NCBI GenBank assembly: GCA_045535205.1
Contig: JAZSLF010000141.1
Coordinates: 1 to 59,503 of the forward strand
Length of the DNA stretch: 59,503 bases
Origin: Eubacteriales bacterium
Lineage (GTDB): Bacteria > Bacillota > Clostridia > Oscillospirales > CAG-272
Reading direction: 5' to 3'
Notes under the pieces: generated by a model
Database searches by the model: none
The model's input: the letters and a program-made list of their open reading frames with translations, nothing else
What the model was told of the DNA's origin: nothing
In this document: positions 1 through 59,503 of the stretch, piece by piece
Layout of the letters: each line of letters begins with the position of its first letter
Position numbering within the stretch: the stretch's first letter is position 1
Program-made: the position numbers and the translations under genes

Positions 1-508
1 TTACGTTATAGTCGGACTGTCTTTCGATCTTGTCAAGGTTGTGACCGCTGTAGATCGAACCCATTACGGAAATCACTCTCGCCTTTTCGGCAATGCGAGG
101 CTCACGCCTCAAGGCTTCGGCAATATTCGTAAGAGGTGCCATGCAAAGAAGAAGAACTTCTTCGTCAGATGCCATAATAGTGTCTATCATAGCCTGAACG
201 CCGTCTTCGTAAAAACCGCCTTCGTACTTTGAAAGATCGTAATTCTTGCCCCAACCGCCGAGATCATCAAGATAATCCACGGAAGCAATGCCTGCACCGA
301 CAGCAATTCCCTTGTATCCGGATTCTTCGATCTGCTTTGCGGTTATCTGTGCTCTTGCCAAAGGAGCCTGTCTGCTCTCAAGAGCAGTAACAACAAGCTT
401 CACGTCAAATTCGGGACAGCGAAGCAAAAAACCAAGCGCCCAAGTATCATCAATATCTCCCGCAATATCAGTATCAAGAATTACGGGTATCTTCTTTTTC
501 ATTTCCAT
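1..508 (-). CDS. Nucleoside hydrolase (inosine/uridine-preferring family), 3' end cut by window edge
   Basis: Absent from the ORF track because it runs off the edge. My reverse-strand translation from ATG 508-506 reads MEMKKKIPVILDTDIAGDIDDTWALGFLLRCPEFDVKLVVTALESRQAPL... The DTDxxxDD aspartate cluster is the nucleoside-hydrolase fingerprint. RBS GGAGAAGG is the reverse complement of 511-518. Confidence 0.75.
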   Translation of the reverse strand, partial: MEMKKKIPVILDTDIAGDIDDTWALGFLLRCPEFDVKLVVTALESRQAPLARAQITAKQIEESGYKGIAVGAGIASVDYLDDLGGWGKNYDLSKYEGGFYEDGVQAMIDTIMASDEEVLLLCMAPLTNIAEALRREPRIAEKARVISVMGSIYSGHNLDKIERQSDYNV

Positions 509-640
509 AGCCTTCTCCAAATTCATTTAAGAATATTCTATATAAATTATATAGGAGAGAGCACTTTCTGTCAAGAGCGATAAAAGAGAACTTTCCAAAA
601 CCATACTGCCAACAGCATAAATCTTTTTATTAAAAATCAG

Positions 641-669
641 TTGACTAACATATAAATTTGTGTTATACT
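641..669 (+). promoter_or_regulatory. Candidate sigma-A promoter upstream of tRNA-Pro
   Basis: TTGACT (641-646), 17-nt spacer, TATACT (664-669). A TGT directly 5' of the -10 gives an extended -10. It lies about 95 nt upstream of the tRNA. Confidence 0.45.
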
Positions 670-765
670 TCAATGTACATCAAATATTGGAAGGGTGCAG
701 TTTCGGAGAAACTGGCGCTTTGTGTTTTCATAGCGAGTGCAAAATTTAATATTCAACTATTATTT

Positions 766-841
766 CGAGGTGTAGCGCAGTTGGTAGCGCGCCAGTTTCG
801 GGTACTGGAGGCCGCGAGTTCGAGTCTCGCCACTTCGACCA
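766..841 (+). tRNA. tRNA-Pro (anticodon CGG), CCA encoded
   Basis: Manual cloverleaf. Acceptor CGAGGTG/CACTTCG (one G-T pair). D arm GCGC-AGTTGGTA-GCGC. Anticodon arm CCAGT-TTCGGGT-ACTGG. T arm GCGAG-TTCGAGT-CTCGC. Ends in A-CCA. Total 76 nt. Confidence 0.9.
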
Positions 842-873
842 GCTCTCAAGCGTTTTGCTTGGGAGTATTTTTT
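807..873 (+). repeat. Direct repeat copy 1: 3' third of tRNA-Pro plus its trailer hairpin and T-run
   Basis: GGAGGCCGCGAGTT (807-820) and the 51-nt block 823-873 recur at 1035-1048 and 1094-1144. The trailer CTCAAGC-GTTTT-GCTTGGG plus T6 looks like the tRNA terminator. Confidence 0.9.
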
Positions 874-1034
874 CATCTTATCCAGTACACGAAACTGGGT
901 ACCAGTTTTGGGGCAAAGTACCCGACCGCCGCCTGTGGCGGATAAAGGGAGGGTTCTTTGGGTGCAGCGGTCGAAATTCTGCGAAGTCTTGACGAGCAAA
1001 GAATTTCGGGCACCGCAAACGGCGGCGTAGCCGG

Positions 1035-1144
1035 GGAGGCCGCGAGTTTGAATTCTCCTGTGGGAGAATTCAAAGTTTATACTCGCATGGGTAAGTCTCG
1101 CCACTTCGACCAGCTCTCAAGCGTTTTGCTTGGGAGTATTTTTT
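1035..1144 (+). repeat. Direct repeat copy 2: tRNA-Pro 3' fragment with a 45-nt insertion in the T-loop, plus the same trailer/terminator
   Basis: 1035-1048 is identical to 807-820, and 1094-1144 is identical to 823-873. The 2 nt CG of the T-loop are replaced by 45 nt (1049-1093) containing the hairpin TGAATTCTCC-TGTG-GGAGAATTCA. No matching 5' tRNA half lies upstream. Confidence 0.85.
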
Positions 1145-1193
1145 TGAAAGAGTCCTCAAGCAGACTTGTCTGTTTGAAATTCTCTTTGGTATA

Positions 1194-1231
1194 TAAAAAA
1201 ACCGACAAGTTGAAGCTTGTCGGTTTTTTAT
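1194..1231. terminator. Bidirectional rho-independent terminator (end of the island operon; also closes the tRNA region)
   Basis: A7, then ACCGACAAG-TTGAAG-CTTGTCGGT (1201-1224), then T6. The A-run and T-run allow it to work on both strands. Confidence 0.8.
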
Positions 1232-1368
1232 TTTATCTGTCTCAAAAACAGAGGGCATTATTTTTGACCCGATGAAGATACGCTAAGCACTTTTTAAGAG
1301 TACCAAGAGTTATCCTCCAAAGCGATCTGACGGGTAAAACTCAATTCGTTAAAACATGGTATAGATTA

Positions 1369-2505
1369 TTACTGAATAATGGGCAGGATTATGATCTGAC
1401 CCACAAATATTGAATCAGGATCGCTGATACCGTTGAGTGCAAGAATGATATTAACGGTTCCATGATAATCTATTCCGTAATCGTTGCAGATTTTAAGCAA
1501 GGAGTCGCCTGCCTCAACTGTATGAGAAACAAAGCCGACAAGCTTATCCTCTCCTTCAACGGAAACGTCACCTATAAGGTTTTTGACCTGCTGTATTACT
1601 TCTTCATGTGCTTCAATTGACGCTTCATTGTTTTCGACACGGCCAACGAGCCCCTCTACGTTTGTGCCCGAAGTATCAACGGGCTCATCGGTAAGAAGAC
1701 TCTGCAGATCTTTAATCGTACTGCTTTGCTCGTCAATGATCTCCGCTTGTTCCTGAAGCTTGAGGATCGCAGCCTGCTGCTGTTTCATTTGCTCGTTATA
1801 TTTTTTGTTTATATTGATAACGAAGCCGCTGAGAACAATGGTTGCAACACATAGGAACGACACAAGTGCCGTAATCAGCCTGCCGGGTGCCGCAGCGGTG
1901 CTTTTTTTAGGAGAATCAACTCTCTTTTGCTCGATCTTTATGACCTTGCCAACCTCATCGTATATATAATAACCTTTAAGCTTTTCGGTTTTTCCGTTTT
2001 TCCATTGGAAAAAGCCTCTGAGATTTTGAATGGGGTCAATGACGTAGGCCACCTGAAAAGGCATATTGAAAAAGTTGTCCTGAATGAAAAGGTCGTAGTT
2101 TGAAAGAAAAATGCCGTAGTTGGGATGAGTATGCTGCCAGCCGATGATCTTTTTATTGGGATAAAGAATATCGTGCTGTTTATGTACGTAGTCCCACGTT
2201 TCATGAGTGAAGGTCAACGTAGAAGCAGAAGCGTCAGTATATTTTGCTTCAATATAATCGGAAATAACAACGTGTGTTTTTCCAAGCTGCTCACAATAAT
2301 CGCCTATCAGAATAGTACCCAGCTCTTTTGATGTGTTTGAAACGGCATATTTTTCAAGAGCTCTGTATACGTCTTGCTTAATATAAACCTTCACGTCATC
2401 GGGTTCAAACTCACCAAAAGAAAGAAAATTGAGAGGTAACTGTACGCTTCCTCCTTCAGTTTTTGTTTCTTCGACTGAAAATTCTATATCAAAATCTTTT
2501 TCCAC
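1369..2505 (-). CDS. JAB/MPN (JAMM) metallopeptidase - TM - coiled coil - LysM protein (JAB-B)
   Basis: The JAMM motif HTHPNYGIFLSNYD fits HxHx7Sx2D. One hydrophobic helix is present (LITALVSFLCVATIVLSGFVI), followed by a Q/E-rich coiled coil. The C-terminus is LysM-like (HTVEAGDSLLKICNDYGIDY...NGISDPDSIFVGQIIILP). I prefer the GTG start at 2505, which is preceded by AAAGGAGAG directly after the upstream stop. The ORF-track start at 2556 would overlap the upstream gene by 37 nt. Confidence 0.85.
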   Translation of the reverse strand: MEKDFDIEFSVEETKTEGGSVQLPLNFLSFGEFEPDDVKVYIKQDVYRALEKYAVSNTSKELGTILIGDYCEQLGKTHVVISDYIEAKYTDASASTLTFTHETWDYVHKQHDILYPNKKIIGWQHTHPNYGIFLSNYDLFIQDNFFNMPFQVAYVIDPIQNLRGFFQWKNGKTEKLKGYYIYDEVGKVIKIEQKRVDSPKKSTAAAPGRLITALVSFLCVATIVLSGFVININKKYNEQMKQQQAAILKLQEQAEIIDEQSSTIKDLQSLLTDEPVDTSGTNVEGLVGRVENNEASIEAHEEVIQQVKNLIGDVSVEGEDKLVGFVSHTVEAGDSLLKICNDYGIDYHGTVNIILALNGISDPDSIFVGQIIILPIIQ

Positions 2506-2519
2506 CTGTATCTCTCCTT

Positions 2520-3437
2520 TTAGATATTCGAAATAATCGTTATCGTCACAATCCAAGCAACGATAGCAATAACAAGTGCGACAGTATTAACTCCGCCGTT
2601 TTTCTGAACGTACTGAGTTCTGTAGGGCTCACTCATTGTCTTTAGCTGATTTGCGTGTTTTTCAAGCCACTTCATGTATATATAGTTGCTGAATATACCC
2701 GCAACGATATATCCGCCCAAAGCCAACACCGATAAGAATGGAACACCGATCAAAGAAATTAAAAATAAACCGCCGAACATCCCGCATCCGTAGCCATACA
2801 TTTTACGGTATATAAACCAGAAGGGTGTAACCAAAAATGCCGCTGTGTTCCACGTGTTCTTTTTATTTTGCGATTTCATCTCTTGAAATTTTGATACATA
2901 ATAGTCCTTGTTAGCACCGATCAACACCTCTACGTCGGGATCAATGACGGTACTCGCTTGTTGACTGTAAGCATTATGATCGTATGAGCTCGTATTCTGC
3001 TGATACTGCGTTGTATTCTGCTGATACTGCGGAGTGTATGCCGACTGAGAGGTGCCGTTTTGCTGAGTATAAGCGTAAGGATCCGTATTAGCAGGGTTTG
3101 ATTGAGTACAAACGGGAGCAGCCGAGGGCTCTTTCAACCGATTGCCGCATCGACTGCAGAACGCAGAATCACCCGAGTACTTTGTACCGCATTTGCTGCA
3201 ATAAATTACTGAAGCCGCAGAATCATCCTCGTAGATAAGCTCCGTGGCGGTAACAGTATCGGAAACACCGCCCGCAGCCTTTATGGTTCCGGTACAGCCG
3301 AAGGTGGTACAGCCTTGATTTTCTACCCAACAGTCCTTATGATGAGGCATATCACAGTTGCTGCATACAACAATGTCATCATTTTCTTTAAATTCAGTTT
3401 TGCAAAAAGGACATATCTTTCCAAAATATATGCTCAT
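2520..3437 (-). CDS. RING-like (prokaryotic RING/treble-clef) + zinc-ribbon + multi-TM protein (RING-1)
   Basis: The N-terminus CPFCKTEFKENDDIVVCSNCDMPHHKDCWVENQGCTTFGC has C-x2-C...C-x2-C..HH..C...C..C cross-brace spacing. A zinc ribbon CSKCG...FCSRCG follows, then a Q/Y/T-rich linker. The C-terminus has 3 hydrophobic helices and looks DUF2628-like (FWFIYRKMYGYG). Confidence 0.8.
   Translation of the reverse strand: MSIYFGKICPFCKTEFKENDDIVVCSNCDMPHHKDCWVENQGCTTFGCTGTIKAAGGVSDTVTATELIYEDDSAASVIYCSKCGTKYSGDSAFCSRCGNRLKEPSAAPVCTQSNPANTDPYAYTQQNGTSQSAYTPQYQQNTTQYQQNTSSYDHNAYSQQASTVIDPDVEVLIGANKDYYVSKFQEMKSQNKKNTWNTAAFLVTPFWFIYRKMYGYGCGMFGGLFLISLIGVPFLSVLALGGYIVAGIFSNYIYMKWLEKHANQLKTMSEPYRTQYVQKNGGVNTVALVIAIVAWIVTITIISNI
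2992..3031. repeat. Tandem 21-bp repeat x2 inside the RING-1 linker
   Basis: GTATTCTGCTGATACTGCG occurs at 2992-3010 and 3013-3031. It encodes the QYQQNT duplication in the low-complexity linker. Confidence 0.85.
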
Positions 3438-3438
3438 T

Positions 3439-4578
3439 TCAGTTATCCTCGCCGTTTGTGTTATCGGAAGGCTCTCCGTTATCGAAATCGCCGTTGTTTA
3501 CCTTGTTATCATCTTTCTGATTGCTGTCGGCATCGTCAGCATTACCGTCTGAAGCGCCGTCAATATTTGAATTACCGCTTTCATCTGCGTTTTGATCCGT
3601 ATTGCCGGTGTTTGTGTTAGTTCCCTGATTGGTGACTTCAGCTGTAGGATCTCCGTTTACGTTTTCGCCGTCGTTTGCCGCTTCGTTTGAAGAAGCATCG
3701 ATCTCGCCGAGGCTTTCGTCAGTTGATTCTTGGAGCTCTTTGAGGGAGTTTTCAGCCTGTTCAAGCTCATTTTCAAGCGCTGAGACCTTGGTCTGCAGAT
3801 TTGTCACCCTTTTATCAAGATTAGTGAAATTCTGATTAGCGGCTTCGATAAAAAGCTTTTGCTGCTGTTCAAGATTTTCGATCTTATTATGCTGACTTAT
3901 ATTCAAAACGGATAAAACGACTATCGAAACAACAAGAATTGCAATAATAAAGCTCTTTAAATTCAGCGAAGATTCGCTTGTTACCGAGCCGGCGTCGTCA
4001 GCCTCAACCTCTCCTTTGATCTTAGCACCCGTTTTATCAAACTTGAAAAAGCCTTTGCATCTTTCTATTTTACCGTTTATCCAGAAGTAAAAGCCTTCTA
4101 TATTTTGAATGGGGTCAACAACGTAAGCTATCTGATATTCTTCTTTGAAGAAGTTTTCCTGAATAAACTTATCGTATTCGGAAAGAAAGATGCCGAAGTT
4201 GGGGTGAGTATGGATCCAACCGACGATCTTCTGACCGGGATACTTTCTATCCATTTCCTTATGAACAAAGTCCCACGTTTCATGGGTGAATTTCAATGTG
4301 GTGGGAGTTGCTTCACAATATTTAGCTTCGATAAAACCCTTTATTATAATATTGGTTTTACCAAATTCTTCGATAACACTGCCGATAAGCATACCGCCGC
4401 TTTCGTTCGTGGTCTTATTTTGAGTAAACTTATGTATCTCGTTATACACCGGCTGAGATATATAAATATTTTTATTCTCCTCAACACGCTCTCCTATCGA
4501 CAGAATATTCTGAGGAAGAACGTTTTCGTTTGTCGGTACATTTTTTACACTCTTTTTTGAACTTTTTTTCTTTGCCAT
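3439..4578 (-). CDS. JAB/MPN (JAMM) metallopeptidase - TM - coiled coil - acidic low-complexity tail (JAB-A)
   Basis: The JAMM motif is HTHPNFGIFLSEYD. It is a close paralog of JAB-B (FTHETWDFVHKE.../FTHETWDYVHKQ...). A TM helix (FIIAILVVSIVVLSVLNI), a coiled coil and a D/N/G/E-rich tail follow. The ATG at 4578 (MAKKKSS) has a GGAG 8 nt upstream. The ORF-track GTG at 4587 overlaps the protease stop. Confidence 0.85.
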   Translation of the reverse strand: MAKKKSSKKSVKNVPTNENVLPQNILSIGERVEENKNIYISQPVYNEIHKFTQNKTTNESGGMLIGSVIEEFGKTNIIIKGFIEAKYCEATPTTLKFTHETWDFVHKEMDRKYPGQKIVGWIHTHPNFGIFLSEYDKFIQENFFKEEYQIAYVVDPIQNIEGFYFWINGKIERCKGFFKFDKTGAKIKGEVEADDAGSVTSESSLNLKSFIIAILVVSIVVLSVLNISQHNKIENLEQQQKLFIEAANQNFTNLDKRVTNLQTKVSALENELEQAENSLKELQESTDESLGEIDASSNEAANDGENVNGDPTAEVTNQGTNTNTGNTDQNADESGNSNIDGASDGNADDADSNQKDDNKVNNGDFDNGEPSDNTNGEDN

Positions 4579-4583
4579 ATTTA

Positions 4584-5507
4584 TCACTCCAATATATCAA
4601 TATCAAAATCCGTTCTTTCTCTCGGATCATATTTCAAGTTCAAATTTTTTCTTTTTTGAAACACCAGCATTATTATCAGAATAACGTTTATTGTTACAGA
4701 TCCGCACAATGCAACGATAAGGATCAGTTCCATTAACGGCATGGATTTCAAAACGTTCCAAACGTCTGTATAGGTTTCGTTGACGTCTTTGTCAAAAAAC
4801 TCGGCGGTATCTTCCGTTTCCGACTCGTACTCCTCCCCTGCACCGTCACGTGATAATACTTCGCAAACGTTACCGTTGGCATCGAGCTCTATGCCGAGTG
4901 ACTGAACGAACTCGCACACCGCTGTCATCGGTATAGCAAGACCTATACCCTCGCTGTCAGACATTTTAAGAGTATTTATGCCGATAACGTTACCCTCGTC
5001 ATTAAGAAGCGGACCGCCGCTGTTACCCTCGTTGACTGCGGCATCTGTCTGAATGTATTTGTATTTACCCACTTCTCTTTCCTTGGCGGAAATAACACCC
5101 TTTGTAAGAGTATATGCCATGCTGTTGGGAGCACCGACGGCATATACGTCGTCACCTGTATTCAGAGCGTCGGGATCCGCAACGGTGAGTGTTGGGAAAG
5201 AAGCATCCGCAACACCCAGAACAGCTATATCCTTATCGGCGTCATAACCGACCGTATAGGCAGGAAAGCTTTCTCCCGAATAAGCCGTCAGCACAACGTT
5301 ATCAACATCGTCTATCACGTGTGCATTCGTAACAACACAGTTTTCTCCAATGGCAAAGCCGCTGCCGAGTGAGAGTCCTGACGTTACGATAAAAACAGAA
5401 CTGTATTTTTCTTCCGCATTAAAACCGATTGCGCTTGAAGACAGCGGAAGGGCGAATAATACCGCCACCGCACAGATTATAGATATTACTGCTCTTTGCA
5501 GCTTCAC
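4584..5507 (-). CDS. Secreted trypsin-like (S1/HtrA-type core, no PDZ) serine protease with C-terminal TM anchor
   Basis: A signal peptide is present (MKLQRAVISIICAVAVLFALPLSSSA). The triad contexts are VTNAHVI, DKDIAVL and GNSGGPLL. The C-terminal helix is LMELILIVALCGSVTINVILIIMLVF. The start codon is GTG. Confidence 0.85.
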   Translation of the reverse strand: MKLQRAVISIICAVAVLFALPLSSSAIGFNAEEKYSSVFIVTSGLSLGSGFAIGENCVVTNAHVIDDVDNVVLTAYSGESFPAYTVGYDADKDIAVLGVADASFPTLTVADPDALNTGDDVYAVGAPNSMAYTLTKGVISAKEREVGKYKYIQTDAAVNEGNSGGPLLNDEGNVIGINTLKMSDSEGIGLAIPMTAVCEFVQSLGIELDANGNVCEVLSRDGAGEEYESETEDTAEFFDKDVNETYTDVWNVLKSMPLMELILIVALCGSVTINVILIIMLVFQKRKNLNLKYDPRERTDFDIDILE

Positions 5508-5538
5508 GATATTACTCGCCCCCTAATTATTATTTATT

Positions 5539-7437
5539 TTATTTTGTATTGAAAACCAGCACGGAGTTACCGATAGCAATAGCATCTCCCTGACGGAGAA
5601 TGTGTCTTGCGGTTCTCATGCCGTTAACAACGGTTCCCATCGGTGTTCCGCAGTCGTGGAGCACGTATTTGCTTCCTTCAAGTACAATGTCACAGTGGTG
5701 AGGTCCGACAAGCTTGTCCTTGAAAAGAACGATGGTGTTCTTGCCGTTATTACCGATACTTGTAGTTCCGGCAAATACAAGGTATTCCTTGCCTTCAAAC
5801 TCACCTCTGATAACCTTGAGCCAAGCCTGTTTTGCAAACTGTTCAAGAAGTCCTACACCAAGACCGATCAAGAGTCCCATGATGACGATCGCAACACCTC
5901 TGGCCACTACGTCGTTAGGAATAATGTCGCATATATAGTTGAACAGGAAGCCGCCGAGGAAGCCGCCTGCCAAGCCGCCGAGAGCACAGTAAAGCATTCT
6001 TTTCTTTTCGGGCTTAATAAGACCTACGGCAACACCGATGCCGAGACCCATGATCGCCCAGCCGAGACCACGGATAAACGCAGCCGCAAAATCGGAGGGA
6101 TCGTCGCCGAGCATCGACGCATACATCCATTGTGCCAAATATCCGCTGATAAAACCAAGACCGAGCGAGACACCCGCACCTATTGCGGCATATTTGATCG
6201 CCTTTTCCTTTGAACCGTAGAAGATACCTTCACCTAATCCGAGGAACAGTCCGATAAAGAGTGCAAGTACGCCGGACCACAACGCAGTGCTTAAACGTGT
6301 AACGTTAGCCAAAGCATCTTTCAGAGCCGAGTCACTCTCATGATATTCATATTGATATGAATTATAGAGAGCTTCGCTTGATCTGTCATCATAATCTGAA
6401 TAATCATCCAGATAACCCTTTGCTTCCGCTGTTGCATATTCGGTATACCAAAGCTCAAAAGCTGAGGAATTATCGGGATCATATTTATTCTTCTTGCAGA
6501 AATCTTCGTAAATATCGTATGCTTTATCAAAGGCTTTGTCTGCCTTGTTTTCATAGTCATAATAATCAGCCAGATAAGACTTGCCCATAAGATTTGCTAT
6601 AAATACGCTATTCACGTCACTTCCGCCGGTCATTTCGGTTATTGCAAAGCCAAGAATAGCGCCGATAAGCGCCCAAAGCAAACCTTTTACGAGAATGGTC
6701 TTAAAGTTGATCTTTCCGCCCTTGACCGTACCGCCGCTTGATACTGTCTGCATTCTTTGAGCAGTAGGAACGAACTCAATTCCCGCAAGTTCCTCGGCAG
6801 TTATTTCAAAATCGTTCTCCTCGGGCTTGTTTTCCGTTATAACAGGAGCAGGGGCATTAATTACTGACTCTGTACTGACAAGGGTCTCAGCCGCTTCTGC
6901 AGGCTGTTCTTCGGCGATAACTGCACCGTCGTCATCAAACAGATCTATTTCAACGGTATCCTTTGCAGAAGCATAGTCAGCAATATAAAGCTCTGCGTTG
7001 CCTACGGGGAAAAGATGCTTATTTTCCATAGCCCACTGTGCCGCTTCTGCAGAAAGAGGACTGTAGGAGTTCCATGACTTATACTGGATCATATCGCCGA
7101 TATTAATGATAATATCGCTCAAGGATTCACCTGCACCCCAAATATCACCGATACAGATCTGTCCGTCTCTGAAGTTCGGATGCCAGATAGGTGTAAGTAT
7201 TTTGCAGATCGGTTTATATCTCGGATATTCAGCATGAAGCGTGATCTCAACCTCATGCCGAGCAAGTGTTTCTATTCTTCCGTCGGGCAAAAGATAAATA
7301 CCGTTTACGAAATATGTAACGTGATATTTTTCGGGCGGTTCCTCTCCGATCGGAGTAACAATGATATTTCTATGACCTGTAAAATCTTTTCTGACCTGTT
7401 CCCAGTCAGAAGCAAGACGTCTCATTCTTGCTGTCAT
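5539..7437 (-). CDS. UBC-like E2 domain - 6 TM helices - FHA domain fusion protein
   Basis: The N-terminus is RRLASDWEQVRKDF...YPRYKPICKILTPIWHPNFRDGQICIGDIW. HPN at aa 86-88 and Cys95 match E2 active-site geometry. Six Gly-rich hydrophobic helices span about aa 245-525. The C-terminus is FHA-like (GNNGKNTIVLFKDKLVGPHHCDIVLEGSKYVLHDCGTPMGTVVNG...LRQGDAIAIGNSVLVF). The start ATG is 1 nt after the E1 stop, with RBS GAGGAGGG. Confidence 0.85.
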   Translation of the reverse strand: MTARMRRLASDWEQVRKDFTGHRNIIVTPIGEEPPEKYHVTYFVNGIYLLPDGRIETLARHEVEITLHAEYPRYKPICKILTPIWHPNFRDGQICIGDIWGAGESLSDIIINIGDMIQYKSWNSYSPLSAEAAQWAMENKHLFPVGNAELYIADYASAKDTVEIDLFDDDGAVIAEEQPAEAAETLVSTESVINAPAPVITENKPEENDFEITAEELAGIEFVPTAQRMQTVSSGGTVKGGKINFKTILVKGLLWALIGAILGFAITEMTGGSDVNSVFIANLMGKSYLADYYDYENKADKAFDKAYDIYEDFCKKNKYDPDNSSAFELWYTEYATAEAKGYLDDYSDYDDRSSEALYNSYQYEYHESDSALKDALANVTRLSTALWSGVLALFIGLFLGLGEGIFYGSKEKAIKYAAIGAGVSLGLGFISGYLAQWMYASMLGDDPSDFAAAFIRGLGWAIMGLGIGVAVGLIKPEKKRMLYCALGGLAGGFLGGFLFNYICDIIPNDVVARGVAIVIMGLLIGLGVGLLEQFAKQAWLKVIRGEFEGKEYLVFAGTTSIGNNGKNTIVLFKDKLVGPHHCDIVLEGSKYVLHDCGTPMGTVVNGMRTARHILRQGDAIAIGNSVLVFNTK

Positions 7438-7438
7438 T

Positions 7439-8629
7439 TCAATCCCTCCTCAATTCTTCAAATACTTCCGGCTCATCACCGGCAAATTCATAATAGATCG
7501 TATTCATTCCAACACGAACTCCGACAATGTGCAACAAAGGAATACCGATCTCAAACAGCGTTTTATCAAGAAAATCCTCAGTTCCGTTTACGGAGTGGAA
7601 GCTGTCAAAGGACATCTGATTTCCGCATTTTTCACAAGTGAGCATTTCGCCTTTAAGCTTATGCACAGGCATATAAAGCTCTTTATGTTCGCCGCAAGTA
7701 CATTTTCCGACAGCGGCAATATCTCTGTCAAACTCAACGACAGCCTTCTCGCCCAGCTCCGAACGGCCGACGCTGAGAAGCTCGGCAAGGGTCATGGTTC
7801 TGACAGACCAATCCTTTTCCACTATGTTAGTATAGGTGTCGTGACTCATGCAGTCTGCCTTCTCCTGATACTCTACAACGTAGGAATCGTGGGTCAGACC
7901 GTTAAATACGTAGCCCTTTCCTGCTAACGTAGGAAGCTCTCTGTCACTGTGAAGCAGCTTCAGCATCTCCTGCACCTGAATACCCGCAATAACAGATGAC
8001 GATGTGGGAGTTGTCGGTATCTTGCCCTCTGCCATCTGTTCATGTGTAAGCAGAGCGCAGGATTTTCTCTTGTTAATCAATCTCCAGTCTGTTTCCGTCA
8101 TGGTGCATTCATAGCACGCACCCTGACCGGGTATAAACACACGGGCAAATCCGTTTAAGGCTTCAATTGCTCCGTCTATCCAAGGCTTGTCCACCTTATA
8201 GCAGGACTGATTGATCGCAAGACGAGCCTCTCTGTTGTCAAGTCCGCCGAGAACTACGCTCATTCTGCGAAACACACCCAAACCGACATCGTCAATTATG
8301 TTTGCAATAAAAGCCTTAGCCTTGACGTCGGGATTGATCTCCATCGCCCTTTCAGATGCCACCTCGGCTTTGTATCTGCCTACGTCTTTTGCACGATATA
8401 AGACAGAACGTGTGAGGTTGGTATTTTCAATACCGTCCATATCAAATATAAGAATTTTTCCTATTCCAAGCAAGGCAAGGTTTTTTATAAGCTCATTACC
8501 GATCGCTCCTGCGCCCACGACCATGACCGTGGCATTGTTCAGGCGATCCTGATCCCACCACGGTATAAGTCTAAGCCTACTGTATCGGTCTTCTTCAAAA
8601 TCAGAATTGTTTAATTCAATGTTTTCCAT
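7439..8629 (-). CDS. E1-like ubiquitin-activating enzyme (ThiF/MoeB/UBA superfamily)
   Basis: The nucleotide loop is VMVVGAGAIGNE. Other superfamily motifs are FDMDGIENTNLTRS and GLDNREAR. The CYEC ... CEKCG zinc site is present. The candidate catalytic Cys sits in NKRKSCALL. An extra C-terminal domain of about 120 aa is in the UFD position. Confidence 0.85.
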   Translation of the reverse strand: MENIELNNSDFEEDRYSRLRLIPWWDQDRLNNATVMVVGAGAIGNELIKNLALLGIGKILIFDMDGIENTNLTRSVLYRAKDVGRYKAEVASERAMEINPDVKAKAFIANIIDDVGLGVFRRMSVVLGGLDNREARLAINQSCYKVDKPWIDGAIEALNGFARVFIPGQGACYECTMTETDWRLINKRKSCALLTHEQMAEGKIPTTPTSSSVIAGIQVQEMLKLLHSDRELPTLAGKGYVFNGLTHDSYVVEYQEKADCMSHDTYTNIVEKDWSVRTMTLAELLSVGRSELGEKAVVEFDRDIAAVGKCTCGEHKELYMPVHKLKGEMLTCEKCGNQMSFDSFHSVNGTEDFLDKTLFEIGIPLLHIVGVRVGMNTIYYEFAGDEPEVFEELRRD

Positions 8630-8640
8630 CGCATCACCTA

Positions 8641-9372
8641 TTATTTGGCATTAGACAAGCTTCTCATTTTTACGATAAAATAGAATAAGAAGATAAGACC
8701 GATTGCGATAAGTAAATTTCCAAAGCCTGCAGCTACGATCTCAGCTAAAGCTCTGACGTTGTTGGCAGTCTGAGCCGCAGCATTCTGAATACCCGTATAT
8801 GCATCGCCGCCGTACGAACTTGCAGATTCATAAGCACCCGTATACTTTGAAAGAGTCGAAAAGCCTAAAATCATTGACACAATACTTGCGAGCATTCCGA
8901 ATATGCAGGGAATTCTGCCTTTGATTTTTTTCTTGGCTTTTTGGGGACTTTCGTCGGGAGCAACTGTGTATTTAGGGCCTGTGCTGTACGAGGGCGCCGC
9001 ATTATAATTGGGAGCGCTTGTCTGAGGAGCTGTCAGAGACGCACCGCACTTGCTGCAGAATAATTCTCCGTCATTTTCCGCATTTCCGCACTGTGAACAA
9101 ACTGCGCCTGCGGTGATCTCGGGCTGAAGACGAAGAACGTCGCCGTCTTTGATACCCGCTTCGCCGAGCGTCTGAGCTTCAAGAAGCTGACGGCCCGTTA
9201 CCTTATGTATGAATTTATAGCTGATGGGGTTGCCGTCGGGGCCAACTGAGGGAAGCTTGATCTTCTCAACAAGCTTTACCATGATAATCCCGCATTTAAT
9301 ATCGTCAGGCAAACCAACCTTCTGCTCTTTATTACCTGTTGCATCTACGATAACTACATTAACTTTTCCCAT
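8641..9372 (-). CDS. Ubiquitin-like beta-grasp domain - zinc ribbon - 2 TM protein (Ubl precursor candidate)
   Basis: Aa 1-89, KVNVVIVDATGNKEQKVGLPDD...TLGEAGIKDGDVLRLQPEITAG, shows a Ub/YukD-like pattern and ends in LRL...AG (Gly89 = 9106-9108). CSQCG...FCSKCG follows. Two hydrophobic helices are IPCIFGMLASIVSMILGF and LAEIVAAGFGNLLIAIGLIFLFYFIV. RBS AGGAGAAAC. Confidence 0.75.
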   Translation of the reverse strand: MGKVNVVIVDATGNKEQKVGLPDDIKCGIIMVKLVEKIKLPSVGPDGNPISYKFIHKVTGRQLLEAQTLGEAGIKDGDVLRLQPEITAGAVCSQCGNAENDGELFCSKCGASLTAPQTSAPNYNAAPSYSTGPKYTVAPDESPQKAKKKIKGRIPCIFGMLASIVSMILGFSTLSKYTGAYESASSYGGDAYTGIQNAAAQTANNVRALAEIVAAGFGNLLIAIGLIFLFYFIVKMRSLSNAK

Positions 9373-9525
9373 TTTGTTTCTCCTGCTTTTTTAATAGATT
9401 TTATAATAGTACATTCCTTAATGAATGTTATGTTTGAAAAATAATAAGTTCAAGAGGAACCCAAAGCGCCGCATTTTCCAAGCGGTGCCCGTAAACTGAG
9501 TTCTGTTTTTAATATTTCATTGAAA

Positions 9526-9864
9526 TTAAATTTTTTGTCCGCACTTTGAACAAAAAGCCTGACCGCTTCGCAGCGCCGCACCGCATCTAGAGCAGAATTT
9601 CGGTGCTGAGTTCTTAGGACTGCCGCATTTTGCGCAGAATAACTCTCCTGCACCAAAAACGTAACCGCATCTGACACAAACGTCTGAAGTGCCACTTTCA
9701 GCTTCATGATCTCGTTCCAGACAGCCAAAGGTCGTACACCCGTCATTTTCACGCCAACAGTCTATATGATGCGGAATATTACAAGCGGGACATACTTTGA
9801 TTTCTTCATCCTCTTTTATCGGGGTTTTACAAAAAGGACAAATCTTTCCAACATAATTTTCCAT
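9526..9864 (-). CDS. Soluble RING-like (prokaryotic RING/treble-clef) protein with two zinc ribbons (RING-2)
   Basis: CPFCKTPIKEDEEIKVCPACNIPHHIDCWRENDGCTTFGC is a paralog of the RING-1 N-terminus. CVRCG..FCAKCG and FCSRCG..FCSKCG follow. No TM segment. RBS GGAGG. Confidence 0.8.
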   Translation of the reverse strand: MENYVGKICPFCKTPIKEDEEIKVCPACNIPHHIDCWRENDGCTTFGCLERDHEAESGTSDVCVRCGYVFGAGELFCAKCGSPKNSAPKFCSRCGAALRSGQAFCSKCGQKI

Positions 9865-9875
9865 ATAAACCTCCG

Positions 9876-10916
9876 TTAGTTGATTACGGGAAGACCGCTG
9901 ACAATGCTTTCCACGCTGTCACTTGCATCTGAAACCAACGTAGCCATCTCGCTTATCGTATCAAGCGCATCGTTTACACTTTTAGAAGAATAATATCCCG
10001 TACCGTAATAAAGATCACCCAATTCTGTTTCTATAGTTGAAAGTGCAGAGATATATTTTACACACAATTCGTCACCGGTAGAGACTTCCTTTGCGGCAGC
10101 TACGGCATTTTCAGCACTCGTATGTGCGTATCCTGCGTACAGCTTTGTAACGTAATAGGATGATGACTTTGCAGCACTTGTTACATTTTCAATACACTCC
10201 GAACAATCGCTCATCGAATTGAGAACGCATCTACTGACACCGTTGTACTTTACATAGTCGGAAAGCTCTAATACTTGCGATATGTAACGCCTGACGTTTG
10301 TACCATCAGAGGAGTTTATTCTCAACAATCCACCGATAACGTCGTACATTTCATACTTCTCAAGAAGCTCCGTATTAACAAGCCAACCCGACAGCTCGAC
10401 ATACTGGTTATCGGAAACCTCGTCTACGAACGCATCTATGATCTTGTCTCTGAATAACATCTGCCCGATGGGAGTCAACGAATTATAATTCGATTCAATG
10501 ATCGTATATGACGGATCTGAAGATTTTATTTCATCAATTATGCTTTCTGCCATTCCGTTTAAATGAACATATCCGCCGATGGCAGCTGCCGCAAGAATTC
10601 CGACAATTATTAATATTACGACAAGTGCCTTTGATTTTGACTTTTTCTTCTTTTCTTGTTGTACGATGTTTTGATTGAATTGTGAAATAGCATCAGACAC
10701 CTGAGGAGAGTTCGGCTGCGGTGAATAGGTCTCTCCCTTCTTGTGACCGCAATTAGTACAAAACACCTTGTTTTCCGTCAATTCAGTTCCGCAAAATGCG
10801 CATACAACGATGCCATTTCCGTTGCTTTCGGGTGCTGACTGATTATCAGCTGTCTGAGATACAGCATCTGACACCTCAGAGGTTTGATCCATTACCAAAT
10901 TTTTTTCGTCATTCAT
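9876..10916 (-). CDS. Zinc-ribbon - TM - extracytoplasmic domain protein (unknown function)
   Basis: The N-terminal ribbon is CAFCGTEL..FCTNCGHK. The TM helix is ALVVILIIVGILAAAAIGGYV. I do not recognise the ectodomain of about 220 aa. RBS AAGGAGA. Confidence 0.7.
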   Translation of the reverse strand: MNDEKNLVMDQTSEVSDAVSQTADNQSAPESNGNGIVVCAFCGTELTENKVFCTNCGHKKGETYSPQPNSPQVSDAISQFNQNIVQQEKKKKSKSKALVVILIIVGILAAAAIGGYVHLNGMAESIIDEIKSSDPSYTIIESNYNSLTPIGQMLFRDKIIDAFVDEVSDNQYVELSGWLVNTELLEKYEMYDVIGGLLRINSSDGTNVRRYISQVLELSDYVKYNGVSRCVLNSMSDCSECIENVTSAAKSSSYYVTKLYAGYAHTSAENAVAAAKEVSTGDELCVKYISALSTIETELGDLYYGTGYYSSKSVNDALDTISEMATLVSDASDSVESIVSGLPVIN

Positions 10917-10933
10917 ATTTTCTCCTTATTCTT

Positions 10934-11599
10934 TTATCCTTGAGGCAAACACGTGCCGCAAGGTTCATATTCTCCTGTTTCAAATTGTTCTACGGTTAAT
11001 CTGCTTGTATTACTTTTGTTTTTTACGTGAATACAGTCTGCCTGATGATACTTGTTACCGGTCTCGGTAATCACGTAATCCCCATAGTATTCCTTATCCC
11101 TTGTAAGCCATCCGACTCCGATCAGCCCAGCAATAAGAATCAGGCACACTGCGCTCAGCCAAACTTTATTTTTATTAACGAAAAACGCTCCTTTGTCAAT
11201 TATTGACGGATTAGTCAAGCTGTAGACAAACTCGTTTGACTCAGCCTCTTGCTGAACGTCACGTCCCAGATAGGTGTTTTCCTCGATATGTCCGCAAAAA
11301 ATATGACCTTCCTCATGAAGCAAGACATTAAACTTTTCATCTGCCGACAGATCCTCATGCACAAAAACAAGTCTGTTTTTAGCGTCTGCATAAGTGAAAC
11401 CCTTTCTCTCCGAAACGAGACGGTCTAAGTTTAACCGTTCAATAATCAACGCCACATCTTCATCGTTAAATATGGAGTTGAATTCAATTATCGTATAACC
11501 TTGAGATGCGATAATTCTTTTCAGTCTTTCCGCAGTCGGACAGATAAGACCGTACTTTTTTCTGAAAGCTTTAGCGGCTTTTTTTCCCGATACACTCAT
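10934..11599 (-). CDS. ImmA/IrrE-family zinc metallopeptidase with TM helix and C-terminal H/C metal-binding motif
   Basis: HEXXH lies in LLHEEGHIFCGH. The TM helix is VWLSAVCLILIAGLIGVGWL. The C-terminal motif is YHQADCIHV...YEPCGTC. The start overlaps the XRE stop (ATGA). Confidence 0.75.
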   Translation of the reverse strand: MSVSGKKAAKAFRKKYGLICPTAERLKRIIASQGYTIIEFNSIFNDEDVALIIERLNLDRLVSERKGFTYADAKNRLVFVHEDLSADEKFNVLLHEEGHIFCGHIEENTYLGRDVQQEAESNEFVYSLTNPSIIDKGAFFVNKNKVWLSAVCLILIAGLIGVGWLTRDKEYYGDYVITETGNKYHQADCIHVKNKSNTSRLTVEQFETGEYEPCGTCLPQG

Positions 11600-12207
11600 A
11601 ATTTACCGTTCCCGCTTCCCTTAACATTTTTCAGCGCCCGCTTCACAGCCTCGTCATCCTTGGTTATACCCTTGCTAAACGATCTGCCGTCGAAAGACTT
11701 TATCACAGCCTCACCCGGAAGATTACTGCACCGTGCATACTCCACCATTATCAACGTGCGTATTGCGTGAATGGCTTGTTCGTCGAGAATATCTTTTATG
11801 TTTTCGATTGAAATTCCGACAAGCCGTTCAAAGCTCGTAAAGTCTTCGCTTTCGTTTATACGATCTACCAGCTCTGAGGGAAATGCCGATATGGCTCTGA
11901 TCATTTTGTGTGTCGATTGATTGTAATCGAAAAAAAAGATCAAGGAAAGATACGTATTCCACGACATTTTTCTGTCTTTACGCTCGATCCAACCATAGTT
12001 TTGTCTTGAAATACCTATTATCTTTGCGAGTGCTTCTTGAGATATGTCAGCCTTCGCTCTCAACATCGGTAATTCGTCTGTAAGAATGTCTATGTATCTG
12101 TCTTTTTCTTCGGGTGTGATCTGCCATCTTTCTTTACTGTCCAAGATTTTCATCTCCTTCCCCGTTTTTTCGTAGAGTATTTTACTATACGAAAATGTTT
12201 GTTTCAT
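11596..12207 (-). CDS. XRE-family helix-turn-helix regulator
   Basis: The HTH is ISQEALAKIIGISRQNYGWIERKDRKMSW. The ATG at 12207 overlaps the recombinase stop (ATGA) and reads through IR-L. An alternative start is ATG 12153 (MKILDSKERW), preceded by GGGGAAGGAG. Confidence 0.8.
   Translation of the reverse strand: MKQTFSYSKILYEKTGKEMKILDSKERWQITPEEKDRYIDILTDELPMLRAKADISQEALAKIIGISRQNYGWIERKDRKMSWNTYLSLIFFFDYNQSTHKMIRAISAFPSELVDRINESEDFTSFERLVGISIENIKDILDEQAIHAIRTLIMVEYARCSNLPGEAVIKSFDGRSFSKGITKDDEAVKRALKNVKGSGNGKL
12167..12201. repeat. IR-L: 35-bp perfect inverted repeat flanking the recombinase gene (candidate recombination core site)
   Basis: TTTTCGTAGAGTATTTTACTATACGAAAATGTTTG is the exact reverse complement of 13301-13335. 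It contains an internal dyad, TTTTCGTAGAGTA / TACTATACGAAAA (13-nt arms, 1 mismatch), like the paired arms of tyrosine-recombinase core sites. Confidence 0.9.
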
Positions 12208-13157
12208 TCGTAATTCAGTTTTTTCAGATTTTGCCGTTTCATCTCAAAAGAGGAATGTACGTATCTGTTAAGAGTTATATTTACGTTTGAATGTCCGAGC
12301 GTTTCACTTAATGTTTTTACGTCAACACCAACCTCTACACACCGTGTTGCAAACGTATGCCGCAAGGTGTGAAAGCTAACGTTTTCTATTGAAAGCTTTT
12401 GCATTATCTTATTAAATCTGTTTTCCATTGTTCTCGGTTCGATAAATCTGTCGGCATCTCCCGTTAAAATATATGCTCCCTTTCTGTATTCTGCTGCCGC
12501 CAGTCTCTCCATTATAAAATCCTGTATAGGAATTTCTCTCACAGAGCTTTTGCTTTTGGGCGCTGTTATTGAAATATATGTTTTGTTGTTATCGTTGTCC
12601 CGCTTATGCTGAAGTCTCTGCATTGTTTTTGTTATGGTTACTTTTTTCGTCTCCATATCAAAATCCTCTATATTCAGAGCACACAGTTCCCCTATTCTTA
12701 TACCCGTATAGAAGGCAATAAGTATTCCAAGCTCAGTAAAACCCGTTTGCGTCATCAGATATTGATTTACAATAGCTTGTTCTTTGTGCGAAAGCACCTT
12801 TAATTTAACGTCAGGCTGTTTTACGGATAACAAGGTTGGGTTACAAGAAAGAGAATATCCGAGTGTTTCTGCATAATGTAGAATTGCTTTTATTATGATC
12901 GCTATGTCGCAAACGGTTTTTTGTGACAGTCCTCCGCTGTAATCGAGCCGTCCGTCTGTGGAAAAACCGATTATTGTTTCTTCTAATTTTAATAACGTTA
13001 AATCTTCTATCAGCTCGTTGCCAAGCTTTGCTTCAATATGATTTTTTAACAAATTATAATAATGAATATAGGTTGATCTTTTGGTGGTTGTTTCTTTCTT
13101 TTTGATCCATAGCTCAGCTACGTTTCTGAAATATATTTGATTATTTGAAAATACCAT
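12204..13157 (-). CDS. Tyrosine site-specific recombinase (phage-integrase family, short form without arm-binding domain)
   Basis: An N-terminal SAM-like core-binding region is present. The catalytic contexts are TGIRIGELCAL (Arg), HTLRHTFAT (HxxR) and GHSNVNITLNRYVH (His/Tyr). 317 aa. RBS AGGAGG. Confidence 0.9.
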   Translation of the reverse strand: MVFSNNQIYFRNVAELWIKKKETTTKRSTYIHYYNLLKNHIEAKLGNELIEDLTLLKLEETIIGFSTDGRLDYSGGLSQKTVCDIAIIIKAILHYAETLGYSLSCNPTLLSVKQPDVKLKVLSHKEQAIVNQYLMTQTGFTELGILIAFYTGIRIGELCALNIEDFDMETKKVTITKTMQRLQHKRDNDNNKTYISITAPKSKSSVREIPIQDFIMERLAAAEYRKGAYILTGDADRFIEPRTMENRFNKIMQKLSIENVSFHTLRHTFATRCVEVGVDVKTLSETLGHSNVNITLNRYVHSSFEMKRQNLKKLNYE

Positions 13158-13256
13158 ATAAACCTCCTGTAAAGCATATCTGATTTTGAATAATGATTTT
13201 ATTTTCCAACGATTTCGTCAAAAAAATTTAAAATTCAACATAATATCGAAAAAACA

Positions 13257-13285
13257 TTGACAAATATGATACCATTTTGTATAAT
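13257..13285 (+). promoter_or_regulatory. Consensus sigma-A promoter inside the IR-bounded segment, facing outward (away from the operon in this orientation)
   Basis: TTGACA (13257-13262), exactly 17 nt, TATAAT (13280-13285). The predicted transcription start is near 13292, so the transcript begins just before IR-R. Confidence 0.7.
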
Positions 13286-13300
13286 AATTGAGTAACAACG

Positions 13301-13335
13301 CAAACATTTTCGTATAGTAAAATACTCTACGAAAA
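13301..13335. repeat. IR-R: 35-bp perfect inverted repeat partner
   Basis: CAAACATTTTCGTATAGTAAAATACTCTACGAAAA is the reverse complement of 12167-12201. Confidence 0.9.
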
Positions 13336-13336
13336 T

Positions 13337-13375
13337 AACCCCAGGCTATCGAAAACAGCTTGAGGTTATTTTTTT
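13337..13375 (+). terminator. Rho-independent terminator-like hairpin directly after IR-R
   Basis: AACCCCAGG-13 nt-CTTGAGGTT gives 8 of 9 pairs including one G-U, followed by A and T7. Confidence 0.55.
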
Positions 13376-13385
13376 GCAAAAAAAT

Positions 13386-13424
13386 AAGCGATATGCTTCA
13401 AAAACCGAGCATATCGCTTTTTTA
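13386..13424. terminator. Bidirectional terminator (ends the yugP-like gene on the minus strand)
   Basis: AAGCGATATGCT-10 nt-AGCATATCGCTT is a 12-bp perfect stem flanked by an A-run and a T-run. Confidence 0.85.
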
Positions 13425-13466
13425 AAACTTATCCGTTCAAAAATTTTGAGGGTATTAGGGGAACTT

Positions 13467-14171
13467 TTACCTTCTTCGTCTGTTTACCAACAGGAGAAGT
13501 CTGAGGAGCTGAGCGAGGGAGACCGCAAGTGCCGCAACGTAGGTCATGGCGGCGGCAGATAAAACCTTTTTCATTTGTCCCAGCTCTTCGCTGTCGAGAA
13601 CATTATAGGTCTCCACCGCTTCGAGAGCACGGCGGCTTGCATTGAACTCCGTCGGCAGAGTCACAAGCTGAAAAATTGTTGAAAGAGAGAATGCAATTAC
13701 TCCAAGATAAGAAATGGCAAGGAACTGCTCTCCGTAATATGACAAAAAGAAGCCTAAAATAATGAGGGGGACAGCAAGGCGTGAGCCGATATTTGTAACA
13801 GGGATGATGGCAGCTCTCACCTTAATGGGAAAATAATTTGTCGCATGCTGAACGGCGTGGCCTGCTTCGTGGGCGGCAACACCGATGGCGGCGGCTGAAA
13901 TGCTGTCGTGAGTAGCCTCTGAAAGACGGATAACGTTGCTCTTGGGGTCATAATGGTCTGTGAGCTTACCCGACACTCTTTCAATTCTTACGTTGTGAAG
14001 TCCGTTGGCATCAAGGACACGGCGGGCAGCCGCAGCTCCCGTAAAGCCTCTCTTTGACGGGATCTTAGAATACTTGTTGAATACCGAATTAACTCTCGCC
14101 TGAGCTATAAGTGCAAGAATTACGGCAGGCAGCACAAGTACGAAATAAGACATATCTGTATACCAGAACAT
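13467..14171 (-). CDS. YugP-like putative neutral zinc metallopeptidase (membrane)
   Basis: HEAGHAVQH (HEXXH), an N-terminal TM helix and C-terminal TM helices. 234 aa, typical of the family. Confidence 0.8.
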   Translation of the reverse strand: MFWYTDMSYFVLVLPAVILALIAQARVNSVFNKYSKIPSKRGFTGAAAARRVLDANGLHNVRIERVSGKLTDHYDPKSNVIRLSEATHDSISAAAIGVAAHEAGHAVQHATNYFPIKVRAAIIPVTNIGSRLAVPLIILGFFLSYYGEQFLAISYLGVIAFSLSTIFQLVTLPTEFNASRRALEAVETYNVLDSEELGQMKKVLSAAAMTYVAALAVSLAQLLRLLLLVNRRRR

Positions 14172-14250
14172 AATAATATTCCTTTCGCAATACTGTTTGT
14201 CAAAAAAAATGTTTGTTTATATTATTAATGCCCAAAAAAATTTTTTTCGC

Positions 14251-14775
14251 TCAATCAATGATAACAAAATTATCTTTTCTCGGCTTTGCCGCCGGGTAAT
14301 CTCCGTCTGCATAACCTAAAATACAGTTGCCGATACCAGCGTAGTTTGAATCAAGCCCCCATTTCTCAAGAAGCGCTTTACCCTCTTCCGTCTCGAAGGT
14401 CTCTCTTGCACGGTGTATCCAGCAGGAAGCAACACCGATGGAATGTGCCGCATTCATAAGATTTCCCATCACAAGACTTCCGTCTTCAATATATGTATGT
14501 ACTCTTTTGTCAGCAAGGACAACTACTACGGTAGGTGCACCGTAAAAGGGATCGGCCGCACCCGGCTGAACCTTAGCGGCACTGTTGAGCCTTCTCAGTA
14601 TTTCAAAGGTCTCACCCTGCTGTACGACTACCATCACGGTACTTTGTCTGTTCATTCCCGAAGGGGCATATTTACCCGCTTCAAGTATTATGTCAAGCTC
14701 TTCCTTCGTTATCTGCTTTTGGCTGTAGGAACGAACACTTCTTCTTTCGCACATATTCTTTATTATGTCGTTCAT
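14251..14775 (-). CDS. Nitroreductase-family oxidoreductase
   Basis: The N-terminus is RRSVRSYSQKQITKEELDIILEAGKYAPSGMNRQS, and the length is 174 aa. Confidence 0.8.
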   Translation of the reverse strand: MNDIIKNMCERRSVRSYSQKQITKEELDIILEAGKYAPSGMNRQSTVMVVVQQGETFEILRRLNSAAKVQPGAADPFYGAPTVVVVLADKRVHTYIEDGSLVMGNLMNAAHSIGVASCWIHRARETFETEEGKALLEKWGLDSNYAGIGNCILGYADGDYPAAKPRKDNFVIID

Positions 14776-14853
14776 ATTGTATCCTCCGTAACGTTTTCTA
14801 TTATTTTACCATATAATATGAACTTTTACAATAGATATGCAAAAGAGAAAAGA

Positions 14854-15528
14854 TCAACCTATAAAGCTCACAAGTGTTTTTTCGATAAGCTCATGTCCCG
14901 CCTGGGTCGGATGGATGCCGTCGACACAAAGAAGGCGGGGAAAATCGTGTCTCAAAAGAAAATCCCTTCTGAGATCAATAAATTCACAGCCAAGCTCACG
15001 TGCAAGGTTTTCAACTAAATGGCTGTAGTATTCCTGCCAGCGAAACAGCATACTTTCGTCACCGAGCCATCCTAAAATATTTTCGTAGCTTAGATTTCTG
15101 CTTATCCAGTTCATGTATTTTCTGCAGTCGATGGGAACGAGTGAGGTCATGGCAACAGTTGCACCCTTTTTCAAGGCACTCTTTACCGCTTCGCTGTAGG
15201 TTGCGATAAATTTTTCGGGTTCAATATGAGGAAGGTGCTTTTCGCTTGGAGCCTCCGAAATATTCTTCCACTCATAATCACAGTCGTTCCCGCCGAATTC
15301 AAGAATAACGAGAGTTGATCTGTCACAGCTTTCAAGCTTTCTCTCAAGAGCACTTTTACCCTTTTCGATGGTTGCTCCTATTCTTGAATTGTTTCTCACT
15401 TCAATTCCTTTTTCTTTCAGCTTTTCAAAGCCGTAGCCCTCTCTCAGCTTGTAAGTATTCGTTTCCTCGTCATACATGACTCCTCGAAGAACGGAGTCCC
15501 CGTATATGTCTATTTTTTTAAAGTCCAT
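14854..15528 (-). CDS. SGNH/GDSL-family hydrolase
   Basis: Block I is IYGDSVLRG, block III is EFGGNDCD, and block V is DGIHPT. Confidence 0.8.
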   Translation of the reverse strand: MDFKKIDIYGDSVLRGVMYDEETNTYKLREGYGFEKLKEKGIEVRNNSRIGATIEKGKSALERKLESCDRSTLVILEFGGNDCDYEWKNISEAPSEKHLPHIEPEKFIATYSEAVKSALKKGATVAMTSLVPIDCRKYMNWISRNLSYENILGWLGDESMLFRWQEYYSHLVENLARELGCEFIDLRRDFLLRHDFPRLLCVDGIHPTQAGHELIEKTLVSFIG

Positions 15529-15828
15529 GTTTTTCTCCTTGTCCTGAAGGATCTCTTCCTGTTTAGTACCGCATATAGAAATTAAACGGCTTGTGTTAAG
15601 AGTTTACAAAAAATACCTTTATAATTCAACCTACAGGTGATGTTCTTATATAGAATAACAGTATTCAGCGAAGTAGAGCCGTTTTTGTCCGCATCAATCG
15701 GCGGTAGAGAGAGGTAAACCGACAGTAGAGAGGTCGGAAAATACCGATAAATAAAGAAAACTTTCTATTGTAATTTTTATTTTTTTATGATAAAATAAAA
15801 CACACGTAAAAAAGAAGGGAGTGTCAGC

Positions 15829-16512
15829 ATGGAAGAAATGAAGAAGACCGTAGCCGCTAATATAGCTGAGCTGCGTCGGTTAAACCGCATGACTCAGGCA
15901 GAGCTTGCTGACAAACTCTGCTACTCGGATAAAGCCATTTCAAAATGGGAGCGTGGAGAGTCTATTCCCGACGTTTTTACCTTAAAGCAGGTAGCCGATC
16001 TTTTCTCGGTAACTGTCGATTATCTTCTTGAAAGTCACGACGGCGAAAAAATCACTCTGAGCGATGCTGCAAAAAACAAAAACAGAAATCATATTCTTAT
16101 CTCCTGCATATCAGCCGGGCTTGTGTGGCTGATAGCTACAATGGTATACGTTGTTTTGGGTGTTGTTCCGGCCAGCCTTTCAAATCTTTGGATGATATTC
16201 ATTTACAGCGTTCCCGTAACTCTTATCGTAGTTCTCGTATTCAACTCCATATGGGGCAGACGGCGTTTCAATTACCTTATCATTTCACTTCTTATGTGGT
16301 CTGTTCTGGTTACAATATGTCTCCAGCTGTTTCTTGTATATCCTGTTTACAAGGTGTGGCTTATTTCAACCATCGGTGTCCCCGGTCAGTTCATCATCGG
16401 ACTTTGGTCGGGAATAAAGGTGGTTAAGGTAAAGGACTTTGCCGCAGGCCTCGTTTCAAAAAAAGAAAAGAAAAAAGAAGCTGTGGAGAAACAAAAAACA
16501 CACCATCAATAA
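15829..16512 (+). CDS. XRE-family HTH protein fused to a 4-TM membrane domain
   Basis: The HTH is MTQAELADKLCYSDKAISKWERGESIPD. Four hydrophobic helices follow. The C-terminal tail is K/E-rich. Confidence 0.75.
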   Translation: MEEMKKTVAANIAELRRLNRMTQAELADKLCYSDKAISKWERGESIPDVFTLKQVADLFSVTVDYLLESHDGEKITLSDAAKNKNRNHILISCISAGLVWLIATMVYVVLGVVPASLSNLWMIFIYSVPVTLIVVLVFNSIWGRRRFNYLIISLLMWSVLVTICLQLFLVYPVYKVWLISTIGVPGQFIIGLWSGIKVVKVKDFAAGLVSKKEKKKEAVEKQKTHHQ

Positions 16513-16721
16513 AAGGCTTGGCCGTTTCGGTCAAGCCTTTCAATTATTCTTTATTATTTTTTCTTTATTATTTATTCTTTAAAAGGTAAAATAATGTGAA
16601 AAAGATAAAAGATAATAGATAAGAATTATTAAAATGGTGTTATTAATCGGAACCTTATTGTTTCATAATATAAAAAGCTGCAGAGCACGTGCCCTACAGC
16701 TTTCTTTTTTATTTCTTTAAA

Positions 16722-17294
16722 TTACTTGATGATCTCGCCGTAAACTTCACCAAACGCACAAGCAGCATTGGATTCATCAGTATCAATGTGCATAGCTGCT
16801 GCGAAGTTGGGGTTTACACGAACAACAACATCGCCGAAAACTGTGCTTCTGCCGTTGCTGTCGATCTTTACGGAAACGATCTGTTTATCTTCAACGCCGA
16901 ATTCTTCAGCATCTGCAGGTGTAAGGTGAATGTGACGCTTTGCAGCGATAACGCCTTCAGCAAGCTCAACCTCACCGCAAGGACCTACGAGCTTGCAAGC
17001 GCCGCTTCCTGCGATGTCACCGGATTCACGAACGGGAGCTGCAACGCCGAGAGTTCTTGCATCTGTAAGGGATACTTCTACCTGAGAAGCAGGTCTTGCA
17101 GGACCGAGAATGATTACGTTGGGAATAGACTTCTTGGGGCCTACAACTGTAACTCTTTCTTCACAAGCGAACTGACCGGGCTGGCTCAGATCCTTCTTGT
17201 GTGTAAGTGTTGCACCTTCACCGAAAAGAGTGTTGATGTCTGCCGCAGAAAGATGTACGTGTCTTGCGGATGTTTCTACAAGTACTTTTGCCAT
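16722..17294 (-). CDS. pduL: Phosphate propanoyl/acetyl-transferase PduL
   Basis: The duplicated PduL signature is present (SARHVHLS... and AAKRHIHLTPADAE...). 190 aa. RBS AAGGAGA. Confidence 0.85.
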   Translation of the reverse strand: MAKVLVETSARHVHLSAADINTLFGEGATLTHKKDLSQPGQFACEERVTVVGPKKSIPNVIILGPARPASQVEVSLTDARTLGVAAPVRESGDIAGSGACKLVGPCGEVELAEGVIAAKRHIHLTPADAEEFGVEDKQIVSVKIDSNGRSTVFGDVVVRVNPNFAAAMHIDTDESNAACAFGEVYGEIIK

Positions 17295-17421
17295 TATGTA
17301 TTTCTCCTTGAAATAAGTAGTAATTTGTTGCTTTTATAAGTATACCACCTATATTTTGTTTTGTAAAGTCAAATTATGTAAAAATATATAATAAGGGGTG
17401 CCCGAAGACACCCCTTGTTAT

Positions 17422-20400
17422 TTAGTTGTTTGTGAAATAGTAGTTAAGTCTGCCGTGAGGCATTGTGTCACCGTCGGTGTACATTTCTTCCATTGTGTCG
17501 ATAACGCTTTCGCTGTCCGCCCACTTGAATGAGAAGGAAATATCGTTATAGTCGGTGATACCGAGAGCAGAGAGAGGTACCTTTACCATCATCATCTTGC
17601 CTTCAATTCTGTAGGAGATGTTGGAGTCTACTACGGAATAGCTGTAGCTTGAGGAGGATGTGCTCTTTGCAACAGATGTCTTTGTGCTGCTTGAGGGTGA
17701 GTAGTTTACAATGTAATCGTAGCCGTACCAGCCTGTTGACTTTTCGGAGTCGATGTCAATGTAAAGCTTCATCCAGGAAGCGTTCTTGTTGTAAGAGGAG
17801 ATAGCACCGTTTGCTTCTACGTAGAAGTAAGCGTATTCTGTGTCACATACTACCTTGGTGCTCTTGAGGTCATTCTTGAAGCTGCTGTTTACGTATGCGA
17901 TGCCGCCGAAGCCGCCTGCATTTCTGTCGTAGGTCTCACCTGTTGCATCACGGTAGGAGAGTGTGATGTCATTCCACTGGTCGAAGGAACCGGAAATGTC
18001 GATACGCTTTCTTGAGTTCTGAACAAGTGTGGGAGCTGCACCCTTATAGCGTCTGACGTTGTAGATAAGCTGCATATAGTAGTTATCGAAATAATAACCT
18101 CTGATCATTTCGATGTCACGGGAGAAGTCAACAGTTGCAGTATCTACAAAGAGAGCCATGTTGTGATTGTTTGCATCACGGAGTGTTCCCGTTGTATCGA
18201 TCTTACCTGCTGCCCATTCGTTCCAGCCTGTTACGAGAACTACGGGAATGTCGGGATAACTTTCATGAACTGTATCCCACTGTTCCTGGAAGTTGTAGCC
18301 GTACTTATAAGCACCTGTTGATGTGTCGTTTGCACCGTTGTGCCAGTTTCTGCCGTGGTTGAGCTTGGAGGTGAAGATGACCTTGCTGGGAACGATGTTG
18401 TAGCCGTAGATACCGGAGTCACCGAATGCGATGGTTCCCATGTGCTGTGCTACGGATACGTTGATAGCTTCGATCTTGCCTGTTGAAGCATTATAGTTGG
18501 GCTTTGCAGGATCTGTGAAGTCCATCCATGACCATGCGTTCGTCTTCTTTGCTTCTTCGTCGGGCCACTGGCTCTGTCTGAAGGTGAAGAAGCTCTGTGC
18601 TGCTGCGGGAAGGGCATTGAACTCTGTCTGCTTACCGATGATCACAGGCTTGCCTTCATAGCAGAACCATGTATCAGGCAGATAGTTTGCAGCATAAATG
18701 TTGTTGTAGAGATACTGAAGTATTGAAATGTTGCCTGTATATGAGCTGTGAGAATTGTTAGCGTAGAATACAACCTTGGGAGGCTCGTAGCCCATCATGT
18801 TGAATTCATGAACAACGTTCATTACCTTCTTTGCAGTATCAATATAGGGAACGCCGTTTGTTACATCGAAGAAGATGAAGTCAACGTCAGCGTTGGTCAG
18901 TTCTTCTATGTGCTTTCTGATTACCCATTCATCGTTGCTGAAGTAGTAGCCGAAGAGAGGCTCGGAGAAGAAGTGGTGCTCGTTCATGGGGCCCCAAACA
19001 CTTGAGTTGCCGGGGATATTGCCTACACCGTACTGTTCAACAAGCTTCTGAATGTCGTAAGGACCGCCTGTACCGTGTGCACCGAGCCAGAGGAAGTAGA
19101 ATACACCTACGTTCTTATCTGTGAAGTCGTAAGTTCCCACTACGCTGTCTGATGTTGTGTAAAGGTCACGGTTTACGTCGTCGGTAGCAACCGTGATACC
19201 GCTTGTGTAGTTGACCTTGTAGGGATATGTCTGACCGTCGGCGGTCATCGTTGTACCGTCAGAGGATACCTTGTATGCGTTTTCACCCTTAACATTGTTG
19301 AGGGTATCTGTTTCCTTATCAACTACGGCTTCCTTGAGTGTGAAGGTGATGTCGGTAACGACAGCACCGTCGCCTGTTGCCATATAGAAGGACATATAGA
19401 GAGGTCCTACGTATGTGCTGTTTATAGGTGTGCTTACGGTTCTTGTGGATACCCAGCTTGAAGAACCGCTTGCAACGGGTGTTGTTGTTGCAACGGAAAC
19501 GTGGAGGTTTGTCGCATTCTTATTGCCCTGCTGACCGAAAGCGGTGGGCTCTGAGAAGAAGCCGAATTCAGAGGTGTATGCCTTATAGGAAGCATCTGTT
19601 CCGTAAGTAATGGTTACTGCTGAATACTTGGAAAGGTCGATGCAGTCAGCAACCTTGATGTAGTTATCGTAGCTTAGGAAGCCGAGAAGTGTTCCTGTGC
19701 TTCTTGCAGCCGTATAGCCTGCTGCGGGCCATGTTGTTGTGAAGGGCTGAAGTGTGCCGTTTATTGTGGGACCGATGTTGTTGTATGTACCTGTGGTATT
19801 TATCATACCGAGAGTTTCAGCGGAAATATCAAGGGTGTACTTATCAGTAAACGTATAGCCGTTTGCATAAGCTTCCTTGTAATCGCCGATTGCAGTTGCA
19901 ACACCTGATGTTTCAGCAAGAGCTACAGAGTAAAGGTTCATTGTGTCGCCGCTTACTGCAGAATTGAAGAAGTTGAACTTGAAGCCGGAAATGTCACCTG
20001 TCCACGTTGCATCATCGGTCATGTCGATAACAACGCTGTGATACATTCCGTCATTATTTACGGTAAAGGTGTGAGCTGTTTCACTCTGAACGCCGTCACA
20101 ATTGCCGTAAACGGAGGCTGTTCCCGCCTTCGTTGTCATATATGTAAGCACGATGTACTTGTACTGACCTGCGGGAAGCTCTGCTGTGTCGGAGCTGTAA
20201 TCGAAGGTTACGTAAGGCTCTGAGCACTGAGCTGTAAGAACAGCCTTTTCATTGAAGGTAACCTTAGCTATGCCGCCTGCTGTTCCGCCTGAGGGAAGAA
20301 GTCCGAGAACCATTTTCTTGAGCTTGAGCGAGTCCTTAACGGTAACCTTTCCGTCGCCGTCAATGTCGGCCGCCGCTACGTCAAGCTCAACGTCCATACA

Positions 20401-21174
20401 AGCGAGATACTTTTTGATAATGAGCACGTCTCTTGAGTCAACTGTGCCTTCACCGGTAAGATCGCCGAGTGTACCGCTTCCCGCTTCACTCTTGAGGTAG
20501 GTGGTGTAGTTGGAAGCTGTAAGCTCAACAGTATGGGACATATCATCAGTAAGGCCGTTTGCCTTATTTGAACGGTATGTTGCGATACTGCTTGCTTCAG
20601 ATGCCGTTTTTGCAAGAATAATGGAGTCAACGTACATTACGTTACCCACACTTGCACTTGTGAAGGGGTCAAGGCGGAGTCCGTAAATTCTTCCGGTCCA
20701 TGCAGAAACAGAGCTCATGTCAATGATCTGTGAGTGGTATACACCGTCTCTTGTAAGTGCAACATCCACGGAGTGACCGCCTGTGGGAACGGTAATATTA
20801 CCTGCACAGTAGAAGATCTGTGCTTTGTCAGTTCCGTGATTTGCATCGGGTACTTTATAAGTAAGAACGATGTACTTATAAGTATTTGCACTCAGACTTG
20901 AAAGACCGAGCTTTGAATAGCTGAGCATAGCATAGGGGTCCGAGCCTGTGCCGGAAACTGTAAGCTGTGCCGCATTCTGAGAGGGAGCATAAGAAATGCT
21001 CAGGCTGTTTACCTGTCCGCTTTTATCAAAGTAGGAGACAGTATTTGCATTGTTGAATACTGCCGCACCGTCGCTTATATCATAAGATGCCTTAGCTGCA
21101 AGTACAACAACTGCCGCACCCAGACAAATGATAAGCGCTAAAAGAAGACAGGTCAGTTTTTTGATTTTTTTCAT
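17422..21174 (-). CDS. Large secreted dockerin-containing protein with duplicated N-terminal modules and a putative glycoside-hydrolase-like region
   Basis: A signal peptide is present. The internal type-I dockerin is GDLTGEGTVDSRDVLIIKKYL...ADIDGDGKVTVKDSLKLKKMV (about 20275-20470). Two homologous modules of about 190 aa flank it (...YKYIVLTY...WTG...). A central region with VTGWNEWAAG resembles GH99/WbsX-type barrels, but that assignment is weak. Confidence 0.7.
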   Translation of the reverse strand: MKKIKKLTCLLLALIICLGAAVVVLAAKASYDISDGAAVFNNANTVSYFDKSGQVNSLSISYAPSQNAAQLTVSGTGSDPYAMLSYSKLGLSSLSANTYKYIVLTYKVPDANHGTDKAQIFYCAGNITVPTGGHSVDVALTRDGVYHSQIIDMSSVSAWTGRIYGLRLDPFTSASVGNVMYVDSIILAKTASEASSIATYRSNKANGLTDDMSHTVELTASNYTTYLKSEAGSGTLGDLTGEGTVDSRDVLIIKKYLACMDVELDVAAADIDGDGKVTVKDSLKLKKMVLGLLPSGGTAGGIAKVTFNEKAVLTAQCSEPYVTFDYSSDTAELPAGQYKYIVLTYMTTKAGTASVYGNCDGVQSETAHTFTVNNDGMYHSVVIDMTDDATWTGDISGFKFNFFNSAVSGDTMNLYSVALAETSGVATAIGDYKEAYANGYTFTDKYTLDISAETLGMINTTGTYNNIGPTINGTLQPFTTTWPAAGYTAARSTGTLLGFLSYDNYIKVADCIDLSKYSAVTITYGTDASYKAYTSEFGFFSEPTAFGQQGNKNATNLHVSVATTTPVASGSSSWVSTRTVSTPINSTYVGPLYMSFYMATGDGAVVTDITFTLKEAVVDKETDTLNNVKGENAYKVSSDGTTMTADGQTYPYKVNYTSGITVATDDVNRDLYTTSDSVVGTYDFTDKNVGVFYFLWLGAHGTGGPYDIQKLVEQYGVGNIPGNSSVWGPMNEHHFFSEPLFGYYFSNDEWVIRKHIEELTNADVDFIFFDVTNGVPYIDTAKKVMNVVHEFNMMGYEPPKVVFYANNSHSSYTGNISILQYLYNNIYAANYLPDTWFCYEGKPVIIGKQTEFNALPAAAQSFFTFRQSQWPDEEAKKTNAWSWMDFTDPAKPNYNASTGKIEAINVSVAQHMGTIAFGDSGIYGYNIVPSKVIFTSKLNHGRNWHNGANDTSTGAYKYGYNFQEQWDTVHESYPDIPVVLVTGWNEWAAGKIDTTGTLRDANNHNMALFVDTATVDFSRDIEMIRGYYFDNYYMQLIYNVRRYKGAAPTLVQNSRKRIDISGSFDQWNDITLSYRDATGETYDRNAGGFGGIAYVNSSFKNDLKSTKVVCDTEYAYFYVEANGAISSYNKNASWMKLYIDIDSEKSTGWYGYDYIVNYSPSSSTKTSVAKSTSSSSYSYSVVDSNISYRIEGKMMMVKVPLSALGITDYNDISFSFKWADSESVIDTMEEMYTDGDTMPHGRLNYYFTNN

Positions 21175-21262
21175 ATTTGACCTCCGTTAAAATTTTTCAA
21201 ATTAATGTTCCTGAGAGGTTAGTTTACTCCTGAGTCCATGCATGATGACAAATATCAATTAT

Positions 21263-22801
21263 TTAAAGCTCTCCTCTGAAGGCGTTTTCGCCGAGAAGTG
21301 TTTCAAGCTTCTTTTTCACAGCCTTATATGCTGTGCCGAAGCTTTCGTCAGAATGGAAGTTCGTTTCCTCCCAGAGCTTTTCGGATACTGCCGCAAGTCT
21401 CGGAATTACCGTCTTGAATTCAAGCTGACAGGCAAGCCTGCTGCTTTCATATCCCATGAGATAATCGCCCCACGCACAGAGTGCACCGCCGTCGCAGGCA
21501 GCATCTTTTGACAGATGAATTCTGTTTTCGTGAGCAGGTGAGCCTTCCCACCAATGATCCCATATGTATTTATCCCACGTGAGAATTTCCTCAGGCGACC
21601 ACTTTCTCCACGGAGCAACTATATACACCGGCTGCCAGGAAGCGTTGAGAACGGTAAAGCCTGCCTCTGCAAGCTCCGGTGCAAGCTGATAATAGCTTTC
21701 AAATACCATGACAAGTGTTTCTTTTGGAACATTGTCATTTGACTCCTTGTGAAAGCCCTCCCACGCTATCGGTGTTTTACCCGCCGAAAGAACTGTTCTG
21801 CACACCCTTCCGACGTAATGGCCGTAAAGCTGTACAAAATCGGCAATTCCCTCTTTTTTCATATAGTCAAGAGTTCTTTCGGAGTCGCCCCATCTGCCGA
21901 GCACGGCTTCATCACCGCCGACATGGATAAAGTCGGAATAGCAGAAAAGCTGTGCCGCCTCTCTGTATATCTTATCAAGGGCATCAAATGCCTCATCGGT
22001 TGCGTCCATTATGCCGCAGGTTCCGAATATTTCGGGGTACTCCGCTTGGAAGCGGGCAGAATGACCGGGCATATCTATTTCGGGAATTATCATTACGCCC
22101 TTGCTGTGAGCATATTCACAGAGTGCCTTTATCTGCAGAGCCGTATAGTGTCTGCTCATTGTGGGAAGCTTAGGAAAGCTCTCGCAGGGCAGAGTGTAGC
22201 TCTGGTCGTCTGTAAAATGAATTATAAATCTGTTGATCTTAAGTAGTGAGCACAGATCAACATATTTGTAGAGATAATCGACGGGGTGCCATCTTCTTGC
22301 CACGTCAAGCATAAGACAACGGAACGTGCTGTCCGGTCTGTCCTCGATCTCACACATGGGAAGCTTTATGTATTTATCGCAGGTCCTCTCGCCGAGCTGA
22401 AGCACCGTTGCAAGAGCAGAGCAAAGGCCCTCTCTGTCCGATACCTCGATAATGCAGGCATATTCCGTTTTAAGTCTGTACGCTCCCTTTTCCATATCGG
22501 GACAAAGACGAACGGCAATACCCTTGTCACACCTTGTCTCACAGGGCAGAGCCATCAGATTTACGCTCTCTGCCTTTTCAAATTCAAGCTGTGTTTCCGT
22601 GAGAGGAGTCATCAGACTTTCGTCTGTCACAGGTATATCAAGAGGCGTAAATTCTATGCCCCAGAGCTTATCGGCTGTTTCCGAGAAGCTTTTCATTATA
22701 TCGTCAAAGTCGGCACAGCTGCAGGAATATACGGGTTTTATACATAGATAACCGTCTTTTTCCTTATAGCTTTTGGGAGAAGGAATTAATCTGATACTCA
22801 T
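21263..22801 (-). CDS. Beta-N-acetylhexosaminidase (GH20)
   Basis: Motifs MLDVARRWH, IPEIDMPGH and HVGGDE. The start is moved to ATG 22801 (MSIRLIP), which has RBS AGAGGAAAA. The ORF-track N-terminal extension lacks an RBS. Confidence 0.8.
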   Translation of the reverse strand: MSIRLIPSPKSYKEKDGYLCIKPVYSCSCADFDDIMKSFSETADKLWGIEFTPLDIPVTDESLMTPLTETQLEFEKAESVNLMALPCETRCDKGIAVRLCPDMEKGAYRLKTEYACIIEVSDREGLCSALATVLQLGERTCDKYIKLPMCEIEDRPDSTFRCLMLDVARRWHPVDYLYKYVDLCSLLKINRFIIHFTDDQSYTLPCESFPKLPTMSRHYTALQIKALCEYAHSKGVMIIPEIDMPGHSARFQAEYPEIFGTCGIMDATDEAFDALDKIYREAAQLFCYSDFIHVGGDEAVLGRWGDSERTLDYMKKEGIADFVQLYGHYVGRVCRTVLSAGKTPIAWEGFHKESNDNVPKETLVMVFESYYQLAPELAEAGFTVLNASWQPVYIVAPWRKWSPEEILTWDKYIWDHWWEGSPAHENRIHLSKDAACDGGALCAWGDYLMGYESSRLACQLEFKTVIPRLAAVSEKLWEETNFHSDESFGTAYKAVKKKLETLLGENAFRGEL

Positions 22802-23028
22802 TCGTTTTCCTCTGTATCTAAAGTTATACAGTACAATTGTAACATATATTATAATCAATTTCAAGGGATACAGACCCATTAAACTTTATTTCTGCGTATT
22901 TTTTAACTTCTGTTTTACCCTGTATACGTCATAGTAACTAATATTTTTGTTTTTTACTTGATTTTAGAACAGAATTATAGTACAATATATAATGATTTAT
23001 ATTTTAATGGTATTCCAAAGAGGTTTAT

Positions 23029-24678
23029 ATGCATAAAATTATAAAAAACAAGTTTATACTTGTGATACTCGCAATTGCCGTATTTATTCCCACGTTAGTT
23101 GCTGTTCTCAATTACAATCATGAAAAGGACGGCCCTGTTGACACAAGAAGCGTTGTGTCCATGTCCCTTTCCGACCTTTTCGGCAACGAATACACCTTCA
23201 ACAAGGATACTGAGGATGAAAAAAACGTTATTCAGATGTTCGTCGATATGAATTCTGCTTCCTCCTCCGTCTCTCAGCTTCCCGAGCCTCTTTTTGACAA
23301 GCCCTTCTATCTTGTGGTGATGTCAAACGGCTCAATGGAATCGACCTACAAATATTATTTCAGTCCCTCCTCTCTTGAAGCATACTACCTTGACGGAGAC
23401 GGCAAGGCCTTCAAGCTCACAGAGGGAGATACCGAGAAATTCCTCAAAACAGAATGGGCTGCAAGTGTTTACTCCGACTCAAAAATTCCTTCCATGACAG
23501 TTTCCGGCTCTGACAATACTGTTTCCCCCGCAAATGCATCATGGTTCTACAAGGATTATTCCGGCGAATACACACCCCTTGACTGCTCCTCTTTTATCAT
23601 AAACGAAAAAGCTGTTTATTCCATTGAAGGCGGCATCGTCATGGATTTTGACGTAGCTCCCGATTACTTCCACGTTACAGTTGAAAATGCTTCCGACGGC
23701 AAGGTACTCTTTGATGACCTCTACGAAAACATTTCCAACCTCAAGTTTGACGGTGCAGCTCAGGTAAACGTCAACGTTACTGCAAAATGGTACGAGGACA
23801 GCACACGCAATTACCACGGTGAGCTCTCCTATACCTTCGGTGCTGATATTGCAGCTCCCGCCGCATTCTATCTCGGCATGAACGAGATCAATCTCGGTGA
23901 ATTCGTTTCCGTCACGGGCACAAACGTAAAGGATCCCTCCAAGGTCACATTTGAAAGTGAGCCTTCTCTCGACTACACTCCCACCTTCTACGCAGACGGT
24001 GACTGTGTATATTCCTACATTCCCGTTCACATTGACAAAAATGCCGGCACATACAAGTTCACGTTCAAATACGGCGGTGTTTCACAGGAAGTAAACCTTG
24101 TTGTAAACAATAAGACGTACCGCGCAAGCACCTACAAGGTTGACGGTGACGTTGCGGCACTTTATTCCGACACAACGAAAAATGCCGCAAAGGATGCTCT
24201 TTCCTCCGTATTTGCTTCGGGCAGCGCAACAAGATACATCGACAGCTCCGATTTCTCAAAGGTATTTGAAGATAATTTCATAAACAGATATTTCGGCAGG
24301 CTCTACACCGTAAACTCCTCTGACACGGTATTCCGTCAGGTAGGTGTTGAATACGTATCTCCCGAAGGCACTGACGTTAAGGCCACCGCAAGAGGTGAGG
24401 TAGTGTACGTAGGTGAGACCGACGTTACCGGTAAGCTGGTTATCATCGAACACGGTTACGGTCTCAAGACCATTTACGGCCACCTGGCCGAAGCTTCCGT
24501 AAACGTTGGTGACATCGTTGAAAAGGACGGTGTTGTCGGCTCCTGCGGTAAAACAGGCTTTACAAACGTTTCGGGCGTATACTTCGGTATGTACGTCGGC
24601 GACGTTGCGGTCTGTCCTTACGCAACATGGCATGACGGCGACTGGAAGGGAATTATCTTCTATCAGCCCGAAAGCTGA
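23029..24678 (+). CDS. M23/LytM-family peptidase with N-terminal TM anchor
   Basis: The TM helix is FILVILAIAVFIPTLVAVL. The C-terminus is IEHGYGLKTIYGHL...GSCGKTGFTNVSGVYFGMY. Confidence 0.75.
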   Translation: MHKIIKNKFILVILAIAVFIPTLVAVLNYNHEKDGPVDTRSVVSMSLSDLFGNEYTFNKDTEDEKNVIQMFVDMNSASSSVSQLPEPLFDKPFYLVVMSNGSMESTYKYYFSPSSLEAYYLDGDGKAFKLTEGDTEKFLKTEWAASVYSDSKIPSMTVSGSDNTVSPANASWFYKDYSGEYTPLDCSSFIINEKAVYSIEGGIVMDFDVAPDYFHVTVENASDGKVLFDDLYENISNLKFDGAAQVNVNVTAKWYEDSTRNYHGELSYTFGADIAAPAAFYLGMNEINLGEFVSVTGTNVKDPSKVTFESEPSLDYTPTFYADGDCVYSYIPVHIDKNAGTYKFTFKYGGVSQEVNLVVNNKTYRASTYKVDGDVAALYSDTTKNAAKDALSSVFASGSATRYIDSSDFSKVFEDNFINRYFGRLYTVNSSDTVFRQVGVEYVSPEGTDVKATARGEVVYVGETDVTGKLVIIEHGYGLKTIYGHLAEASVNVGDIVEKDGVVGSCGKTGFTNVSGVYFGMYVGDVAVCPYATWHDGDWKGIIFYQPES

Positions 24679-24733
24679 TAATTCAGATATAAATATTACA
24701 CCCCGATGCACATTCGGGGTGTTTTTATCATAT

Positions 24734-25834
24734 TCAGCTTATAATCCCAAGTCCTTTGGCAATAATGGTGATAAAGTCCTGAACGTTGGTTACTATACCG
24801 ATTGCCGAAAGGCTTCCTCTGTCAGCAAGCTTATTGACCGCAAATTCAGCGGCATCAACGCAGTAAAGGAACACAGGGCGAACCTCGCCGTCATCACCGA
24901 CCGTAAAAGAGGGGGTCATATTGCCTGTTGCTATGGTATGAAGCATTGTGGCAAGGCATATAACTGTTGTCGCCTTCTTAACAAGACACCTCATTTTATT
25001 CTGACCCTCATAAGCATCCCCTATTACCTCGGGGAGAGGTCCGTCATCACGGATAGAGCCTGTCAGAACGAAGGGAACGTTGTTTTTTACAACGCTGTAC
25101 ATAATACCGTTATCAATACCGTAATCGTCAATAAACTGAGGGATAGAGCCGCTGTTTCTCACTTTATTTATGACGTCAAGGTGATTGTAGTGGCCGTTGC
25201 GGTGAGGCTTCTGAGTGTAAATGTCCTGACCGAGTGCAGTATGGAGCAGAGCACCCTCAAGATCGTGAGTGGCAAGGGCGTTGCCTGCCATTATCCCGTG
25301 AGCGTAACCGCTGTTTACAATGGCCTCCATGGCATGACGTGCATCATGGTCAAAGGAAAAGGCAGGTCCCATGACCCAAAGGATATTTCCGTGCTCTTTT
25401 TCGTATCTGAGAAGCTCTATGAGCTTATCGTAATCCTTGGTGAACGCAGTTTCACGGCTTCTTCCACGTCTGAACACAAATCTGTCGTCAATATCCTCAC
25501 AAGGCTCCAAAAAGCCGCAGGCGTGAACGTAAATTCCGTCCTCGCAGTTTTCGGTTCTTCCGACTATGACCTTATCGCCTTTTTTAATATTTCTGTTTTC
25601 CACCACGTAAAGCTTGTCCATCTCACCTATAACAACGGAGGAGTCCATTCTGCTCTCGGCGGCAAGAATCCACTTCCCGTTTATTTTAAAATATTCGGGA
25701 AACATGGAGGTGCTGTGGAAGTTTTCGGGAGCAACTCCGTCTTTTTCGGCAATTTCATAGGAAACATCGGGTGCATTTACAAAAATCTCTCCGCTGAAAT
25801 CGGGAGCGTGATATTTAGGTATACTGAAATGCAT
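24734..25834 (-). CDS. LOR/SDH-like (TIGR00300-type) family protein, possible archaeal-type ornithine cyclodeaminase
   Basis: The assignment rests on the pattern ...GNILWVMGPAFSFDHDAR...GYAHGIMAGNALATHDLE...TALGQDIYT, which I recall from that family. The start is ATG 25834 with RBS GGAGGAG. Confidence 0.45.
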   Translation of the reverse strand: MHFSIPKYHAPDFSGEIFVNAPDVSYEIAEKDGVAPENFHSTSMFPEYFKINGKWILAAESRMDSSVVIGEMDKLYVVENRNIKKGDKVIVGRTENCEDGIYVHACGFLEPCEDIDDRFVFRRGRSRETAFTKDYDKLIELLRYEKEHGNILWVMGPAFSFDHDARHAMEAIVNSGYAHGIMAGNALATHDLEGALLHTALGQDIYTQKPHRNGHYNHLDVINKVRNSGSIPQFIDDYGIDNGIMYSVVKNNVPFVLTGSIRDDGPLPEVIGDAYEGQNKMRCLVKKATTVICLATMLHTIATGNMTPSFTVGDDGEVRPVFLYCVDAAEFAVNKLADRGSLSAIGIVTNVQDFITIIAKGLGIIS

Positions 25835-25848
25835 ATGTCTCCTCCGCC

Positions 25849-26664
25849 TCAACGATACAGATAGCTCTTTGCCGAAAGCTTTTCAACCTGTCCGTCAACG
25901 GTCACCCAAAGGTCAATGTCGGTGGGATTACAGACCGTTTCACCGTCTTCGGATATTTCAAGCTTTTCAAGGGCGGTAAGGTAATCGAGAATTTCGATGT
26001 TTGTGGCATACCACGTGTCTTCCCTTCCCGAAATTTCAGAAAGAAAAGCTTCAAGCTTCTGCCATTTTTCTTCCTCGTTGAACTCGTAGCTGTGTCCCCA
26101 CACGTAGAGAAGCTTCATTTGGTCTGTGCTTTCAATAAAGCTCTTTGCCAGAACGCCGTCAGCTTCCACGTGATGACAGGTGGGGTGCCACATCATAAAG
26201 CTTTTGGGAAGCGTGAATGCGTGAGTATCCGCAACAGTTCTGGAATACTCCATTCCTTCGCTTTTGCACAGCTCAATTACTCTGTCATCAAAGCTTCCGA
26301 AGGGATATGACATACCTCTCACTTTATATCCGCAAAGTGCTTCAAGGAAATCCTTGTTTTCCTTTATTTCTTTTTTTACCGTTTCATCGTCAAGCTCACA
26401 AAGGAAAGGATGATGCTTGGAATGGCATGAAATTTCATGCCCCTCATAGAGTGTTTTATACGTTTCGGGATCAACTATTTCAACGCCCTCAAGAAAACCG
26501 AAGCAGTTTAAAAAATCGGGGTTGCACAGGTGAAAGGTTCCCTTTACACCGTATTTATTGAATGTTTCTGCAAGACGGATATCTTCAATTCTTCCGTCAT
26601 CGTAGCTGAAGGTGACGGCACCTGTTTTACCGCCGTACCACAAGTTTTTTTCTATATTTTTCAT
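25849..26664 (-). CDS. Polysaccharide deacetylase (CE4) family protein
   Basis: The motifs are TFSYDDG ... HSKHHP ... typical of NodB-type enzymes. 271 aa. Confidence 0.7.
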   Translation of the reverse strand: MKNIEKNLWYGGKTGAVTFSYDDGRIEDIRLAETFNKYGVKGTFHLCNPDFLNCFGFLEGVEIVDPETYKTLYEGHEISCHSKHHPFLCELDDETVKKEIKENKDFLEALCGYKVRGMSYPFGSFDDRVIELCKSEGMEYSRTVADTHAFTLPKSFMMWHPTCHHVEADGVLAKSFIESTDQMKLLYVWGHSYEFNEEEKWQKLEAFLSEISGREDTWYATNIEILDYLTALEKLEISEDGETVCNPTDIDLWVTVDGQVEKLSAKSYLYR

Positions 26665-26672
26665 GGGCTTTA

Positions 26673-27767
26673 TTATGTTTCTTCATTATAAATCGAGTAA
26701 AAGGGCATTTTGGAGGAATAAAGGAAATTTCCGTCATCGTCCTTTTCACTTTTGTAATCCGTTCTGGGTGTAAGGAAAGAAATATTTCTTCCGTTGAGGG
26801 AGAACATTTCAACCCTGTCTGTAATTTCTTTTTCGGAAGACCCGTCAAGAAGGATATTTATTCGGTAAGCACTGAGACTTCCGCTGAAATTATTTCTGAA
26901 GGTGTCTACCGCATTGTCGCTGTAGGTATCGCTGTCGGAAAAGTCCACGGAGAAAAAGTCGATATATCTGAACATAAGCTCAAGGGTAGGCGTAAGCTCC
27001 GCATTTTCAAAAACAGCCGGTTTAAGAACTATTCCGAAATATGCATCGGGTGCCGCATTCCTCAGCGTTTCAAAATATTTGTAGAAGGAATTTACCGCAT
27101 CGGAGGTAAATTCAACATCCCCGCTGAACACACCGTCAAGGATAAATCTGTCAAAGCCGAGCTCATACAGCTCTCCCACAACGGCTCTGTCTAAGGTTCT
27201 TGCAACGGTAGCTTCATCGCTGTCCTCAAACACCTTTGTAAGCTCCAAGTAAGCACATCTTTTCATTCCGTCATTCTCGGCGGTGGATACAGCTGTGGCA
27301 AGAAGCTCGTTTGTCGTTTCGCTTCCGACAGCCGCCGTTGATGTAAGTGCGGTCACCGCAGGAGAATTATACGTCAGTATGCCGTTTTCGTTTTTTACCC
27401 TGTAGATTATGCCTGTATAGCCTGCTTTTTTCAAAGCCTGAACAAATGCCGTTGCATTTTTCGTATCGGGACAGTCCATCAGGTCAAGATACGCCCCGGT
27501 AAATGCAAGCTCGTCAAAGGGTGCTTCTCTTTTCAAAACAGGCTGAACGTCATCCTCAACGCTTTCTTCCTTTTCGGGAATAATATTTTCTATGGGCTCA
27601 TCGGATATTACAGCATTGTCAAGCTTATTTTTAAGATGATTTCCCAGAACAAGACCGAAAGCTACAGAACCTGCTATGGCAAAAACTATAATAAGCACAC
27701 GTATTATGACCGTTCTTTTGTTGGAACGGTGTTTGCTTTTTTTACCGCTGTAGCCGTAGTAGTTCAT
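26673..27767 (-). CDS. Membrane-anchored hypothetical protein (possible glycoside-hydrolase-like ectodomain)
   Basis: The N-terminal TM helix is VIIRVLIIVFAIAGSVAFGLVL. No diagnostic motif was recognised. ATG 27767 has RBS AGAGGAAAG. Confidence 0.55.
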   Translation of the reverse strand: MNYYGYSGKKSKHRSNKRTVIIRVLIIVFAIAGSVAFGLVLGNHLKNKLDNAVISDEPIENIIPEKEESVEDDVQPVLKREAPFDELAFTGAYLDLMDCPDTKNATAFVQALKKAGYTGIIYRVKNENGILTYNSPAVTALTSTAAVGSETTNELLATAVSTAENDGMKRCAYLELTKVFEDSDEATVARTLDRAVVGELYELGFDRFILDGVFSGDVEFTSDAVNSFYKYFETLRNAAPDAYFGIVLKPAVFENAELTPTLELMFRYIDFFSVDFSDSDTYSDNAVDTFRNNFSGSLSAYRINILLDGSSEKEITDRVEMFSLNGRNISFLTPRTDYKSEKDDDGNFLYSSKMPFYSIYNEET

Positions 27768-27784
27768 CACTTTCTTTCCTCTCT

Positions 27785-29317
27785 TTATTTCTGAATTCTT
27801 CTGAGCTCTGAGAAGGTATCCTTCAGATCGCAGTAGAGCTTTCCGTAAATTCTATAATATTCATTGTAAGCTTCGCATTCAGAAGCATCGGGCGTTTCGC
27901 TGAGTGCTGCCTCTCCCGTCATTACACGGCAGGCTTCTTCAACGGTCGGATATATACCTGCACCGACAGCCGCAAGAATGGCAACGCCCAAAGCAGGCCC
28001 CTCGGCTGCTTTTATCTGTTTTATGGGAAGCTCAAAGGCGGAGCATATTATCTTTCTCCAAAGAGGACTCTTTGCACCGCCGCCGCAAAGAAGCATTCCG
28101 TCAGGTGCAATATCCATGCTGTGAAGAATTCCGAGACAGTCCTTGAGAGAGAATGCAACACCCTCCATTACCGCACGGATAAAGTGTGCTCTCGTATGCA
28201 TCGCCGAAATACCGAAAAATACTCCTCGGCAATCGGGATCAAGGTGAGGTGTTCTCTCACCCATTAGATAAGGAAGGTACAGAAGTCCGTCACTTCCCAC
28301 ACCTATTTTCGCCGCTTCGCTATCTGTTATTTTATAAACATCTTCGCCTGTCTTTTCTGCTTCAACGGTCTCAGCCGCACAGAACTGATTTTTGAACCAT
28401 TGCATTGAAAGACCTGCACCCTGAGTAACTCCCATTACGTGCCAACAGCCGGGAACTGCACAGCAGAAGGTATGAACTCTGCCCTCGGGGTCGATAACGG
28501 GACCGTCTGTATGTGCATAAACGACACCTGACGTACCGACGGTTGTGAATGCACTTCCGGCTTTTACAACACCCATACCGACAGCCGCCGCCGCATTGTC
28601 ACCTGCACCGCCGACAACAAGGGTGCTCACGGAAAGGCCTGTCACCTTTGCCGCTTCTTCGCTTATATGTCCCGTAACCTCCGGAGACTCGTATACCTTG
28701 GGAAGCCATGAGGCAGGAATGCCCATGGCATTTATAACTGTTTCGGACCAGCATCTGCCCGGCACATCAAGAAGCTGCATTCCCGATGCATCGGAAACCT
28801 CAGTTGCAAAATCGCCCGTCAGCTTATAACGCAGATAGTCTTTTGGAAGAAGAATATGCTCACATTTTGCAAAGTTTTCCGGCTCATTGTTTTTGACCCA
28901 AAGTATCTTGGAAGCGGTAAAGCCTGTGAGTGCAGGGTTTGCCGTTATCTCAATGAGCTTTTCTTTACCCAGCATTTCGGTTAGCTGTTCGCATTCCTTG
29001 CCTGTTCTCTGGTCGCACCAGAGAATTGCAGGTCTTATTACCTCACAGCCTTCGTCAAGCATGACAAGGCCGTGCATCTGTCCGGAAATACCGAGAGAGA
29101 CTATATCCGCTTTATCAACACCGCTTTTTTTGATAACTTCAGAAATCGTTTCAACTGCCGCATTATACCAATCCGAAGGATTCTGCTCCGCCCAGCCGTT
29201 GTGGGGCTGATACAAAGGATACTCAACAGACGCAGAAGCTGTTTCCGAACCCTTCTCATCAAAAAGAACAGTTTTCGTAGCAGAAGTTCCCAGATCTATT
29301 CCTATAACGTATTTCAT
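27785..29317 (-). CDS. xylB: Xylulokinase (FGGY family)
   Basis: The N-terminus is MKYVIGIDLGTSATKTVLFD, with GGGAKSPLWRKI later in the protein. It lies directly downstream of xylA. Confidence 0.9.
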   Translation of the reverse strand: MKYVIGIDLGTSATKTVLFDEKGSETASASVEYPLYQPHNGWAEQNPSDWYNAAVETISEVIKKSGVDKADIVSLGISGQMHGLVMLDEGCEVIRPAILWCDQRTGKECEQLTEMLGKEKLIEITANPALTGFTASKILWVKNNEPENFAKCEHILLPKDYLRYKLTGDFATEVSDASGMQLLDVPGRCWSETVINAMGIPASWLPKVYESPEVTGHISEEAAKVTGLSVSTLVVGGAGDNAAAAVGMGVVKAGSAFTTVGTSGVVYAHTDGPVIDPEGRVHTFCCAVPGCWHVMGVTQGAGLSMQWFKNQFCAAETVEAEKTGEDVYKITDSEAAKIGVGSDGLLYLPYLMGERTPHLDPDCRGVFFGISAMHTRAHFIRAVMEGVAFSLKDCLGILHSMDIAPDGMLLCGGGAKSPLWRKIICSAFELPIKQIKAAEGPALGVAILAAVGAGIYPTVEEACRVMTGEAALSETPDASECEAYNEYYRIYGKLYCDLKDTFSELRRIQK

Positions 29318-29321
29318 TATC

Positions 29322-30638
29322 TTATTCTCCGAAAAGTATGGAATTTACAACAGACTGAAGCATTTCCTGTCTGCCGGAGGATGCTCCCTCGCACTTGCCG
29401 AGAGAAAGTGCGTGAGCTGAAAGCTCCTCAAGTGTAGCCTCTCCGCTTACTATTTTTGCTCCTATTCCTTCCTTGAAGCTTGCATAACGCTCATCGATAA
29501 ACGCATCAATTCTGCCGTCTTCAATAATTGCCGCCGCCTTGAGAAGACCGAGAGCAAAGGTATCCATGCCGAGAATGAAGGCGTGTACCATATCTTCCTT
29601 CGTATTGGAGGGACGTCTGTTCTTCGCATCGAAGTTAAAGCCGCCGTTCTTCATACCGCCTGCTTTAAGAACCTCATACATACACATCGTTGTTTCGTAT
29701 ACGTTGAAGGGAAATTCGTCGGTATCCCAGCCGAGAAGCAGATCCCCCTGGTTTGCATCTATGCTTCCGAGCATACCGTTTGCCGCAGAAATTCTCAGCT
29801 CATGCTGGAATGAATGTCCCGCAAGTGTGGCATGGTTTGCTTCGATATTCATTTTGAAATCCTTGTCAAGACCGTACTTGCGAAGGAAACCGATAGACGT
29901 TGCCGCATCAAAGTCATACTGATGCTTCATGGGTTCCTTGGGCTTGGGTTCGATGAAGAAATCTCCGTCGAAGCCGATGCTTCTGCCGTATGCAACAGCC
30001 ATCTTCATAAGACGTGCAATATTCTCTTCTTCAAACTTAACATCAGTATTGAGAAGGCTTTCATAGCCCTCTCTGCCGCCCCAGAAAACATAACCCTTTC
30101 CGCCGAGCTTTACTGTAAGGTCAAGTGCCTTCTTGATCTGAGCAGCCGCAAAGCAGTAAACCTCTGCACTGTTTGTACTTCCCGCACCATTCATGAAACG
30201 GGGATTTGAGAACATATTTGCTGTTCCCCAAAGACATTTGATACCTGTCTCGTTCATTTTTTCGAGAATATAATCTGTTATTTCATCAAGACGTGCATTT
30301 GTCTCATTGATGTCCTCTGCTTCGGGAACAAGGTCAACATCGTGGAAGCAGAAATATTCGATGCCGAGCTTCGACATAAACTCAAAGCCTGCATCAACCT
30401 TTGCCTTAGCATGAGCCATCGTGCCGGGCTCTGCACCGAAGGACTTGTCAGCAGTTCCTCTGCCGAACATATCGGAGCCTTCTGCACAAAGATTGTGCCA
30501 CCAAGCCATAGCAAAAGGCAGATGCTCCTTCATGGTCTTTCCCAAAACCACCTTTTCCGCATCGTAATATTTGAATGCAAAAGGCTCTGTGCTTTTTGCA
30601 CCTTCAAATTTAATCTTTTCAATAAAATCAAAATACAT
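29322..30638 (-). CDS. xylA: Xylose isomerase
   Basis: Motifs [16 protein letters not shown]..., [13 protein letters not shown] and IEPKPKEP. The start is ATG 30638 (MYFDFIEKI) with RBS AGAGGAAG. Confidence 0.92.
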
Positions 30639-30853
30639 AATGCTTCCTCTTTCTGCATCTTTCCGATGCACAAATATTATTTTAATAAAAGATATAATAA
30701 CCCTATATTACTCTATATATTATTTTAAGGATTATTTTTATAATGTCAACGGCTTTTGGCAAAAAATAATAGACAAACACATATATTTTACATCTGAGAG
30801 GTACACCCTCCGTTTACCTTTATCGGCACAGCGAATTTATTTATTCAAAAAAC

Positions 30854-30882
30854 TTGACACAAGCACTTGTGTGTGTTATAAT
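30854..30882 (+). promoter_or_regulatory. Consensus promoter of tRNA-Gln
   Basis: TTGACA (30854-30859), 17 nt, TATAAT (30877-30882), with a TG at -15/-14. The tRNA begins about 6 nt after the predicted transcription start. Confidence 0.7.
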
Positions 30883-30894
30883 TTCTAAGCATAA

Positions 30895-30968
30895 TGGGAT
30901 ATGGTGTAGAGGTAACACACAAGACTTTGACTCTTGCTTCGTAGGTTCGATCCCTGCTATCCCAGCCA
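30895..30968 (+). tRNA. tRNA-Gln (anticodon TTG), CCA encoded
   Basis: Acceptor TGGGATA/TATCCCA. Anticodon arm CAAGA-CTTTGAC-TCTTG. T arm GTAGG-TTCGATC-CCTGC. 74 nt. Confidence 0.9.
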
Positions 30969-30970
30969 AA

Positions 30971-31014
30971 AAGAAACGACAATTTTTCAAAAGAAAGATT
31001 GTCGTTTCTTTTTG
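30971..31014 (+). terminator. Rho-independent terminator after tRNA-Gln
   Basis: AAGAAACGACAAT ... ATTGTCGTTTCTT is a 13-bp stem followed by a T-run. Confidence 0.8.
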
Positions 31015-31305
31015 TTCTCTTATCTCTTATCTCTTCTCTTTTCTCTCTTCTCTAAAAATTGTCGTTTCCGGATAAAAGATAAATTCTAATAATATAATGA
31101 AAGAAACAAAACAAATCCGAACGATAGTATTGATTATTTCGATACCGTATGCTATAATTTAATATGAAATATTAGTATATAAAGGCACATTTTAGCTCAC
31201 GTAATACCATTAATTCATATACCTATACTCATCATACACGGGAATATCCTCTGTATATTTACCGTATAGTTCCGAAATATATACAGTTGATGAAAGGAAG
31301 AATCT

Positions 31306-32181
31306 ATGACAAAGAATAATATGTCATCATTTAAAACAGTATCTACTTCCGAGCATAAACTATTTGATCTGCATCTGAAGGAGACTTTCGGATACCGTGA
31401 TTTAATTATGCTTTTCGTTAAGCGAAACTTTATAGCTGATTACAAACAAACGATCCTTGGACCGCTTTGGGCAATAATAAACCCTTTGTTCAACACATTT
31501 GTTTTTGCATTCATTTTCGGCAGTCTGGCAGGACTTACAACTTCAGATGTACCCGGAGATTATATCATTCCTTCGTTTCTTTTCTATCTGTCCGGTAACA
31601 TCTGCTGGAGTTATTTCTCATCCACTTTGAATGCAACGTCAAACACATTTATACAAAACAGTAGTACTATGGGCAAGGTATACTATCCCCGTCTTGTTGC
31701 ACCGGTATCTACGGCAATCAGCGGACTGATCTCACTCGGCATCCAATTCGTAATGTTCTTCATGCTGTGGGGTTTTTATCTTATCGCAGGAGATACGAGT
31801 ATCATCGTAACACCCAAGCTTTTGCTGCTGCCGCTGTGCGTGCTGCAGATGATGATACTCTCCACCGGACTTGGTATCATTGTTTCCTCGCTTACAACAA
31901 AATACCGAGACCTCGTAAAGCTGGTATCTCTCCTCTTATCTGTGTGGAGATACTTTTCTCCCGTCGCATACGGTCTTCAGCTTGTTCCGGAAAAGTATCA
32001 GTTTTTGTATATGCTGAATCCTTTTTCATCCATAGTCACCTCATTCCGTTACTTCACTTTCGGTTTTGGTTATTTCAATATTACAAGTTACCTTATAAGC
32101 TGGGGTGTAAGCTTTGTACTGTTCTTCATCAGTTTGATCCTGTTCAGTAGGATCGAAAGAACCTTCATGGACACTATTTAA
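31306..32181 (+). CDS. ABC-2 type polysaccharide/teichoic-acid export permease (Wzm/TagG-like)
   Basis: Six hydrophobic helices, 291 aa, immediately upstream of the Wzt/TagH-type ATPase. Confidence 0.85.
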   Translation: MTKNNMSSFKTVSTSEHKLFDLHLKETFGYRDLIMLFVKRNFIADYKQTILGPLWAIINPLFNTFVFAFIFGSLAGLTTSDVPGDYIIPSFLFYLSGNICWSYFSSTLNATSNTFIQNSSTMGKVYYPRLVAPVSTAISGLISLGIQFVMFFMLWGFYLIAGDTSIIVTPKLLLLPLCVLQMMILSTGLGIIVSSLTTKYRDLVKLVSLLLSVWRYFSPVAYGLQLVPEKYQFLYMLNPFSSIVTSFRYFTFGFGYFNITSYLISWGVSFVLFFISLILFSRIERTFMDTI

Positions 32182-32196
32182 GGGGAAGCAATTGTT

Positions 32197-33486
32197 ATGA
32201 ATGAATTGATGATAAAAATTGTTGATTTAAAAAAGCGATATAAGCTTGGACAGATCGGCGGAACAACGCTTCGTGACGAGCTTCAGAGAAAAATTGCAAA
32301 AGCTCGCGGCAAAGAAGATCCGACATCCAAGATCGGATCAAAGCAATATGCACAGGGTGAAATATTTTGGGCTCTGAACGGCATCTCTTTCGAGGTTAAA
32401 AAGGGAGAACGTATTGGTATTATCGGTCACAACGGTGCCGGAAAATCAACCCTTTTAAAGCTGATATCACGCATAACTGCACCAACCGAAGGTGCTATAG
32501 GTCTCAATGGCAGAATAACTTCTATGCTTGAGGTCGGAACAGGCTTCCACGGGGAGCTTACAGGACGTGAAAACATATACATGAACGGTGCTATCCTCGG
32601 AATGACAAAAAAAGAGATCGATAAAAAGATGGAGGACATCATCGAATTTTCCGAAGTCAGACAGTTTATCGACACTCCCGTTAAGCGTTATTCTTCCGGT
32701 ATGTATGTAAAGCTCGCCTTTTCGGTTGCAGCTCATCTTGATTCCGAGATCATGATAATGGATGAAGTACTCGCAGTCGGTGACGTAGCTTTTCAAAATA
32801 AGTGCATCGACAAGATGAACGAAGTCTCCCGCTCAGAAGACAGAACCATACTTTATGTGTCACACAACATGAACACTGTTCGTAAGCTTTGTGACCGTGT
32901 CATCGTTCTCGACCATGGCAAAGTTGTATTCGACGGCCCTACCGAAGCGGGAATCAAGGTCTATCTGAACGATATTCAGGCTCTTGACCAACCGTATATC
33001 GATCTGTCAAAAAAAGAACGTCCGAAATATTCTACAAACGAAATCAGAATGGATTATATCAAAATGCTTGGCAAGGATAACGTTACCTTTGAAAGCGGAG
33101 AACCTATTCATTTTGAACTCGGATGGACATGCTTAAAGGATCTTAAGGATCTGAGAATTCAGCTGATTTTCGGTTATAATTTTGAACGGTCTGTCGGCTC
33201 ATCCTTCTCGATTCCGTTTACTGATGCAAACAACGGTGAAAAGCACGTTTCAAGGTTTGATATTGATACGGGCATATTCCCCAAGGGCAAGTACACCATT
33301 ACTATCGCTCTTCATCATTTGGACCCTTCAACAGGACAGCAATACCATCATGATTTTATCGTGAGAGCTTGTTCGTTCCAGGTCGTTCCCCGTCAGGACG
33401 ATGATAAGAACGTAACGTGGTATCACGAAGGTTGGGGATCTGTAAAACTTCCCGAAATCAAAGTGGAAAACAGATTGGAGAAGTGA
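32197..33486 (+). CDS. ABC polysaccharide export ATPase (Wzt/TagH-like) with C-terminal extension (putative glycan-binding domain)
   Basis: Walker A is GHNGAGKST, the signature is YSSGM and Walker B is IMIMDE. About 170 extra C-terminal residues follow. Confidence 0.85.
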   Translation: MNELMIKIVDLKKRYKLGQIGGTTLRDELQRKIAKARGKEDPTSKIGSKQYAQGEIFWALNGISFEVKKGERIGIIGHNGAGKSTLLKLISRITAPTEGAIGLNGRITSMLEVGTGFHGELTGRENIYMNGAILGMTKKEIDKKMEDIIEFSEVRQFIDTPVKRYSSGMYVKLAFSVAAHLDSEIMIMDEVLAVGDVAFQNKCIDKMNEVSRSEDRTILYVSHNMNTVRKLCDRVIVLDHGKVVFDGPTEAGIKVYLNDIQALDQPYIDLSKKERPKYSTNEIRMDYIKMLGKDNVTFESGEPIHFELGWTCLKDLKDLRIQLIFGYNFERSVGSSFSIPFTDANNGEKHVSRFDIDTGIFPKGKYTITIALHHLDPSTGQQYHHDFIVRACSFQVVPRQDDDKNVTWYHEGWGSVKLPEIKVENRLEK

Positions 33487-33490
33487 TCTA

Positions 33491-34486
33491 ATGTCTAATA
33501 ATGTACAGGTCAGCATTATTTGTACCGCATATAATCATGAGAAGTACATCAGACAATGTCTTGATGGGTTTGTGATGCAAAAAGATGTCACATTTGAGAT
33601 CATTATTCACGATGATGCCTCGACCGACAAGACCGCTGAAATAATACGTGAATATGAAAAGAACTTTCCGGACTTGTTTAAGCCGATTTATCAAACGGAA
33701 AATCAGCATTCGAAACATATTGATCTTATAAAAGAACATATGATCCCGCTTGTTACCGGCAAGTATGTTGCTTTATGCGAAAGTGATGACTATTGGACAG
33801 ATCCGTACAAACTCAAAAAACAGTTTGATGCTCTTGAATCAAATCCGGATTGCTTTTTGTGCGTTCATAAAGTAAATGTAATAAACGAAAACGGAACGGA
33901 AATAGGATATACTTGTCCCAGAGAGGACATTCAAACATCCGTGCTTCCGCTGGGATATATTTGCACGAATTATCCTAACGCAAAATATATACATACAAGC
34001 AGCTTTTTCTTAAAAGCGGATAATTACAAGGATTTTCGTTTGAATCCACCACGATTCAGAAAAGTTGCGCCTGTCGGTGATATCCCTACTCTTTTATATT
34101 TTACTTCTCTTGGAAAAGCTTACTATCTCAACGAAACCATGTCTCATTACCGTTTTATGAGCTTGGGAAGCTGGTCTTTCAGAAATCAAAATGACGCAGA
34201 GAAAGAAAAAAGACACCGTGAAATAAATATAAAAATGAAAAATATGTTCGTTGAATATTGTGCTTTTGCCAAAGAGAACAATCTGAGCTTTTCCTTAGGA
34301 AAAATCGAACAGGAAATTGCCGATCTCAAATTAAGCGAGTATTGGTATTGCAGAGAAAATAATGATTACGCATCTATATTCAATGAATTTACTGTAAAAG
34401 AACTCAAAGAATTCGGTCTGAATACAAAAGCATTGATCAGAATGAAATTGCATATGATGTTTCCAAAAATGTTCAAATCCAAATAA
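33491..34486 (+). CDS. Family 2 glycosyltransferase
   Basis: VSIICTAYNHEKYIRQCLDG...IIIHDDASTDKT... and CESDDYW (DxD-like). Confidence 0.85.
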   Translation: MSNNVQVSIICTAYNHEKYIRQCLDGFVMQKDVTFEIIIHDDASTDKTAEIIREYEKNFPDLFKPIYQTENQHSKHIDLIKEHMIPLVTGKYVALCESDDYWTDPYKLKKQFDALESNPDCFLCVHKVNVINENGTEIGYTCPREDIQTSVLPLGYICTNYPNAKYIHTSSFFLKADNYKDFRLNPPRFRKVAPVGDIPTLLYFTSLGKAYYLNETMSHYRFMSLGSWSFRNQNDAEKEKRHREINIKMKNMFVEYCAFAKENNLSFSLGKIEQEIADLKLSEYWYCRENNDYASIFNEFTVKELKEFGLNTKALIRMKLHMMFPKMFKSK

Positions 34487-34600
34487 ATTCAAACATCTAA
34501 TTTATAAAAACTACCGAGTGAATATCATAAAAATGTTTATTATTCATTCTTTGGCTTTCATTCTGTATTATTCAAAAATTCAACTAAAGAGAGAAATGAT

Positions 34601-35866
34601 ATGCAAAATTTCCAAGATAAAAAAATTCTTGTATTAGGCGGAGCATCCTTTCATTTAAAGCTGATAAATGCGGCTCATGAAATGGAAGCATATGTCATTG
34701 TAACTGACAATTTGCCGTACGAAAAATCACCGGGAAAACAAATTGCAGATGAATTTTGGGATATCAACATTTATGATATTCAAGGAATTGTTAATAAAGC
34801 CAAAGAGGTAGGAGTGGAGGCAGTCATTTCCGGATGGCTCGATCCCTGTCAGAGACCCTATGCCGAAATATGCAAAAAACTTGATCTGCCTTGTTACGGG
34901 ACACCAGAACAATTCTTTAATATGACTGATAAGCACGCTTTTAAAGAAATGTGCCGTCAATACGGAGTTGATACTATTTCCGAGTATACTGTTGAAAACA
35001 TCCTGGAAGACCGTGCTGAGTATCCTTTATTTGTAAAGCCGGTTGACAGCAGAGGCTCCCGAGGTCAGTCGGTATGCCGGAACAAAGAGGATGCAATAAA
35101 AGCAATAGATTTTGCAAAAAGCGAATCATCAAACGGTGATATTTTAATAGAAAAGTATATTCGTGGCAGTCAGGAGTTTCACGTTACCTATTTTTTCATT
35201 GATGGAGAACCTCATCTGCTGAGAACAAGCGATAACTATTGCGGATCAGAGGAAATGCACATGGAAAAAGTGGTATCATGCGCCGTCATGCCTTCGAGCT
35301 ATACCGATAAGTATCTGAAAGAAGCACACCCGAAGGTCGTAGAAATGTTTAAAAAGCTTGGCATAAAGTACGGTCCTATATTTATGCAGGGCTTCTACGA
35401 TGACGGTAAGTTTAAATTTTTCGATCCCGGATTGCGTTTCCCCGGGGTTGATTATGAACTGATATATAAAAAAGTATTTGGTGCAGATTTGATGAAGGCA
35501 ATGGTGCAGATCGCATTTACAGGAAAATGTGACACCGTAATTCCGCAGGAAGGCGTTTGGTTGAAAGGAAATAGAGCCTCAGTATTATATTTAACAGTTA
35601 AAGCCGGCCGCATTTCAAAAATATTTGGCGAAGACTACATTAAATCGAGTGCAAACGTCATTTCATACTTGCCCCGTTGTAAAGAAGGCGATACGATCGA
35701 ATGGAATTACAACGTAAATCAAAGACTTGCCGAAATTGATCTTTTAGCACAGTCAACTGAAGAATTGATCGAAGTAATAGACTTTGTAAATAACTCTGTT
35801 ACCGCTTTAGACGATAATGGAAACGATTTGATCTTTTCAAGATTTGATACAAGCAGAGTAAAATGA
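34601..35866 (+). CDS. ATP-grasp domain ligase
   Basis: KILVLGGASFHLKLINAAHEM..., PLFVKPVDSRGSRGQSV and LIEKYIRGSQEFHV fit the ATP-grasp fold pattern. Confidence 0.7.
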   Translation: MQNFQDKKILVLGGASFHLKLINAAHEMEAYVIVTDNLPYEKSPGKQIADEFWDINIYDIQGIVNKAKEVGVEAVISGWLDPCQRPYAEICKKLDLPCYGTPEQFFNMTDKHAFKEMCRQYGVDTISEYTVENILEDRAEYPLFVKPVDSRGSRGQSVCRNKEDAIKAIDFAKSESSNGDILIEKYIRGSQEFHVTYFFIDGEPHLLRTSDNYCGSEEMHMEKVVSCAVMPSSYTDKYLKEAHPKVVEMFKKLGIKYGPIFMQGFYDDGKFKFFDPGLRFPGVDYELIYKKVFGADLMKAMVQIAFTGKCDTVIPQEGVWLKGNRASVLYLTVKAGRISKIFGEDYIKSSANVISYLPRCKEGDTIEWNYNVNQRLAEIDLLAQSTEELIEVIDFVNNSVTALDDNGNDLIFSRFDTSRVK

Positions 35867-35914
35867 ATATTTTCTTGAGAATCTAATTTTAAATATATTA
35901 TTTGGGAAAGAAAT

Positions 35915-37027
35915 ATGGAACTTAAAATTACAGACAATGTACATGAAATGATTGATATTGGCAAACAAATAATTGCTGATAAATCAGATATTTATACGCC
36001 TTTAATGCTGGCGACTCTGGATGCTTCTATTAAACACTATAATACCGACAAAGAGTTTTCAAATGAAGAACTTCTGTACAAATCAGTCTATGATTACTGG
36101 GTATACGGTAACAGCTGTGATGAAGAGTTCTACTATGATTTTGTTCACAAATCCCATTTGGAAAAGTCGGAATATATGACATTCCGATTAAGAGAACGTT
36201 ATTGCCGCCGTATCAATCGCAAAGAAGATGCAGAGTTATTTGTTGATAAATATAAGTCCTTCCTTCGTTTCCAAAAATACTATAAACGAGATGTTATTCA
36301 AATAAACGACAACAAGGACTATGACACTTTTGTTGAATTTGTCAAAAAGCACCCGTCGTTTGTTGTAAAGCCTAAGGATATGGCTTTTGGTGTTGGCGTA
36401 TATCTGGTGAAAGAAACAGAATATTCAGATTACCGAACTCTATTTGACGGTATCAGAAAAAAAGGACAAATGACTCAAAAAGAGGTTGTGTGGGCAAAGT
36501 CTGATTCTATCGTTTTGGAAGAAGTAATCGAACAAGATGAAGCATTTGCACGCTTTCATCCGTATTCAGTAAACGGTGTGCGGGTTACAACGCTAAAAGT
36601 AAATGGAGAAGTTATAATATACCATCCGTGGTTAAAGGTTGGAGCAAACCGACAGTTTGTCACAAGTGCTGTTTTTGGAACGATGGATGCCGGAATAGAT
36701 CCCAAAAGCGGTATTGTCGAAACAAATGGATTCAAAGAAAACGGTGAAAATTATGAATTTCATCCCGACACCGGTATAAAGATTCCCGGATTTGTAGTTC
36801 CCAAATGGAATGAGCTTGTCGAAATGGCGACAGAAGTAGCAATGTCCCTTGATACAACTAACTATGTAGGATGGGATTTTGTACTGACACCGAACGGTTG
36901 GTGTATCATGGAAGCTAATTTCGACGGGGATTTCATGTGGCAATTGTTTTATCAAAAAGGTATGAAGAAAGAATTTGAGAATCTTATTGGATGGAAATAC
37001 GATAAGCAATTTTGGTGGGAAAAATAA
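35915..37027 (+). CDS. TupA-like (sugar-transfer-associated) ATP-grasp protein
   Basis: SFVVKPKDMAFGVGVYLV..., LEEVIEQDE and GWDFVLTPNGWCIMEAN fit the pattern of the TupA-like ATP-grasp family. Confidence 0.6.
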   Translation: MELKITDNVHEMIDIGKQIIADKSDIYTPLMLATLDASIKHYNTDKEFSNEELLYKSVYDYWVYGNSCDEEFYYDFVHKSHLEKSEYMTFRLRERYCRRINRKEDAELFVDKYKSFLRFQKYYKRDVIQINDNKDYDTFVEFVKKHPSFVVKPKDMAFGVGVYLVKETEYSDYRTLFDGIRKKGQMTQKEVVWAKSDSIVLEEVIEQDEAFARFHPYSVNGVRVTTLKVNGEVIIYHPWLKVGANRQFVTSAVFGTMDAGIDPKSGIVETNGFKENGENYEFHPDTGIKIPGFVVPKWNELVEMATEVAMSLDTTNYVGWDFVLTPNGWCIMEANFDGDFMWQLFYQKGMKKEFENLIGWKYDKQFWWEK

Positions 37028-37041
37028 GGAGACAAGTGAAA

Positions 37042-38181
37042 ATGACTGGTAGAATCGATTTCCTATATTTAAACGAAAAAGACATGATCTATGCAGGGGT
37101 TACTGATATGCCTCGCTGTGTTATAGCTATGGAAGATATGTTTGCCCTTTTATATAAAGGAGACTACCGCATGGGCGGAGATGATGCTAATGAACACGGT
37201 GTTAGAGTATCATTTCCTAAAGCATCGGATATAGAAGGGATGCCCCTTCATGCCCCTGACTACAGATTTATGGCAATGCCGGCGTACCTTGGAGGGCGTT
37301 TTCACATGTTCGGAATAAAATCATATGGTTCTCACCATACCAACAAAGATAAAGGACTTCCCCGTTCTATTCTAATGATGTCCTTAATGGATATTGATAC
37401 AGGTGCCCCTATTGCTTATATGTCGGCAAATTTACTCAGCGCAATGCGTACTGCGGCAACTGCAGGAGTCGGAACTAAATATTTAAGCAATAAAAATCCT
37501 AAAGTGCTCGGTATAATAGGTCCTGGAGTTATGTCTACATATACTCTTGATGCAATAATGGTTACTCAGCCCGGAATCACAACTCTCAAAGTAAAGGGAC
37601 GAGGAAAAGCAAGTCTTGATAAGTTTGTAGATAATGCGAAAAAGAAGTATCCTACTATTGAGAATATCATCGTATGCGATTCCATCGAAGATACTTGCCG
37701 CAATTCCGATATAATTTATTTCGGCACTACGAATGCAGCCAAATTTGAAGATAACCCACGCATTGAACAAGAGTGGGTCAAAAAAGGTGCTCTCGTAATA
37801 AGTGCATCATCTTTGCTGATATCGACCGATTTCCTTTCCGCCCCCGGAGTAAAGCTCGTAGCCGACAATTATCTTATGTATGAGGGATGGGGTGCGGGAC
37901 GTCCTTTCCCGACACAGAAAAACGTATCAACTCTTCTTGGCATGGGCTTTTATGATGCCGTATGCGAAAAAAAGATCGACCGAGCTCAGATAGCCGATAT
38001 GGGCGGCATACTGCTTGGCGTACAGTCCGGAAGAGAAAACGAAGAACAGATAATTGTTTATGCCGTCGGCGGAATGCCTGTAGAAGACGTTGCATGGGCA
38101 TACGATGTATACCAAAATGCCATTGAAAAAGGAATAGGCACACAGCTTAATCTTTGGAACGAACCCGAGTTAATGAAGTAA
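37042..38181 (+). CDS. Ornithine cyclodeaminase / mu-crystallin family enzyme
   Basis: SAMRTAATAGVGTKYLS... and the Rossmann motif LGIIGPGVMS. The start is ATG 37042, preceded by AAGGAGA. The ORF-track start at 37012 overlaps the upstream gene. Confidence 0.7.
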   Translation: MTGRIDFLYLNEKDMIYAGVTDMPRCVIAMEDMFALLYKGDYRMGGDDANEHGVRVSFPKASDIEGMPLHAPDYRFMAMPAYLGGRFHMFGIKSYGSHHTNKDKGLPRSILMMSLMDIDTGAPIAYMSANLLSAMRTAATAGVGTKYLSNKNPKVLGIIGPGVMSTYTLDAIMVTQPGITTLKVKGRGKASLDKFVDNAKKKYPTIENIIVCDSIEDTCRNSDIIYFGTTNAAKFEDNPRIEQEWVKKGALVISASSLLISTDFLSAPGVKLVADNYLMYEGWGAGRPFPTQKNVSTLLGMGFYDAVCEKKIDRAQIADMGGILLGVQSGRENEEQIIVYAVGGMPVEDVAWAYDVYQNAIEKGIGTQLNLWNEPELMK

Positions 38182-38255
38182 TTATACATCTATGTATTTT
38201 AACTGTATTATAAAAAATGTCCTATTGATATCTGATTGACAAAAAGGAAAAAGAT

Positions 38256-39668
38256 ATGTCAAAAAAGAACAGTTTCAACAAAGTAATGAATTCGCTTGAT
38301 GTCTTAGTGCTTGCCTTCGGAGCAATGATCGGTTGGGGGTGGGTAGTATCATCGGGCAGATGGATACAAAACGCCGGTGTTATCGGTACGGTAATTGGCT
38401 TTATTATCGGCGGCATAATGATATATTTTGTCGGTATGACATATGCTGAGCTGACCCCCGCAATGCCCAACGTCGGAGGAGAACACGTCTTCAGCTACAG
38501 AGCTTTCGGCAGCACCGGATCTTTTATATGCACATGGGCTTTGATCCTCAGTTATATAGGTGTTGTTTGCTTTGAAGCAGCTTCTCTGCCAGCTATAATA
38601 CAGTATATATTTCCGTCATTTTCCAAGGTTTATTTATATACGATCTCGGGATCCGATGTATATCTTACAGGAATACTTCTCTCTTCTGTATTTACGATTA
38701 GCATTATTATTATAAATATTCTTGGGATCAAGGCTGCATCAATTTTTCAAACTATTCTCACAGTTATAATTGCAGTTGTCGGAATCGTTTTGGTAATTAC
38801 TTCAGCATTAAACGGTTCAAGGACTAATCTTAATGATCAGGTTATAATCGGCGAGGGTATCGAATCAATTAAAAATATTCTTTCTGTTGCAGTTGTGGCA
38901 CCGTTTTTTCTGCTCGGATTTGATGTTATTCCACAGGTGGCAGAAGAGATCAATATTCCTCTGAAAAAGATTGCAAAGATCTTGTTGCTTTCTATCATTT
39001 GTGCCGTTGTTTTCTACGGATTAGTCGTATTTGCGATCGGATATGCACTAAATGCAGAAGAAATAGCAAATTCCATGAACGAGTCCGGTCTAGCAGCAGC
39101 CTCCGCAATGGAAAAAGTGTTCAACAGCACGGTAATGGCAAAGATACTTATTATCGGTGGTCTTTGCGGCGTGGTCACAAGCTGGAATTCTTTTCTGATA
39201 GGCGGAAGCAGAGCGATTTTTTCTATGGCAGAAGCCAAAATGATACCGGGGAGGTTTTCCAATCTTCAGAGTAAATACAAAACTCCTGTTAATGCTTTGC
39301 TTTTAATCGGTGTTCTTTCATTTGCGGCTCCGTTCTTCGGAAAAACTGTGCTTGTCTGGATATCCGATGCAGCTGCCTTTGCATGTTGTCTCGCATATTG
39401 TATGGTTTCAATGTCATTCCTTATACTAAGAAAAAAAGATCCTAAAATGGCAAGACCTTTCAAAGTAAAGCATTATAGATTTGTGGGAATTAGTGCAACA
39501 GTTTTATCGGGACTTATGGTTCTCCTGTTTCTGATACCCGGCACAGGCAGCACGCTTACATATCAAGAATGGATAATAGTCGGCGGTTGGACTATTCTCG
39601 GAATAATTTTTTATGTAATATGTAAAAAGCACTACAAAAAAGATTTCGGCAAAATAAAGCTCGATTGA
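38256..39668 (+). CDS. APC-superfamily amino-acid permease
   Basis: About 12 hydrophobic helices, 470 aa. The N-terminus is LDVLVLAFGAMIGWGWVV. Confidence 0.8.
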   Translation: MSKKNSFNKVMNSLDVLVLAFGAMIGWGWVVSSGRWIQNAGVIGTVIGFIIGGIMIYFVGMTYAELTPAMPNVGGEHVFSYRAFGSTGSFICTWALILSYIGVVCFEAASLPAIIQYIFPSFSKVYLYTISGSDVYLTGILLSSVFTISIIIINILGIKAASIFQTILTVIIAVVGIVLVITSALNGSRTNLNDQVIIGEGIESIKNILSVAVVAPFFLLGFDVIPQVAEEINIPLKKIAKILLLSIICAVVFYGLVVFAIGYALNAEEIANSMNESGLAAASAMEKVFNSTVMAKILIIGGLCGVVTSWNSFLIGGSRAIFSMAEAKMIPGRFSNLQSKYKTPVNALLLIGVLSFAAPFFGKTVLVWISDAAAFACCLAYCMVSMSFLILRKKDPKMARPFKVKHYRFVGISATVLSGLMVLLFLIPGTGSTLTYQEWIIVGGWTILGIIFYVICKKHYKKDFGKIKLD

Positions 39669-39773
39669 CATTTTGACCGTTGCAACGAATAACATTCTGC
39701 AAAAGATGTGTTGCAACGATAAAAAACGTAACAATTCAAAAATTCAGGTTAGTATTTATCAAAAATAAAAATT

Positions 39774-40880
39774 ATGGAAAAAATCATCCAAGTTACACGT
39801 TCTTCAATGCCTTCTTATGAAGAATACTGCGAAGAGATTAAAAAATTATGGGACAGCCGTTGGCTGACAAATTCAGGAGTGGAACATAAGCAATTGCAGA
39901 CAGATCTGGAGAAATTTCTCGGCTGTCCAAACGTTGTTTTATATACCAACGGGCATCTTGCACTTGAAAATATATTAAGTGCATTTGCTTTTCCTACAGG
40001 AAGCGAAGTGATCACAACTCCGTTTACATTTGCGTCAACAACTCATTCAATAGTCAGATGCGGTCTGACACCGGTTTTCTGCGATGTTCGTGAAGATGAT
40101 TATACTATTGATGCAGACAAGCTCGAAGAGCTGATCACCGAAAAGACGGTAGCTATCGTCCCCGTTCACGTTTACGGAAATATCTGTGACGTTGAGAAAA
40201 TAAAGAATATAGCTGACAAGCATAACCTTAAGGTTATCTATGATGCTGCACATGCTTTTGCAGTCAAATATAATGGGGTATCTTCCGCTAATTTCGGCGA
40301 CGCTTCAATGTTTTCATTCCACGCAACGAAGGTTTTCAATACTATAGAAGGCGGTGCAATTTGTTTAAAAGACTCTTCTCTTGTTGATACATTGAACAGC
40401 CTGAAAAACTTCGGAATAACCAGTCCCGATGACGTAGCTTTTGTCGGCGGCAATGCAAAGATGAACGAGTTCCAGGCGGCAATGGGAATATGTAATCTTC
40501 GTCACATTAATGAAGAAATTGCAAAAAGAAAAGCTGTCGTTGAACGTTATCGGGAACACTTAGACGGAGTGAACGGTATAAAGCTTTCTCCTATTCAAAA
40601 GGGCGTTGAATCAAACTTCGCATATTTCCCGGTCGTTTTTGACAACTTCAAATATTCCCGTGATGATATATTTGAAAAGCTGAAAAAAGAAAACATTTTT
40701 GCAAGAAAGTATTTTTATCCGCTGACAAACAGCTTTGAATGTTACAAAAATTTAAGTATGGCAGGAGCGAATAAAACTCCCGTAGCAAAGTACATTGCAG
40801 AACGTGTTCTTACTCTTCCGTTGTATGCTGATCTTACTCTCGAAGAGGTTGAACTGATTTGCAACACTGTTTTATATTAG
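39774..40880 (+). CDS. DegT/DnrJ/EryC1/StrS-family sugar aminotransferase (PLP-dependent)
   Basis: ...NGHLALENIL..., DAAHAF and FSFHATKVFNTIEGGA (PLP-lysine context). Confidence 0.85.
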   Translation: MEKIIQVTRSSMPSYEEYCEEIKKLWDSRWLTNSGVEHKQLQTDLEKFLGCPNVVLYTNGHLALENILSAFAFPTGSEVITTPFTFASTTHSIVRCGLTPVFCDVREDDYTIDADKLEELITEKTVAIVPVHVYGNICDVEKIKNIADKHNLKVIYDAAHAFAVKYNGVSSANFGDASMFSFHATKVFNTIEGGAICLKDSSLVDTLNSLKNFGITSPDDVAFVGGNAKMNEFQAAMGICNLRHINEEIAKRKAVVERYREHLDGVNGIKLSPIQKGVESNFAYFPVVFDNFKYSRDDIFEKLKKENIFARKYFYPLTNSFECYKNLSMAGANKTPVAKYIAERVLTLPLYADLTLEEVELICNTVLY

Positions 40881-40924
40881 TTATCCACTGTCTATGATTA
40901 TTATTCGGAGGTTAAAAACTAAAT

Positions 40925-41785
40925 ATGAAAGGCATTATTCTTGCAGGCGGTAAAGGAACCCGCCTTTATCCCATCACAAAAGCGGTTTCAAAGCAGTTGC
41001 TCCCTATCTACGACAAACCGATGATCTATTATCCTTTATCAATACTTCTTTTGGCTAAAATAAGGGATATTTTGATCATTTCTACCCCTGAAGACACTCC
41101 GATATATGAGCAACTTCTCGGCGACGGAAAACGTATCGGTATAAACATTTCATACAAGGTTCAAGAAACTCCGAGAGGTCTTGCAGATGCGTTTATTCTG
41201 GGAGAAGAGTTTATCGGCGACGACAGTGTGTGCCTGATTCTCGGAGACAATATATTCTATGGAACCGATATGACGAAATTGCTTAACAAATCAATATCGG
41301 AAAATGTCGGAGCTACTATATTCGGTTATCCTGTCAACAATCCCCATGCATTCGGAATTGTAGAATTTGATAAAAACAATAACGTTATATCTATTGAAGA
41401 AAAGCCTGAGCATCCAAAATCCAATTATGCTGTTCCGGGACTGTATTTCTACAATAATGATGTCGTTGAAATTGCAAAGAATGTTAAACCAAGTGCAAGA
41501 GGAGAAATTGAAATAACTGCTGTTAACAACGAGTATCTGAAACGTGGACAACTTAAAGTCACTCTTCTGCCGCGCGGAACAGCCTGGCTTGATACCGGTA
41601 CTCCATACGGTATGCTGAAAGCCGGAGAATTCGTTGAAGTTGTTCAAGAACGACAGGGATTTTATATTTCTTGCATTGAGGAGATAGCCTACCGTCGAGG
41701 ATTTATCACACTCGAAGAGCTTCATGCTCTCGGTGAGGAGATTAAAATGACCGATTACGGAAAGTATCTGCTCTCATTAAGCTGA
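40925..41785 (+). CDS. rfbA: Glucose-1-phosphate thymidylyltransferase
   Basis: [39 protein letters not shown] is the canonical RmlA N-terminus. Confidence 0.92.
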
Positions 41786-41824
41786 TATGATCAATTAACA
41801 CAAATACGTATTAGAGGAAAAATT

Positions 41825-42844
41825 ATGAAAATTCTTGTAACCGGCGGTGCCGGATTTATCGGAAGCAATTTTGCTTATTATATGCTTGACAAATATCCGG
41901 ATTACGAAATAACCGTACTGGACAAGCTGACATATGCGGGAAATCTTCATACGCTGTCGGAAGCTATGAAAAATCCAAAGTTTTCTTTTGTGAAGGGCGA
42001 TATTACGGACAGAGAATTTGTCTTTGGCCTTTTTGAAGAAAAAAACTTTGATATTGTTGTGAACTTTGCGGCTGAGAGTCATGTGGACCGTTCAATTCTT
42101 GAGCCGGAAGTATTTCTAAAAACAAATATTTTAGGAACACAGGTGCTTCTTGATGCTTCAAGAAAATACGGTGTTAAAAGATACCATCAGGTTTCCACCG
42201 ATGAAGTTTACGGGGATCTTCCTCTTGACAGAACAGACCTGTTTTTCACGGAAGAAACACCTATACATACGTCAAGCCCCTATTCTGCAAGTAAGGCTTC
42301 CGCTGACCTTTTGGTGCTTGCATACCACCGCACCTACGGAACGCCCGTAACCATATCCCGTTGTTCAAACAATTACGGACCTTATCATTTTCCCGAAAAG
42401 CTTATTCCCCTTATGATAATCAACGCAGTTCACGATAAGGCTCTGCCTGTTTACGGAGAAGGCATTAACGTCCGTGACTGGCTGTATGTTGAAGACCATT
42501 GTTCCGCTATAGATCTTATCATCCACAACGGAAAAGAAGGGGAGATATACAATGTCGGCGGTCACAATGAAATGAGAAACATTGACGTTGTAAAGCTTAT
42601 AATTGAAGCTCTCGGCAAAAGTGAAGATCTTATCACCTTTGTAAAAGACCGTGCAGGGCACGATTTAAGGTATGCTATAGATCCCACAAAGATACATAAC
42701 GAGCTTGGATGGCTCCCTGCCACTCCCTTTAAAGAAGGCATTAAAAAAACTATCGATTGGTATCTCGGTAACAGAGATTGGTGGCAAAGCATCATAAGCG
42801 GCGAGTATCAGGATTATTACGATACAATGTATAAGGATAGATAA
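41825..42844 (+). CDS. rfbB: dTDP-glucose 4,6-dehydratase
   Basis: MKILVTGGAGFIGSNF..., STDEVYG and YSASKASADLL (YxxxK). Confidence 0.92.
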   Translation: MKILVTGGAGFIGSNFAYYMLDKYPDYEITVLDKLTYAGNLHTLSEAMKNPKFSFVKGDITDREFVFGLFEEKNFDIVVNFAAESHVDRSILEPEVFLKTNILGTQVLLDASRKYGVKRYHQVSTDEVYGDLPLDRTDLFFTEETPIHTSSPYSASKASADLLVLAYHRTYGTPVTISRCSNNYGPYHFPEKLIPLMIINAVHDKALPVYGEGINVRDWLYVEDHCSAIDLIIHNGKEGEIYNVGGHNEMRNIDVVKLIIEALGKSEDLITFVKDRAGHDLRYAIDPTKIHNELGWLPATPFKEGIKKTIDWYLGNRDWWQSIISGEYQDYYDTMYKDR

Positions 42845-42855
42845 AAACGGCCATT

Positions 42856-42985
42856 TGCGTCGCAGACGCAACTTCATTGGCGAAGCCACTTCATTTTGTG
42901 TCCGCAAGCGGACAATGATGTTCGAGCTGAAGCTCGAAATGAAGTTGACCGCTTGCGGTCAAACGAGGTTGTGTCCTGCGGACAC
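42856..42985. repeat. Cluster of five to six short GC-rich hairpins with interspersed ACTTCATT/AATGAAGT words (REP-like element)
   Basis: The hairpins are TGCGTC-GCA-GACGCA, GGC-GAA-GCC, TGTCCGC-AA-GCGGACA, TTCGAGC-TGA-AGCTCGAA, TGACCGC-TT-GCGGTCA and GTGTCC-TGC-GGACAC. ACTTCATT occurs twice and its complement once. Confidence 0.6.
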
Positions 42986-43000
42986 AAACACAAAAAATAA

Positions 43001-43030
43001 GGGACTGTCGGAACAGTCCCTTTATTTTTT
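43001..43030 (+). terminator. Rho-independent terminator of the rfbB operon
   Basis: GGGACTG-TCGGAA-CAGTCCC followed by TTTATTTTTT. Confidence 0.85.
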
Positions 43031-43105
43031 GGAGCTACTACCGGGATTCGGACCCGGGACCTCGTCATTACCAATGACGTGCTCTGCCAACTGAGCCATA
43101 GTAGC
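43030..43105 (-). tRNA. tRNA-Thr (anticodon GGT), CCA encoded
   Basis: The reverse complement is GCTACTA-TG-GCTC-AGTTGGC-AGAGC-A-CGTCA-TTGGTAA-TGACG-AGGTC-CCGGG-TCCGAAT-CCCGG-TAGTAGC-T-CCA. 76 nt. Confidence 0.9.
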
Positions 43106-43139
43106 ACTTTTACAGTATGCTAATTATAGCAAACTTTCA

Positions 43140-43655
43140 CTATGTTGTCAAGTCGTTTTTCTGCAAAATAATGTCGGTGAGAAAAAAAGTTCTTTCACCC
43201 TCGTAGGCTATGGAAACAGGCATGGCATCTTTGTTTACGGAAACGGTGTATGCTCCGTTTTCTGCTGTTACCGTATAGACTGTATTTGAGCTTTCGTCTT
43301 TTGTCATTGACACTATGCTTTCGGGGGAAAGTCTGAAGGCATCGAAGACGGGGTCAAGTCTTGAGGAAAGGCTTGGAGACAAGGGAATTCTTACGCTGTC
43401 GGAAACGGCGAAGACAGAGTCCCCTTCTTCGCAAAAGCATATTCCCGCTATGCTTTCGGGCTCCTTTATCTCAATGACAGCTCCCGTTTCACCGTAACGT
43501 ATTTCAATTCCAAACACACCTTCGGATGCTTCAAACAGAGCTGAGACGGACGAAAGCTCATTCTGATAATCGAAAAGAACCCTGCTGCTGTCGGCACAGC
43601 CGCCAATTAACGCACATATTATAATTAATGCTGAAAAAAAACATATCTTTTTCAT
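43140..43655 (-). CDS. Lipoprotein, unknown function
   Basis: A signal peptide with lipobox LIGGC is present. 171 aa. Confidence 0.65.
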   Translation of the reverse strand: MKKICFFSALIIICALIGGCADSSRVLFDYQNELSSVSALFEASEGVFGIEIRYGETGAVIEIKEPESIAGICFCEEGDSVFAVSDSVRIPLSPSLSSRLDPVFDAFRLSPESIVSMTKDESSNTVYTVTAENGAYTVSVNKDAMPVSIAYEGERTFFLTDIILQKNDLTT

Positions 43656-43787
43656 GAATTCTCCGTTTTATGTTTTATTTGCGATACACGAGAACCTCAG
43701 ACAGACGAGTCTGTTTGGAGATCCCTTAAAAAAACACCGCCGCACTAATAATTATGCGACGGTGATTCTTTTTATTCTCAGGATAAG

Positions 43788-45308
43788 TCAATTCTTGCCG
43801 TAGGCTTCGATATCCTCGCCCGAAAGAACTCGGTAGGTATCGTTGATTATTTTCTGAACAAGGTCTGCGTGAACGTAAAATTCGGCGTTGCCGTTGACCT
43901 TTACGGCACTTCTTCTTGTCGTATATCTGTAAAACTCGTAGGTGGTCACTTCTCCTTTAAGATTTTTATAGGAGAATTTAAGGTTTCGCCTTGAGTCATC
44001 TGAGATAATGTCCTCAAGGGCTTCACCTGTTTCATCCACAGTCTCGGGAAGATAGTCCTGAACGTCAAGGGACAGAAGTGCTTTATAATACTGTCTGAAA
44101 TTGTCAATATCGTCTGCACTTGTGAGCATTACGTTCGTGTCAGTTGCAACGGTGAGCGTATCCTTGCCGTCGGCATCCTTGCCGTGATTGAGATAGAAGG
44201 CGACCTGAGAGTCACCCGTTTCTACGGTTATCTCGGAAACGGAGGTGATATAGTATTGGAAGATATACGTGGATATCCAGTCCATCATACCGTATTCAAG
44301 ATAATCGAGAGTTTCGGCGGGAACCTTTGTTACGATGTCGCTGTACATACTTGAAACGACGTAATAGTAGCCGTCTTCTGTCTTTTCACTTGCGAAAAAG
44401 AAGAAGTTTTTGCCGCCGTAGTCGAATGAAACGGTATGTGCGGGGTTATCGAGGCCGCATTCGACAAGGGTATCGTTATCGGCACCCAGCTTATAGGTGG
44501 ACTCGCCCGTAAGCCCCGTAAATGACATATATATCTCATAAAGAACGGTGGAGTTGGGCGTATAGGGTGCAGGATAGGTGAGCACGTTTTCAACAAGTGC
44601 CTCTGTGTTGACCATATCCTCTTTATCGACCATTCCGACCGTGAGCATTTTTTCATCGCCGTGGTACACGGTAAAGTTGTCGATGGTATAGTAATCGTCG
44701 GAGGATACTCCGAAGATAACGTAAGGAGTGATGAAGTCCTCAATGGGAGCAAGGATAGTTTCCTCAACGGTTATATCAAGAACGTAAACGCTGTCACGTC
44801 CTGCAAACCTGCAATAATATCCGCCGCCGGTCAGGAGCTTTCTGCCCACGTAGGCTTTATACTGTCTGTCGTTATTATCGGTAACTATCCAATAAGCCTG
44901 CGGGTCTGAAAGTCCGTATTCCTCAAGGTCTTCTTCGGTTGCGTTATCCATTACCTTTGCTTTTGAAAGGGTGGAGCCGCAGGTGGTAACGAGATAGGAG
45001 ACCTTTGTGGCATCGGTGCCGATACCTTCAAAGCCTTCAACGGTGAGCTCACCGTCTGAGGTCTTTATAAATTTGTAGCCGCCATGCTCGTTTGATACTT
45101 CGATGGACTTTATCTGAGTTCTGTCAAGATAGTCGTACATATAGTATCTGTTTGAGGTGCCGAGACTCTCTCCTTCGAGAGTTTCAGGCGTTTCCTCGAC
45201 GGGTATTCTTGACATAACGTAGGGACGCACCACCGCAAAATAACAAACTACGGTTGCAACAATAAGAACGGCTGACAGAATAATAAGTGTTATCTGCTTC
45301 TTTATCAT
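43788..45308 (-). CDS. DUF4340-like membrane-anchored protein of the GldG-type ABC exporter cluster
   Basis: Start ATG 45308 (MIKKQITLIILSAVLIV) overlaps the upstream stop as ATGA. It occupies the usual fourth position in gldA/F/G-like clusters. Confidence 0.6.
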   Translation of the reverse strand: MIKKQITLIILSAVLIVATVVCYFAVVRPYVMSRIPVEETPETLEGESLGTSNRYYMYDYLDRTQIKSIEVSNEHGGYKFIKTSDGELTVEGFEGIGTDATKVSYLVTTCGSTLSKAKVMDNATEEDLEEYGLSDPQAYWIVTDNNDRQYKAYVGRKLLTGGGYYCRFAGRDSVYVLDITVEETILAPIEDFITPYVIFGVSSDDYYTIDNFTVYHGDEKMLTVGMVDKEDMVNTEALVENVLTYPAPYTPNSTVLYEIYMSFTGLTGESTYKLGADNDTLVECGLDNPAHTVSFDYGGKNFFFFASEKTEDGYYYVVSSMYSDIVTKVPAETLDYLEYGMMDWISTYIFQYYITSVSEITVETGDSQVAFYLNHGKDADGKDTLTVATDTNVMLTSADDIDNFRQYYKALLSLDVQDYLPETVDETGEALEDIISDDSRRNLKFSYKNLKGEVTTYEFYRYTTRRSAVKVNGNAEFYVHADLVQKIINDTYRVLSGEDIEAYGKN

Positions 45309-46798
45309 GTGCGCCGTCTCCTCAGACAAACATAAATTCCGAAAGCGGCAACTATTACGGGAATAACGGTCACCATGGCAACGCTCCAACGGTTAGCCTG
45401 AAGGGTCGTGATATCAAGCTCTGTTTCGTCAAGCACCTTTGGGTCGATGTCGGCAATTATCTTTTCTCTGCCCGTAAGTCTTACGGTATTGAGAAGAATG
45501 TCACCGTTTGCATAAGACGTGCTCTTGAGGTATTCGTCGGAAGCGTATTCGGGAGAGCCGCATACCAAAACGTAGGTGTAGAAATAATCGTTCTGTTTAA
45601 TGCGTTCTTCACGGGAGACTACCATTACGGGAACAGAGCCCTCCTCAACAGTCTCACCGTCTTTTACAGTCGTTGACGAGTCCCCTGAATAGAGAACGGG
45701 ACTTGTCATAATGGAGCCCATGAGCTTATCGTCCTTTTCAAAGAGTATCTCAAGGGGCATTGAGTTTCTGAAAATGGTTTTGGGAGGATTTGACATATCG
45801 GCAATATCTCTGTAGAGACTTCTGCCCATGGTATCCTCTGTTTCGTACTTGGCTACTATTGATTTTCCGTCTCTTGTAACGGAATTTGACTCATCGCTTA
45901 CTACCTCGCCGCTTCTGAATGCAATTCCCCATTCAGCCAAAAGCTCGGAGAGATTTTTCAGATTTTTACTTCTTTCGGAGTCGGCAAAGACCATGAGACA
46001 GCCGTGTCCGTCAAGGAATGCATCGATCTTGTCGATCTCGTTCCCATCATCGCCGCCTTCAATGCCTGCGAAATCGTATACGGGGTCGTTTATTACAAGT
46101 ATTCTGCCGTCTTCATCGATGTTTTCTTTTGTAAGGTCAATGGCACGCACCTCAAAGCCTGCCGTTTCATAGAGAGACCAAAGCTCAGAGCATTCATCGG
46201 AGAGCTTTTCTCCGTGTCCTGTTGAGAAGTAGACGATGGGCATTTCGGCAGCCGTCACCTGAAGTATTGCCGCAGCAAGCTTCGCTTCGCCGTTATAGCC
46301 CCAGATATACGTATAATCCTCGTCCCATACGAAGAAGGTATCTGCCGCCTGAAGTCTGAATTCACCGCCGCTTTCGATAATAACGGTGGTGGATTTGATG
46401 TCTGTCGCCGCAGTATTGTAGTAATATTCAAAAAACGAGGGATGCTTTATTATATCGACACATTCCACGTTGATGTTGGAAAACTCCTTCTGAAGCTGGA
46501 GAGCTGTTGTATAGATATACTTCATATACTGATTGGAGTCTTCTCCGCTCATCAGCTTATCTCCCTCCTGAGTAAAGTAGATATTTACCTCTGCTTCAAC
46601 GTCGGAAAGAACCTCTTTTACTTCCTCGGAAAGAGTGAACACGCTGTCACCCGTCATATCGACATACCAGAGCATAGAGCTTGCGAGAACACCGAAGACG
46701 GCATTGAATATAATGACTGCCGCTACAAAAAGAACTGTAAAGGTGAGGGAAGCGGCACCTATCTTTCTGCCTCTTGACTTTGAATTTTTCTTATACAT
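45305..46798 (-). CDS. GldG-like ABC-transporter auxiliary protein
   Basis: N- and C-terminal TM anchors flank a large extracytoplasmic domain. It lies downstream of the ABC-2 permease. RBS AAGGAGGGG. Confidence 0.65.
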   Translation of the reverse strand: MYKKNSKSRGRKIGAASLTFTVLFVAAVIIFNAVFGVLASSMLWYVDMTGDSVFTLSEEVKEVLSDVEAEVNIYFTQEGDKLMSGEDSNQYMKYIYTTALQLQKEFSNINVECVDIIKHPSFFEYYYNTAATDIKSTTVIIESGGEFRLQAADTFFVWDEDYTYIWGYNGEAKLAAAILQVTAAEMPIVYFSTGHGEKLSDECSELWSLYETAGFEVRAIDLTKENIDEDGRILVINDPVYDFAGIEGGDDGNEIDKIDAFLDGHGCLMVFADSERSKNLKNLSELLAEWGIAFRSGEVVSDESNSVTRDGKSIVAKYETEDTMGRSLYRDIADMSNPPKTIFRNSMPLEILFEKDDKLMGSIMTSPVLYSGDSSTTVKDGETVEEGSVPVMVVSREERIKQNDYFYTYVLVCGSPEYASDEYLKSTSYANGDILLNTVRLTGREKIIADIDPKVLDETELDITTLQANRWSVAMVTVIPVIVAAFGIYVCLRRRRT

Positions 46799-46811
46799 TC
46801 AAGTCCCCTCC

Positions 46812-47516
46812 TTACGCATAACGGCGCTTTTCGTAGATACGCACCGTAAAGAACAAAAATACGGCACATACGGAAATATAGTATACCGCTGCCGCAATAT
46901 CAAATATTCCGTAGGTGAAGTTTGCAAAACGTGAATATATCGAGAGCCATCCGATAACGGCGGAGATCACGGCGTTATTTATATATGAATCAAGAACACC
47001 GAGCACCACAAGAAGTGCAAGAAGACCTATTGTTCCCATAGCCGCAACGAACTGATTTTCGGTGAGGGAGGATACAAAAAGACCGATTGCAATAAAGCAT
47101 GAAGCAATAAGTATCATTCCGATAAGACATCCGAGAATTTTTCCTCCGTTGGGCTCTCCGTAAATTCCGAGAGGAATGAAGAATACACAGGAGAGAGCTA
47201 TTGTGATAACAAACATGGTGAAAGCCGCTGCAAACTTCGCAAGAACCATGCTCCAGAGACTTACGGGAGAGGTGAGGAGAAGCTGTTCGGTTCCCTGCTT
47301 TCTTTCCTCGGCAAAGCTCTTCATTGTCAGGAGAGGAATTATTATAACGTATGCAAACATAAGCAGCTGATAATAGCTTGACACATCACAGGTCTGTGCC
47401 TGCAGGGTGGAAAGTGAGCAGAGAAAGCCTGCCGCACAGAGAAATATACCCATAAAGATATATCCTGCAGGTGTTTTAAAATAAGCTCTTACATCTCTTT
47501 TATAAATAGCAAGCAT
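46812..47516 (-). CDS. ABC-2 family permease (GldF-like)
   Basis: Six hydrophobic helices, 234 aa, adjacent to the ATPase. Confidence 0.75.
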   Translation of the reverse strand: MLAIYKRDVRAYFKTPAGYIFMGIFLCAAGFLCSLSTLQAQTCDVSSYYQLLMFAYVIIIPLLTMKSFAEERKQGTEQLLLTSPVSLWSMVLAKFAAAFTMFVITIALSCVFFIPLGIYGEPNGGKILGCLIGMILIASCFIAIGLFVSSLTENQFVAAMGTIGLLALLVVLGVLDSYINNAVISAVIGWLSIYSRFANFTYGIFDIAAAVYYISVCAVFLFFTVRIYEKRRYA

Positions 47517-47518
47517 TC

Positions 47519-48469
47519 TTATACTCCTTTCTTTCCGTTTTTATCTTCTGTAAGACGGATGAAAACATCTTCAAGGGACATTCCCGCCGCCTCAAAGCCG
47601 ATGATGGCAAAATCTCTTTCGGCACAAAGTCTGAAAAGCTGTTTTCTGATGTCAAGACCCTTTTTGCTTTCCACAAGGTAGCCGTGGGCATCGCCGTCAC
47701 GCTCGCCTGTTATCTGAACGCTTTCAACTCCGTCGAAGCCGCCGAGTGCCGAAAGGACCTCTCTTGAATTGCCGCATATTTTAAGGCTGTAGCGTCTGTT
47801 CTGATTTACCGCCGAGGATATATCGTCTGTCTTTTCATCGGCAACGATCTTTCCGCTTTCAATAATAACGACTCTGTCACAAACGGCTTGTACCTCAGAG
47901 AGAATATGAGTTGACAGAATTACCGTATGATTTCTGCCGAGACGTCTGATAAGGCTTCTTATTTCGATTATCTGCTTGGGGTCAAGACCTACAGTTGGCT
48001 CGTCGAGGATTATGACCTTGGGGTCACCCACAAGAGCCTGTGCAATACCGACTCTCTGACGGTAGCCCTTTGAAAGATTTGCTATGAGACGTCCCTGCAC
48101 CTCGGCAGTTTTAGTCACCTTTGCGATCTCCTCAAGATGAGGCTTTCTGGGCAGGTCACAGCCCTTTAGCTCATAAACGAAATTCATGTACTCGGAAACT
48201 GTCATATCGGGATAGAGGGGCGGAATTTCGGGAAGGTAGCCGATGAGCTTTTTGACCTTATCGGGTTCATCGAGAATATCCATGCCGCCTATCTCCACCT
48301 TTCCGCTGTCGGAGGAAAGGTACCCTGTTATAATATTCATCGTAGTGGACTTGCCTGCACCGTTGGGACCGAGAAAGCCTACTATCTCTCCCTGTCCTAC
48401 GCTGAAGGAAATGCCGCTTAAAGCATATTTATTACCGTAGCTTTTTACAAGATCTTCAATCTTTATCAT
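47519..48469 (-). CDS. ABC transporter ATP-binding protein (GldA-like)
   Basis: Walker A is GPNGAGKST, the signature is LSKGYRQR and Walker B is VIILDEP. Confidence 0.88.
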   Translation of the reverse strand: MIKIEDLVKSYGNKYALSGISFSVGQGEIVGFLGPNGAGKSTTMNIITGYLSSDSGKVEIGGMDILDEPDKVKKLIGYLPEIPPLYPDMTVSEYMNFVYELKGCDLPRKPHLEEIAKVTKTAEVQGRLIANLSKGYRQRVGIAQALVGDPKVIILDEPTVGLDPKQIIEIRSLIRRLGRNHTVILSTHILSEVQAVCDRVVIIESGKIVADEKTDDISSAVNQNRRYSLKICGNSREVLSALGGFDGVESVQITGERDGDAHGYLVESKKGLDIRKQLFRLCAERDFAIIGFEAAGMSLEDVFIRLTEDKNGKKGV

Positions 48470-48584
48470 GTCTTTTTCCCTTTTGCTTTCGATTGTGCTC
48501 TCTTTAAAGCATCTCCGCTTATGAGCACACTATTCTAACATAGCATTATATCATAATATTATTAATATTTCCATAGTTTGACTT

Positions 48585-48624
48585 AAAAAAGCCTCGACTT
48601 CTTTGAGAAATTGAGGCTTTCAGA
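48585..48624. repeat. Palindromic terminator-like repeat, copy A
   Basis: AAAAAAGCCTCGACTTCTTTGAGAAATTGAGGCTTT has a near-identical copy at 48851-48890 with 2 substitutions that keep the pairing. The A6 on the plus strand gives a T-run on the minus strand. Confidence 0.75.
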
Positions 48625-48850
48625 CCGAAGACAAACTTGGTATAACGCAGATGTGAGAAGAAAAGCTTGTATAAAACAAATATTTCTTGATAGAATTTTC
48701 TGACATAGAAAAGGCGGGCAAAAGCCCGCTACATCTGCTTTTAGAGCATTTTTCCCTCTACCGTAGGAAACTACGCCTACGAGGAAAAAAGCTCTAAATC
48801 TACCTGCGTTTCTCTCAGTCTGTCTCAGAGTGTAGACTTTGTCTACACTC

Positions 48851-48890
48851 TGAAAGCCTCAACTTCTTTAAGAAATTGAGGCTTTTAATA
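48851..48890. repeat. Palindromic terminator-like repeat, copy B (immediately after the blaR1-like stop)
   Basis: TGAAAGCCTCAACTTCTTTAAGAAATTGAGGCTTTTAATA. Confidence 0.75.
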
Positions 48891-51410
48891 TTACTCTTCT
48901 ATTTCAGGCTCATAGGGTAGAGCCAATTCAAAGACAGCTCCGTCGGGAATTTCCGCCATGTGAAGCTCTTTTGAGGAAGCTTTTGCATTAAAAATCACAG
49001 AGCTTTCTTCTATTCTGAAAACGTAGGTGTACTGTCCGTCATCGGTACACAGAATGAGGTGTTCTCCCTGCACCGTATAATATCCGAAGGCAAGGTAGCT
49101 TGAAAGAGGTGAAAAATTCATCTGAAATTCGCCGTTTCTGTGAAGCATCACCGAAGGCTTTGAAAGGTCATCGGCACTGTCGGTGTACACATAAGCGGCA
49201 GTTACGTCGGAAACCTTATCATCTCCGTCGATTATTTTAATAATGCGAGAATCTGTTCTTTCAATATCTGCCAGATCAGCTTTCGGTACGGAAACACACA
49301 TAAGCCAACCGAAAGCTCCTGTGTTCATGGAACCGTAAACAGTCTCACTCAGGGATATACCCAGCGTTCCTTCGCATTTTGTAACTGAATCGACGGTATA
49401 TCTTTCCTCTGCCGCTGAGCAGATATACAGAAGAAACAGAGTGTTTTCGGAGAAAAACTCCTCGCCGTAAAGCTCCTTGGTATCATAGAAGGAATTTGTC
49501 ACAAAATTGTCCTTATCCGGAAAAGAGCTGTTGAAATCCATGCAGCCTTTCATGTTATTTATGAAGCTGTCAAGCTCTTCTTTGCTCTCAAGCCTTGCGG
49601 CAGGAAGTGTTCTGATACTGCTTACGGCGGCATCTTTCGGTATTCCGTAAAGCTTTATAAATTCAGCATAAACGTCTTCCCTCGCTCCTACGGGACAAAG
49701 CTGCCAGCCTGCAGACAGGTGCTGTACAAGAGGCAGATCTTTCTGCTCTTCAATAAATTCCTCAACACCGCCGTATCTTATATCGATGGAGCTGTTTGCG
49801 GTGGTATTGGCGGAAAGATACATGTAGAAAACTTCTTCCATATCCGGATTAAGATAACCGATATTCAAAGAAAACTTTTCGTCAATGGGGTAACATTCGA
49901 TATACAGCCCCGAACCTGTTTCGTAGTGGTAAAAACCTTTAAAGTCTCTTCGAGTCAGCTTTTCCCCTTTTTCGGAAAGCTTTACGAGCTTTTCAAGGGT
50001 CAGCTTTTTTGAATTTGACACCACTATGTCGGTAGGGCCGTCAGCACCGCCGATGACAGCGATCGCAGGAGAAAAATACTCCCTCGCTTTTTCAAGACAT
50101 CTTTTATTCTGTTTTTTGAAATATCTCTCTGAGTCAAGAGCTTTAAAGTACAGTCTTAGAGGGACTTTTGCTCTTATATCGTCAACGTAATACGAGCCGT
50201 CTCTCGGGGTAAAATAATCCACAAGCTTATAGGTATCCCCGTCTTTTTTTACGGTAATTGCAGTAAAGATATGGCTTCCGCTTTCTTCATTGGGGTTTGT
50301 TCCGTCAAAGCTGTATTCCTGAGAAAGCACCCACATATAAAGGGTTTTATAGTTTGCCTTGTTCTGTATGCCGATTATTTCATAATCAATTGCAATATAA
50401 TTATTTTCTTTGGGTTCACCGCACCTTGCAGACAGCTCCTTTTCAATAAAGGTATCGAGAGGAGTTCCTCTGCTGTATAAAGGGTCAGTCAAAAAGCATA
50501 CTGCAAGAACCGTACAGATAAGAACGGAAAGAACAATTACCGCAAGTGCGGGCTTTTTATAGCGAAGAACGTTTTTGATACGGGCTTTTACACCTGTCTC
50601 ACCGAAGGCTAAAGGACAGGCGGCAATTCTCCTTGAGGGTGCAGAGCAGTTGACGAGAGCTTCCGAGTAAGGCTTTTTTACCTCCTCGCCCATGCTTTTC
50701 ACAACCTTTTCGTCGCAGGCAAGCTCAATATCACGACAAAGAAGCACGTATGCCGCCCACATCAGCGGATTGAACCAATAGAGAGAAAGAAGAAGAAAAG
50801 CAAAAGGCTTTATAAGATGGTCTCCCCTTTTGATATGTGCTCTTTCGTGAGCGATAACATACTCTTTGTCTTCGTCTGAAAGAGTTACCGGAAGATATAT
50901 TTTCGGTCTTATAATTCCCAAAATAAAAGGAGTTTTGACACCGTCGCCCTGCCAGATGCCTTTTTCAAGGATAAAGGCTTCTCTGACCTTCCTTTTTACA
51001 AGAAAGAAGCTTACCGCCGTATAGATAAGCATCGAAACAGCACCGAGTATCCATACGTTTGCGGCAAGTATCATTATCACCTGCATGGGATTTACGCTGT
51101 TTGCCATGCTCGGTGCAAATGAATTTGAAATAACGGGGTTTATCACGCTGTTGAAGGCGGAAATACCGCTGTGAATTTCCGGATTCTGAGCATATAAGAT
51201 CCCTTCGGGAACAGTTTCCGAGCTGGGTATAAGGCTGAAAACACTTTTGAAGGAAAACGGACAAACAAGCCTTATTCCAACAAGTGCCCACATGGTGACG
51301 TTTGCCCATTTGGGAACTCTTTTAAAAAGAAATCTGAAAAGCATCACCGCAAGAACCAGCCAGCCTGCACTGACGCTCATATTGAGAAGCTTTATAAAAA
51401 CAGTCTCCAT
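48891..51410 (-). CDS. BlaR1/MecR1-like M56 peptidase sensor with large non-PBP C-terminal domain
   Basis: The M56 region has HERAHIKRGDH (HEXXH) after 3-4 TM helices. I saw no SxxK/KTG penicillin-binding motifs in the 520-aa C-terminal region. It follows the blaI-like gene directly. Confidence 0.8.
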   Translation of the reverse strand: METVFIKLLNMSVSAGWLVLAVMLFRFLFKRVPKWANVTMWALVGIRLVCPFSFKSVFSLIPSSETVPEGILYAQNPEIHSGISAFNSVINPVISNSFAPSMANSVNPMQVIMILAANVWILGAVSMLIYTAVSFFLVKRKVREAFILEKGIWQGDGVKTPFILGIIRPKIYLPVTLSDEDKEYVIAHERAHIKRGDHLIKPFAFLLLSLYWFNPLMWAAYVLLCRDIELACDEKVVKSMGEEVKKPYSEALVNCSAPSRRIAACPLAFGETGVKARIKNVLRYKKPALAVIVLSVLICTVLAVCFLTDPLYSRGTPLDTFIEKELSARCGEPKENNYIAIDYEIIGIQNKANYKTLYMWVLSQEYSFDGTNPNEESGSHIFTAITVKKDGDTYKLVDYFTPRDGSYYVDDIRAKVPLRLYFKALDSERYFKKQNKRCLEKAREYFSPAIAVIGGADGPTDIVVSNSKKLTLEKLVKLSEKGEKLTRRDFKGFYHYETGSGLYIECYPIDEKFSLNIGYLNPDMEEVFYMYLSANTTANSSIDIRYGGVEEFIEEQKDLPLVQHLSAGWQLCPVGAREDVYAEFIKLYGIPKDAAVSSIRTLPAARLESKEELDSFINNMKGCMDFNSSFPDKDNFVTNSFYDTKELYGEEFFSENTLFLLYICSAAEERYTVDSVTKCEGTLGISLSETVYGSMNTGAFGWLMCVSVPKADLADIERTDSRIIKIIDGDDKVSDVTAAYVYTDSADDLSKPSVMLHRNGEFQMNFSPLSSYLAFGYYTVQGEHLILCTDDGQYTYVFRIEESSVIFNAKASSKELHMAEIPDGAVFELALPYEPEIEE

Positions 51411-51412
51411 TA

Positions 51413-51775
51413 TTATCCCTCCCCGTATTCATTGATAATGCTTTTAAGCTCTGCAACCTCCTCAGCCGTAAGGCTTTTAGCAGAGGTGAAGGCGGCAAGA
51501 AACGCAGGGAGAGAGCCGCCGAAGGTGTTCTCCACAAACTGTTTGCTCTGCATGGAATAAAACCTTTCCTTTGATACAAGTGAGGTTACTGTACCGTTAT
51601 CGTTCATAAAAATACCCTTTTCGGCAAGTCTTTTGAGAACTGTATAGGTGGTTGACTTTTTCCAACCCAAAATCTCTGCACTTTTCTTTGCAAGCTCCGT
51701 TGAAGATATGGGCTCATTTTCCCATATCATGTCTGCAAATCGGGACTCCGCCGCCCCAAGCTGATATACGTTCAT
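51413..51775 (-). CDS. BlaI/MecI/CopY-family winged-helix repressor
   Basis: 120 aa, with ISSTELAKKSAEILGWKKSTTYTVLKRLAEKG. RBS GGAGG. Confidence 0.88.
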   Translation of the reverse strand: MNVYQLGAAESRFADMIWENEPISSTELAKKSAEILGWKKSTTYTVLKRLAEKGIFMNDNGTVTSLVSKERFYSMQSKQFVENTFGGSLPAFLAAFTSAKSLTAEEVAELKSIINEYGEG

Positions 51776-51787
51776 AGATCAAACCTC

Positions 51788-51832
51788 CATTCTACACTTT
51801 GTAGACCAATATCATTCTACACCATGTAGACC
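51788..51832. promoter_or_regulatory. Twin BlaI-type operators
   Basis: TCTACA-CTT-TGTAGA (51791-51805) and TCTACA-CCA-TGTAGA (51816-51830). Each sits inside a 20-nt direct repeat CATTCTACACnnTGTAGACC, and the two are 25 bp apart, just upstream of the blaI RBS. TACA/TGTA dyads are the known BlaI/MecI operator core. Confidence 0.75.
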
Positions 51833-51895
51833 GATTTGTCAATAGAAAAAAGGACTTTTTCCGTTTTTGAAAAAAGTCCTTAAATCAACGTATGA

Positions 51896-52441
51896 TTAAT
51901 GGTTGAAGGTTTCCTTCTTTACTGCTGCCTTGTTGTAGTAGTAAAGCTGCTTCATTGCGTTTTCGCAGTTTTCAAAGATAACGAGAGTTTTCTTGCCGTT
52001 GTCGCTGAAAATTACGTAGTAACCGTCGGGAGTCTTAGCTGTACCTCTGAAATCGTATGTAGCTGCAATATCGGATGCCTTTGTTGCATCAAGGTATTCA
52101 CCTTCGTAGGGAGCGATAGCTTCCATGTCCTTGACCTTTGCCTGACATACGAGCTTATCTCTCTTGCCGTAGTTCTTATAGAACTTCATGTCGCCTGATT
52201 CAATAACGTACTTGTAATCAGGAAGGATAAAACGCTTTGTAAAGAATACGAGAGCGATGCCGACAACGAGGAAGATAAATCCGAATACCGCGAACATATC
52301 CTTAAAGATCGCATAAGCACCTCCGAGCATACCGCCGATAACAACGATATAGCCGAGAATAAAGAGAAGTCTCTTTGTTGCGAATTTGCCTTCTGCCTTC
52401 TGGCTGGTGGCATATTCAGCATAGTGTGTTCCTGAATTCAT
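51896..52441 (-). CDS. Hypothetical membrane protein (2 TM)
   Basis: An ORF with two hydrophobic helices. No strong RBS and no recognisable family. Confidence 0.55.
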   Translation of the reverse strand: MNSGTHYAEYATSQKAEGKFATKRLLFILGYIVVIGGMLGGAYAIFKDMFAVFGFIFLVVGIALVFFTKRFILPDYKYVIESGDMKFYKNYGKRDKLVCQAKVKDMEAIAPYEGEYLDATKASDIAATYDFRGTAKTPDGYYVIFSDNGKKTLVIFENCENAMKQLYYYNKAAVKKETFNH

Positions 52442-52664
52442 AGTTTCAAATCACAGATAACTGTGTCCTCCATATAATTTTACTAAATCAGTATACCATA
52501 AAACTTTTTTTATTTCAAGGTATTTGTGAAAATAGTTACACATGGCGAAAAACACGGCTTTTTAAAGCTTTTAGTTCTGCTTTGACGGTAAATTTTTCTT
52601 GTAAAAAAATCTATAGTATGTTATACTATATTGAATTTTACTGTGTTTTTAAGGAGATATACCT

Positions 52665-53105
52665 TTGAAAAACGTTGATATTTATACAGACGGCTCATGT
52701 AAGTTCAATCCCGGTCCGGGCGGCTGGGGTGCCGTTCTCGTTTATAACGGCAGAGAAAAAGAGCTTTGCGGAGGCGAAAAGGAGACCACCAACAACAGAA
52801 TGGAGCTCACCGCCGCCGTCATGGCACTTTCAGCTTTAAAGGAGCCTTGTCACGTGACACTTTGCTCCGACTCCAAATACCTTATCGACGGTCTTGAAAA
52901 GGGCTGGGCTAAGGGCTGGAGAGCTAAGGGCTGGAAAAAGGCGGACAAGTCACCTGCCCTCAACCCTGACCTTTGGGAAAAGCTGCTTGAGCTTACAGAT
53001 ATTCACAACGTGGAATACGTATGGATAAAGGGACACGCAGGACATCCTTACAATGAACGCTGTGACACAATGGCACAGAACGAAGCTGACAAATACAAGG
53101 AGTAA
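52665..53105 (+). CDS. rnhA: Ribonuclease HI
   Basis: DIYTDGSC...NNRMELTA...DSKY...[11 protein letters not shown] contains the DEDD catalytic residues. The start is TTG, 7 nt after AAGGAGA. Confidence 0.9.
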
Positions 53106-53110
53106 AACAA

Positions 53111-53413
53111 ATGGACGAGCTTATAAACATTCCGCTTCTTGCGACTTATCTGAAATATTTTCTTCTTGCATACGTTGCCGTTGTTTCGGTCATTTCCGTT
53201 ATCGTTTGCGTTTTCGATAAAAAACGTGCAAAAAAACAGGGACGCAGAGTTTCAGAGGCTGATCTGCTTTTGCTCTCAGCACTCGGCGGCTCTCTTTCCA
53301 TGTTTATTACGATGCTCATTATACGTCATAAGACAAAGCATATCAAATTTATGGCAGGTATTCCCGCCATTATGCTTTTGCAGGCTGTCATCGTTTTTCT
53401 TATTATCGTCTGA
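53111..53413 (+). CDS. DUF1294-family small membrane protein
   Basis: FDKKRAKKQGRRVSEADLLLLSALGG is the typical DUF1294 core. 100 aa. Confidence 0.7.
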   Translation: MDELINIPLLATYLKYFLLAYVAVVSVISVIVCVFDKKRAKKQGRRVSEADLLLLSALGGSLSMFITMLIIRHKTKHIKFMAGIPAIMLLQAVIVFLIIV

Positions 53414-53701
53414 TCAGGGCAAAAGGTCGTAGACTACCTCATGGAGATTTATGGGCTCCACCTCGCCCTCTGATATTTTTCTGTACATTTCTGCGGCAAA
53501 CTCCGCATTGACAGAAACATCGGGAGCTGTTGACTGACATACCTTTTCACCGTTTACGTATTTGATACATTGAATGGAATAGCTTTCTCCGTATGGGGTA
53601 TCCTCTGCATATAATACATATTTCAGCACAGGTCCGTGCGACGTATGTCTTATTTCCTCACAAACGGTTCTTTCTGATGATGCTTCTGTCAAATTATTCA
53701 T
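53414..53701 (-). CDS. Hypothetical small protein
   Basis: An ORF convergent with DUF1294; the two stops form the palindrome TGATCA. ATG 53701 is preferred over the upstream TTG at 53719. No family recognised. Confidence 0.45.
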   Translation of the reverse strand: MNNLTEASSERTVCEEIRHTSHGPVLKYVLYAEDTPYGESYSIQCIKYVNGEKVCQSTAPDVSVNAEFAAEMYRKISEGEVEPINLHEVVYDLLP

Positions 53702-54038
53702 GGCTTTCTTCACTTTCAAAATTGATTTGTGTCATGATTGTAACATCGGTCTGCAGTTGAAAAATGTCACAATTTCCCTTTCGGAATGCTTTTTTCGTCA
53801 TTTGGTAAAAAATTACTTTAAATCCCCACATATTGTACAATGTCGGGTCCATCACAACGCAGGACTCGGTTTTTCGGAAATACCGAAGCGGTAAAAAATT
53901 AACGAAATATGTCCGAAAAACGTGGTTTTTGTCCCCAAAAGACATGACAAAAACCCCAGAAAGCCTTTATTTGCAAGGAATTTCGGCTTCAAGCTGAAAT
54001 TTTCAAAAAAATATAAAATAAACAAGGAGGGTATAAAA

Positions 54039-55775
54039 GTGAATATAAATTCCGCAGGCTCGGTATTCTCTCTTTTCAGAAGTCTGACCGACACGAAAAG
54101 TATTACGGGTGCTCCCGTTGAATACGCAACGGAAAAGCCGCCCTTTGACCCTCATAAAAAGGGTACGTCTCTGCCCCGTGCAACTCCCGAATCCCAAGGC
54201 GTTCCCTCCTCGCTTCTTTTATACTTTGCAAAGATGCTTCGCACGGACAAAACAATTGAGACCCATAACGTCATGGTTTTAAGACACGGAAAAATAATAT
54301 TTGAAGCCTCCTTCGACGACGGAAGCATCGGCCTTTGGAAGCAGACCTTTTCCGCCTGCAAGAGTATAGTTTCTCTCGCTGTCGGATTTGCCGTTGATGA
54401 CGGTCTTTTGGAGCTTGACACTCTGCTGTGCGATATATTTCCCGATGAAGTGTCGGCTGTTTCAAAAAGAGCTCTCAAGGAGGTTACGGTAAGACATCTG
54501 CTTACTATGACGACCTCGGTGTCATTTTCGGAGGCTGACTCTGTCATTTCGGAAAGCTGGATAAGAGGATATATGACGTCTTCTCCCAAGGAAGCTGTCG
54601 GCGAAGTCTTCTCCTACAATTCCATGAATACCTATATGCTTGCCGCCGCAGTCTCAAAGCTGTCGGGTAAAAGTCTTACCGATTATCTCGGCGAAAAGCT
54701 TTTTGCACCTCTCGGTATAGAAAACGTGTACTGGGAAAAAAGTCCCGACGGAATTGAAAAAGGCGGTTGGGGTCTTTACATCGCCCCGGAGGATATGGCG
54801 AAGATCGGTCTTTTGGTTCTTGGCGGCGGTGTCTACGGCGGAAGGCGGCTTATTTCTGCGGAATATATTTCGGAAATGACAAGAACGCAGATAAAAACTC
54901 CCGAGCATTTCGGAAGGTTTGATTACGGCTATCAGACCTGGTGCGGCAGAGATACAAACAGCTTTCTGTTCAGCGGTATGCTTGACCAGAACGTTCTCGG
55001 CTTCAAAGACAAAAATATTTTAGTTCTTGTAAATTCCGGAAACAACAGCCTGTTTCAGCAAAGTGCATTTTTCACTTATGCCTTTGAATGCTTCGGGGAT
55101 ATGCTCCGTGAACCACTCTCAAATGAAGTGCTCCCCGAAAATACCGCCGCCGCAAAAGAGCTTGAGGCTTATCTTGACTCATGCAGAATTAAGGGTGCGG
55201 TCTTTGAAGGGCTCCCTGAGGAATGTGAGCTTCTTTGCGGAAAGAGGTTTGAGCCGATAAGTGCAGACTCGGCTTCTACCGGTCTGCTTCCCGTAGCTCT
55301 GCAGATGCTCTACAACAACTATACGTCGGGTCTTAAAAGCATTTCCTTTGAGATAAAAGACGGAAAGTTTTACGTATACTACAGAGAAAACGATGCACTA
55401 CACCGCTTCCCCATAGGCTTTTCAAAGCCGGCGGCTGTGAACATGAAGTTCAGAAAGACAGTTTTCCGTGTTGCCGTAAGCGGTGAATTTGCAAAAAATG
55501 AAGACGGTATCTCCGTTTTAAAGCTCCGTCTTGCCTTTTCGGAGACTCCGTGTGTGAGATATATAAAATTCTTTTTCGAGGACGGCGAGGCTCTCGCTTA
55601 TCACAGAGAAACACCGGGCATGGCATTTGCCTCCGACGGTATTATGAACGTGAAGCGTTCGCTTGAAGAAAAAAAGCTTATCAGAGGTGCTGTCGGAATG
55701 GTTGATGAAGACTATATCGAATACAAGATAAAGAAGACCTTTGCACCGAAAATAATTATGAAAAAAATAAATTAA
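54039..55775 (+). CDS. Serine hydrolase, beta-lactamase/transpeptidase-like (class C fold) family
   Basis: The SxxK motif lies in FSACKSIVS, with YSNMNTYML-type context (YNSMNTYML). The GTG start at 54039 is preceded by AAGGAGGG. The ORF-track upstream extension has no RBS. Confidence 0.75.
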   Translation: MNINSAGSVFSLFRSLTDTKSITGAPVEYATEKPPFDPHKKGTSLPRATPESQGVPSSLLLYFAKMLRTDKTIETHNVMVLRHGKIIFEASFDDGSIGLWKQTFSACKSIVSLAVGFAVDDGLLELDTLLCDIFPDEVSAVSKRALKEVTVRHLLTMTTSVSFSEADSVISESWIRGYMTSSPKEAVGEVFSYNSMNTYMLAAAVSKLSGKSLTDYLGEKLFAPLGIENVYWEKSPDGIEKGGWGLYIAPEDMAKIGLLVLGGGVYGGRRLISAEYISEMTRTQIKTPEHFGRFDYGYQTWCGRDTNSFLFSGMLDQNVLGFKDKNILVLVNSGNNSLFQQSAFFTYAFECFGDMLREPLSNEVLPENTAAAKELEAYLDSCRIKGAVFEGLPEECELLCGKRFEPISADSASTGLLPVALQMLYNNYTSGLKSISFEIKDGKFYVYYRENDALHRFPIGFSKPAAVNMKFRKTVFRVAVSGEFAKNEDGISVLKLRLAFSETPCVRYIKFFFEDGEALAYHRETPGMAFASDGIMNVKRSLEEKKLIRGAVGMVDEDYIEYKIKKTFAPKIIMKKIN

Positions 55776-55792
55776 ATATAAGGAAAAAAGAC

Positions 55793-57016
55793 ATGAAAAA
55801 AACAACACTCAGAAAATACGCAAAGCTTATTGCAACAAAAGGCGCTGCCCTCAAAAAAGGCGACACCGCCGTTATCAGAGCAGAGCTTGACCAGCCCGAA
55901 TTTATAAAGATGCTCGTTGAAGAATGCTACAAGGCGGGTGCCGCCAAGGTAGAGGTTGAATGGAGCTACGGCCCTCTCACAAAGATCCATGTGAGAAACA
56001 GAAGCCTTAAAACTCTCTGTACCGTTGAAGACTGGGAAGAGGTTAAGCTCAGACACAGAGCAGAAACTCTCCCTGCCATGATCTACATTCTCAGCGAAGA
56101 CCCCGACGGTCAGAAGGGCATGAACCAGGAGAAGAATGCCAAGGCCATGGCGGCTCGCTCCAAGGTGATAAAGCCTATCCGTGACACAATGGAAAACAAG
56201 TACAAGTGGTGTATCGCCGCAGTTCCCGGCAAGGCATGGGCAAAAAAGATGTTCCCCGGACTTCCTGTGGGCAAGGCCATTGAAAAACTTTGGGAAGCAA
56301 TTCTCTTTACCTCCCGTGTTGACGACGATCCCGTTGCCGCTTGGGACAACCACAACGCAGACCTTCAGAGCCGCTGTGACACTCTCAACTCCATGGGTCT
56401 CGTTTCTCTTGAATACAAGAGTGCAAACGGTACGGATCTCACCGTAGGTCTCATTGAAAACGCTCTCTTTATCGGAGGCGGTGAATACACTCTGGGCGGC
56501 GAATACTACAACCCCAACATTCCCACAGAAGAAGTTTTCGTTTCCCCCAAGGCAGGTGCGGCTGAGGGTATAGTTTACTCCTCAAAGCCCCTCTCCTATC
56601 AGGGTGAGCTTATCGACAACTTCTTTATCAGATTTAAAGACGGCAGAGCTGTTGAGTGGGGTGCAGAAAAGGGCGAAGACCTTCTCGGAAAGCTCATAAA
56701 CATGGACAACGGTGCGGCTATGCTGGGCGAATGTGCTCTTGTTCCTCAGAAATCTCCCATCTGTGAGTCGGGTCTTACCTTCTACAACACTCTCTTTGAT
56801 GAAAATGCCGCTTGCCACCTTGCTCTCGGCATGGGCTTTTCCAACTGCATCAAGGACTATGACAAGTATACTCTCGAAGAATGTCGTGAAATGGGTATAA
56901 ACGATTCCTTCGTTCATGAGGACTTTATGATAGGTACTGACGATCTTTCCATCGTAGGTATCAAAAAAAACGGCGAAAGAGTTCAGATATTCAAGGACGG
57001 TAACTGGGCGTTCTGA
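55793..57016 (+). CDS. Aminopeptidase, M29 (AmpS/PepS) family
   Basis: The N-terminus LRKYAKLIATKGAALKKGD..., together with EGIVYS...ECALV...NAACHLALG, is typical of M29. 407 aa. Confidence 0.85.
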   Translation: MKKTTLRKYAKLIATKGAALKKGDTAVIRAELDQPEFIKMLVEECYKAGAAKVEVEWSYGPLTKIHVRNRSLKTLCTVEDWEEVKLRHRAETLPAMIYILSEDPDGQKGMNQEKNAKAMAARSKVIKPIRDTMENKYKWCIAAVPGKAWAKKMFPGLPVGKAIEKLWEAILFTSRVDDDPVAAWDNHNADLQSRCDTLNSMGLVSLEYKSANGTDLTVGLIENALFIGGGEYTLGGEYYNPNIPTEEVFVSPKAGAAEGIVYSSKPLSYQGELIDNFFIRFKDGRAVEWGAEKGEDLLGKLINMDNGAAMLGECALVPQKSPICESGLTFYNTLFDENAACHLALGMGFSNCIKDYDKYTLEECREMGINDSFVHEDFMIGTDDLSIVGIKKNGERVQIFKDGNWAF

Positions 57017-57058
57017 TACACCTTTATTCCATTATTTTATTGAAAGGCTTAAAATAAT

Positions 57059-57952
57059 ATGCTCAGTGCTTACTGTATGTGCTGTCTTGTAAAAAGACAG
57101 CTTCGTATGCTCAACAAATTTGACGATGAAGAAAAAAAGGCTCTCTATATGAGAGACGTGCTTGAAATTCTTCGGAACATGGAAAAGGGCGAGGCGGCAC
57201 CTGTTGCCGTTCGCAAAATGGACTCCCTCTTTGCAGAACGCTTCGGCGAGGTCCACAGCTTTGAAGAGCTCAAAGAAAAGTACAATATTCTTATTCTTGA
57301 AAAGGAAGAAGAAATTATGTCCATCGTAAACAAAAGCGAGGACAGACTGCTCACGGCCCTCAAGTTTGCAAGAGTGGGCAACTACATAGATTTCGGAGCT
57401 CTCAACACCGTTGAGGACGAAAAGCTCTCGGAGCTGATAGCGAATGCTCCGAGTGAAGAAATTGACCCTGTTGAATATGCAAACTTCAAGAGGGAGATAG
57501 AAGGTGCAGAGCGTATGGTCTACCTTCCCGACAACTGCGGAGAGGTGGTTTTCGATAAAATTCTTATCCGCATAATAAGAGAGCTTTATCCCGACCTTCA
57601 GCTCAGCATTATTGTAAGAGGTGCTCCCGTTCTCAACGATGCCACCGTCAAGGATGCCCTCTTTGTAGGGCTTGACAGGTACGCTCCCGTTATCAGCAAC
57701 GGAAACGGTATTGCGGGCACCTACCTTCCCGAAGTCTCAGAGGAAGCTCTCTCTCTCATAAACTCAGCCGACCTTATTTTAGCTAAAGGACAGGGCAATT
57801 TTGAGACCCTGTTCGGCTGCGGCAAGAACGTATACTACGCCTTTCTGTGCAAGTGCGAATGGTTCGTTCGCCGCTTCGGCATGACTCGCCTCCAAGGCGT
57901 GTTCACCAACGAACTCCGCCAGAAATTCGATGTAGACGGAGCTACTTTGTGA
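57059..57952 (+). CDS. DUF89 / ARMT1-like damage-control phosphatase
   Basis: PDNCGEVVFD (DNxGE) and AKGQGNFETL (KGxxNFE) motifs. Confidence 0.8.
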   Translation: MLSAYCMCCLVKRQLRMLNKFDDEEKKALYMRDVLEILRNMEKGEAAPVAVRKMDSLFAERFGEVHSFEELKEKYNILILEKEEEIMSIVNKSEDRLLTALKFARVGNYIDFGALNTVEDEKLSELIANAPSEEIDPVEYANFKREIEGAERMVYLPDNCGEVVFDKILIRIIRELYPDLQLSIIVRGAPVLNDATVKDALFVGLDRYAPVISNGNGIAGTYLPEVSEEALSLINSADLILAKGQGNFETLFGCGKNVYYAFLCKCEWFVRRFGMTRLQGVFTNELRQKFDVDGATL

Positions 57953-57963
57953 GAGGATAATGC

Positions 57964-58032
57964 GGGGGAATTTGAAAATTCCCCCTGCACCCCCAAACTT
58001 TGTTATGCCCCCTGTCTGCTTGACAGGGGGCA
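57964..58032. terminator. Two hairpins between convergent genes
   Basis: GGGGGAATTT-GA-AAATTCCCCC (57964-57985) and TGCCCCCTGTC-TGCTT-GACAGGGGGCA (58006-58032). Confidence 0.6.
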
Positions 58033-58083
58033 CATTATATCAATCATCATACCGCCGTTCTGTTTTTTAATGCTTTTCTTCTC

Positions 58084-58350
58084 TCAATCTCCGAATTGTT
58101 CTTTGATTCTCTCGTTCACCCTTGCATCCATACCGTTCGGAAGCAGAATAAGGTCTTCTTCTTTAATCGATATCGTTGCAATATTGTCTTTTTCACCGTA
58201 TTGGGGAAAACAGACAAGCCAAGTTCCATGAGAATTATTATCGTAACAAATCCAGCCTTGCATTCCTTTGTGAACGCCTTCTTTAGCATAGCTGTCTTTT
58301 TCAACAATTACTTCTACTGTGTCCATTTCTTTCATTTCAATGACCTCCAT
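58084..58350 (-). CDS. DUF4926-like small protein (partner of the upstream DUF6883-like gene)
   Basis: MEVIEMKEMDTVEVIVEKDSYAKEGVHKGMQGWI... ATG 58350 overlaps the upstream TGA. RBS GGAGAT. Confidence 0.6.
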   Translation of the reverse strand: MEVIEMKEMDTVEVIVEKDSYAKEGVHKGMQGWICYDNNSHGTWLVCFPQYGEKDNIATISIKEEDLILLPNGMDARVNERIKEQFGD

Positions 58351-58907
58351 CAATTATCTCCATAAGGTGTAACTAATCTTATATGCCCGTCAGACTCAAC
58401 CATCCAACCTGTAATGAATGACACTGTACCGAGTTTATCTTTTCGTGGTATTTCAATTCTTATGTTAATTCGTTGACCTTTACTATCTAACTTGTTAAGA
58501 ACATAATCACTGTTTATGTATTTTTCCAAGCCTTGTTTTTGTATTTCGTTTTGCAGCCAACTCGAATCTGCTATAGAGTAACCCCAACTTTCAAGCATTT
58601 TGCTTTTTCCGTGTTTATAGAAATTTTCGGGATCGAATAAATACGGATCAAACTTTGAATAATGGCAATCTGCAGAAGCGTTATACATAACGTTAACGTA
58701 TGGAATTTTCTCCAAAATACAATGGCAAAACTCATGGTGCGGCCATTTTGGTGTAAGTCATTTGCCTAACCAACATTCGTGAAGCTTTAAACATACTTCG
58801 CAGTGGGTCTTGCCTTCGTTTTTGTGAAGCCACTTGTTCCACTCAGGCTCCGGCGGAATTACGTTTCCTCTTTTTGCTGCATTTACTACTTGTGATAAAT
58901 ACTCCAA
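58350..58907 (-). pseudogene. MuF/SPP1-gp7-type zinc motif + DUF6883-like domain gene interrupted by an in-frame TGA (58758-58760)
   Basis: My translation from TTG 58907 (RBS AGGAGAAAG) reads EYLSQVVNAAKRGNVIPPEPEWNKWLHKNEGKTHCEVCLKLHECWLGK*LTPKWPHHEFCHCILEKIPYV... It continues in the same frame into the 121-aa ORF (FDPENFYKHGKSKMLESWGY...HIRLVTPYG). Confidence 0.55.
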
Positions 58908-59340
58908 ATACTTTCTCCTCTCTTAATATATCACAAATTAAAACAAATGTAAATCCCCAAAGAGAACATTTGTTCGCGTATATGATACCATATTTGATGA
59001 AAAAATATCAAGAGTAAAAATGGCACATAGAAACATAATAAAATATAATCAATCAAGTGGCGGAACGCCTCCCCTACAGTTTGGGGTAATTTTATCGTTT
59101 ACCGTAGGGGAGGGGTCTCCCCTCCCGTTAGGATCCCCACCTCTGTCATTCTGAACCGCAGGTGAAGAATCTTTGCCGTAAGGCAACTTAAGGTTCGCTC
59201 ACAGAAGGGGTCTTCATTTCCCTTACATTAAAAGACGGCACACAGATTACAGCCATGTAACCTACGTGCCGCCTTTTTCGCAAAGGGGTCCTCAAGTTGC
59301 CTTCCGCGACTTGGGGTTCTCTTGCGTGTATTATATTTTA

Positions 59341-59503
59341 TTATTTTTCTGCGGGAAATTCGGTGATGATACCTGCGATGTATTTTCTGACAAGAAGAAC
59401 ATCGGTAATAGTAACTCTGCCGTCACCGTTTACATCTGCCGCATCAGCATTTAATCCATTGTCGATAATTATACCCGCAATATACTTTCTGATAAGAAGT
59501 ACG
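59341..59503 (-). CDS. C-terminal type-I dockerin of a gene whose 5' part lies beyond the window
   Basis: The reverse-strand translation is ...VLLIRKYIAGIIIDNGLNADAADVNGDGRVTITDVLLVRKYIAGIITEFPAEK*. It contains two dockerin repeat segments. Confidence 0.8.
   Translation of the reverse strand, partial: VLLIRKYIAGIIIDNGLNADAADVNGDGRVTITDVLLVRKYIAGIITEFPAEK

Follow-up and report, generated by a model that had tools for sequence, protein, structure and literature searches.

Genes for a conserved, mostly membrane-anchored system resembling eukaryotic ubiquitin tagging in a Clostridia-type bacterium

Does a block of genes in a Clostridia-type bacterium encode a counterpart of eukaryotic ubiquitin tagging, or have its parts been brought together by accident? 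The analyzed stretch of DNA (59,503 nt, referred to as the window) contains, at positions 1369-13157, 12 co-directional ORFs on the minus strand, all of which were confirmed in the window sequence at the coordinates originally predicted (Table 1). The predicted set of components (Ubl, E1, E2-FHA, two RING-like proteins, two JAB peptidases and an ecto-serine protease) also proved correct. Judged by sequence, the bacterium carries a conserved, mostly membrane-anchored look-alike of the eukaryotic machinery.

Table 1. Features of the gene block and its borders.
Feature	Coordinates	Strand	Evidence
Tyrosine recombinase/integrase, first gene of the block	12204..13157	-	Pfam Phage_integrase 5.7e-26
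XRE-family helix-turn-helix regulator, likely operon repressor	11596..12207	-	HTH_31, HTH_3, PADLOC
ImmA/IrrE-type (M78) metallopeptidase, likely XRE anti-repressor partner	10934..11599	-	Peptidase_M78, PHROG, HEEGH
Zinc ribbon (aa 38-60)-TM (aa 97-115)-230-aa ectodomain protein	9876..10916	-	Zn_Ribbon_1 3e-5; TM segment
RING-2, E3 candidate: Prok-RING_1 (aa 1-50) and two zinc ribbons	9526..9864	-	Prok-RING_1 9.1e-12, DZR 1e-9
Intergenic gap, RING-2/Ubl gene	9373..9525		153 nt
Ubl precursor: ubiquitin-fold domain, zinc ribbon, two TM helices	8641..9372	-	Pfam YukD 1.2e-10
E1, ThiF-type adenylating enzyme	7439..8629	-	ThiF 1.3e-54
E2(UBC)-6TM-FHA protein	5539..7437	-	UQ_con 2.4e-8, FHA 8e-11, Yop-YscD_cpl 2.4e-11
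HtrA/DegS-like serine protease (S1), outward-facing	4584..5507	-	Trypsin_2 1.9e-31; hydropathy
JAB-A, cytoplasmic JAMM peptidase	3439..4587	-	JAB 1.4e-7, Prok-JAB 1.3e-5
RING-1, membrane E3 candidate	2520..3437	-	Prok-RING_1 4.5e-14, Zn_Ribbon_1 4.4e-6, DUF2628 3.1e-5
JAB-B, cytoplasmic JAMM peptidase-TM-coiled coil-LysM	1369..2505	-	JAB 4.7e-6, LysM 5.4e-10; revised start GTG 2505
Likely two-way terminator, operon end	1196..1229		terminator scan; 15-bp-stem hairpin between A and T runs

In transcription order, the junctions from the integrase to RING-1 measure -4, -4, 17, 11, 153, 11, 1, 31, -4 and 1 nt. For the RING-1/JAB-B junction, a JAB-B start at GTG 2505, downstream of a ribosome binding site (AAGGAGAG), gives 14 nt; the earliest possible JAB-B start is TTG 2556, and JAB-A may start at ATG 4578 instead of GTG 4587. 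The 153-nt gap contains no ORF continuing RING-2. In other loci this position holds an extra small gene: a HEPN gene (pEK499_p136, 5e-15) in L064, and a 181-aa RxxxxH ORF in L001, L020 and L054.

Hundreds of relatives were found. The cluster is no chance juxtaposition: the order RING2-Ubl-E1-E2-S1-JABA-RING1-JABB is kept in 63 species-representative genomes, and genes called independently on a 401-kb contig show it as well. Among the 42 loci with enough downstream DNA, the downstream side is complete in 28 and JAB-B is present in 41. The catalytic motifs are intact and conserved, as determined for 33-60 orthologues per protein.

The ThiF match places the E1 in the expected fold, and its best solved relative is the active adenylation domain of eukaryotic Uba1 (2.5e-31), with UBA7, SAE2 and UBA3 also matched, whereas ThiF and MoeB are more distant (1e-16 to 1e-19). 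The motifs initially noted in this protein, i.e. GAGAIGNE, DMD...NLTR and the cysteine in KRKSCALL, are present and conserved in orthologues; the latter is the crossover-loop Cys191, not 190 (codon 8057-8059). Across 60 orthologues, conservation of GxGxxG, the CxxC at 172/175 and Cys191 is at least 90-98%. The 140-aa C-terminal domain contains an invariant CxC...CxxC; a search for a ubiquitin-fold identity of this domain did not demonstrate one.

The UBC domain of the E2 (aa 1-160; 6958-7437) contains HPN (86-88) and Cys95 (codon 7153-7155), as predicted, and both are invariant in orthologues. The UQ_con match exceeds the Pfam gathering score, and the best PDB matches are eukaryotic UBC E2s, with HPN and Cys aligned; both results place the N-terminal part of the protein in UBC. 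The AF2 model is confident for the TM bundle only (UBC domain pLDDT <50), so the fold assignment is drawn from sequence comparison. Six TM helices and a helical outside loop (aa 245-530; 5848-6705) leave both the UBC domain and the C-terminal FHA-fold domain (aa 541-632; 5542-5817) inside. The latter had been considered a phosphothreonine reader. The FHA fold is present, but alignment with GarA revealed that the canonical pThr-binding Arg, Ser and Asn are replaced by Asn, Gly and Met, a change that the whole family shares and that makes such a function unlikely. We infer instead that this domain docks a protein or the Ubl.

The ubiquitin-fold domain of the Ubl precursor comprises aa 1-89 (9106-9372; Gly89 codon, 9106-9108). 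Its AF2 model is a confident beta-grasp (pLDDT ~75-93), for which the top Foldseek matches were ubiquitin, Caldiarchaeum ubiquitin, NEDD8, SUMO and BilA. The orthologue alignment is invariant up to ...LRLQPEITAG(89), and conservation ends exactly at Gly89: approximately 9 orthologues end at ...EITAG, most have 1-10 unconserved residues past it, and approximately 12 carry long zinc ribbon-TM tails. As in ubiquitin precursors, the tail after Gly89 is absent, short or long, and we propose that the zinc ribbon and two TM helices constitute a removable tail. Between pairs of orthologues, the Ubl has a median identity of 91%, the E1 of 73% and the E2 TM region of 53%. At third codon positions, the Ubl genes agree at only 42%, so the similarity of the Ubls reflects selection and not recent transfer.

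RING-1 is composed of a Prok-RING_1 domain (aa 1-50), a zinc ribbon, a Q-rich linker and a DUF2628-type TM region, and its eight Cys/His ligands are kept in 38 orthologues. The cross-brace Cys/His spacing attributed to both RING-like proteins was thus borne out, with eight ligands present and conserved in orthologues; comparison of the RING with PDB sequences gave no significant match. Both proteins are putative E3s. Hydropathy analysis detected no TM segment in RING-2, whose orthologues are usually 250-380 aa long and include a TM segment plus a variable ectodomain; this copy is therefore a short form. The adjacent zinc ribbon-TM-ectodomain protein, whose ectodomain has no Pfam match, is a RING-less relative of RING-TM-ectodomain proteins; its orthologue in L008 (42% identity) has an N-terminal RING. 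Since RING-2 lacks the usual TM segment and ectodomain, and its neighbor lacks a RING, the island copy may be partly degenerate. In RING-TM proteins, conserved RING modules bear variable ectodomains (classes include Big_2 and TPR), with pairwise similarity detectable for all pairs of cytoplasmic parts versus 25% of ectodomain pairs.

The S1 protease consists of a signal peptide (aa 1-26), the protease, a C-terminal TM segment and a short cytoplasmic tail (...DFDIDILE). It has no PDZ domain, and its NCBIfam Do/HtrA/DegS matches, confined to the protease part, all fall below the cut-offs; orthologues retain the His/Asp/Ser motifs as well as the tail. In JAB-A, a TM segment (aa 212-230) is followed by an outside coiled-coil and low-complexity region, while JAB-B continues past its single TM segment with a coiled coil on the outside and ends in a peptidoglycan-binding LysM domain. 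The expected HxHx7Sx2D motifs (HTHPNFGIFLSEYD in JAB-A, HTHPNYGIFLSNYD in JAB-B) are invariant in orthologues, and the best PDB relatives of JAB-B are Rpn11, AMSH-LP, CSN5 and the Caldiarchaeum Rpn11-like protein. Hydropathy analysis revealed a TM segment or signal peptide in seven of the nine non-regulatory proteins, and not in eight as first counted, because RING-2 and the E1 have neither. The recurrent layout is a large N-terminal catalytic domain without a signal peptide, a TM segment, and then a LysM domain or ectodomain, which is coherent with the proposed combination of cytoplasmic catalysis and extracytoplasmic sensor parts.

The integrase has a SAM-like N-domain (Pfam) and a PHROG integrase match (1e-53). 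The regulator matches HTH_31 (2.4e-5; 25.0 bits, Pfam cut-off 27) and HTH_3 (2.2e-4; 21.7 bits, cut-off 23) slightly below threshold; the XRE call is supported by a PADLOC “control protein” match (4e-6) and by the conserved XRE-ImmA pairing. The Peptidase_M78 match of ImmA is likewise slightly below the cut-off (1.6e-4; 21.9 bits, cut-off 22); the protein matches a PHROG metallo-protease (9e-8) and has a HEEGH motif, one TM segment (aa 146-164; hydropathy) and a Cys/His-rich C-terminal tail. XRE and ImmA lie directly upstream of the system in many loci (the pair or one member in 16 of the 35 with enough upstream DNA). In about one third of 27 loci examined, the system has a tyrosine integrase or serine recombinase gene in its flanks. 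No att repeats for the island were found in the window, nor was the system found in phage, plasmid or viral-contig collections. The gene cluster is probably mobile.

Burroughs, Iyer and Aravind reportedly predicted a Ubl-E1-E2-RING-JAB operon class by comparative genomics in 2011, and are said to have put forward such operons as the conjugation machinery of YukD-like Ubls. We take the island to be a member of this class. Given that reported prediction, the Prok-RING_1 Pfam family and the hundreds of relatives, its initial description as exceptional was overstated. A literature search found no experimental work on the class, and neither PADLOC nor NCBIfam includes the system. The present analysis adds the tail variation past Gly89 of the Ubl precursor, the contrast between 91% Ubl identity and 42% at third positions, and the eukaryote-type affinities, with the E1, E2 and JAB best matched by Uba1, UBC and Rpn11, and the Ubl model by ubiquitin.

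It is likely that the block forms one inducible operon encoding a complete thioester-type Ubl cascade on the inner membrane face, each chemical step of which we infer from sequence. The Ubl would be made as a precursor, whose tail in the source genome is the zinc ribbon and two TM helices, and cleaved past Gly89 by a JAB peptidase to yield an 89-residue ubiquitin-fold protein ending in ...TAG. Gly89 would be adenylated by the E1, and the Ubl loaded on Cys191 before moving on to Cys95 in the E2, itself embedded in the membrane. Discharge onto target lysines at or near the membrane would be promoted by the Prok-RING_1 proteins, of which RING-1 lies in the membrane and RING-2, soluble in the source genome, is membrane-anchored in most relatives. 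Both JAB peptidases may also reverse the modification. Counting against conjugation, B. subtilis YukD, the family namesake, was reported as not conjugated (PMC1779556) and acts as a non-covalent assembly factor (PMC12637312).

The ERAD-like arrangement originally considered finds no support, as the operon encodes no AAA+ extractor or cytoplasmic degradation machine and its sole non-JAB protease faces outward. The alternative of envelope signaling or defense gains weak support from context. PADLOC gave no match for the E2, the Ubl or either RING protein, and weak partial matches for the E1, the JAB peptidases and S1; the flanks of the loci are mainly housekeeping genes with scattered defense genes. 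These results, together with the absence from phage, plasmid and viral-contig collections, lend a defense role little weight. Nevertheless, the flanking recombinases, the HEPN insertions in some loci and the XRE and M78 pairs favor an accessory or conflict role. Such pairs (of the CapH and CapP kind) accompany 31% of Bub operons, where they are taken to indicate immunity or stress response, and are shared with many loci of the present system. The outward parts (LysM, the HtrA-like protease and the variable Ig-like, TPR or helical RING-TM ectodomains) may form the input side, and XRE and ImmA would turn the operon on under stress. Tentatively, the system may provide an accessory, horizontally moving response to stress or conflict (anti-phage or anti-competitor), rather than a housekeeping function.

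The twelve ORFs described in the original prediction were found head to tail on the minus strand of the window. In the order of transcription, the first ten junctions between them measure -4, -4, 17, 11, 153, 11, 1, 31, -4 and 1 nt. The last junction amounts to 14 nt if JAB-B, the second of two JAMM peptidases, starts at GTG 2505 and not at the mechanically first TTG (2556); this GTG is preceded by the ribosome-binding site AAGGAGAG. A search of the operon proteins provided Pfam support for every domain that had been named from the sequence, the HTH and M78 domains falling slightly below the cut-offs. The parts list was correct, and the finding is real. The NCBIfam and PADLOC models gave no system- or family-level assignment for the operon: only generic E1, JAB and HtrA domain matches were obtained, and E2, the ubiquitin-like protein (Ubl) and the RING proteins had no match among them.

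Positions, Pfam matches and median pairwise identities (across loci) of the features described in the text; coordinates refer to the window unless a homologous locus from another genome (L number) is named
Feature	Position	Pfam match or description	Median identity
Operon	1369-13157	twelve genes, minus strand	
Hairpin	1196-1229	15 bp, A/T runs on both sides; closes the operon	
Integrase		Phage_integrase 5.7e-26	
XRE		HTH_31 2.4e-5, slightly below cut-off; HTH_3 likewise	
ImmA	10934-11599	Peptidase_M78 1.6e-4, slightly below cut-off	
RING-2		Prok-RING_1 9.1e-12	
RING-2 and following gap	9373-9864	112-aa short form, then 153 nt	
Ubl		YukD 1.2e-10	91%
E1		ThiF 1.3e-54; single adenylation domain	73%
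E2		UQ_con 2.4e-8 and FHA 8.2e-11 in one protein	UBC 81%; FHA 83%; TM region 53%
S1		Trypsin_2 1.9e-31	protease 56%
S1 tail	4587-4661	aa 283-307	
JAB-A		JAB 1.4e-7	JAB domains (JAB-A and JAB-B) 68-71%
RING-1		Prok-RING_1 4.5e-14	
JAB-B		JAB 4.7e-6; LysM 5.4e-10	
tRNA-Pro	766-841		
Perfect 51-nt direct repeat	823-873 and 1094-1144	first copy spans the tRNA 3' end	
Near-copy of tRNA-Pro T-arm	1035-1051		
Sigma-70 consensus	13257-13285	plus strand; TTGACA, 17 nt, TATAAT	
62-aa ORF	13374-13562		
Dockerin protein	17422-21174	minus strand; 1250 aa; dockerin type I 1.3e-10	
Low-GC region	31306-42844	plus strand; GC 0.34-0.43	
tRNA-Gln and tRNA-Thr	30895 and 43030		
HEPN pEK499_p136 gene	L064 7926-8510	5e-15; same position as the 153-nt gap	
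181-aa RxxxxH ORFs	L001 2409-2954; L020 5539-6084; L054 6818-7366	same position as the 153-nt gap	
RdRP-like gene	L064 1-1005	>1000 aa; PF05183 (precomputed)	
Variant locus	L049 241-5417		

The E2 protein, in which a UBC domain, six transmembrane (TM) helices and an FHA domain are joined, has at least 805 relatives at 90% clustering, and the same three Pfam domains are present in all 120 of the relatives listed. Among approximately 185,000 species-representative genomes (one genome per species), 63 loci were found. Most of them are in metagenome bins of Oscillospiraceae, Acutalibacteraceae and Lachnospiraceae, with a few labelled Synergistaceae or Roseiflexaceae; two are in isolates, Lachnospiraceae bacterium MC2017 and Tissierella creatinini BN11. 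The neighbourhood recurs across these genomes, the order (XRE-ImmA)-RING2-Ubl-E1-E2-S1-JABA-RING1-JABB being kept in the loci. The four downstream genes are all present in 28 of the 42 loci with sufficient downstream DNA, and JAB-B is present in 41 of these. A RING2-type gene is located upstream in 31 of 35 loci, and XRE and/or ImmA in 16 of 35. The same operon was recovered by independent gene calls and precomputed Pfam assignments on a 401-kb contig (L064). Chance juxtaposition of the operon genes is effectively ruled out by this synteny and conservation.

One locus (L049) contains Ubl, two tandem E2-TM-FHA genes and JAB-B, with E1 represented by two short fragments only (9% and 6% coverage), which lie between the E2 copies; decay or rearrangement may account for this variant. 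Three others (L017, L055 and L056) come from bins that carry the labels Muribaculaceae, Phascolarctobacterium succinatutens and Escherichia coli. As the contigs concerned are short and probably mis-binned, the apparent range of phyla needs care.

Residue conservation was determined in alignments of 33-60 orthologues per protein, taken from the loci. The catalytic signatures that had been read from the window alone proved to be conserved. In E1 these are the GxGxxG motif (GAGAIG), C172xxC175 and the cysteine of KRKSCALL, which is Cys191 by count. This cysteine is 16 residues past the CxxC, compared to approximately 12 residues for the catalytic cysteine of ThiF and MoeB. The best PDB sequence match of E1 is the active adenylation domain of Uba1 (2.5e-31), and UBA7, SAE2 and UBA3 were also matched; ThiF (1e-19) and MoeB (1e-16) matched more poorly than these eukaryotic active adenylation domains. 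In its nucleotide-binding GxGxxG and crossover-loop cysteine, the adenylation domain of E1 agrees with that of a thioester-type conjugation system. A profile of E1 residues 251-396 returned only noise against the PDB, and a C-terminal ubiquitin-fold domain of the kind that recruits E2 was not found by this profile. ThiS/MoaD-type sulfur transfer was rejected because E2, RING and JAB genes are present.

In E2, HPN (residues 86-88) and Cys95 are invariant and lie inside the invariant block ICIGDIWGAGES. Its first 177 residues match UBE2C, Rad6/UBE2A-B, UBE2K and UBE2N with HPN and Cys in register, and the UQ_con score (34.1 bits, cut-off 27) points to a UBC-type E2 with HPN and Cys. An AF2 model of the full-length protein, built from a 30-sequence alignment (73-87% identical to the query), is confident in the TM bundle only, with pLDDT below 50 for UBC and most of FHA. 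The match to UBC structures in the PDB was not improved by a profile of the same alignment. Both JAB proteins have the JAMM/MPN+ motif (E...HxHx7Sx2D), the HxHx7Sx2D part of which is invariant in orthologues. The best PDB sequence relatives of JAB-B are Rpn11, AMSH-LP, CSN5 and the Caldiarchaeum Rpn11-like protein (9e-5). The His, Asp and Ser motifs of S1, the HtrA-like serine protease, are also kept in orthologues.

Sequence conservation of Ubl is unbroken as far as ...LRLQPEITAG(89) and absent after it. Among 57 orthologues from the loci, about nine ORFs end exactly at Gly89, most carry 1-10 unconserved residues after it (A, AL, GAK, VYGK etc.), and about 12 have a long zinc-ribbon and TM tail like that of the window copy. 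A database search returned 622 Ubl clusters, many of them of 89-94 residues and named EsaB/YukD family by NCBI. The precursors of ubiquitin, NEDD8 and SUMO show the same pattern of end and tail, and the conservation ending at Gly89, followed by variable tails, marks this residue as the processed, reactive end. The AF2 model of Ubl is a confident beta-grasp (pLDDT approximately 75-93 over residues 1-89), for which the best Foldseek matches are ubiquitin and its variants, Caldiarchaeum ubiquitin (27% identity, TM-score 0.72-0.76 on target), NEDD8, SUMO and BilA (8tyx). Ubl is therefore best described as a beta-grasp modifier whose C-terminal Gly would be exposed by processing. Its amino acid sequence is the most conserved in the table, and five of its lysines are invariant across loci. 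Only 42% of third codon positions in the Ubl gene are identical, indicating that the conservation results from selection and not from recent transfer.

Eight of the nine non-regulatory proteins had been credited with TM anchors or a signal peptide. Hydropathy analysis lowers this number to seven, RING-2 and E1 having neither. No signal peptide precedes the N-terminal JAB, RING, UBC and Ubl domains, which are presumably cytoplasmic; the LysM domain, the coiled coils and the ectodomain should be outside, after a single TM segment. In the AF2 model, the membrane part of E2 consists of six TM helices and a helical outside loop, so UBC and FHA are both predicted to be inside. In S1, a signal peptide is followed by the outward protease domain and, towards the C-terminus, by an anchor and a cytoplasmic tail (...DFDIDILE) that is conserved. 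The protease domain matches HtrA/DegP/DegS (4.7e-51), with all scores below the family cut-offs. The one or two PDZ domains that follow the protease in HtrA/DegP/DegS were not found in S1, and the TM anchor and conserved tail occupy that place. The short tail (...RERTDFDIDILE) is conserved across orthologues, unlike the linker before it, and may serve to dock some cytoplasmic component of the system.

Both RING proteins, for which cross-brace Cys/His spacing had been noted originally, keep eight Cys/His ligands in their orthologues. The spacing, C-x2-C-x12-C-x2-C-x3-H-x3-C-x6-C-x4-C, is C4HC3-like. No PDB sequence match was found for the RING domain, and the proteins are candidate E3s. RING2-type proteins of other genomes usually have 250-380 residues and contain the RING, zinc ribbons, one TM segment and an ectodomain. 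Comparison of 36 of them revealed similarity of the cytoplasmic parts in all pairs and of the ectodomains in 25% of pairs. At least six ectodomain classes are present, including Big_2 Ig-like and TPR, and the proteins look like a group of receptors built on one shared E3 module. RING-2 of the window is a short form that lacks both the TM segment and the ectodomain. The preceding gene encodes a ZnR-TM-ectodomain protein without a RING, which the orthologue in another genome (L008) possesses. In four other loci the position of the 153-nt gap is occupied by additional genes (see table); the RxxxxH ORFs found in three of them have no significant Pfam match.

The integrase gene is part of the co-directional block in the window. 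The 143 flanking genes surveyed in 27 loci include six tyrosine integrases and three or four serine recombinases; the remaining genes are mostly housekeeping ones, with defence genes scattered, and this survey gave no clear defence-island signature. Searches of phage genomes, plasmids and viral contigs did not recover E2; the matches on plasmids were all unrelated actinobacterial FHA proteins. A search for att repeats bounding the island was negative. A tRNA-Pro gene beyond the end of the operon is associated with a perfect direct repeat that looks like a scar of integration. The two copies bracket only about 220 bp, and no third copy was found near the integrase (13.2 kb). Among related islands, tRNA genes are not consistent flanks. 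In L064, the gene beside the island's integrase has an RdRP match to PF05183, the family of eukaryotic-type RNA-dependent RNA polymerases.

XRE is adjacent to the M78 peptidase ImmA, and both the adjacency and the two domains are conserved in the loci; ImmA had no PADLOC match. The TM segment of ImmA (aa 146-164) is kept in orthologues, and its C-terminal tail carries the motif KYHxxxC...PCGTC, which may bind metal. A membrane-anchored ImmA is not known from classical ImmR/ImmA or CapH/CapP pairs. A pair of XRE-type repressor and M78 peptidase (CapH+CapP) is present in 31% of Bub operons (PMC11601596), where it was interpreted as pointing to immunity or a stress response (PMC11601596; PMC11601603). 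Recombinases, the XRE-ImmA pair and the HEPN/RxxxxH insertions weakly favour an accessory, mobile stress or conflict module, and a stress or conflict role of the operon is a possibility to which we give somewhat less than an even chance.

Three further features of the window were recorded. Beyond the integrase, an intergenic perfect sigma-70 consensus is oriented away from the island, in the direction of a 62-aa ORF. A large protein whose only Pfam match is dockerin type I hints at a cellulosome-bearing Clostridia host. Finally, a probable surface-polysaccharide locus of low GC content is located between tRNA-Gln and tRNA-Thr. Its products are an ABC-2 permease and a Wzt-type ATPase, a GT2 glycosyltransferase, two ATP-grasp enzymes, an ornithine cyclodeaminase-like protein, an amino-acid permease, a DegT aminotransferase and an epimerase/dehydratase.

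The operon probably encodes a functional Ubl conjugation cascade at the membrane, one that would operate in the manner of a canonical E1-E2-RING-DUB cascade. The opposite explanation, an accidental or decaying juxtaposition left as a non-functional remnant on a dead mobile element, could draw on the truncation of RING-2 relative to its orthologues, its RING-less neighbour and the failure to find att repeats; it is effectively refuted by the recurrence of gene order and content in 63 genomes, the intact and tightly coupled ORFs with invariant catalytic residues, and the strong purifying selection on Ubl. The original prediction offered an ERAD-like arrangement of membrane E2 and membrane RING. 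In such a scheme, the two would tag misfolded or orphan membrane proteins for extraction and degradation. In ERAD, the membrane-anchored E2 Ubc6 works with the RING-CH-type membrane ligase Doa10, and a membrane E2 beside a membrane candidate ligase with C4HC3-like spacing recalls such modules as they are generally known, the homology being one of shared domains only; the five invariant lysines of Ubl might also support chains. This reading was not upheld, for the operon contains no AAA+ unfoldase (Cdc48 counterpart), proteasome or cytoplasmic protease, its sole serine protease faces outwards, and its sensor domains face the cell wall. Moreover, the presence of the operon in only 63 of approximately 185,000 species representatives, with adjoining recombinases, fits an accessory module and not core quality control. 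ERAD-like tagging is consequently regarded as improbable.

Two other alternatives concern the FHA domain of E2, which had been described as a phosphothreonine reader: a Ser/Thr kinase would phosphorylate a partner, the domain would recognize the phosphothreonine, and conjugation would follow. The fold is supported (Pfam FHA, and the FHA domains of GarA, OdhI and Rv1747 as best PDB matches), but phosphothreonine reading is not. FHA domains bind pThr peptides through conserved Gly-Arg, Ser-x-x-His and Asn residues. Alignment with GarA revealed replacement of the phosphate-contacting Arg by Asn and Ser by Gly, and of the conserved Asn by Met, so that only Gly and His are kept of the canonical residues. 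Since the replacements are themselves conserved in orthologues, a phosphothreonine reader is unlikely, and this assignment was rejected. An equally good Pfam match is the cytoplasmic FHA-like domain of the T3SS protein YscD, a non-phospho scaffold, and kinase and phosphatase genes are absent from the operon in the window and in L064; phospho-signalling has very little probability. In the type VIIb secretion system of B. subtilis, the core complex is stabilised by YukD, which attaches to the FHA domains of YukB (PMC12637312), and YukD was reported as not conjugated (PMC1779556). The non-covalent hold of YukB on YukD leads us to propose, by analogy, that the FHA domain of E2 may dock Ubl or another partner. 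Taken further, Ubl could be an unconjugated assembly subunit of a membrane complex gripped by this domain, with E1, E2 and JAB serving another purpose or modifying only the complex itself. The domain, devoid of pThr-binding residues, is indeed conserved nearly as well as Ubl. However, the conservation of Ubl ends precisely at Gly89, before dispensable and variable tails, and Ubl is accompanied in nearly every locus by E1 with its invariant crossover-loop Cys, by E2, in which HPN and Cys are likewise invariant, and by RING proteins and two JAMM peptidases, while the operon lacks genes of the secretion machinery (EssC/FtsK ATPase, EssB and WXG100). A purely non-covalent role therefore has a low probability. 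Docking by FHA and conjugation are compatible, so the docking proposal is no argument against the conjugation cascade.

What the conjugation cascade might serve is addressed by a bolder and, in our estimation, unlikely proposal, namely outside-in ubiquitin-like signalling through receptor-like transmembrane RING ligases. Conserved cytoplasmic RING modules joined to interchangeable ectodomains (Ig-like, TPR, helical) would cooperate with a LysM-anchored JAB and an HtrA-like 'site-1' ecto-protease in sensing what happens at the cell wall, for instance an attack by phage, damage to the wall or the presence of competitors. Such a signal would be converted into intracellular conjugation of the near-invariant Ubl, for which the degenerate FHA domain of E2 would be a non-covalent dock, either taken over from type VII secretion or common to both. 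If true, receptor-coupled ubiquitin signalling would have a forerunner, or a convergent counterpart, in bacteria.

The operon belongs, by its Pfam signatures, to a class already predicted and is not a new kind of system. Prok-RING_1 is found beside a YukD-like Ubl, E1, E2 and JAB in the window, in the 63 loci and in L064. Burroughs, Iyer and Aravind (Mol Biosyst, 2011) reportedly proposed that YukD-like Ubls are conjugated by such operons; they are said to have described eukaryote-like oxyanion-hole residues in the E2s, a ubiquitin-fold domain in the E1s and, as part of the class definition, TM helices in bacterial versions. The Pfam family Prok-RING_1 (PF14446) was drawn from that study. Features of the present operon that may go beyond the 2011 description are its membrane anchoring, E2-6TM-FHA fusion, HtrA-like ecto-protease, LysM domain on JAB-B, XRE/ImmA pair, Ubl precursor tails and near-invariant Ubl. 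The class was predicted computationally, and experimental work on this operon family was not found in the literature searched.

Among systems studied by experiment, the closest in composition is the operon of Caldiarchaeum subterraneum, encoding Ub, E1, E2, a small RING E3 and Rpn11, which was reconstituted in vitro in a study that also mentions complete bacterial operons of this kind (PMC5654768). The same five functional classes are combined in both operons. The Caldiarchaeum proteins are presumably soluble, whereas nearly all components of the present operon are membrane-anchored, and it has two RING proteins, two JAB proteins, an ecto-protease and dedicated regulators. The modifiers also differ in their ends, Gly-Gly in Caldiarchaeum (PMC5654768) and Ala-Gly in the operon Ubl.

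The anti-phage system Bil (BilABCD) likewise has separate Ubl, E2, JAB and E1 genes and probably shares thioester-type chemistry with the operon. It is a precedent for a bacterial Ubl that changes its target, in this case a phage tail protein, without directing it to degradation (PMC11601603). Unlike the operon, Bil lacks a RING or any other E3, and membrane anchors are not described for it, and its E1 has tandem inactive and active domains. Identity with Bil was rejected on the single adenylation domain of E1, the presence of RING proteins and the PADLOC results, in which E1 gave a weak partial BilD match (2.6e-7) and E2 and Ubl none. Bub and CBASS Cap2/Cap3 are, like the operon, bacterial conjugation systems related to E1/E2/JAB. 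Bub (6E/DUF6527) employs Tyr (E1) and Ser (E2) oxyesters and the DUF6527 serine protease; its operons are often regulated by an XRE-type repressor together with an M78 peptidase, and sit in mobile elements (PMC11601596). The present operon is not Bub, as it keeps the invariant Cys191 and Cys95, contains RING proteins and lacks DUF6527, its serine protease being an HtrA-like Trypsin_2 protein. In type II CBASS, Cap2 is an E2-E1 fusion acting on a CD-NTase; Cap2/Cap3 was rejected, since the PADLOC E1-E2 models match E1 in part only, E2 is a separate gene and a CD-NTase is absent. Type VIIb secretion (YukD/EsaB with the FHA domains of YukB/EssC) also combines a YukD-family beta-grasp protein with FHA on a polytopic membrane protein, but the operon differs by its E1, E2, RING and JAB genes and a presumably processed C-terminal Gly. 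A type VII secretion module was rejected, the FtsK-type ATPase (EssC/YukB), the EssB pseudokinase and WXG100 being absent from the operon.

None of the experimentally characterised bacterial pathways (CBASS Cap2/Cap3, Bil and Bub) has been described with a RING-type E3, and the only RING-dependent cascade reconstituted among prokaryotes, in the literature searched, is that of the archaeon Caldiarchaeum. The operon family offers a bacterial E1 and E2 of thioester type closer to Uba1 and UBC than to ThiF, RING candidates, Rpn11-like peptidases and a precursor-processed modifier conserved almost as tightly as ubiquitin. In composition it is the most eukaryote-like bacterial ubiquitin-type system. 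Processing at an invariant Gly, the near-invariant modifier, the receptor-like RING proteins and the degenerate FHA domain are worth following, and the question is directly testable, since carriers are available in culture, namely Lachnospiraceae bacterium MC2017, Tissierella creatinini BN11 and Clostridium sp. CTA-5. The position at the membrane, together with the outward domains, suggests a link from envelope events to the modification of cytoplasmic proteins, which is not known to have been described in bacteria. Clostridia are not known to have a proteasome. If the operon works as proposed here, RING-assisted ubiquitin-type tagging would operate in proteasome-less bacteria, providing a simple system for asking what tagging is for without a proteasome and bearing on the pre-eukaryotic assembly of the E1-E2-RING-DUB set.

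Follow-up and report, generated by a model that had tools for sequence, protein, structure and literature searches.

A UBC-type E2 domain joined to a six-helix membrane region and a degenerate FHA domain in a putative membrane-anchored Ubl-conjugation cassette of Clostridia

To our knowledge, the bacterial Ubl-conjugation pathways that have been worked out are those of CBASS Cap2, Bil and Bub, all of them soluble and with no RING E3. Burroughs, Iyer and Aravind, in Mol Biosyst in 2011, reportedly predicted by comparative genomics operons that contain RING, E1, E2, JAB and YukD-like Ubl genes, and the Pfam family Prok-RING_1 (PF14446) stems from that work of Burroughs et al. 2011. RING-containing operons were still called uncharacterised by Chambers et al. 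[quoted passage not shown] Compared with that survey, the family described here, in which an E2 domain is fused to six TM segments and an FHA domain, occurs by itself in at least 127 of 185,579 species genomes, mostly Clostridia.

We analysed 59,503 nt of DNA from a Eubacteriales bacterium (GCA_045535205.1, contig JAZSLF010000141.1, positions 1 to 59,503, forward strand), referred to below as the window. All genes and protein features discussed lie on its minus strand. The E2 ORF (5539..7437) encodes 632 aa, comprising the E2 domain, a tether, six TM segments with an ectodomain, and the FHA domain. It has an ATG start and a GAGGAGG ribosome-binding site, and begins one base past the E1 stop codon, with translational coupling to E1. 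The best 120 of 805 related protein clusters were, without exception (120/120), full-length proteins with this three-domain layout, and the ORF is real, not a chance one. An earlier note on this DNA had recognized UBC, six TM segments and FHA in one ORF, which was borne out by Pfam, PDB, Foldseek and hydropathy. It had also stated that no characterised polytopic-membrane E2 with an FHA domain was known; a literature search indeed found no experimentally characterised E2 with this three-part architecture.

The gene string is headed by a tyrosine recombinase/integrase (12204..13157; its homologues in locus L001 are called Phage_integrase). It continues with a regulatory pair (10934..12207), made of an XRE-type HTH protein (11596-12207) and an M78/ImmA-like metallopeptidase (10934-11599) with HEEGH and a TM helix, a Zn-ribbon single-TM protein of 346 aa (9876..10916), present in about 12 related loci, and a small RING protein (9526..9864; Prok-RING_1, 9.1e-12, with a double zinc ribbon) that is a candidate E3. 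The Ubl precursor (8641..9372; 243 aa; Pfam YukD, 1.2e-10) contains a YukD-like beta-grasp, a Zn ribbon and 2 TM helices. The beta-grasp (aa 1-89; 9106-9372) ends with ...LRLQPEITAG, and this tail, GDVLRLQPEITAG (...QPEITAG), was invariant in about 75 loci. It is followed by a stop codon straight after the Gly in 14 loci and by tails of 1-320 aa elsewhere. Because the invariant end precedes variable tails, the Ubl must presumably be trimmed to expose the Gly. The E1 (7439..8629; 396 aa) is a ThiF/Uba1-like adenylating enzyme (Pfam ThiF, 1.3e-54), whose best PDB matches were eukaryotic Uba1 (2.5e-31), ahead of ThiF/MoeB. Downstream of the E2 gene are an HtrA/DegS-like trypsin-fold serine protease (4584..5507; Trypsin_2, 1.9e-31, with NCBIfam Do/DegS matches), a JAB/MPN metallopeptidase with a TM segment and a coiled coil (3439..4587; HTHPNFGIFLSEYD motif), a candidate membrane E3 with RING (Prok-RING_1, 4.5e-14), Zn ribbon and DUF2628 membrane domain (2520..3437), and a second JAB/MPN metallopeptidase with a TM segment and a C-terminal LysM (1369..2556). 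The protease carries a signal/TM helix at its N terminus and a TM anchor at its C terminus, and its catalytic domain is predicted to lie outside the cell, as is the peptidoglycan-binding LysM. Just past the last gene is a bidirectional terminator-like hairpin with a 15-bp stem (1196..1229). TM helices were found in 8 of the 10 other cassette proteins.

This component set is the one reported for the operons of Burroughs 2011 (TM-bearing Prok-RING_1, YukD Ubl proposed to be conjugated, E1, HPN E2 and JAB). Prok-RING_1 occurs in two cassette proteins, and the YukD-like Ubl, the ThiF-type E1, the HPN E2 and JAB are all found together with it. With the RING and these four further components present, sequence assigns the cassette to that class of prokaryotic RING-E1-E2-JAB-Ubl operons.

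Bil (BilABCD) shares with the cassette separate genes for Ubl, E1, E2 and a JAB DUB, a Cys-based E2 and conjugation as output, but it is soluble, lacks any RING, TM, FHA or protease component, and its Ubl is ISG15-like rather than YukD-like. In PADLOC, the E1 alone gave a weak and partial match to BilD (2.6e-7), while the E2 and the Ubl had no Bil match, and Bil was rejected. There was likewise no PADLOC match for the RING, Zn-ribbon or M78 proteins. Because PADLOC has no model for the E2, Ubl, RING, Zn-ribbon or M78 proteins, the cassette does not count among catalogued defence systems. Like the cassette, Bub (6E/DUF6527) and type II CBASS Cap2/Cap3 are bacterial E1/E2-type conjugation systems on mobile or defence islands. 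Bub is defined by an E2 with a catalytic Ser and by the DUF6527 protease (PMC11601596); neither its Ser/Tyr oxyesters nor this protease is found here, and it was rejected since the E2 Cys is invariant and DUF6527 is present in 0 of 10 cassette proteins. In CBASS, Cap2 joins E2 and E1 in one protein and works on a CD-NTase; this system was rejected because E1 and E2 are separate genes here and no CD-NTase was found among the cassette proteins. The T7SSb core also brings a YukD-family protein and a degenerate membrane-proximal FHA, with a phospho-independent surface, into one complex. Its YukD is, however, not conjugated, whereas here an E1 and an E2 accompany a Ubl whose Gly end is processed. 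Type VIIb secretion was rejected, as no FtsK-type ATPase, EssB pseudokinase or WXG100 was found among the 10 cassette proteins or in loci L001, L003 and L087. In eukaryotes, the ER-membrane E2s Ubc6/UBE2J work with the polytopic RING E3s Doa10/Hrd1, E2 and E3s being on the cytosolic face, and their HPN/Cys chemistry is alike. Eukaryotic membrane E2s are, however, tail-anchored by one helix, and none is polytopic or has an FHA domain; Foldseek against the PDB gave no evidence for common descent of the membrane parts.

The cassette is common in gut Clostridia and also occurs in rumen Clostridia; carriers include Massiliimalia massiliensis Marseille-P2963T and Lachnospiraceae MC2017. In the 45 loci with enough flank for neighbourhood counts, the E1 gene was directly upstream of the E2 gene in 44, and Ubl and RING were found in 45 of 45 and JAB-LysM in 43. 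The HtrA-like protease gene was directly downstream of the E2 gene in about three-quarters (35/45), and the JAB-coiled-coil and RING-DUF2628 genes were each present in 38/45. The HTH-M78 pair was upstream in 17 loci. An integrase was found in 7, a serine recombinase taking its place in L003, and such recombinases and TnpV adjoin the cassette in related loci. L001 also contains a HEPN gene (pEK499_p136), and the RING proteins of L092 carry PASTA/SH3_3. The Ubl was very strongly conserved across loci. A carrier element did not turn up in tblastn searches of phage records, plasmid records and IMG/VR, so that the case for mobility is made by the neighbouring recombinases only.

The N-terminal domain (aa 1-150; 6988..7437), identified in the earlier note as UBC-like, matched eukaryotic E2s. 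Pfam UQ_con scored 34.1 bits on residues 61-143 (curated cut-off, 27), and a PDB sequence search with the ORF retrieved eukaryotic E2s (E2-C, 1e-6; Rad6/UBE2A/B, 5e-6). The AF2 model of the domain has an N-terminal helix, a 4-stranded sheet and C-terminal helices, and Foldseek aligned it to Rad6b, a Naegleria E2 and Ubc15 with TM scores of 0.68-0.71. The motifs quoted in the earlier note were all recovered, RRLASDWEQVRKDF at residues 6-19, YPRYKP at 71-76, WHPNF at 85-89 and ICIGDIW at 94-100, which makes Cys95 the catalytic-position cysteine. As judged from sequence and model, the domain is a UBC fold with a eukaryote-type HPN...Cys active site. In the active-site stretch H86-P87-N88 ... Cys95 (7153..7182), HPN and the cysteine were unchanged in 193 of 193 fused sequences, and HPN/Cys was found in 54 of 56 representatives of the wider E2 clade. 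The domain thus looks active. E2-dead variants still carry the TM-FHA module.

The membrane domain (aa 243-536; 5830..6711) consists of TM1, a helical ectodomain and TM2-TM6 with glycine zippers, as indicated by hydropathy, the positive-inside rule and AF2. Hydropathy delineated six hydrophobic segments (247-268, 382-405, 414-435, 452-473, 481-503 and 510-532), and of the K+R residues that flank them 12 fall on the side predicted to be inside and 2 on the opposite one, as expected for an N-in/C-in topology. The prediction that the E2 and FHA domains are both cytoplasmic thus agrees with both analyses. AF2 modelled the membrane domain with a pLDDT of 95.6 and a pTM of 0.89. With this domain alone, Foldseek found nothing significant in the PDB (best E, 0.36; TM, about 0.2), so that no function could be borrowed from solved structures. 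The predicted extracytoplasmic domain between TM1 and TM2 (aa 270-380; 6298..6630) is formed by helices with pLDDT 85-95 and is acidic (24 D+E versus 11 K+R). Mean identity across the family was 90% for the E2 domain, 91% for the FHA domain, 94% for the motif in the linker and 35% for the ectodomain, which appears to be fast-evolving.

In a search with representatives, matches divided between the E2 segment (1-155) and the 5TM+FHA segment (380-632). The latter is, from these matches, an autonomous module. In the split operons of L085 and L087, TM-FHA is its own gene beside that of a soluble E2. The earlier note would have been contradicted by orthologues with the domains in unrelated loci; the split genes adjoin in the same operon, and because split relatives keep both domains in adjacent genes of one operon, the functional link between them is the stronger.

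The tether (aa 151-242, about 90 residues; 6712..6987) is predicted to be disordered (pLDDT < 50 over 152-242). Its first part (aa 151-207) showed a mean identity of 38% in the 193 fused sequences, while the linear motif NDFEITAEELAGIEFVPTAQRMQ that follows (aa 208-230; 6748..6816) is conserved at 94%. Within this motif, T213, followed by acidic residues, was retained in 189 of 193 fused sequences, which leaves some room for phospho-regulation. It is replaced by Asp or Ser in the distant fused homologues P0122 and P0131.

The C-terminal domain (aa 537-632; 5542..5829) matched Pfam FHA (PF00498) on residues 559-623 with 42.6 bits; its best Pfam match was Yop-YscD_cpl on residues 541-630 (44.2 bits). 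In the PDB, the sequence matched the FHA domain of GarA (7e-7), on which Foldseek superposed the AF2 model with a TM score of 0.95 and an rmsd of 1.1 A over 97 residues; 4a0e and 4d9v were also matched. The FHA beta-sandwich fold of the domain named in the earlier note is therefore certain, but three of the four residues of the phosphothreonine pocket are absent. Aligned with GarA, the domain has N563, G578 and M600 in place of the Arg, Ser and Asn that contact phosphate, and only the His (H581) is retained; with T598, the pocket of the fused proteins reads N/G/H/T/M against the canonical R/S/H/S/N. Across the 193 different fused sequences, N (187), S (5) or K (1) stands at the Arg position and R never does; the Ser position holds Gly in 163 and the Asn position Met in 179. 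Seven of seven fusion representatives at 50% identity also lacked the Arg. This largely corresponds to the loss of Arg/Ser/His/Asn that the earlier note had named as a refutation. An FHA fold beside a membrane anchor and devoid of phosphothreonine-binding residues is also seen in the YscD/PrgH type III proteins, although the domain order differs, the system is unrelated and the likeness is one of fold. Most probably the FHA domain recognises a protein partner, with no phosphate involved. Our preferred guess for this partner is the Ubl or another cassette subunit, by analogy with T7SSb, in which the degenerate tandem FHA domains of YukB/EssC clasp the Ubl YukD (PMC12637312). No confident contact between the FHA domain and the tether was found in the single-chain AF2 model.

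With somewhat more confidence than doubt, we propose that the protein is the E2 of a 9-12-gene membrane-anchored Ubl-conjugation cassette on a chromosomal island, with a scaffold FHA, and that its role is probably one in conflict. By the chemistry known for E1/E2/RING cascades, a JAB peptidase would expose Gly89 of the Ubl, the E1 would adenylate the Ubl and hand it as a thioester to Cys95, and the RING proteins would discharge it onto target lysines at the inner membrane face; the JABs would reverse the mark as well. The six-TM and FHA part may anchor the E2 in a membrane complex and position it on its flexible tether of about 90 residues, a role suggested by the fact that it is encoded by a separate, neighbouring gene in sister operons. 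The phospho-independent FHA would then be a protein-binding scaffold in an envelope-coupled system. Because several parts face outward (LysM, PASTA/SH3 in relatives, the protease and the E2 ectodomain), the data suggest that conjugation is coupled to cell-wall events. The adjoining recombinases, the ImmR/ImmA-like (CapH/CapP-like) HTH+M78 pair and the occasional HEPN are circumstantial pointers to a role in conflict, probably anti-phage or anti-mobile-element.

The earlier note had instead suggested that the FHA domain reads phosphothreonine produced by a Ser/Thr kinase, recruiting the E2 to a phosphorylated target or gating it. The kinase would be of the Hanks type and encoded elsewhere, since, as that note had remarked, none is encoded in the window; a variant takes the E2's own tether motif (...FEIT213AEEL) as the phospho-target. 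The certain FHA fold and the 94% conservation of the motif with its near-invariant Thr and acidic residues speak for this proposal, as does the wider 5TM+FHA family, in which members from PP2C + Pkinase + vWA neighbourhoods have the canonical pocket; a stand-alone relative in a PP2C + Pkinase neighbourhood retains R-S-H-S-N. However, the phosphate-contacting Arg is absent from all 193 fused proteins, and Ser and Asn from most. Because the FHA domain lacks the phosphate-binding residues, phosphothreonine gating appears unlikely, and the conservation of the replacements themselves implies a different ligand. Moreover, the HRDxKxxN+DFG kinase motif was found neither in the window nor within about 10 kb in 83 related loci, the tether Thr is Asp or Ser in the distant homologues, and the best Pfam match is to a phospho-independent, YscD-type FHA. 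We therefore give this proposal very little credence. It is also quite improbable that the six-TM domain is an effector, a pore that oligomerises through glycine zippers and depolarises the cell (abortive infection), toggled by Ubl conjugation or by HtrA-like cleavage of the ectodomain, the E2 being fused to the target it regulates. Residues 381-536 (TM2-6) do contain 18.6% Gly and 13 GxxxG motifs, the membrane-boundary charges E403, E532 and K536 are invariant, the fold has no solved relative, the module also stands alone, and an extracytoplasmic protease adjoins in 35 of 45 loci. Yet the AF2 model shows a monomeric, compact bundle of helices without an obvious pore, ordinary helix packing often uses glycine zippers too, and E2-dead variants that keep the module fit a scaffold equally well.

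Another explanation, which we consider unlikely, is that the cassette serves housekeeping rather than immunity, in ERAD-like envelope proteostasis or signalling, by tagging misfolded or regulated membrane or cell-wall-synthesis proteins for extraction or proteolysis. The parallel with the ER pairs Ubc6-Doa10/Hrd1, the HtrA/DegS-like quality-control protease, the LysM/PASTA cell-wall modules and the very strong conservation of the Ubl are consistent with it, but carriers are scattered (127 of 185,579 species genomes), the cassette has integrases or serine recombinases and TnpV as neighbours, an ImmA/ImmR-type switch is upstream, inserted genes vary and include a HEPN, and the cassette has no proteasome or Cdc48-like unfoldase. 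A bolder reading, possible but doubtful, is that the protein is the E2 of a transmembrane ubiquitination machine that ties Ubl conjugation within a Gram-positive cell to its exterior. LysM/PASTA/SH3, the HtrA-like protease and the E2 ectodomain would sense cell-wall or phage-entry events, the membrane fold without solved relative would pass the signal on, and the phosphate-independent FHA would grip the YukD-like Ubl, or a partner charged with Ubl, and so control discharge from Cys95. If this were true, an ERAD-like E1-E2-RING-DUB system embedded in the membrane would exist in bacteria, with the most eukaryote-like E1 and E2 known there.

On our preferred reading, that of a membrane-anchored conjugation cassette with a scaffold FHA, the locus would hold a full eukaryote-style set (processed Ubl, Uba1-like E1, HPN/Cys E2, RING E3s and JAB DUBs) that is built into the membrane, with the E2-6TM-FHA protein as its invariant centre. 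Its reconstitution would show whether RING E3s of bacteria and eukaryotes act alike, and would test the purpose of a polytopic E2 and the ligand of a phosphate-blind FHA. Such work would likewise inform the question of how the eukaryotic ubiquitin system arose.

As to the borders of the island, within positions 600-1400 Rfam found only the tRNA, and a search beyond the integrase for a third tRNA-Pro 3' repeat, which would mark the island end, found none. Promoter-like sites were no commoner than in shuffled sequence. Both the Ubl tail, PEITAG, and the tether motif, FEITAEELAG, contain the string EITA. The idea that it is a pseudo-substrate mark was rejected for want of co-variation, because in distant operons PEITAG is retained while the tether motif drifts (FTITPEEL, IEISADEL, IEITLEDL). 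In L087, the separate TM-FHA protein carries related IEITxEDL repeats N-terminal to its TM domain.

The gene at 5539..7437 (minus strand) starts with an ATG behind the ribosome-binding site GAGGAGG, encodes 632 residues and is separated by one base from the stop codon of the ThiF-type gene upstream. The earlier note had described its product as an E2 fused to a glycine-rich, six-helix membrane domain and a C-terminal FHA domain, and this observation was confirmed. The motifs that it quoted lie at residues 6-19 (RRLASDWEQVRKDF), 71-76 (YPRYKP), 85-89 (WHPNF) and 94-100 (ICIGDIW), the last of which contains Cys95. Pfam recognised UQ_con at residues 61-143 (34.1 bits, for a curated cut-off of 27), FHA at 559-623 (42.6 bits) and Yop-YscD_cpl at 541-630 (44.2 bits). 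Sequence searches of the PDB matched residues 44-143 with eukaryotic E2s (clam E2-C, 1e-6; Rad6/UBE2A/B, about 5e-6) and residues 537-631 with the FHA domains of GarA and OdhI (7e-7). The full-length AF2 model, obtained with 19 homologues as input (mean pLDDT 73.7), comprised a UBC-like domain, a disordered stretch (152-242), an all-helical part (245-535) and a beta-sandwich (538-631). With Foldseek, the sandwich superposed on GarA with a TM score of 0.95 and an rmsd of 1.1 Å, and the UBC fold of the N-terminal domain was recovered through Rad6b, a Naegleria E2 and Ubc15 (TM 0.68-0.71, E 4.5e-5 to 1.5e-4). This is a real architecture, conserved and unusual.

Hydropathy placed six transmembrane (TM) segments at residues 247-268, 382-405, 414-435, 452-473, 481-503 and 510-532, and residues 381-536 contained 18.6% Gly and 13 GxxxG motifs. 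The membrane-flanking stretches held 12 Lys and Arg on the E2/FHA side versus 2 on the opposite side, which, by the positive-inside rule, supports an N-in/C-in topology and fits the proposal that both domains are cytoplasmic. Modelled alone with 40 homologues, the membrane domain (243-536) reached a pLDDT of 95.6 and a pTM of 0.89; a structural search of the PDB with this model returned no resembling structure (best E 0.36). The segment between TM1 and TM2 (270-380), the fastest-evolving part of the protein, was confidently modelled as a helical acidic domain predicted to lie on the outer side. Within the variable, disordered tether, the motif NDFEITAEELAGIEFVPTAQRMQ (residues 208-230, window 6748-6816) was 94% conserved. 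Akin to it are IEITxEDL repeats N-terminal to the TM domain of a separate TM-FHA protein in the related locus L087, and 'EITA' is common to the motif and to the tail PEITAG of the ubiquitin-like protein (Ubl).

A word-indexed search with the protein yielded 805 related clusters, the best 120 of which were all full length, 72-84% identical and endowed with the same three Pfam domains. The full fusion was found down to 31% identity (representatives P0121, P0122, P0125, P0131, P0137 and P0138), and is a family rather than an accident. When one genome per species was scanned, relatives were present in 127 genomes, nearly all from Clostridia (Oscillospiraceae, Acutalibacteraceae, Ruminococcaceae, Lachnospiraceae, Christensenellaceae); a few were classed as Synergistales and a single one as Roseiflexaceae. 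Carriers in culture included Massiliimalia massiliensis Marseille-P2963T and the Lachnospiraceae strains LC2019 and MC2017. Near-identical cassettes were also seen on contigs assigned to MAGs of Escherichia coli, Phascolarctobacterium and Muribaculaceae (L078, L077 and L027); these are probably a mis-binned Clostridia island, or possibly the result of horizontal transfer.

H86, P87, N88 and C95 did not vary in 193 distinct full-length fused sequences, and YPxxxP, HPN, Cys, D98, W100 and S126-P127 were kept in 54 of the 56 sequences representing the wider E2 clade. By these residues, the E2 of the cassette appears catalytically intact. In the remaining two representatives, P0137 and P0138, both full-length fusions, HPN is changed to HPS/HPL and the catalytic Cys to Ala/Lys; they are UEV-like dead E2s that retain the TM-FHA part. 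Two E2 genes were present in each of the related operons L086 and L087.

The earlier note had further proposed that phosphothreonine binding by the FHA domain recruits or gates conjugation. Alignment to GarA with HMMER, which the structural superposition makes trustworthy, put N563, G578 and M600 at the phosphate-contacting Arg, Ser and Asn positions, the structural His (H581) alone being retained. Among the 193 fused sequences, the Arg position was occupied by N (187), S (5) or K (1) and never by R, the Ser position by G (163), A (19) or S (9), and the Asn position by M in 179; the His was kept in 192. The Arg was also absent in 7/7 fusion representatives at 50% identity and in stand-alone TM-FHA proteins of Ubl operons (P0149, P0155, P0159, P0165). 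The substituting residues are conserved too, and the FHA domain is as constrained as the E2 (mean identities of 91% and 90%, with 35% for the ectodomain), suggesting selection for something other than phosphothreonine. No ORF with both HRDxKxxN and DFG was found in the window or in any of the 83 related loci. Because of the degenerate pocket, which the earlier note had itself named as evidence against its idea, and because of the missing kinase signature, phosphothreonine gating is not supported and is unlikely; the FHA domain does not appear to be a canonical phosphothreonine reader. The stand-alone TM-FHA protein P0152, encoded beside PP2C, Pkinase and vWA genes, has one FHA domain that retains R-S-H-S-N, and the module may have originated in phospho-signalling and later been re-purposed in Ubl cassettes. 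The neighbourhood of P0152 (L089) is of the type vWA / DnaJ-FHA / PP2C / Pkinase-TPR.

An exhaustive search of 50%-identity representatives (7029 matches) indicated that the protein combines two separately widespread modules, an E2 (residues 1-155), which also occurs alone or with other C-terminal extensions, and a '5TM+FHA' unit (residues ~380-632), which occurs in 250-520-residue proteins without E2. In L087, a 187-residue E2 is followed by a 246-residue FHA protein and a 361-residue TM-FHA protein, in an operon that further contains RINGs, YukD, ThiF, JAB-LysM, a trypsin-like protease and a second E2; in L085, a 359-residue TM-FHA protein precedes the protease and JAB-LysM. The domains are thus split in some loci, but within Ubl-cassette gene sets and not, as the earlier note had considered, in unrelated ones. 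That the E2 and TM-FHA parts are fused in one lineage and neighbours in another is a classic indication that they work together.

The E2 gene sits in a tight minus-strand string that runs from a tyrosine recombinase (12204-13157) through an XRE-type HTH protein (11596-12207), an M78/ImmA-like peptidase with HEEGH and a TM helix (10934-11599), a Zn-ribbon TM protein (9876-10916), a Prok-RING_1 protein (9526-9864), the YukD-like Ubl (8641-9372) and the ThiF-type E1 (7439-8629) to the E2 (5539-7437). It continues with an HtrA/DegS-like trypsin-fold protease bearing a signal/TM helix and a C-terminal anchor (4584-5507), a JAB protein with TM and coiled coil (3439-4587), a Prok-RING_1 protein with Zn ribbon and DUF2628 (2520-3437) and a JAB-TM-LysM protein (1369-2556), before a strong terminator-like hairpin (1196-1229). 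TM segments were found in 8/10 other cassette proteins. The peptidase, with its own TM helix and a Cys/His-rich C-terminal tail (YHQADCIHV...CGTC), is unusual among ImmA/IrrE-type regulators.

The order RING, Ubl, E1, E2-TM-FHA, [protease], [JAB], [RING-TM], JAB-LysM recurred nearly everywhere in the 83 related loci, which were searched with the window proteins. Over the 45 loci having sufficient flank, Ubl and RING were always present (45/45 each), E1 lay directly upstream of E2 in 44 and the protease directly downstream in 35; JAB-LysM was found in 43, the second JAB and RING-TM in 38 each, the HTH+M78 pair in 17 and an integrase homologue in 7. Precomputed Pfam calls on L001-L003 agreed with the cassette and added a large serine recombinase and TnpV. 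A HEPN-family gene (Pfam pEK499_p136) lies between the RING and Ubl genes in L001 (7926-8510) and at the same position in L002, the cassette being otherwise identical. Other small ORFs are inserted between E1 and E2 in L003 and L026. In the distant cassette of L092, the RING proteins (4966-6492 and 10431-12548) carry PASTA and a faint SH3_3 match; these are cell-wall-binding ectodomains replacing the LysM theme of the window.

The best solved relatives of the E1 were eukaryotic Uba1 (2.5e-31), ahead of ThiF/MoeB (~1e-19). The Ubl, far more conserved than the cassette enzymes, ended in GDVLRLQPEITAG without change in about 75 loci (window 8641-9372, L001 8515-8793 and others), even where the operon's E2 was only 43-47% identical. 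A stop codon directly followed the Gly in 14 loci; elsewhere tails of 1 to ~320 residues were found (GGEN, AM, GVL etc.). In about a dozen loci, as in the window, the tail is a Zn ribbon with two TM helices (ITAG|AVCSQC...), so that this precursor would itself be membrane-anchored. Such a pattern, in which the terminal Gly is invariant and the tail dispensable, is typical of ubiquitin-type precursors trimmed by a peptidase, and both JAB proteins have intact HxHx7Sx2D motifs. By analogy with established E1/E2/DUB chemistry, the Ubl looks conjugatable and JAB-trimmed. Ubiquitin-L40 fusions showed a weak, non-significant resemblance to it in the PDB search.

The cassette matches a class of prokaryotic operons (RING/E1/E2/JAB/YukD-like) that Burroughs, Iyer and Aravind reportedly predicted in 2011 and to which the Pfam entry Prok-RING_1 is said to be linked. 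To our knowledge, membrane E2s are tail-anchored and none has an FHA domain, whereas the cassette E2 is polytopic and has one. RING-containing bacterial operons were still termed uncharacterised by Chambers et al. (2023), and our literature search found no experiment on them. The cassette is a variant of a kind known computationally and experimentally untouched. Bil was rejected on a partial match to BilD only, Bub because the cassette E2 has Cys rather than Ser and DUF6527 is missing, type II CBASS for want of an E2-E1 fusion and a CD-NTase, and a type VII secretion system for want of EssC, EssB and WXG100.

The analysis establishes the component set and its conserved gene order, the conservation of the active site, the signal for topology and the degeneracy of the FHA pocket. 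From there, we propose that JAB would expose Gly89 of the Ubl, which E1 would activate and Cys95 of E2 would carry, and that TM-anchored RING proteins would steer it to targets at the inner membrane face. The cassette would work like an E1-E2-RING cascade and resembles ER-membrane E2/E3 pairs in its spatial arrangement. The TM-FHA module would dock E2 into a membrane complex via the ~90-residue flexible tether. Our preferred guess for the FHA ligand is the Ubl or another cassette subunit, by analogy with the single solved complex of a YukD-family Ubl, which is clasped by degenerate FHA domains of YukB/EssC near the membrane (PMC12637312). Domains that bind the cell wall or are extracytoplasmic recur as fusions in the cassette proteins (LysM in the window, PASTA and possibly SH3_3 on the L092 RINGs, the HtrA-like protease, the E2 ectodomain), which suggests that conjugation is coupled to envelope events.

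The cassette is absent from every PADLOC model, and the database search placed it on no phage or plasmid record, both of which count against a role in conflict; but the recombinases, the ImmR/ImmA-like HTH+M78 pair, the HEPN insert and the patchy distribution favour such a role circumstantially. CapH/CapP pairs, which are similar to HTH+M78, turn on CBASS upon DNA damage. At tRNA-Pro(cgg) (766-841), the 3' end and 32 nt downstream are repeated (823-873 = 1094-1144, 51 nt, 100%, 271 nt apart), and no third copy was found beyond the integrase. A second, imperfect repeat pairs 807-823 with 1035-1051, and together the repeats resemble an att-type scar located between tRNA and cassette.

Follow-up and report, generated by a model that had tools for sequence, protein, structure and literature searches.

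The DNA analysed here, a stretch of 59,503 nucleotides from an Eubacteriales bacterium, a gut member of the Clostridia (hereafter the window), carries on its minus strand an operon whose genes encode, in this order, a RING protein, a ubiquitin-like protein (Ubl), an E1, an E2-TM-FHA protein, an S1 protease, a JAB protein, a RING-TM protein and a JAB-LysM protein; all of the operon coordinates given below refer to that strand. Ahead of these, the first gene of the operon (9876..10916) encodes a zinc ribbon-TM-ectodomain protein with a weak match to Zn_Ribbon_1, and it is also found 5' of the Ubl gene in several orthologous loci. A gene for an M78/IrrE-like peptidase (10934-11599; Pfam) lies upstream of the operon. 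A search for attachment sites of the island turned up a 51-nt perfect repeat of the tRNA-Pro 3' end, which lies just 271 nt away from the tRNA itself, and none beside the integrase.

The E1-like adenylating enzyme (7439..8629; Pfam ThiF, E=1.3e-54) starts 11 nt past the Ubl stop codon. Its nearest solved relatives are eukaryotic Uba1 (2.5e-31), followed by ThiF/MoeB (1e-19 or weaker), and the GxGxxG motif, R74, D131 and C191 are conserved. In the next protein (5539..7437; Pfam UQ_con, FHA and Yop-YscD_cpl), an E2 (UBC) domain is fused to a membrane region, and an FHA domain forms the C-terminus; the membrane region, predicted from the sequence, is hydrophobic and Gly-rich. The E2 residues H86-P87-N88...C95 are conserved in 71 orthologues, and the PDB matches of this domain are eukaryotic E2s.

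Both JAB proteins have an N-terminal JAB domain followed by a TM helix and a coiled coil. JAB-A (3439..4587; Pfam JAB and Prok-JAB) ends in an acidic tail and conserves E62, H126, H128, S136 and D139, while JAB-B (1369..2556; Pfam JAB and LysM) ends in LysM and conserves E78, H142, H144, S152 and D155; the nearest solved relatives of the latter are Rpn11, AMSH, CSN5 and Caldiarchaeum Rpn11. Two Prok-RING_1 proteins are encoded, one soluble, with a double zinc ribbon and a putative E3 (9526..9864; PF14446, E=9e-12), the other with a zinc ribbon and a membrane region (2520..3437; PF14446, E=4.5e-14, Zn_Ribbon_1, DUF2628). The trypsin-like S1 protease (4584..5507; Trypsin_2, E=1.9e-31) carries a signal peptide and a C-terminal TM anchor.

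Architecture and fold of the probable Ubl precursor

The Ubl gene (8641-9372) is an ATG-started open reading frame of 243 aa with an AGGAG ribosome-binding site about 8 nt 5' of its ATG, and the window contains no other Ubl gene. A preliminary description of this DNA had read its product as a beta-grasp domain followed by a zinc ribbon and two TM segments, an architecture that Pfam, hydropathy and AlphaFold2 all bear out. The beta-grasp domain occupies aa 1-89 (9106..9372), ends in LRLQPEITAG and has a mass of 9507 Da as the predicted mature modifier; the reverse complement of 9106-9372 gives aa 1-89 exactly, which places the Gly89 codon at 9106-9108, as had been proposed. Residues 7-82 match Pfam YukD (PF08817; E=1.2e-10, 42.5 bits against a cut-off of 27), the family to which YukD/EsaB and the N-terminal domain of EccD also belong. 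A role in type VII secretion, suggested by the YukD name, was ruled out by the neighbours, which are E1, E2, RING and JAB genes; no match to FtsK/EssC was found in the ten largest open reading frames outside the operon within the window, all of which are ordinary chromosomal genes.

The AlphaFold2 model of aa 1-95 is a beta-grasp (pLDDT 85) of the order strand-strand-helix-strand-strand, in which residues 87-89 form a coil beyond the last strand. Its best PDB matches in a Foldseek search are ubiquitin variants, Caldiarchaeum ubiquitin, SUMO1 and BilA, with a probability of 1.0 and TM-scores of 0.67-0.70. The fold expected for aa 1-89 is thus the one obtained, and the nearest folds are those of conjugatable Ubls, including ubiquitin and BilA. 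A PDB sequence search with aa 1-95 returned nothing significant (best E=0.39), and the structure search alone was informative.

Past Gly89, 154 further residues are encoded. The candidate processing site, Gly89/Ala90 (9103..9108), is indicated by conservation and by orthologues that end at the Gly. It is followed by a four-Cys zinc ribbon, aa 92-110 (9043..9099), supported by Pfam and by conservation: the Zn_Ribbon_1 match over aa 92-113 scores 23.4 bits, slightly below the cut-off of 25, and the ligands C92, C95, C106 and C109 are invariant among homologues, while the remaining positions vary; the pLDDT of the ribbon is about 84. A low-complexity linker, aa 111-152 (8917..9042), shows a mean identity of 16% over aa 114-150 and a pLDDT of 41-55 (below 50 at aa 117-131), and ends in a Lys/Arg-rich stretch directly ahead of the first TM helix, aa 153-175 (8848..8916). 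A turn and a juxtamembrane helix with a near-invariant SYGGDAYTGIQNAAAQTANN follow, aa 176-207 (8752..8847), then the second TM helix, aa 208-236, which together with a short basic C-terminus and the stop codon spans 8641..8751. Hydropathy places the hydrophobic segments at about 153-176 and 208-236, and AlphaFold2 models the membrane part as a confident helical hairpin (helices 153-175 and 191-242, pLDDT 87-97, with values above 90 in the second). According to the positive-inside rule, the turn and juxtamembrane helix of aa 176-207 are predicted to be extracytoplasmic.

Conservation of the Ubl and variation of its tail

A scan of species-representative genomes with a 7-sequence alignment identified at least 580 Ubl-operon loci, and tails were compared in the best-scoring 80 of these, so that the proportions describe those 80 loci rather than a random sample. 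They derive mostly from Clostridia, many of them from gut or rumen samples, and gene order is kept across them. The Ubl domain is 84-100% identical in these 80 operons and Gly89 is invariant; median identity of the Ubl is 96% at the amino-acid level versus 78% at the nucleotide level, and the protein is thus conserved in a ubiquitin-like manner. Conversely, the tails vary: 13 of the 80 proteins end exactly at Gly89, 49 carry 1-8 further residues and 18 have long tails of 79-318 aa, which are unrelated to one another and comprise zinc ribbon-TM and lipoprotein-like types. The tail types are interleaved on a neighbour-joining tree of the E1, where the neighbours of the window protein have no tail (L015), a 116-aa tail (L002) and an 8-aa tail (L020); this interleaving indicates that tails have been gained and lost repeatedly. 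In the wider family, Gly occupies the position of Gly89 in 118 of 124 representatives, and 21 of the 124 end there; among distant relatives, a HINT autoprocessing domain stands right after the equivalent Gly in two (P0224 and P0261, with a G|C junction) and an E2 in another (P0243).

The fused architecture itself is found in more than 100 protein clusters, some with more than 100 member sequences. The 120 best homologues keep the 15 residues DGDVLRLQPEITAGA essentially unchanged, with a different residue in place of Ala90 in 2 of them. Across 105 full-length homologues, mean identity is 0.96 over aa 1-89, 1.00 at Gly89 and 0.98 at Ala90; the junction, whose conservation the preliminary description had made a point of, is therefore preserved in the fused homologues (Gly89 in 100%, Ala90 in 98%). 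Past Ala90, identity falls to 0.49 in the zinc ribbon, where it is chiefly the Cys ligands that are kept, and to 0.16 in the linker; within the tail of full-length homologues, neither the zinc ligands nor the GGDAYTGIQNAA motif varies.

The tail had been described as a membrane anchor, and the two-helix hairpin agrees with this; an anchor-only role does not hold, however, since the hairpin is a 2-TM module conserved in its own right. Indeed, the tail belongs to a 2-TM family that is widespread and in which the GGDAYTGIQNAAAQTANN motif is invariant; elsewhere, members of this family are standalone or fused to the RING protein of the operon. The SYGGDAYTGIQNAAAQTANN stretch has a per-residue conservation of 0.83-1.00 and recurs in standalone, zinc ribbon-fused and RING-fused relatives; in five loci (L006, L059, L065, L066 and L070) the RING protein matches the soluble RING protein of the window at its N-terminus and the Ubl tail at its C-terminus. 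On this comparative evidence the tail is an independently conserved module, more than an anchor, and through the fusion the Ubl becomes connected with small zinc-ribbon membrane proteins whose family is widespread but uncharacterised.

Proposed processing at Gly89

Since Gly89 is invariant while the tails vary and their types are interleaved, Gly89 appears to be the working C-terminus, and the precursor would have to be cut at Gly89|Ala90; likewise, as the window holds no other Ubl gene, this Ubl must be the substrate of the E1. Taken together, the sequences make it probable that the protein is the precursor of a conjugatable Ubl modifier, which is freed at Gly89 by a JAB protein and then conjugated. 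The likeliest cutters would be the two membrane-anchored JAB proteins, acting through their JAB domains, whose catalytic residues are intact; we infer a cytoplasmic location for these domains because they lie N-terminal to a single TM helix, with LysM at the opposite end. JAB-A and JAB-B are thus candidate processing enzymes and deconjugases. JAB-B is present in 44 of 46 complete loci and is retained more widely than JAB-A; both genes are kept in each of the 12 long-tail loci whose downstream sequence is complete, and in five short-tail loci JAB-LysM is the sole JAB, so that it appears to be sufficient alone. The S1 protease, also put forward earlier as a possible cutter at Gly89, was rejected as a processing enzyme: its signal peptide and C-terminal anchor place the protease domain, by prediction from the sequence, outside the cell, and it could therefore not reach a cytoplasmic Gly89.

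The following course of events is proposed. The C-terminal helical hairpin would insert the 243-aa protein into the membrane, with the Ubl, the zinc ribbon and the linker remaining in the cytoplasm, and the Gly89-Ala90 bond would be cut by the cytoplasmic JAB domain of one or both JAB proteins, freeing a 9.5-kDa Ubl with the end ...ITAG. The free Gly89 carboxylate would then be adenylated by the E1 and the Ubl handed to Cys95 of the membrane-embedded E2-FHA protein; the E2 and the Prok-RING_1 proteins would attach it to membrane-located targets, and the JAB proteins may also undo the modification. A 16-kDa zinc ribbon-2TM remnant would stay in the membrane, in a 1:1 ratio with the Ubl, and may have a function of its own. 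However, the zinc ribbon begins two residues past the proposed scissile bond, so that access of a protease could suffer, and the conserved tail motif would be compatible with a function as an intact fusion, too.

Among the other explanations, one holds that the Ubl is never released and that the intact fusion acts as a membrane adaptor, which would offer its beta-grasp for docking, like the YukD-like domain of EccD or EsaB in type VII secretion, and would recruit or regulate the E1, the E2 or the JAB proteins. It accords with the Pfam match, which is to YukD, and with the account of Iyer et al. 2006, where, citing van den Ent and Lowe, the founding YukD proteins are reported as unconjugated, YukD is found alongside type VII secretion genes and a multi-pass (12-TM) membrane domain is joined to the YukD-like domains of actinobacteria. 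A tail that is itself conserved and confidently folded by AlphaFold2 also speaks for it. The actinobacterial 12-TM fusions are the EccD proteins, which are not known to be cleaved; an uncleaved, membrane-tethered beta-grasp thus has a precedent. To our knowledge, however, YukD has neither a conserved C-terminal Gly nor E1 or E2 neighbours, whereas the Gly of the window Ubl is invariant, also across all fused forms, and its neighbours are E1, E2, RING and JAB genes. Moreover, there are orthologous operons whose Ubl stops at Gly89 or runs on for just 1-8 residues, and the anchored state can therefore not be essential. With the fold nearest to conjugated Ubls, an intact E1 and E2 but no other Ubl gene to serve them, and no type VII secretion genes among the operon genes and the ten largest other open reading frames of the window, a permanent adaptor is distinctly unlikely.

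A cut at or near Gly89 by an agent other than a JAB protein, such as a housekeeping protease, the upstream M78-type metallopeptidase or self-cleavage, is even less probable. The M78/IrrE-like gene does accompany the operon in many loci, and distant relatives have HINT autoprocessing at the equivalent Gly; nevertheless, no HINT or other autoprocessing domain was found by Pfam in the window tail, and the M78 gene is absent from many loci with tailed Ubls. The JAB genes, on the contrary, are near-universal and conserve their active sites, and JAB-family deubiquitinases do such processing in the Bil and Caldiarchaeum systems. That the fusion is a functionless accident or an annotation or assembly artefact, for instance through a lost stop codon, is hardly credible: tails are evolutionarily labile, and short ones often just overlap the E1 start, but more than 100 clusters share the full-length architecture with invariant zinc ligands and GGDAYTGIQNAA, and the 2-TM module is under selection in standalone relatives as well, so that tail conservation across homologues already largely refutes this explanation.

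Finally, the fusion might serve as a regulated, membrane-tethered store of inactive modifier, zymogen-like, with release by JAB gated by an envelope signal, a possibility that is considered rather doubtful. Sensing would in this case involve the JAB ectodomains with their LysM and coiled-coil parts, the S1 protease outside the cell and the invariant motif on the outer side of the tail, GGDAYTGIQNAA; an envelope event would trigger JAB cleavage and free the Ubl beside the membrane E2 and RING proteins, and the zinc ribbon-2TM remnant would become a membrane subunit of the E3, as in the RING-fused loci. If true, this would amount to a signal-gated Ubl supply, possibly for phage defence or envelope stress.

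The JAB-dependent release of a modifier, the favoured reading, would make the fused precursor a natural, ready substrate for the JAB peptidases of the operon. The precursor also sets the predicted mature C-terminus at ...ITAG, and conjugation should leave a tryptic LQPEITAG remnant on lysine as its proteomic mark.

Relation to known conjugation systems

Among bacteria, the soluble Bil, Bub and type II CBASS systems have been shown by experiment to carry out ubiquitin-type conjugation. The system in the window would differ from them as a cascade embedded in the membrane, whose E1, E2 (HPN...C), RING and Rpn11-like parts are eukaryote-like, and no experimental study of a RING/Ubl/E1/E2-FHA/JAB system was found in the literature searched. 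In 2011, Burroughs, Iyer and Aravind reportedly predicted prokaryotic RING-E1-E2-JAB systems, in which YukD-like Ubls may be conjugated, and the Pfam family Prok-RING_1 was built on that work. The window operon has the defining parts of this type, with two Prok-RING_1 proteins, an E1, an E2, two JAB proteins and a YukD-like Ubl, all recognised by Pfam; in the literature searched, which lay outside the 2011 study, no description of the C-terminal fusion of the Ubl, of the tail-less orthologues or of the 2-TM module was found.

Membership in Bil, Bub (6E) or type II CBASS was considered and rejected, as no PADLOC or NCBIfam model matches the Ubl or the RING proteins. PADLOC matched the E1 to E1-E2/BilD (BilD 2.6e-7) and the JAB proteins to JAB models of CBASS, in both cases weakly and in part; NCBIfam has no family for JAB-A either, and JAB-B matches in its LysM region only. 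Bil nevertheless resembles the window system in several respects: the operon has separate E1, E2, Ubl and JAB genes, residues are encoded past the reactive Gly, the junction is G|A, and BilA is among the structural matches of the window Ubl (8tyx_A, 8tyz_B). BilC, a JAB-family deubiquitinase, pre-processes BilA at Gly97|Ala98, and a BilA-GFP fusion is likewise cleaved by it (PMC10557695, Chambers et al.). Differently from the window system, the Bil tail is of one residue, all of the proteins are soluble, and RING, FHA, S1 and LysM components are absent.

A second parallel comes from the archaeon Caldiarchaeum subterraneum, whose operon encodes Ub, E1, E2, a small RING protein and Rpn11 (PMC5654768, PMC6043591), the last of which processes the ubiquitin precursor (PMC6043591). 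Operon-encoded Ub, E1, E2, RING and JAB are thus shared with the window, and Caldiarchaeum ubiquitin is among the best structural matches of the window Ubl, at 26-27% identity; the system is archaeal, however, and has no membrane-protein fusion, FHA, S1 or LysM. As far as known, it is soluble.

In precursor design, the window gene resembles the eukaryotic fusions Ub-eL40/UBA52 and Ub-eS31/RPS27A. In these, an N-terminal modifier runs directly into a small zinc-binding protein that has a function of its own, a deubiquitinase exposes the terminal Gly and the two products arise 1:1; the window gene has the same layout, and a function of the partner, exposure of the Gly and a 1:1 yield are predicted for it. 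The analogy drawn in the preliminary description therefore stands for the layout and fails for the tails, which have no sequence relationship; in a PDB sequence search, one weak and non-significant match (E=1.3), to a Ub-L40 fusion, puts ...ITAG in register with its ...GG. The partner is here a 2-TM membrane protein and the modifier ends in AG instead of GG; the enzymes that process eukaryotic ubiquitin precursors are UCH or USP cysteine proteases, whereas a JAB metalloprotease is predicted for the window system. Genes that encode a Ubl fused to a small zinc-binding protein have thus arisen in bacteria as well as in eukaryotes.

Domain architecture and genomic context of the Ubl fusion

The Ubl fusion gene (8641-9372, minus strand) is the third of nine genes in a minus-strand operon; its ORF begins with an ATG, preceded at about 8 nt by an AGGAG motif, and encodes 243 aa. 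A YukD-type beta-grasp spans aa 7-82 (Pfam, E=1.2e-10, exceeding the curated cut-off), followed by a zinc ribbon at aa 92-113, whose Pfam score is slightly under the cut-off and whose C92, C95, C106 and C109 are invariant among homologues, and by two stretches that hydropathy marks as membrane-spanning (about 153-176 and 208-236). Thus, every element of the architecture proposed in the preliminary description is real, and its placement of Gly89 agrees with translation: aa 1-89 correspond to the reverse complement of 9106-9372, with the Gly89 codon at 9106-9108.

AlphaFold2 (30 aligned sequences) models aa 1-95 as a beta-grasp with mean pLDDT 85, in the order strand, strand, helix, strand, strand, with T87-A88-G89 as coil past the last strand. 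Foldseek comparison of this model with the PDB gives 563 matches at E<=0.001, headed by ubiquitin variants, Caldiarchaeum ubiquitin (26-27% identity), SUMO1 and the bacterial Ubl BilA; a structural comparison with ubiquitin and BilA had been put forward as a check. The best matches of the predicted fold are modifiers that undergo conjugation. In the full-length model the zinc ribbon has pLDDT about 84, the linker is disordered (aa 117-131 below 50) and helices 153-175 and 191-242 both reach 87-97. Lys/Arg-rich stretches lie before the first and after the second membrane segment; therefore, by the positive-inside rule, everything N-terminal to the first segment (Ubl, zinc ribbon and linker) would be cytoplasmic.

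The other operon genes, all on the minus strand, encode a zinc ribbon-TM protein (9876-10916, gene 1) and a Prok-RING_1 protein with a double zinc ribbon (9526-9864, gene 2), then an E1 (7439-8629; ThiF, E=1.3e-54), an E2-membrane region-FHA fusion (5539-7437; UQ_con), a trypsin-like S1 protease (4584-5507), JAB-A, a JAB-TM-coiled coil protein (3439-4587), a Prok-RING_1-zinc ribbon-TM protein (2520-3437) and JAB-B, which is JAB-TM-coiled coil-LysM (1369-2556). Searching the window with an HMM of the Ubl family reveals no other Ubl gene. The residues that at least 95% of orthologues share are G39xGxxG44, R74, D131, C172xxC175 and C191 in E1; H86-P87-N88 and C95 in E2, equivalent to the eukaryotic HPN...C signature; E62, H126, H128, S136 and D139 in JAB-A; and E78, H142, H144, S152 and D155 in JAB-B. 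By sequence, the nearest solved relative of E1 is eukaryotic Uba1 (2.5e-31), better than ThiF and MoeB; those of E2 are eukaryotic E2s, and those of JAB-B are Rpn11, AMSH, CSN5 and Caldiarchaeum Rpn11. Beyond the HPN...C active site, the E2 (5539-7437) extends through a long membrane region rich in Gly to a phosphothreonine-binding FHA domain at its C-terminus, an arrangement not known from characterised E2s.

The region upstream of the operon (10934-13157) encodes an M78/IrrE-like peptidase and a helix-turn-helix-like protein and contains an ORF labelled integrase-like from a reading of its sequence. The helix-turn-helix and peptidase pair precedes the operon in the window, as it does in 15 of 46 loci whose upstream sequence suffices, and an integrase-like ORF is likewise upstream in some of the best 80 orthologous loci (L001-L080). 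The pair is reminiscent of the helix-turn-helix and metallopeptidase regulators of phage-defence operons and suggests a mobile, inducible island. At the other end, past the last gene, the operon is adjoined by a tRNA-Pro (CGG) gene (766-841); its 3' end and downstream sequence (823-873) form a perfect 51-nt repeat with 1094-1144, 271 nt off, and a second, partial copy of the tRNA is present at 1035-1051. These repeats look like attachment-site remnants; no copy was found near the integrase-like ORF. The ten largest ORFs elsewhere in the window are ordinary chromosomal genes, one of them dockerin-bearing.

Conservation of the Ubl and variation of its tail

A full-length search returned 532 proteins; the best 120 retain DGDVLRLQPEITAGA almost unchanged, with another residue for Ala90 in two, and vary freely downstream of it. 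Mean identity to the window protein is 0.96 for aa 1-89, 1.00 for Gly89 and 0.98 for Ala90, and falls to 0.49 in the zinc ribbon, chiefly the Cys ligands, and to 0.16 in the linker; the A-G|A junction, whose alignment among orthologues had been put forward as a check, is conserved. Scanning a single genome of each species for [LV]RLQPEITA gave at least 580 orthologous loci, the best 80 of which are nearly all from Clostridia (Oscillospiraceae, Acutalibacteraceae, Lachnospiraceae, Christensenellaceae), a few bearing Synergistaceae or Roseiflexaceae labels. All 80 have the same operon in the same gene order, to the extent of each contig. Two contigs with a Clostridia-type operon, L004 (CAVGWF010000065.1, 'Escherichia coli isolate ... 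cleanbin'; Ubl identity 98%) and L075 (CAYJJT010000041.1, 'uncultured Muribaculaceae'; 85%), probably carry labels due to binning errors, not those of true hosts.

Across these 80 loci, which were picked by similarity to the Ubl so that high Ubl identity is favoured, no other protein of the operon is as conserved as the Ubl, which has a median identity of 96% to the window, compared with 87% for the E2 UBC domain, 77% for E1, 75% for the JAB domains and 57% for the S1 protease. At the nucleotide level the Ubl has a median identity of only 78%, conserved residues have the same codon in only about 44% of cases, and in L003 and L005 a 100% identical protein is encoded by DNA of 81-83% identity. 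High protein identity with diverged DNA and codons indicates long-standing, ubiquitin-like purifying selection and not recent transfer.

The tail, i.e. everything encoded past Gly89, behaves differently. The gene ends exactly at this Gly in 13 of the 80 loci, continues for 1-8 residues in 49 (e.g. A, AM, GVK, KQNG, GHYGE) and bears a tail of 79-318 aa in 18. Among the long tails, some combine a zinc ribbon with one or two TM helices, and others have a signal sequence of lipoprotein type that contains a lipobox. On a neighbour-joining E1 tree the loci of all three classes intermingle, and the nearest neighbours of the window are L015 (tail 0), L002 (116 residues) and L020 (8 residues). In the wider family, Gly occupies the position of Gly89 in 118 of 124 representatives (50% identity), 21 of which end there. 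These comparisons argue that the same machinery works with a Ubl ending at Gly89 and that anything encoded beyond is interchangeable, as would be expected of a removable extension. A Ubl permanently tethered and never released is hard to reconcile with interchangeable tails on a constant Ubl, some genes for which end at Gly89. The reading of the fusion as a precursor, from which the Ubl would be freed after Gly89, thus has strong comparative evidence on its side, cleavage and conjugation being what we infer from it.

In most short-tail loci the 1-8 extra Ubl codons overlap the start of the E1 gene by 1-23 nt, E1 starts being set at the first possible start codon and possibly too far upstream; because of this overlap, many short tails may be by-products of translational coupling. 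In L057, L059, L065, L066 and L070 the Ubl genes, 338-502 aa as called, continue from ITAG|A into an apparent lipoprotein signal peptide with a lipobox (e.g. ...LSLFACGKS) and then a long region that is probably exported; cutting of such tails by signal peptidase II, if it occurs, would leave the Ubl attached to a signal peptide embedded in the membrane.

Candidate processing enzyme and proposed fate of the tail

E1 chemistry needs a free C-terminal carboxylate, so that 59 of the 80 orthologous Ubl genes, and all the long-tailed ones, would require processing. Both JAB proteins have an N-terminal JAB domain, a single TM helix and then a coiled coil, followed in JAB-B by a peptidoglycan-binding LysM; since the JAB domains precede the TM helix, with coiled coil and LysM beyond it, they would lie on the cytoplasmic face, beside the tethered junction. 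Of the long-tail loci, 12 have complete sequence downstream, and each of these has both genes. JAB-B is more likely the core enzyme, because JAB-LysM is the only JAB gene in five short-tail loci and is absent from only two of 46 complete loci. The S1 protease, previously considered a possible cutter at Gly89, is excluded by its signal peptide and C-terminal anchor, with which it is predicted to face outward; its protease domain (4584-5507) is predicted extracellular, as are the coiled-coil and LysM ectodomains of the two JABs. Similar processing is known elsewhere: the JAB-family DUB BilC pre-processes BilA at Gly97|Ala98 and also cuts a BilA-GFP fusion (PMC10557695), and in Caldiarchaeum Rpn11 processes the ubiquitin precursor (PMC6043591).

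Among distant relatives in the wider family, P0224 and P0261 have a HINT autoprocessing domain directly after the conserved Gly (G|C junction), P0261 also having a CHAT (protease) domain, and in P0243 an E2 domain follows this Gly directly. The HINT and E2 fusions are further signs that the Gly is a reactive or processed end. In P0189 a JAB-LysM protein is joined to the Ubl at ITAK, not ITAG, and in P0205 a zinc ribbon and DUF4190 directly follow the Ubl.

The tail is an independent conserved module and not a passive anchor. SYGGDAYTGIQNAAAQTANN, between its two TM segments, is nearly invariant, and YGGDAYTGIQNAAAQTANN (8752-8847, aa 176-207) is the hallmark of a widespread family of small 2-TM proteins, in which a zinc ribbon at the N-terminus is common. 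Outside Ubl operons the zinc ribbon-2TM module occurs as small standalone proteins (392 matches), which, where examined, form tandem arrays (3-5 paralogues) amid ordinary chromosomal genes in Clostridia, distant from any Ubl operon (L081 6857-8429; L084 7493-10026); these proteins are possible partners or targets of the Ubl system. A Ser/Thr kinase gene (L081 5027-6388) adjoins one such array. In L006, L059, L065, L066 and L070 the module is the C-terminal half of the RING protein directly 5' of the Ubl gene, which has no tail in L006 and one of the lipoprotein type in L059, L065, L066 and L070. L071 encodes the module separately, as a standalone gene of 147 aa adjoining a tail-less Ubl. The upstream RING protein of the window has 112 aa and lacks the module, which here has, in effect, moved from the RING protein to the Ubl. 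Cleavage would leave a 16-kDa remnant, a normal member of the zinc ribbon-2TM family, made one-to-one with the Ubl. The analogy with ubiquitin-ribosomal protein fusions, drawn in the preliminary description, holds for the layout and goes no further.

Comparison with known systems

Membership in Bil, Bub or CBASS was rejected; PADLOC and NCBIfam have no models for the Ubl or RING proteins, and no YukD-like or membrane-anchored Ubl is described in the Bil and Bub literature examined. Type VII secretion YukD was also rejected: the sequence matches, but the defining gene context does not, no type VII secretion genes being found in the operon or among the ten largest remaining ORFs of the window. 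The operon fits instead the RING-E1-E2-JAB systems with YukD-like Ubls of Burroughs, Iyer and Aravind 2011, who predicted them and reportedly proposed conjugation of these Ubls; the Pfam Prok-RING_1 family derives from the same work. No description of a Ubl-zinc ribbon-2TM fusion was found in the literature searched. Ubl precursors processed by a cognate DUB are already known; new here is the tethering of such a precursor to the membrane by the zinc-ribbon 2-TM protein fused to it, within an uncharacterised bacterial cascade that is itself membrane-embedded and for which we infer cleavage, the protease responsible, conjugation and the targets of the Ubl.
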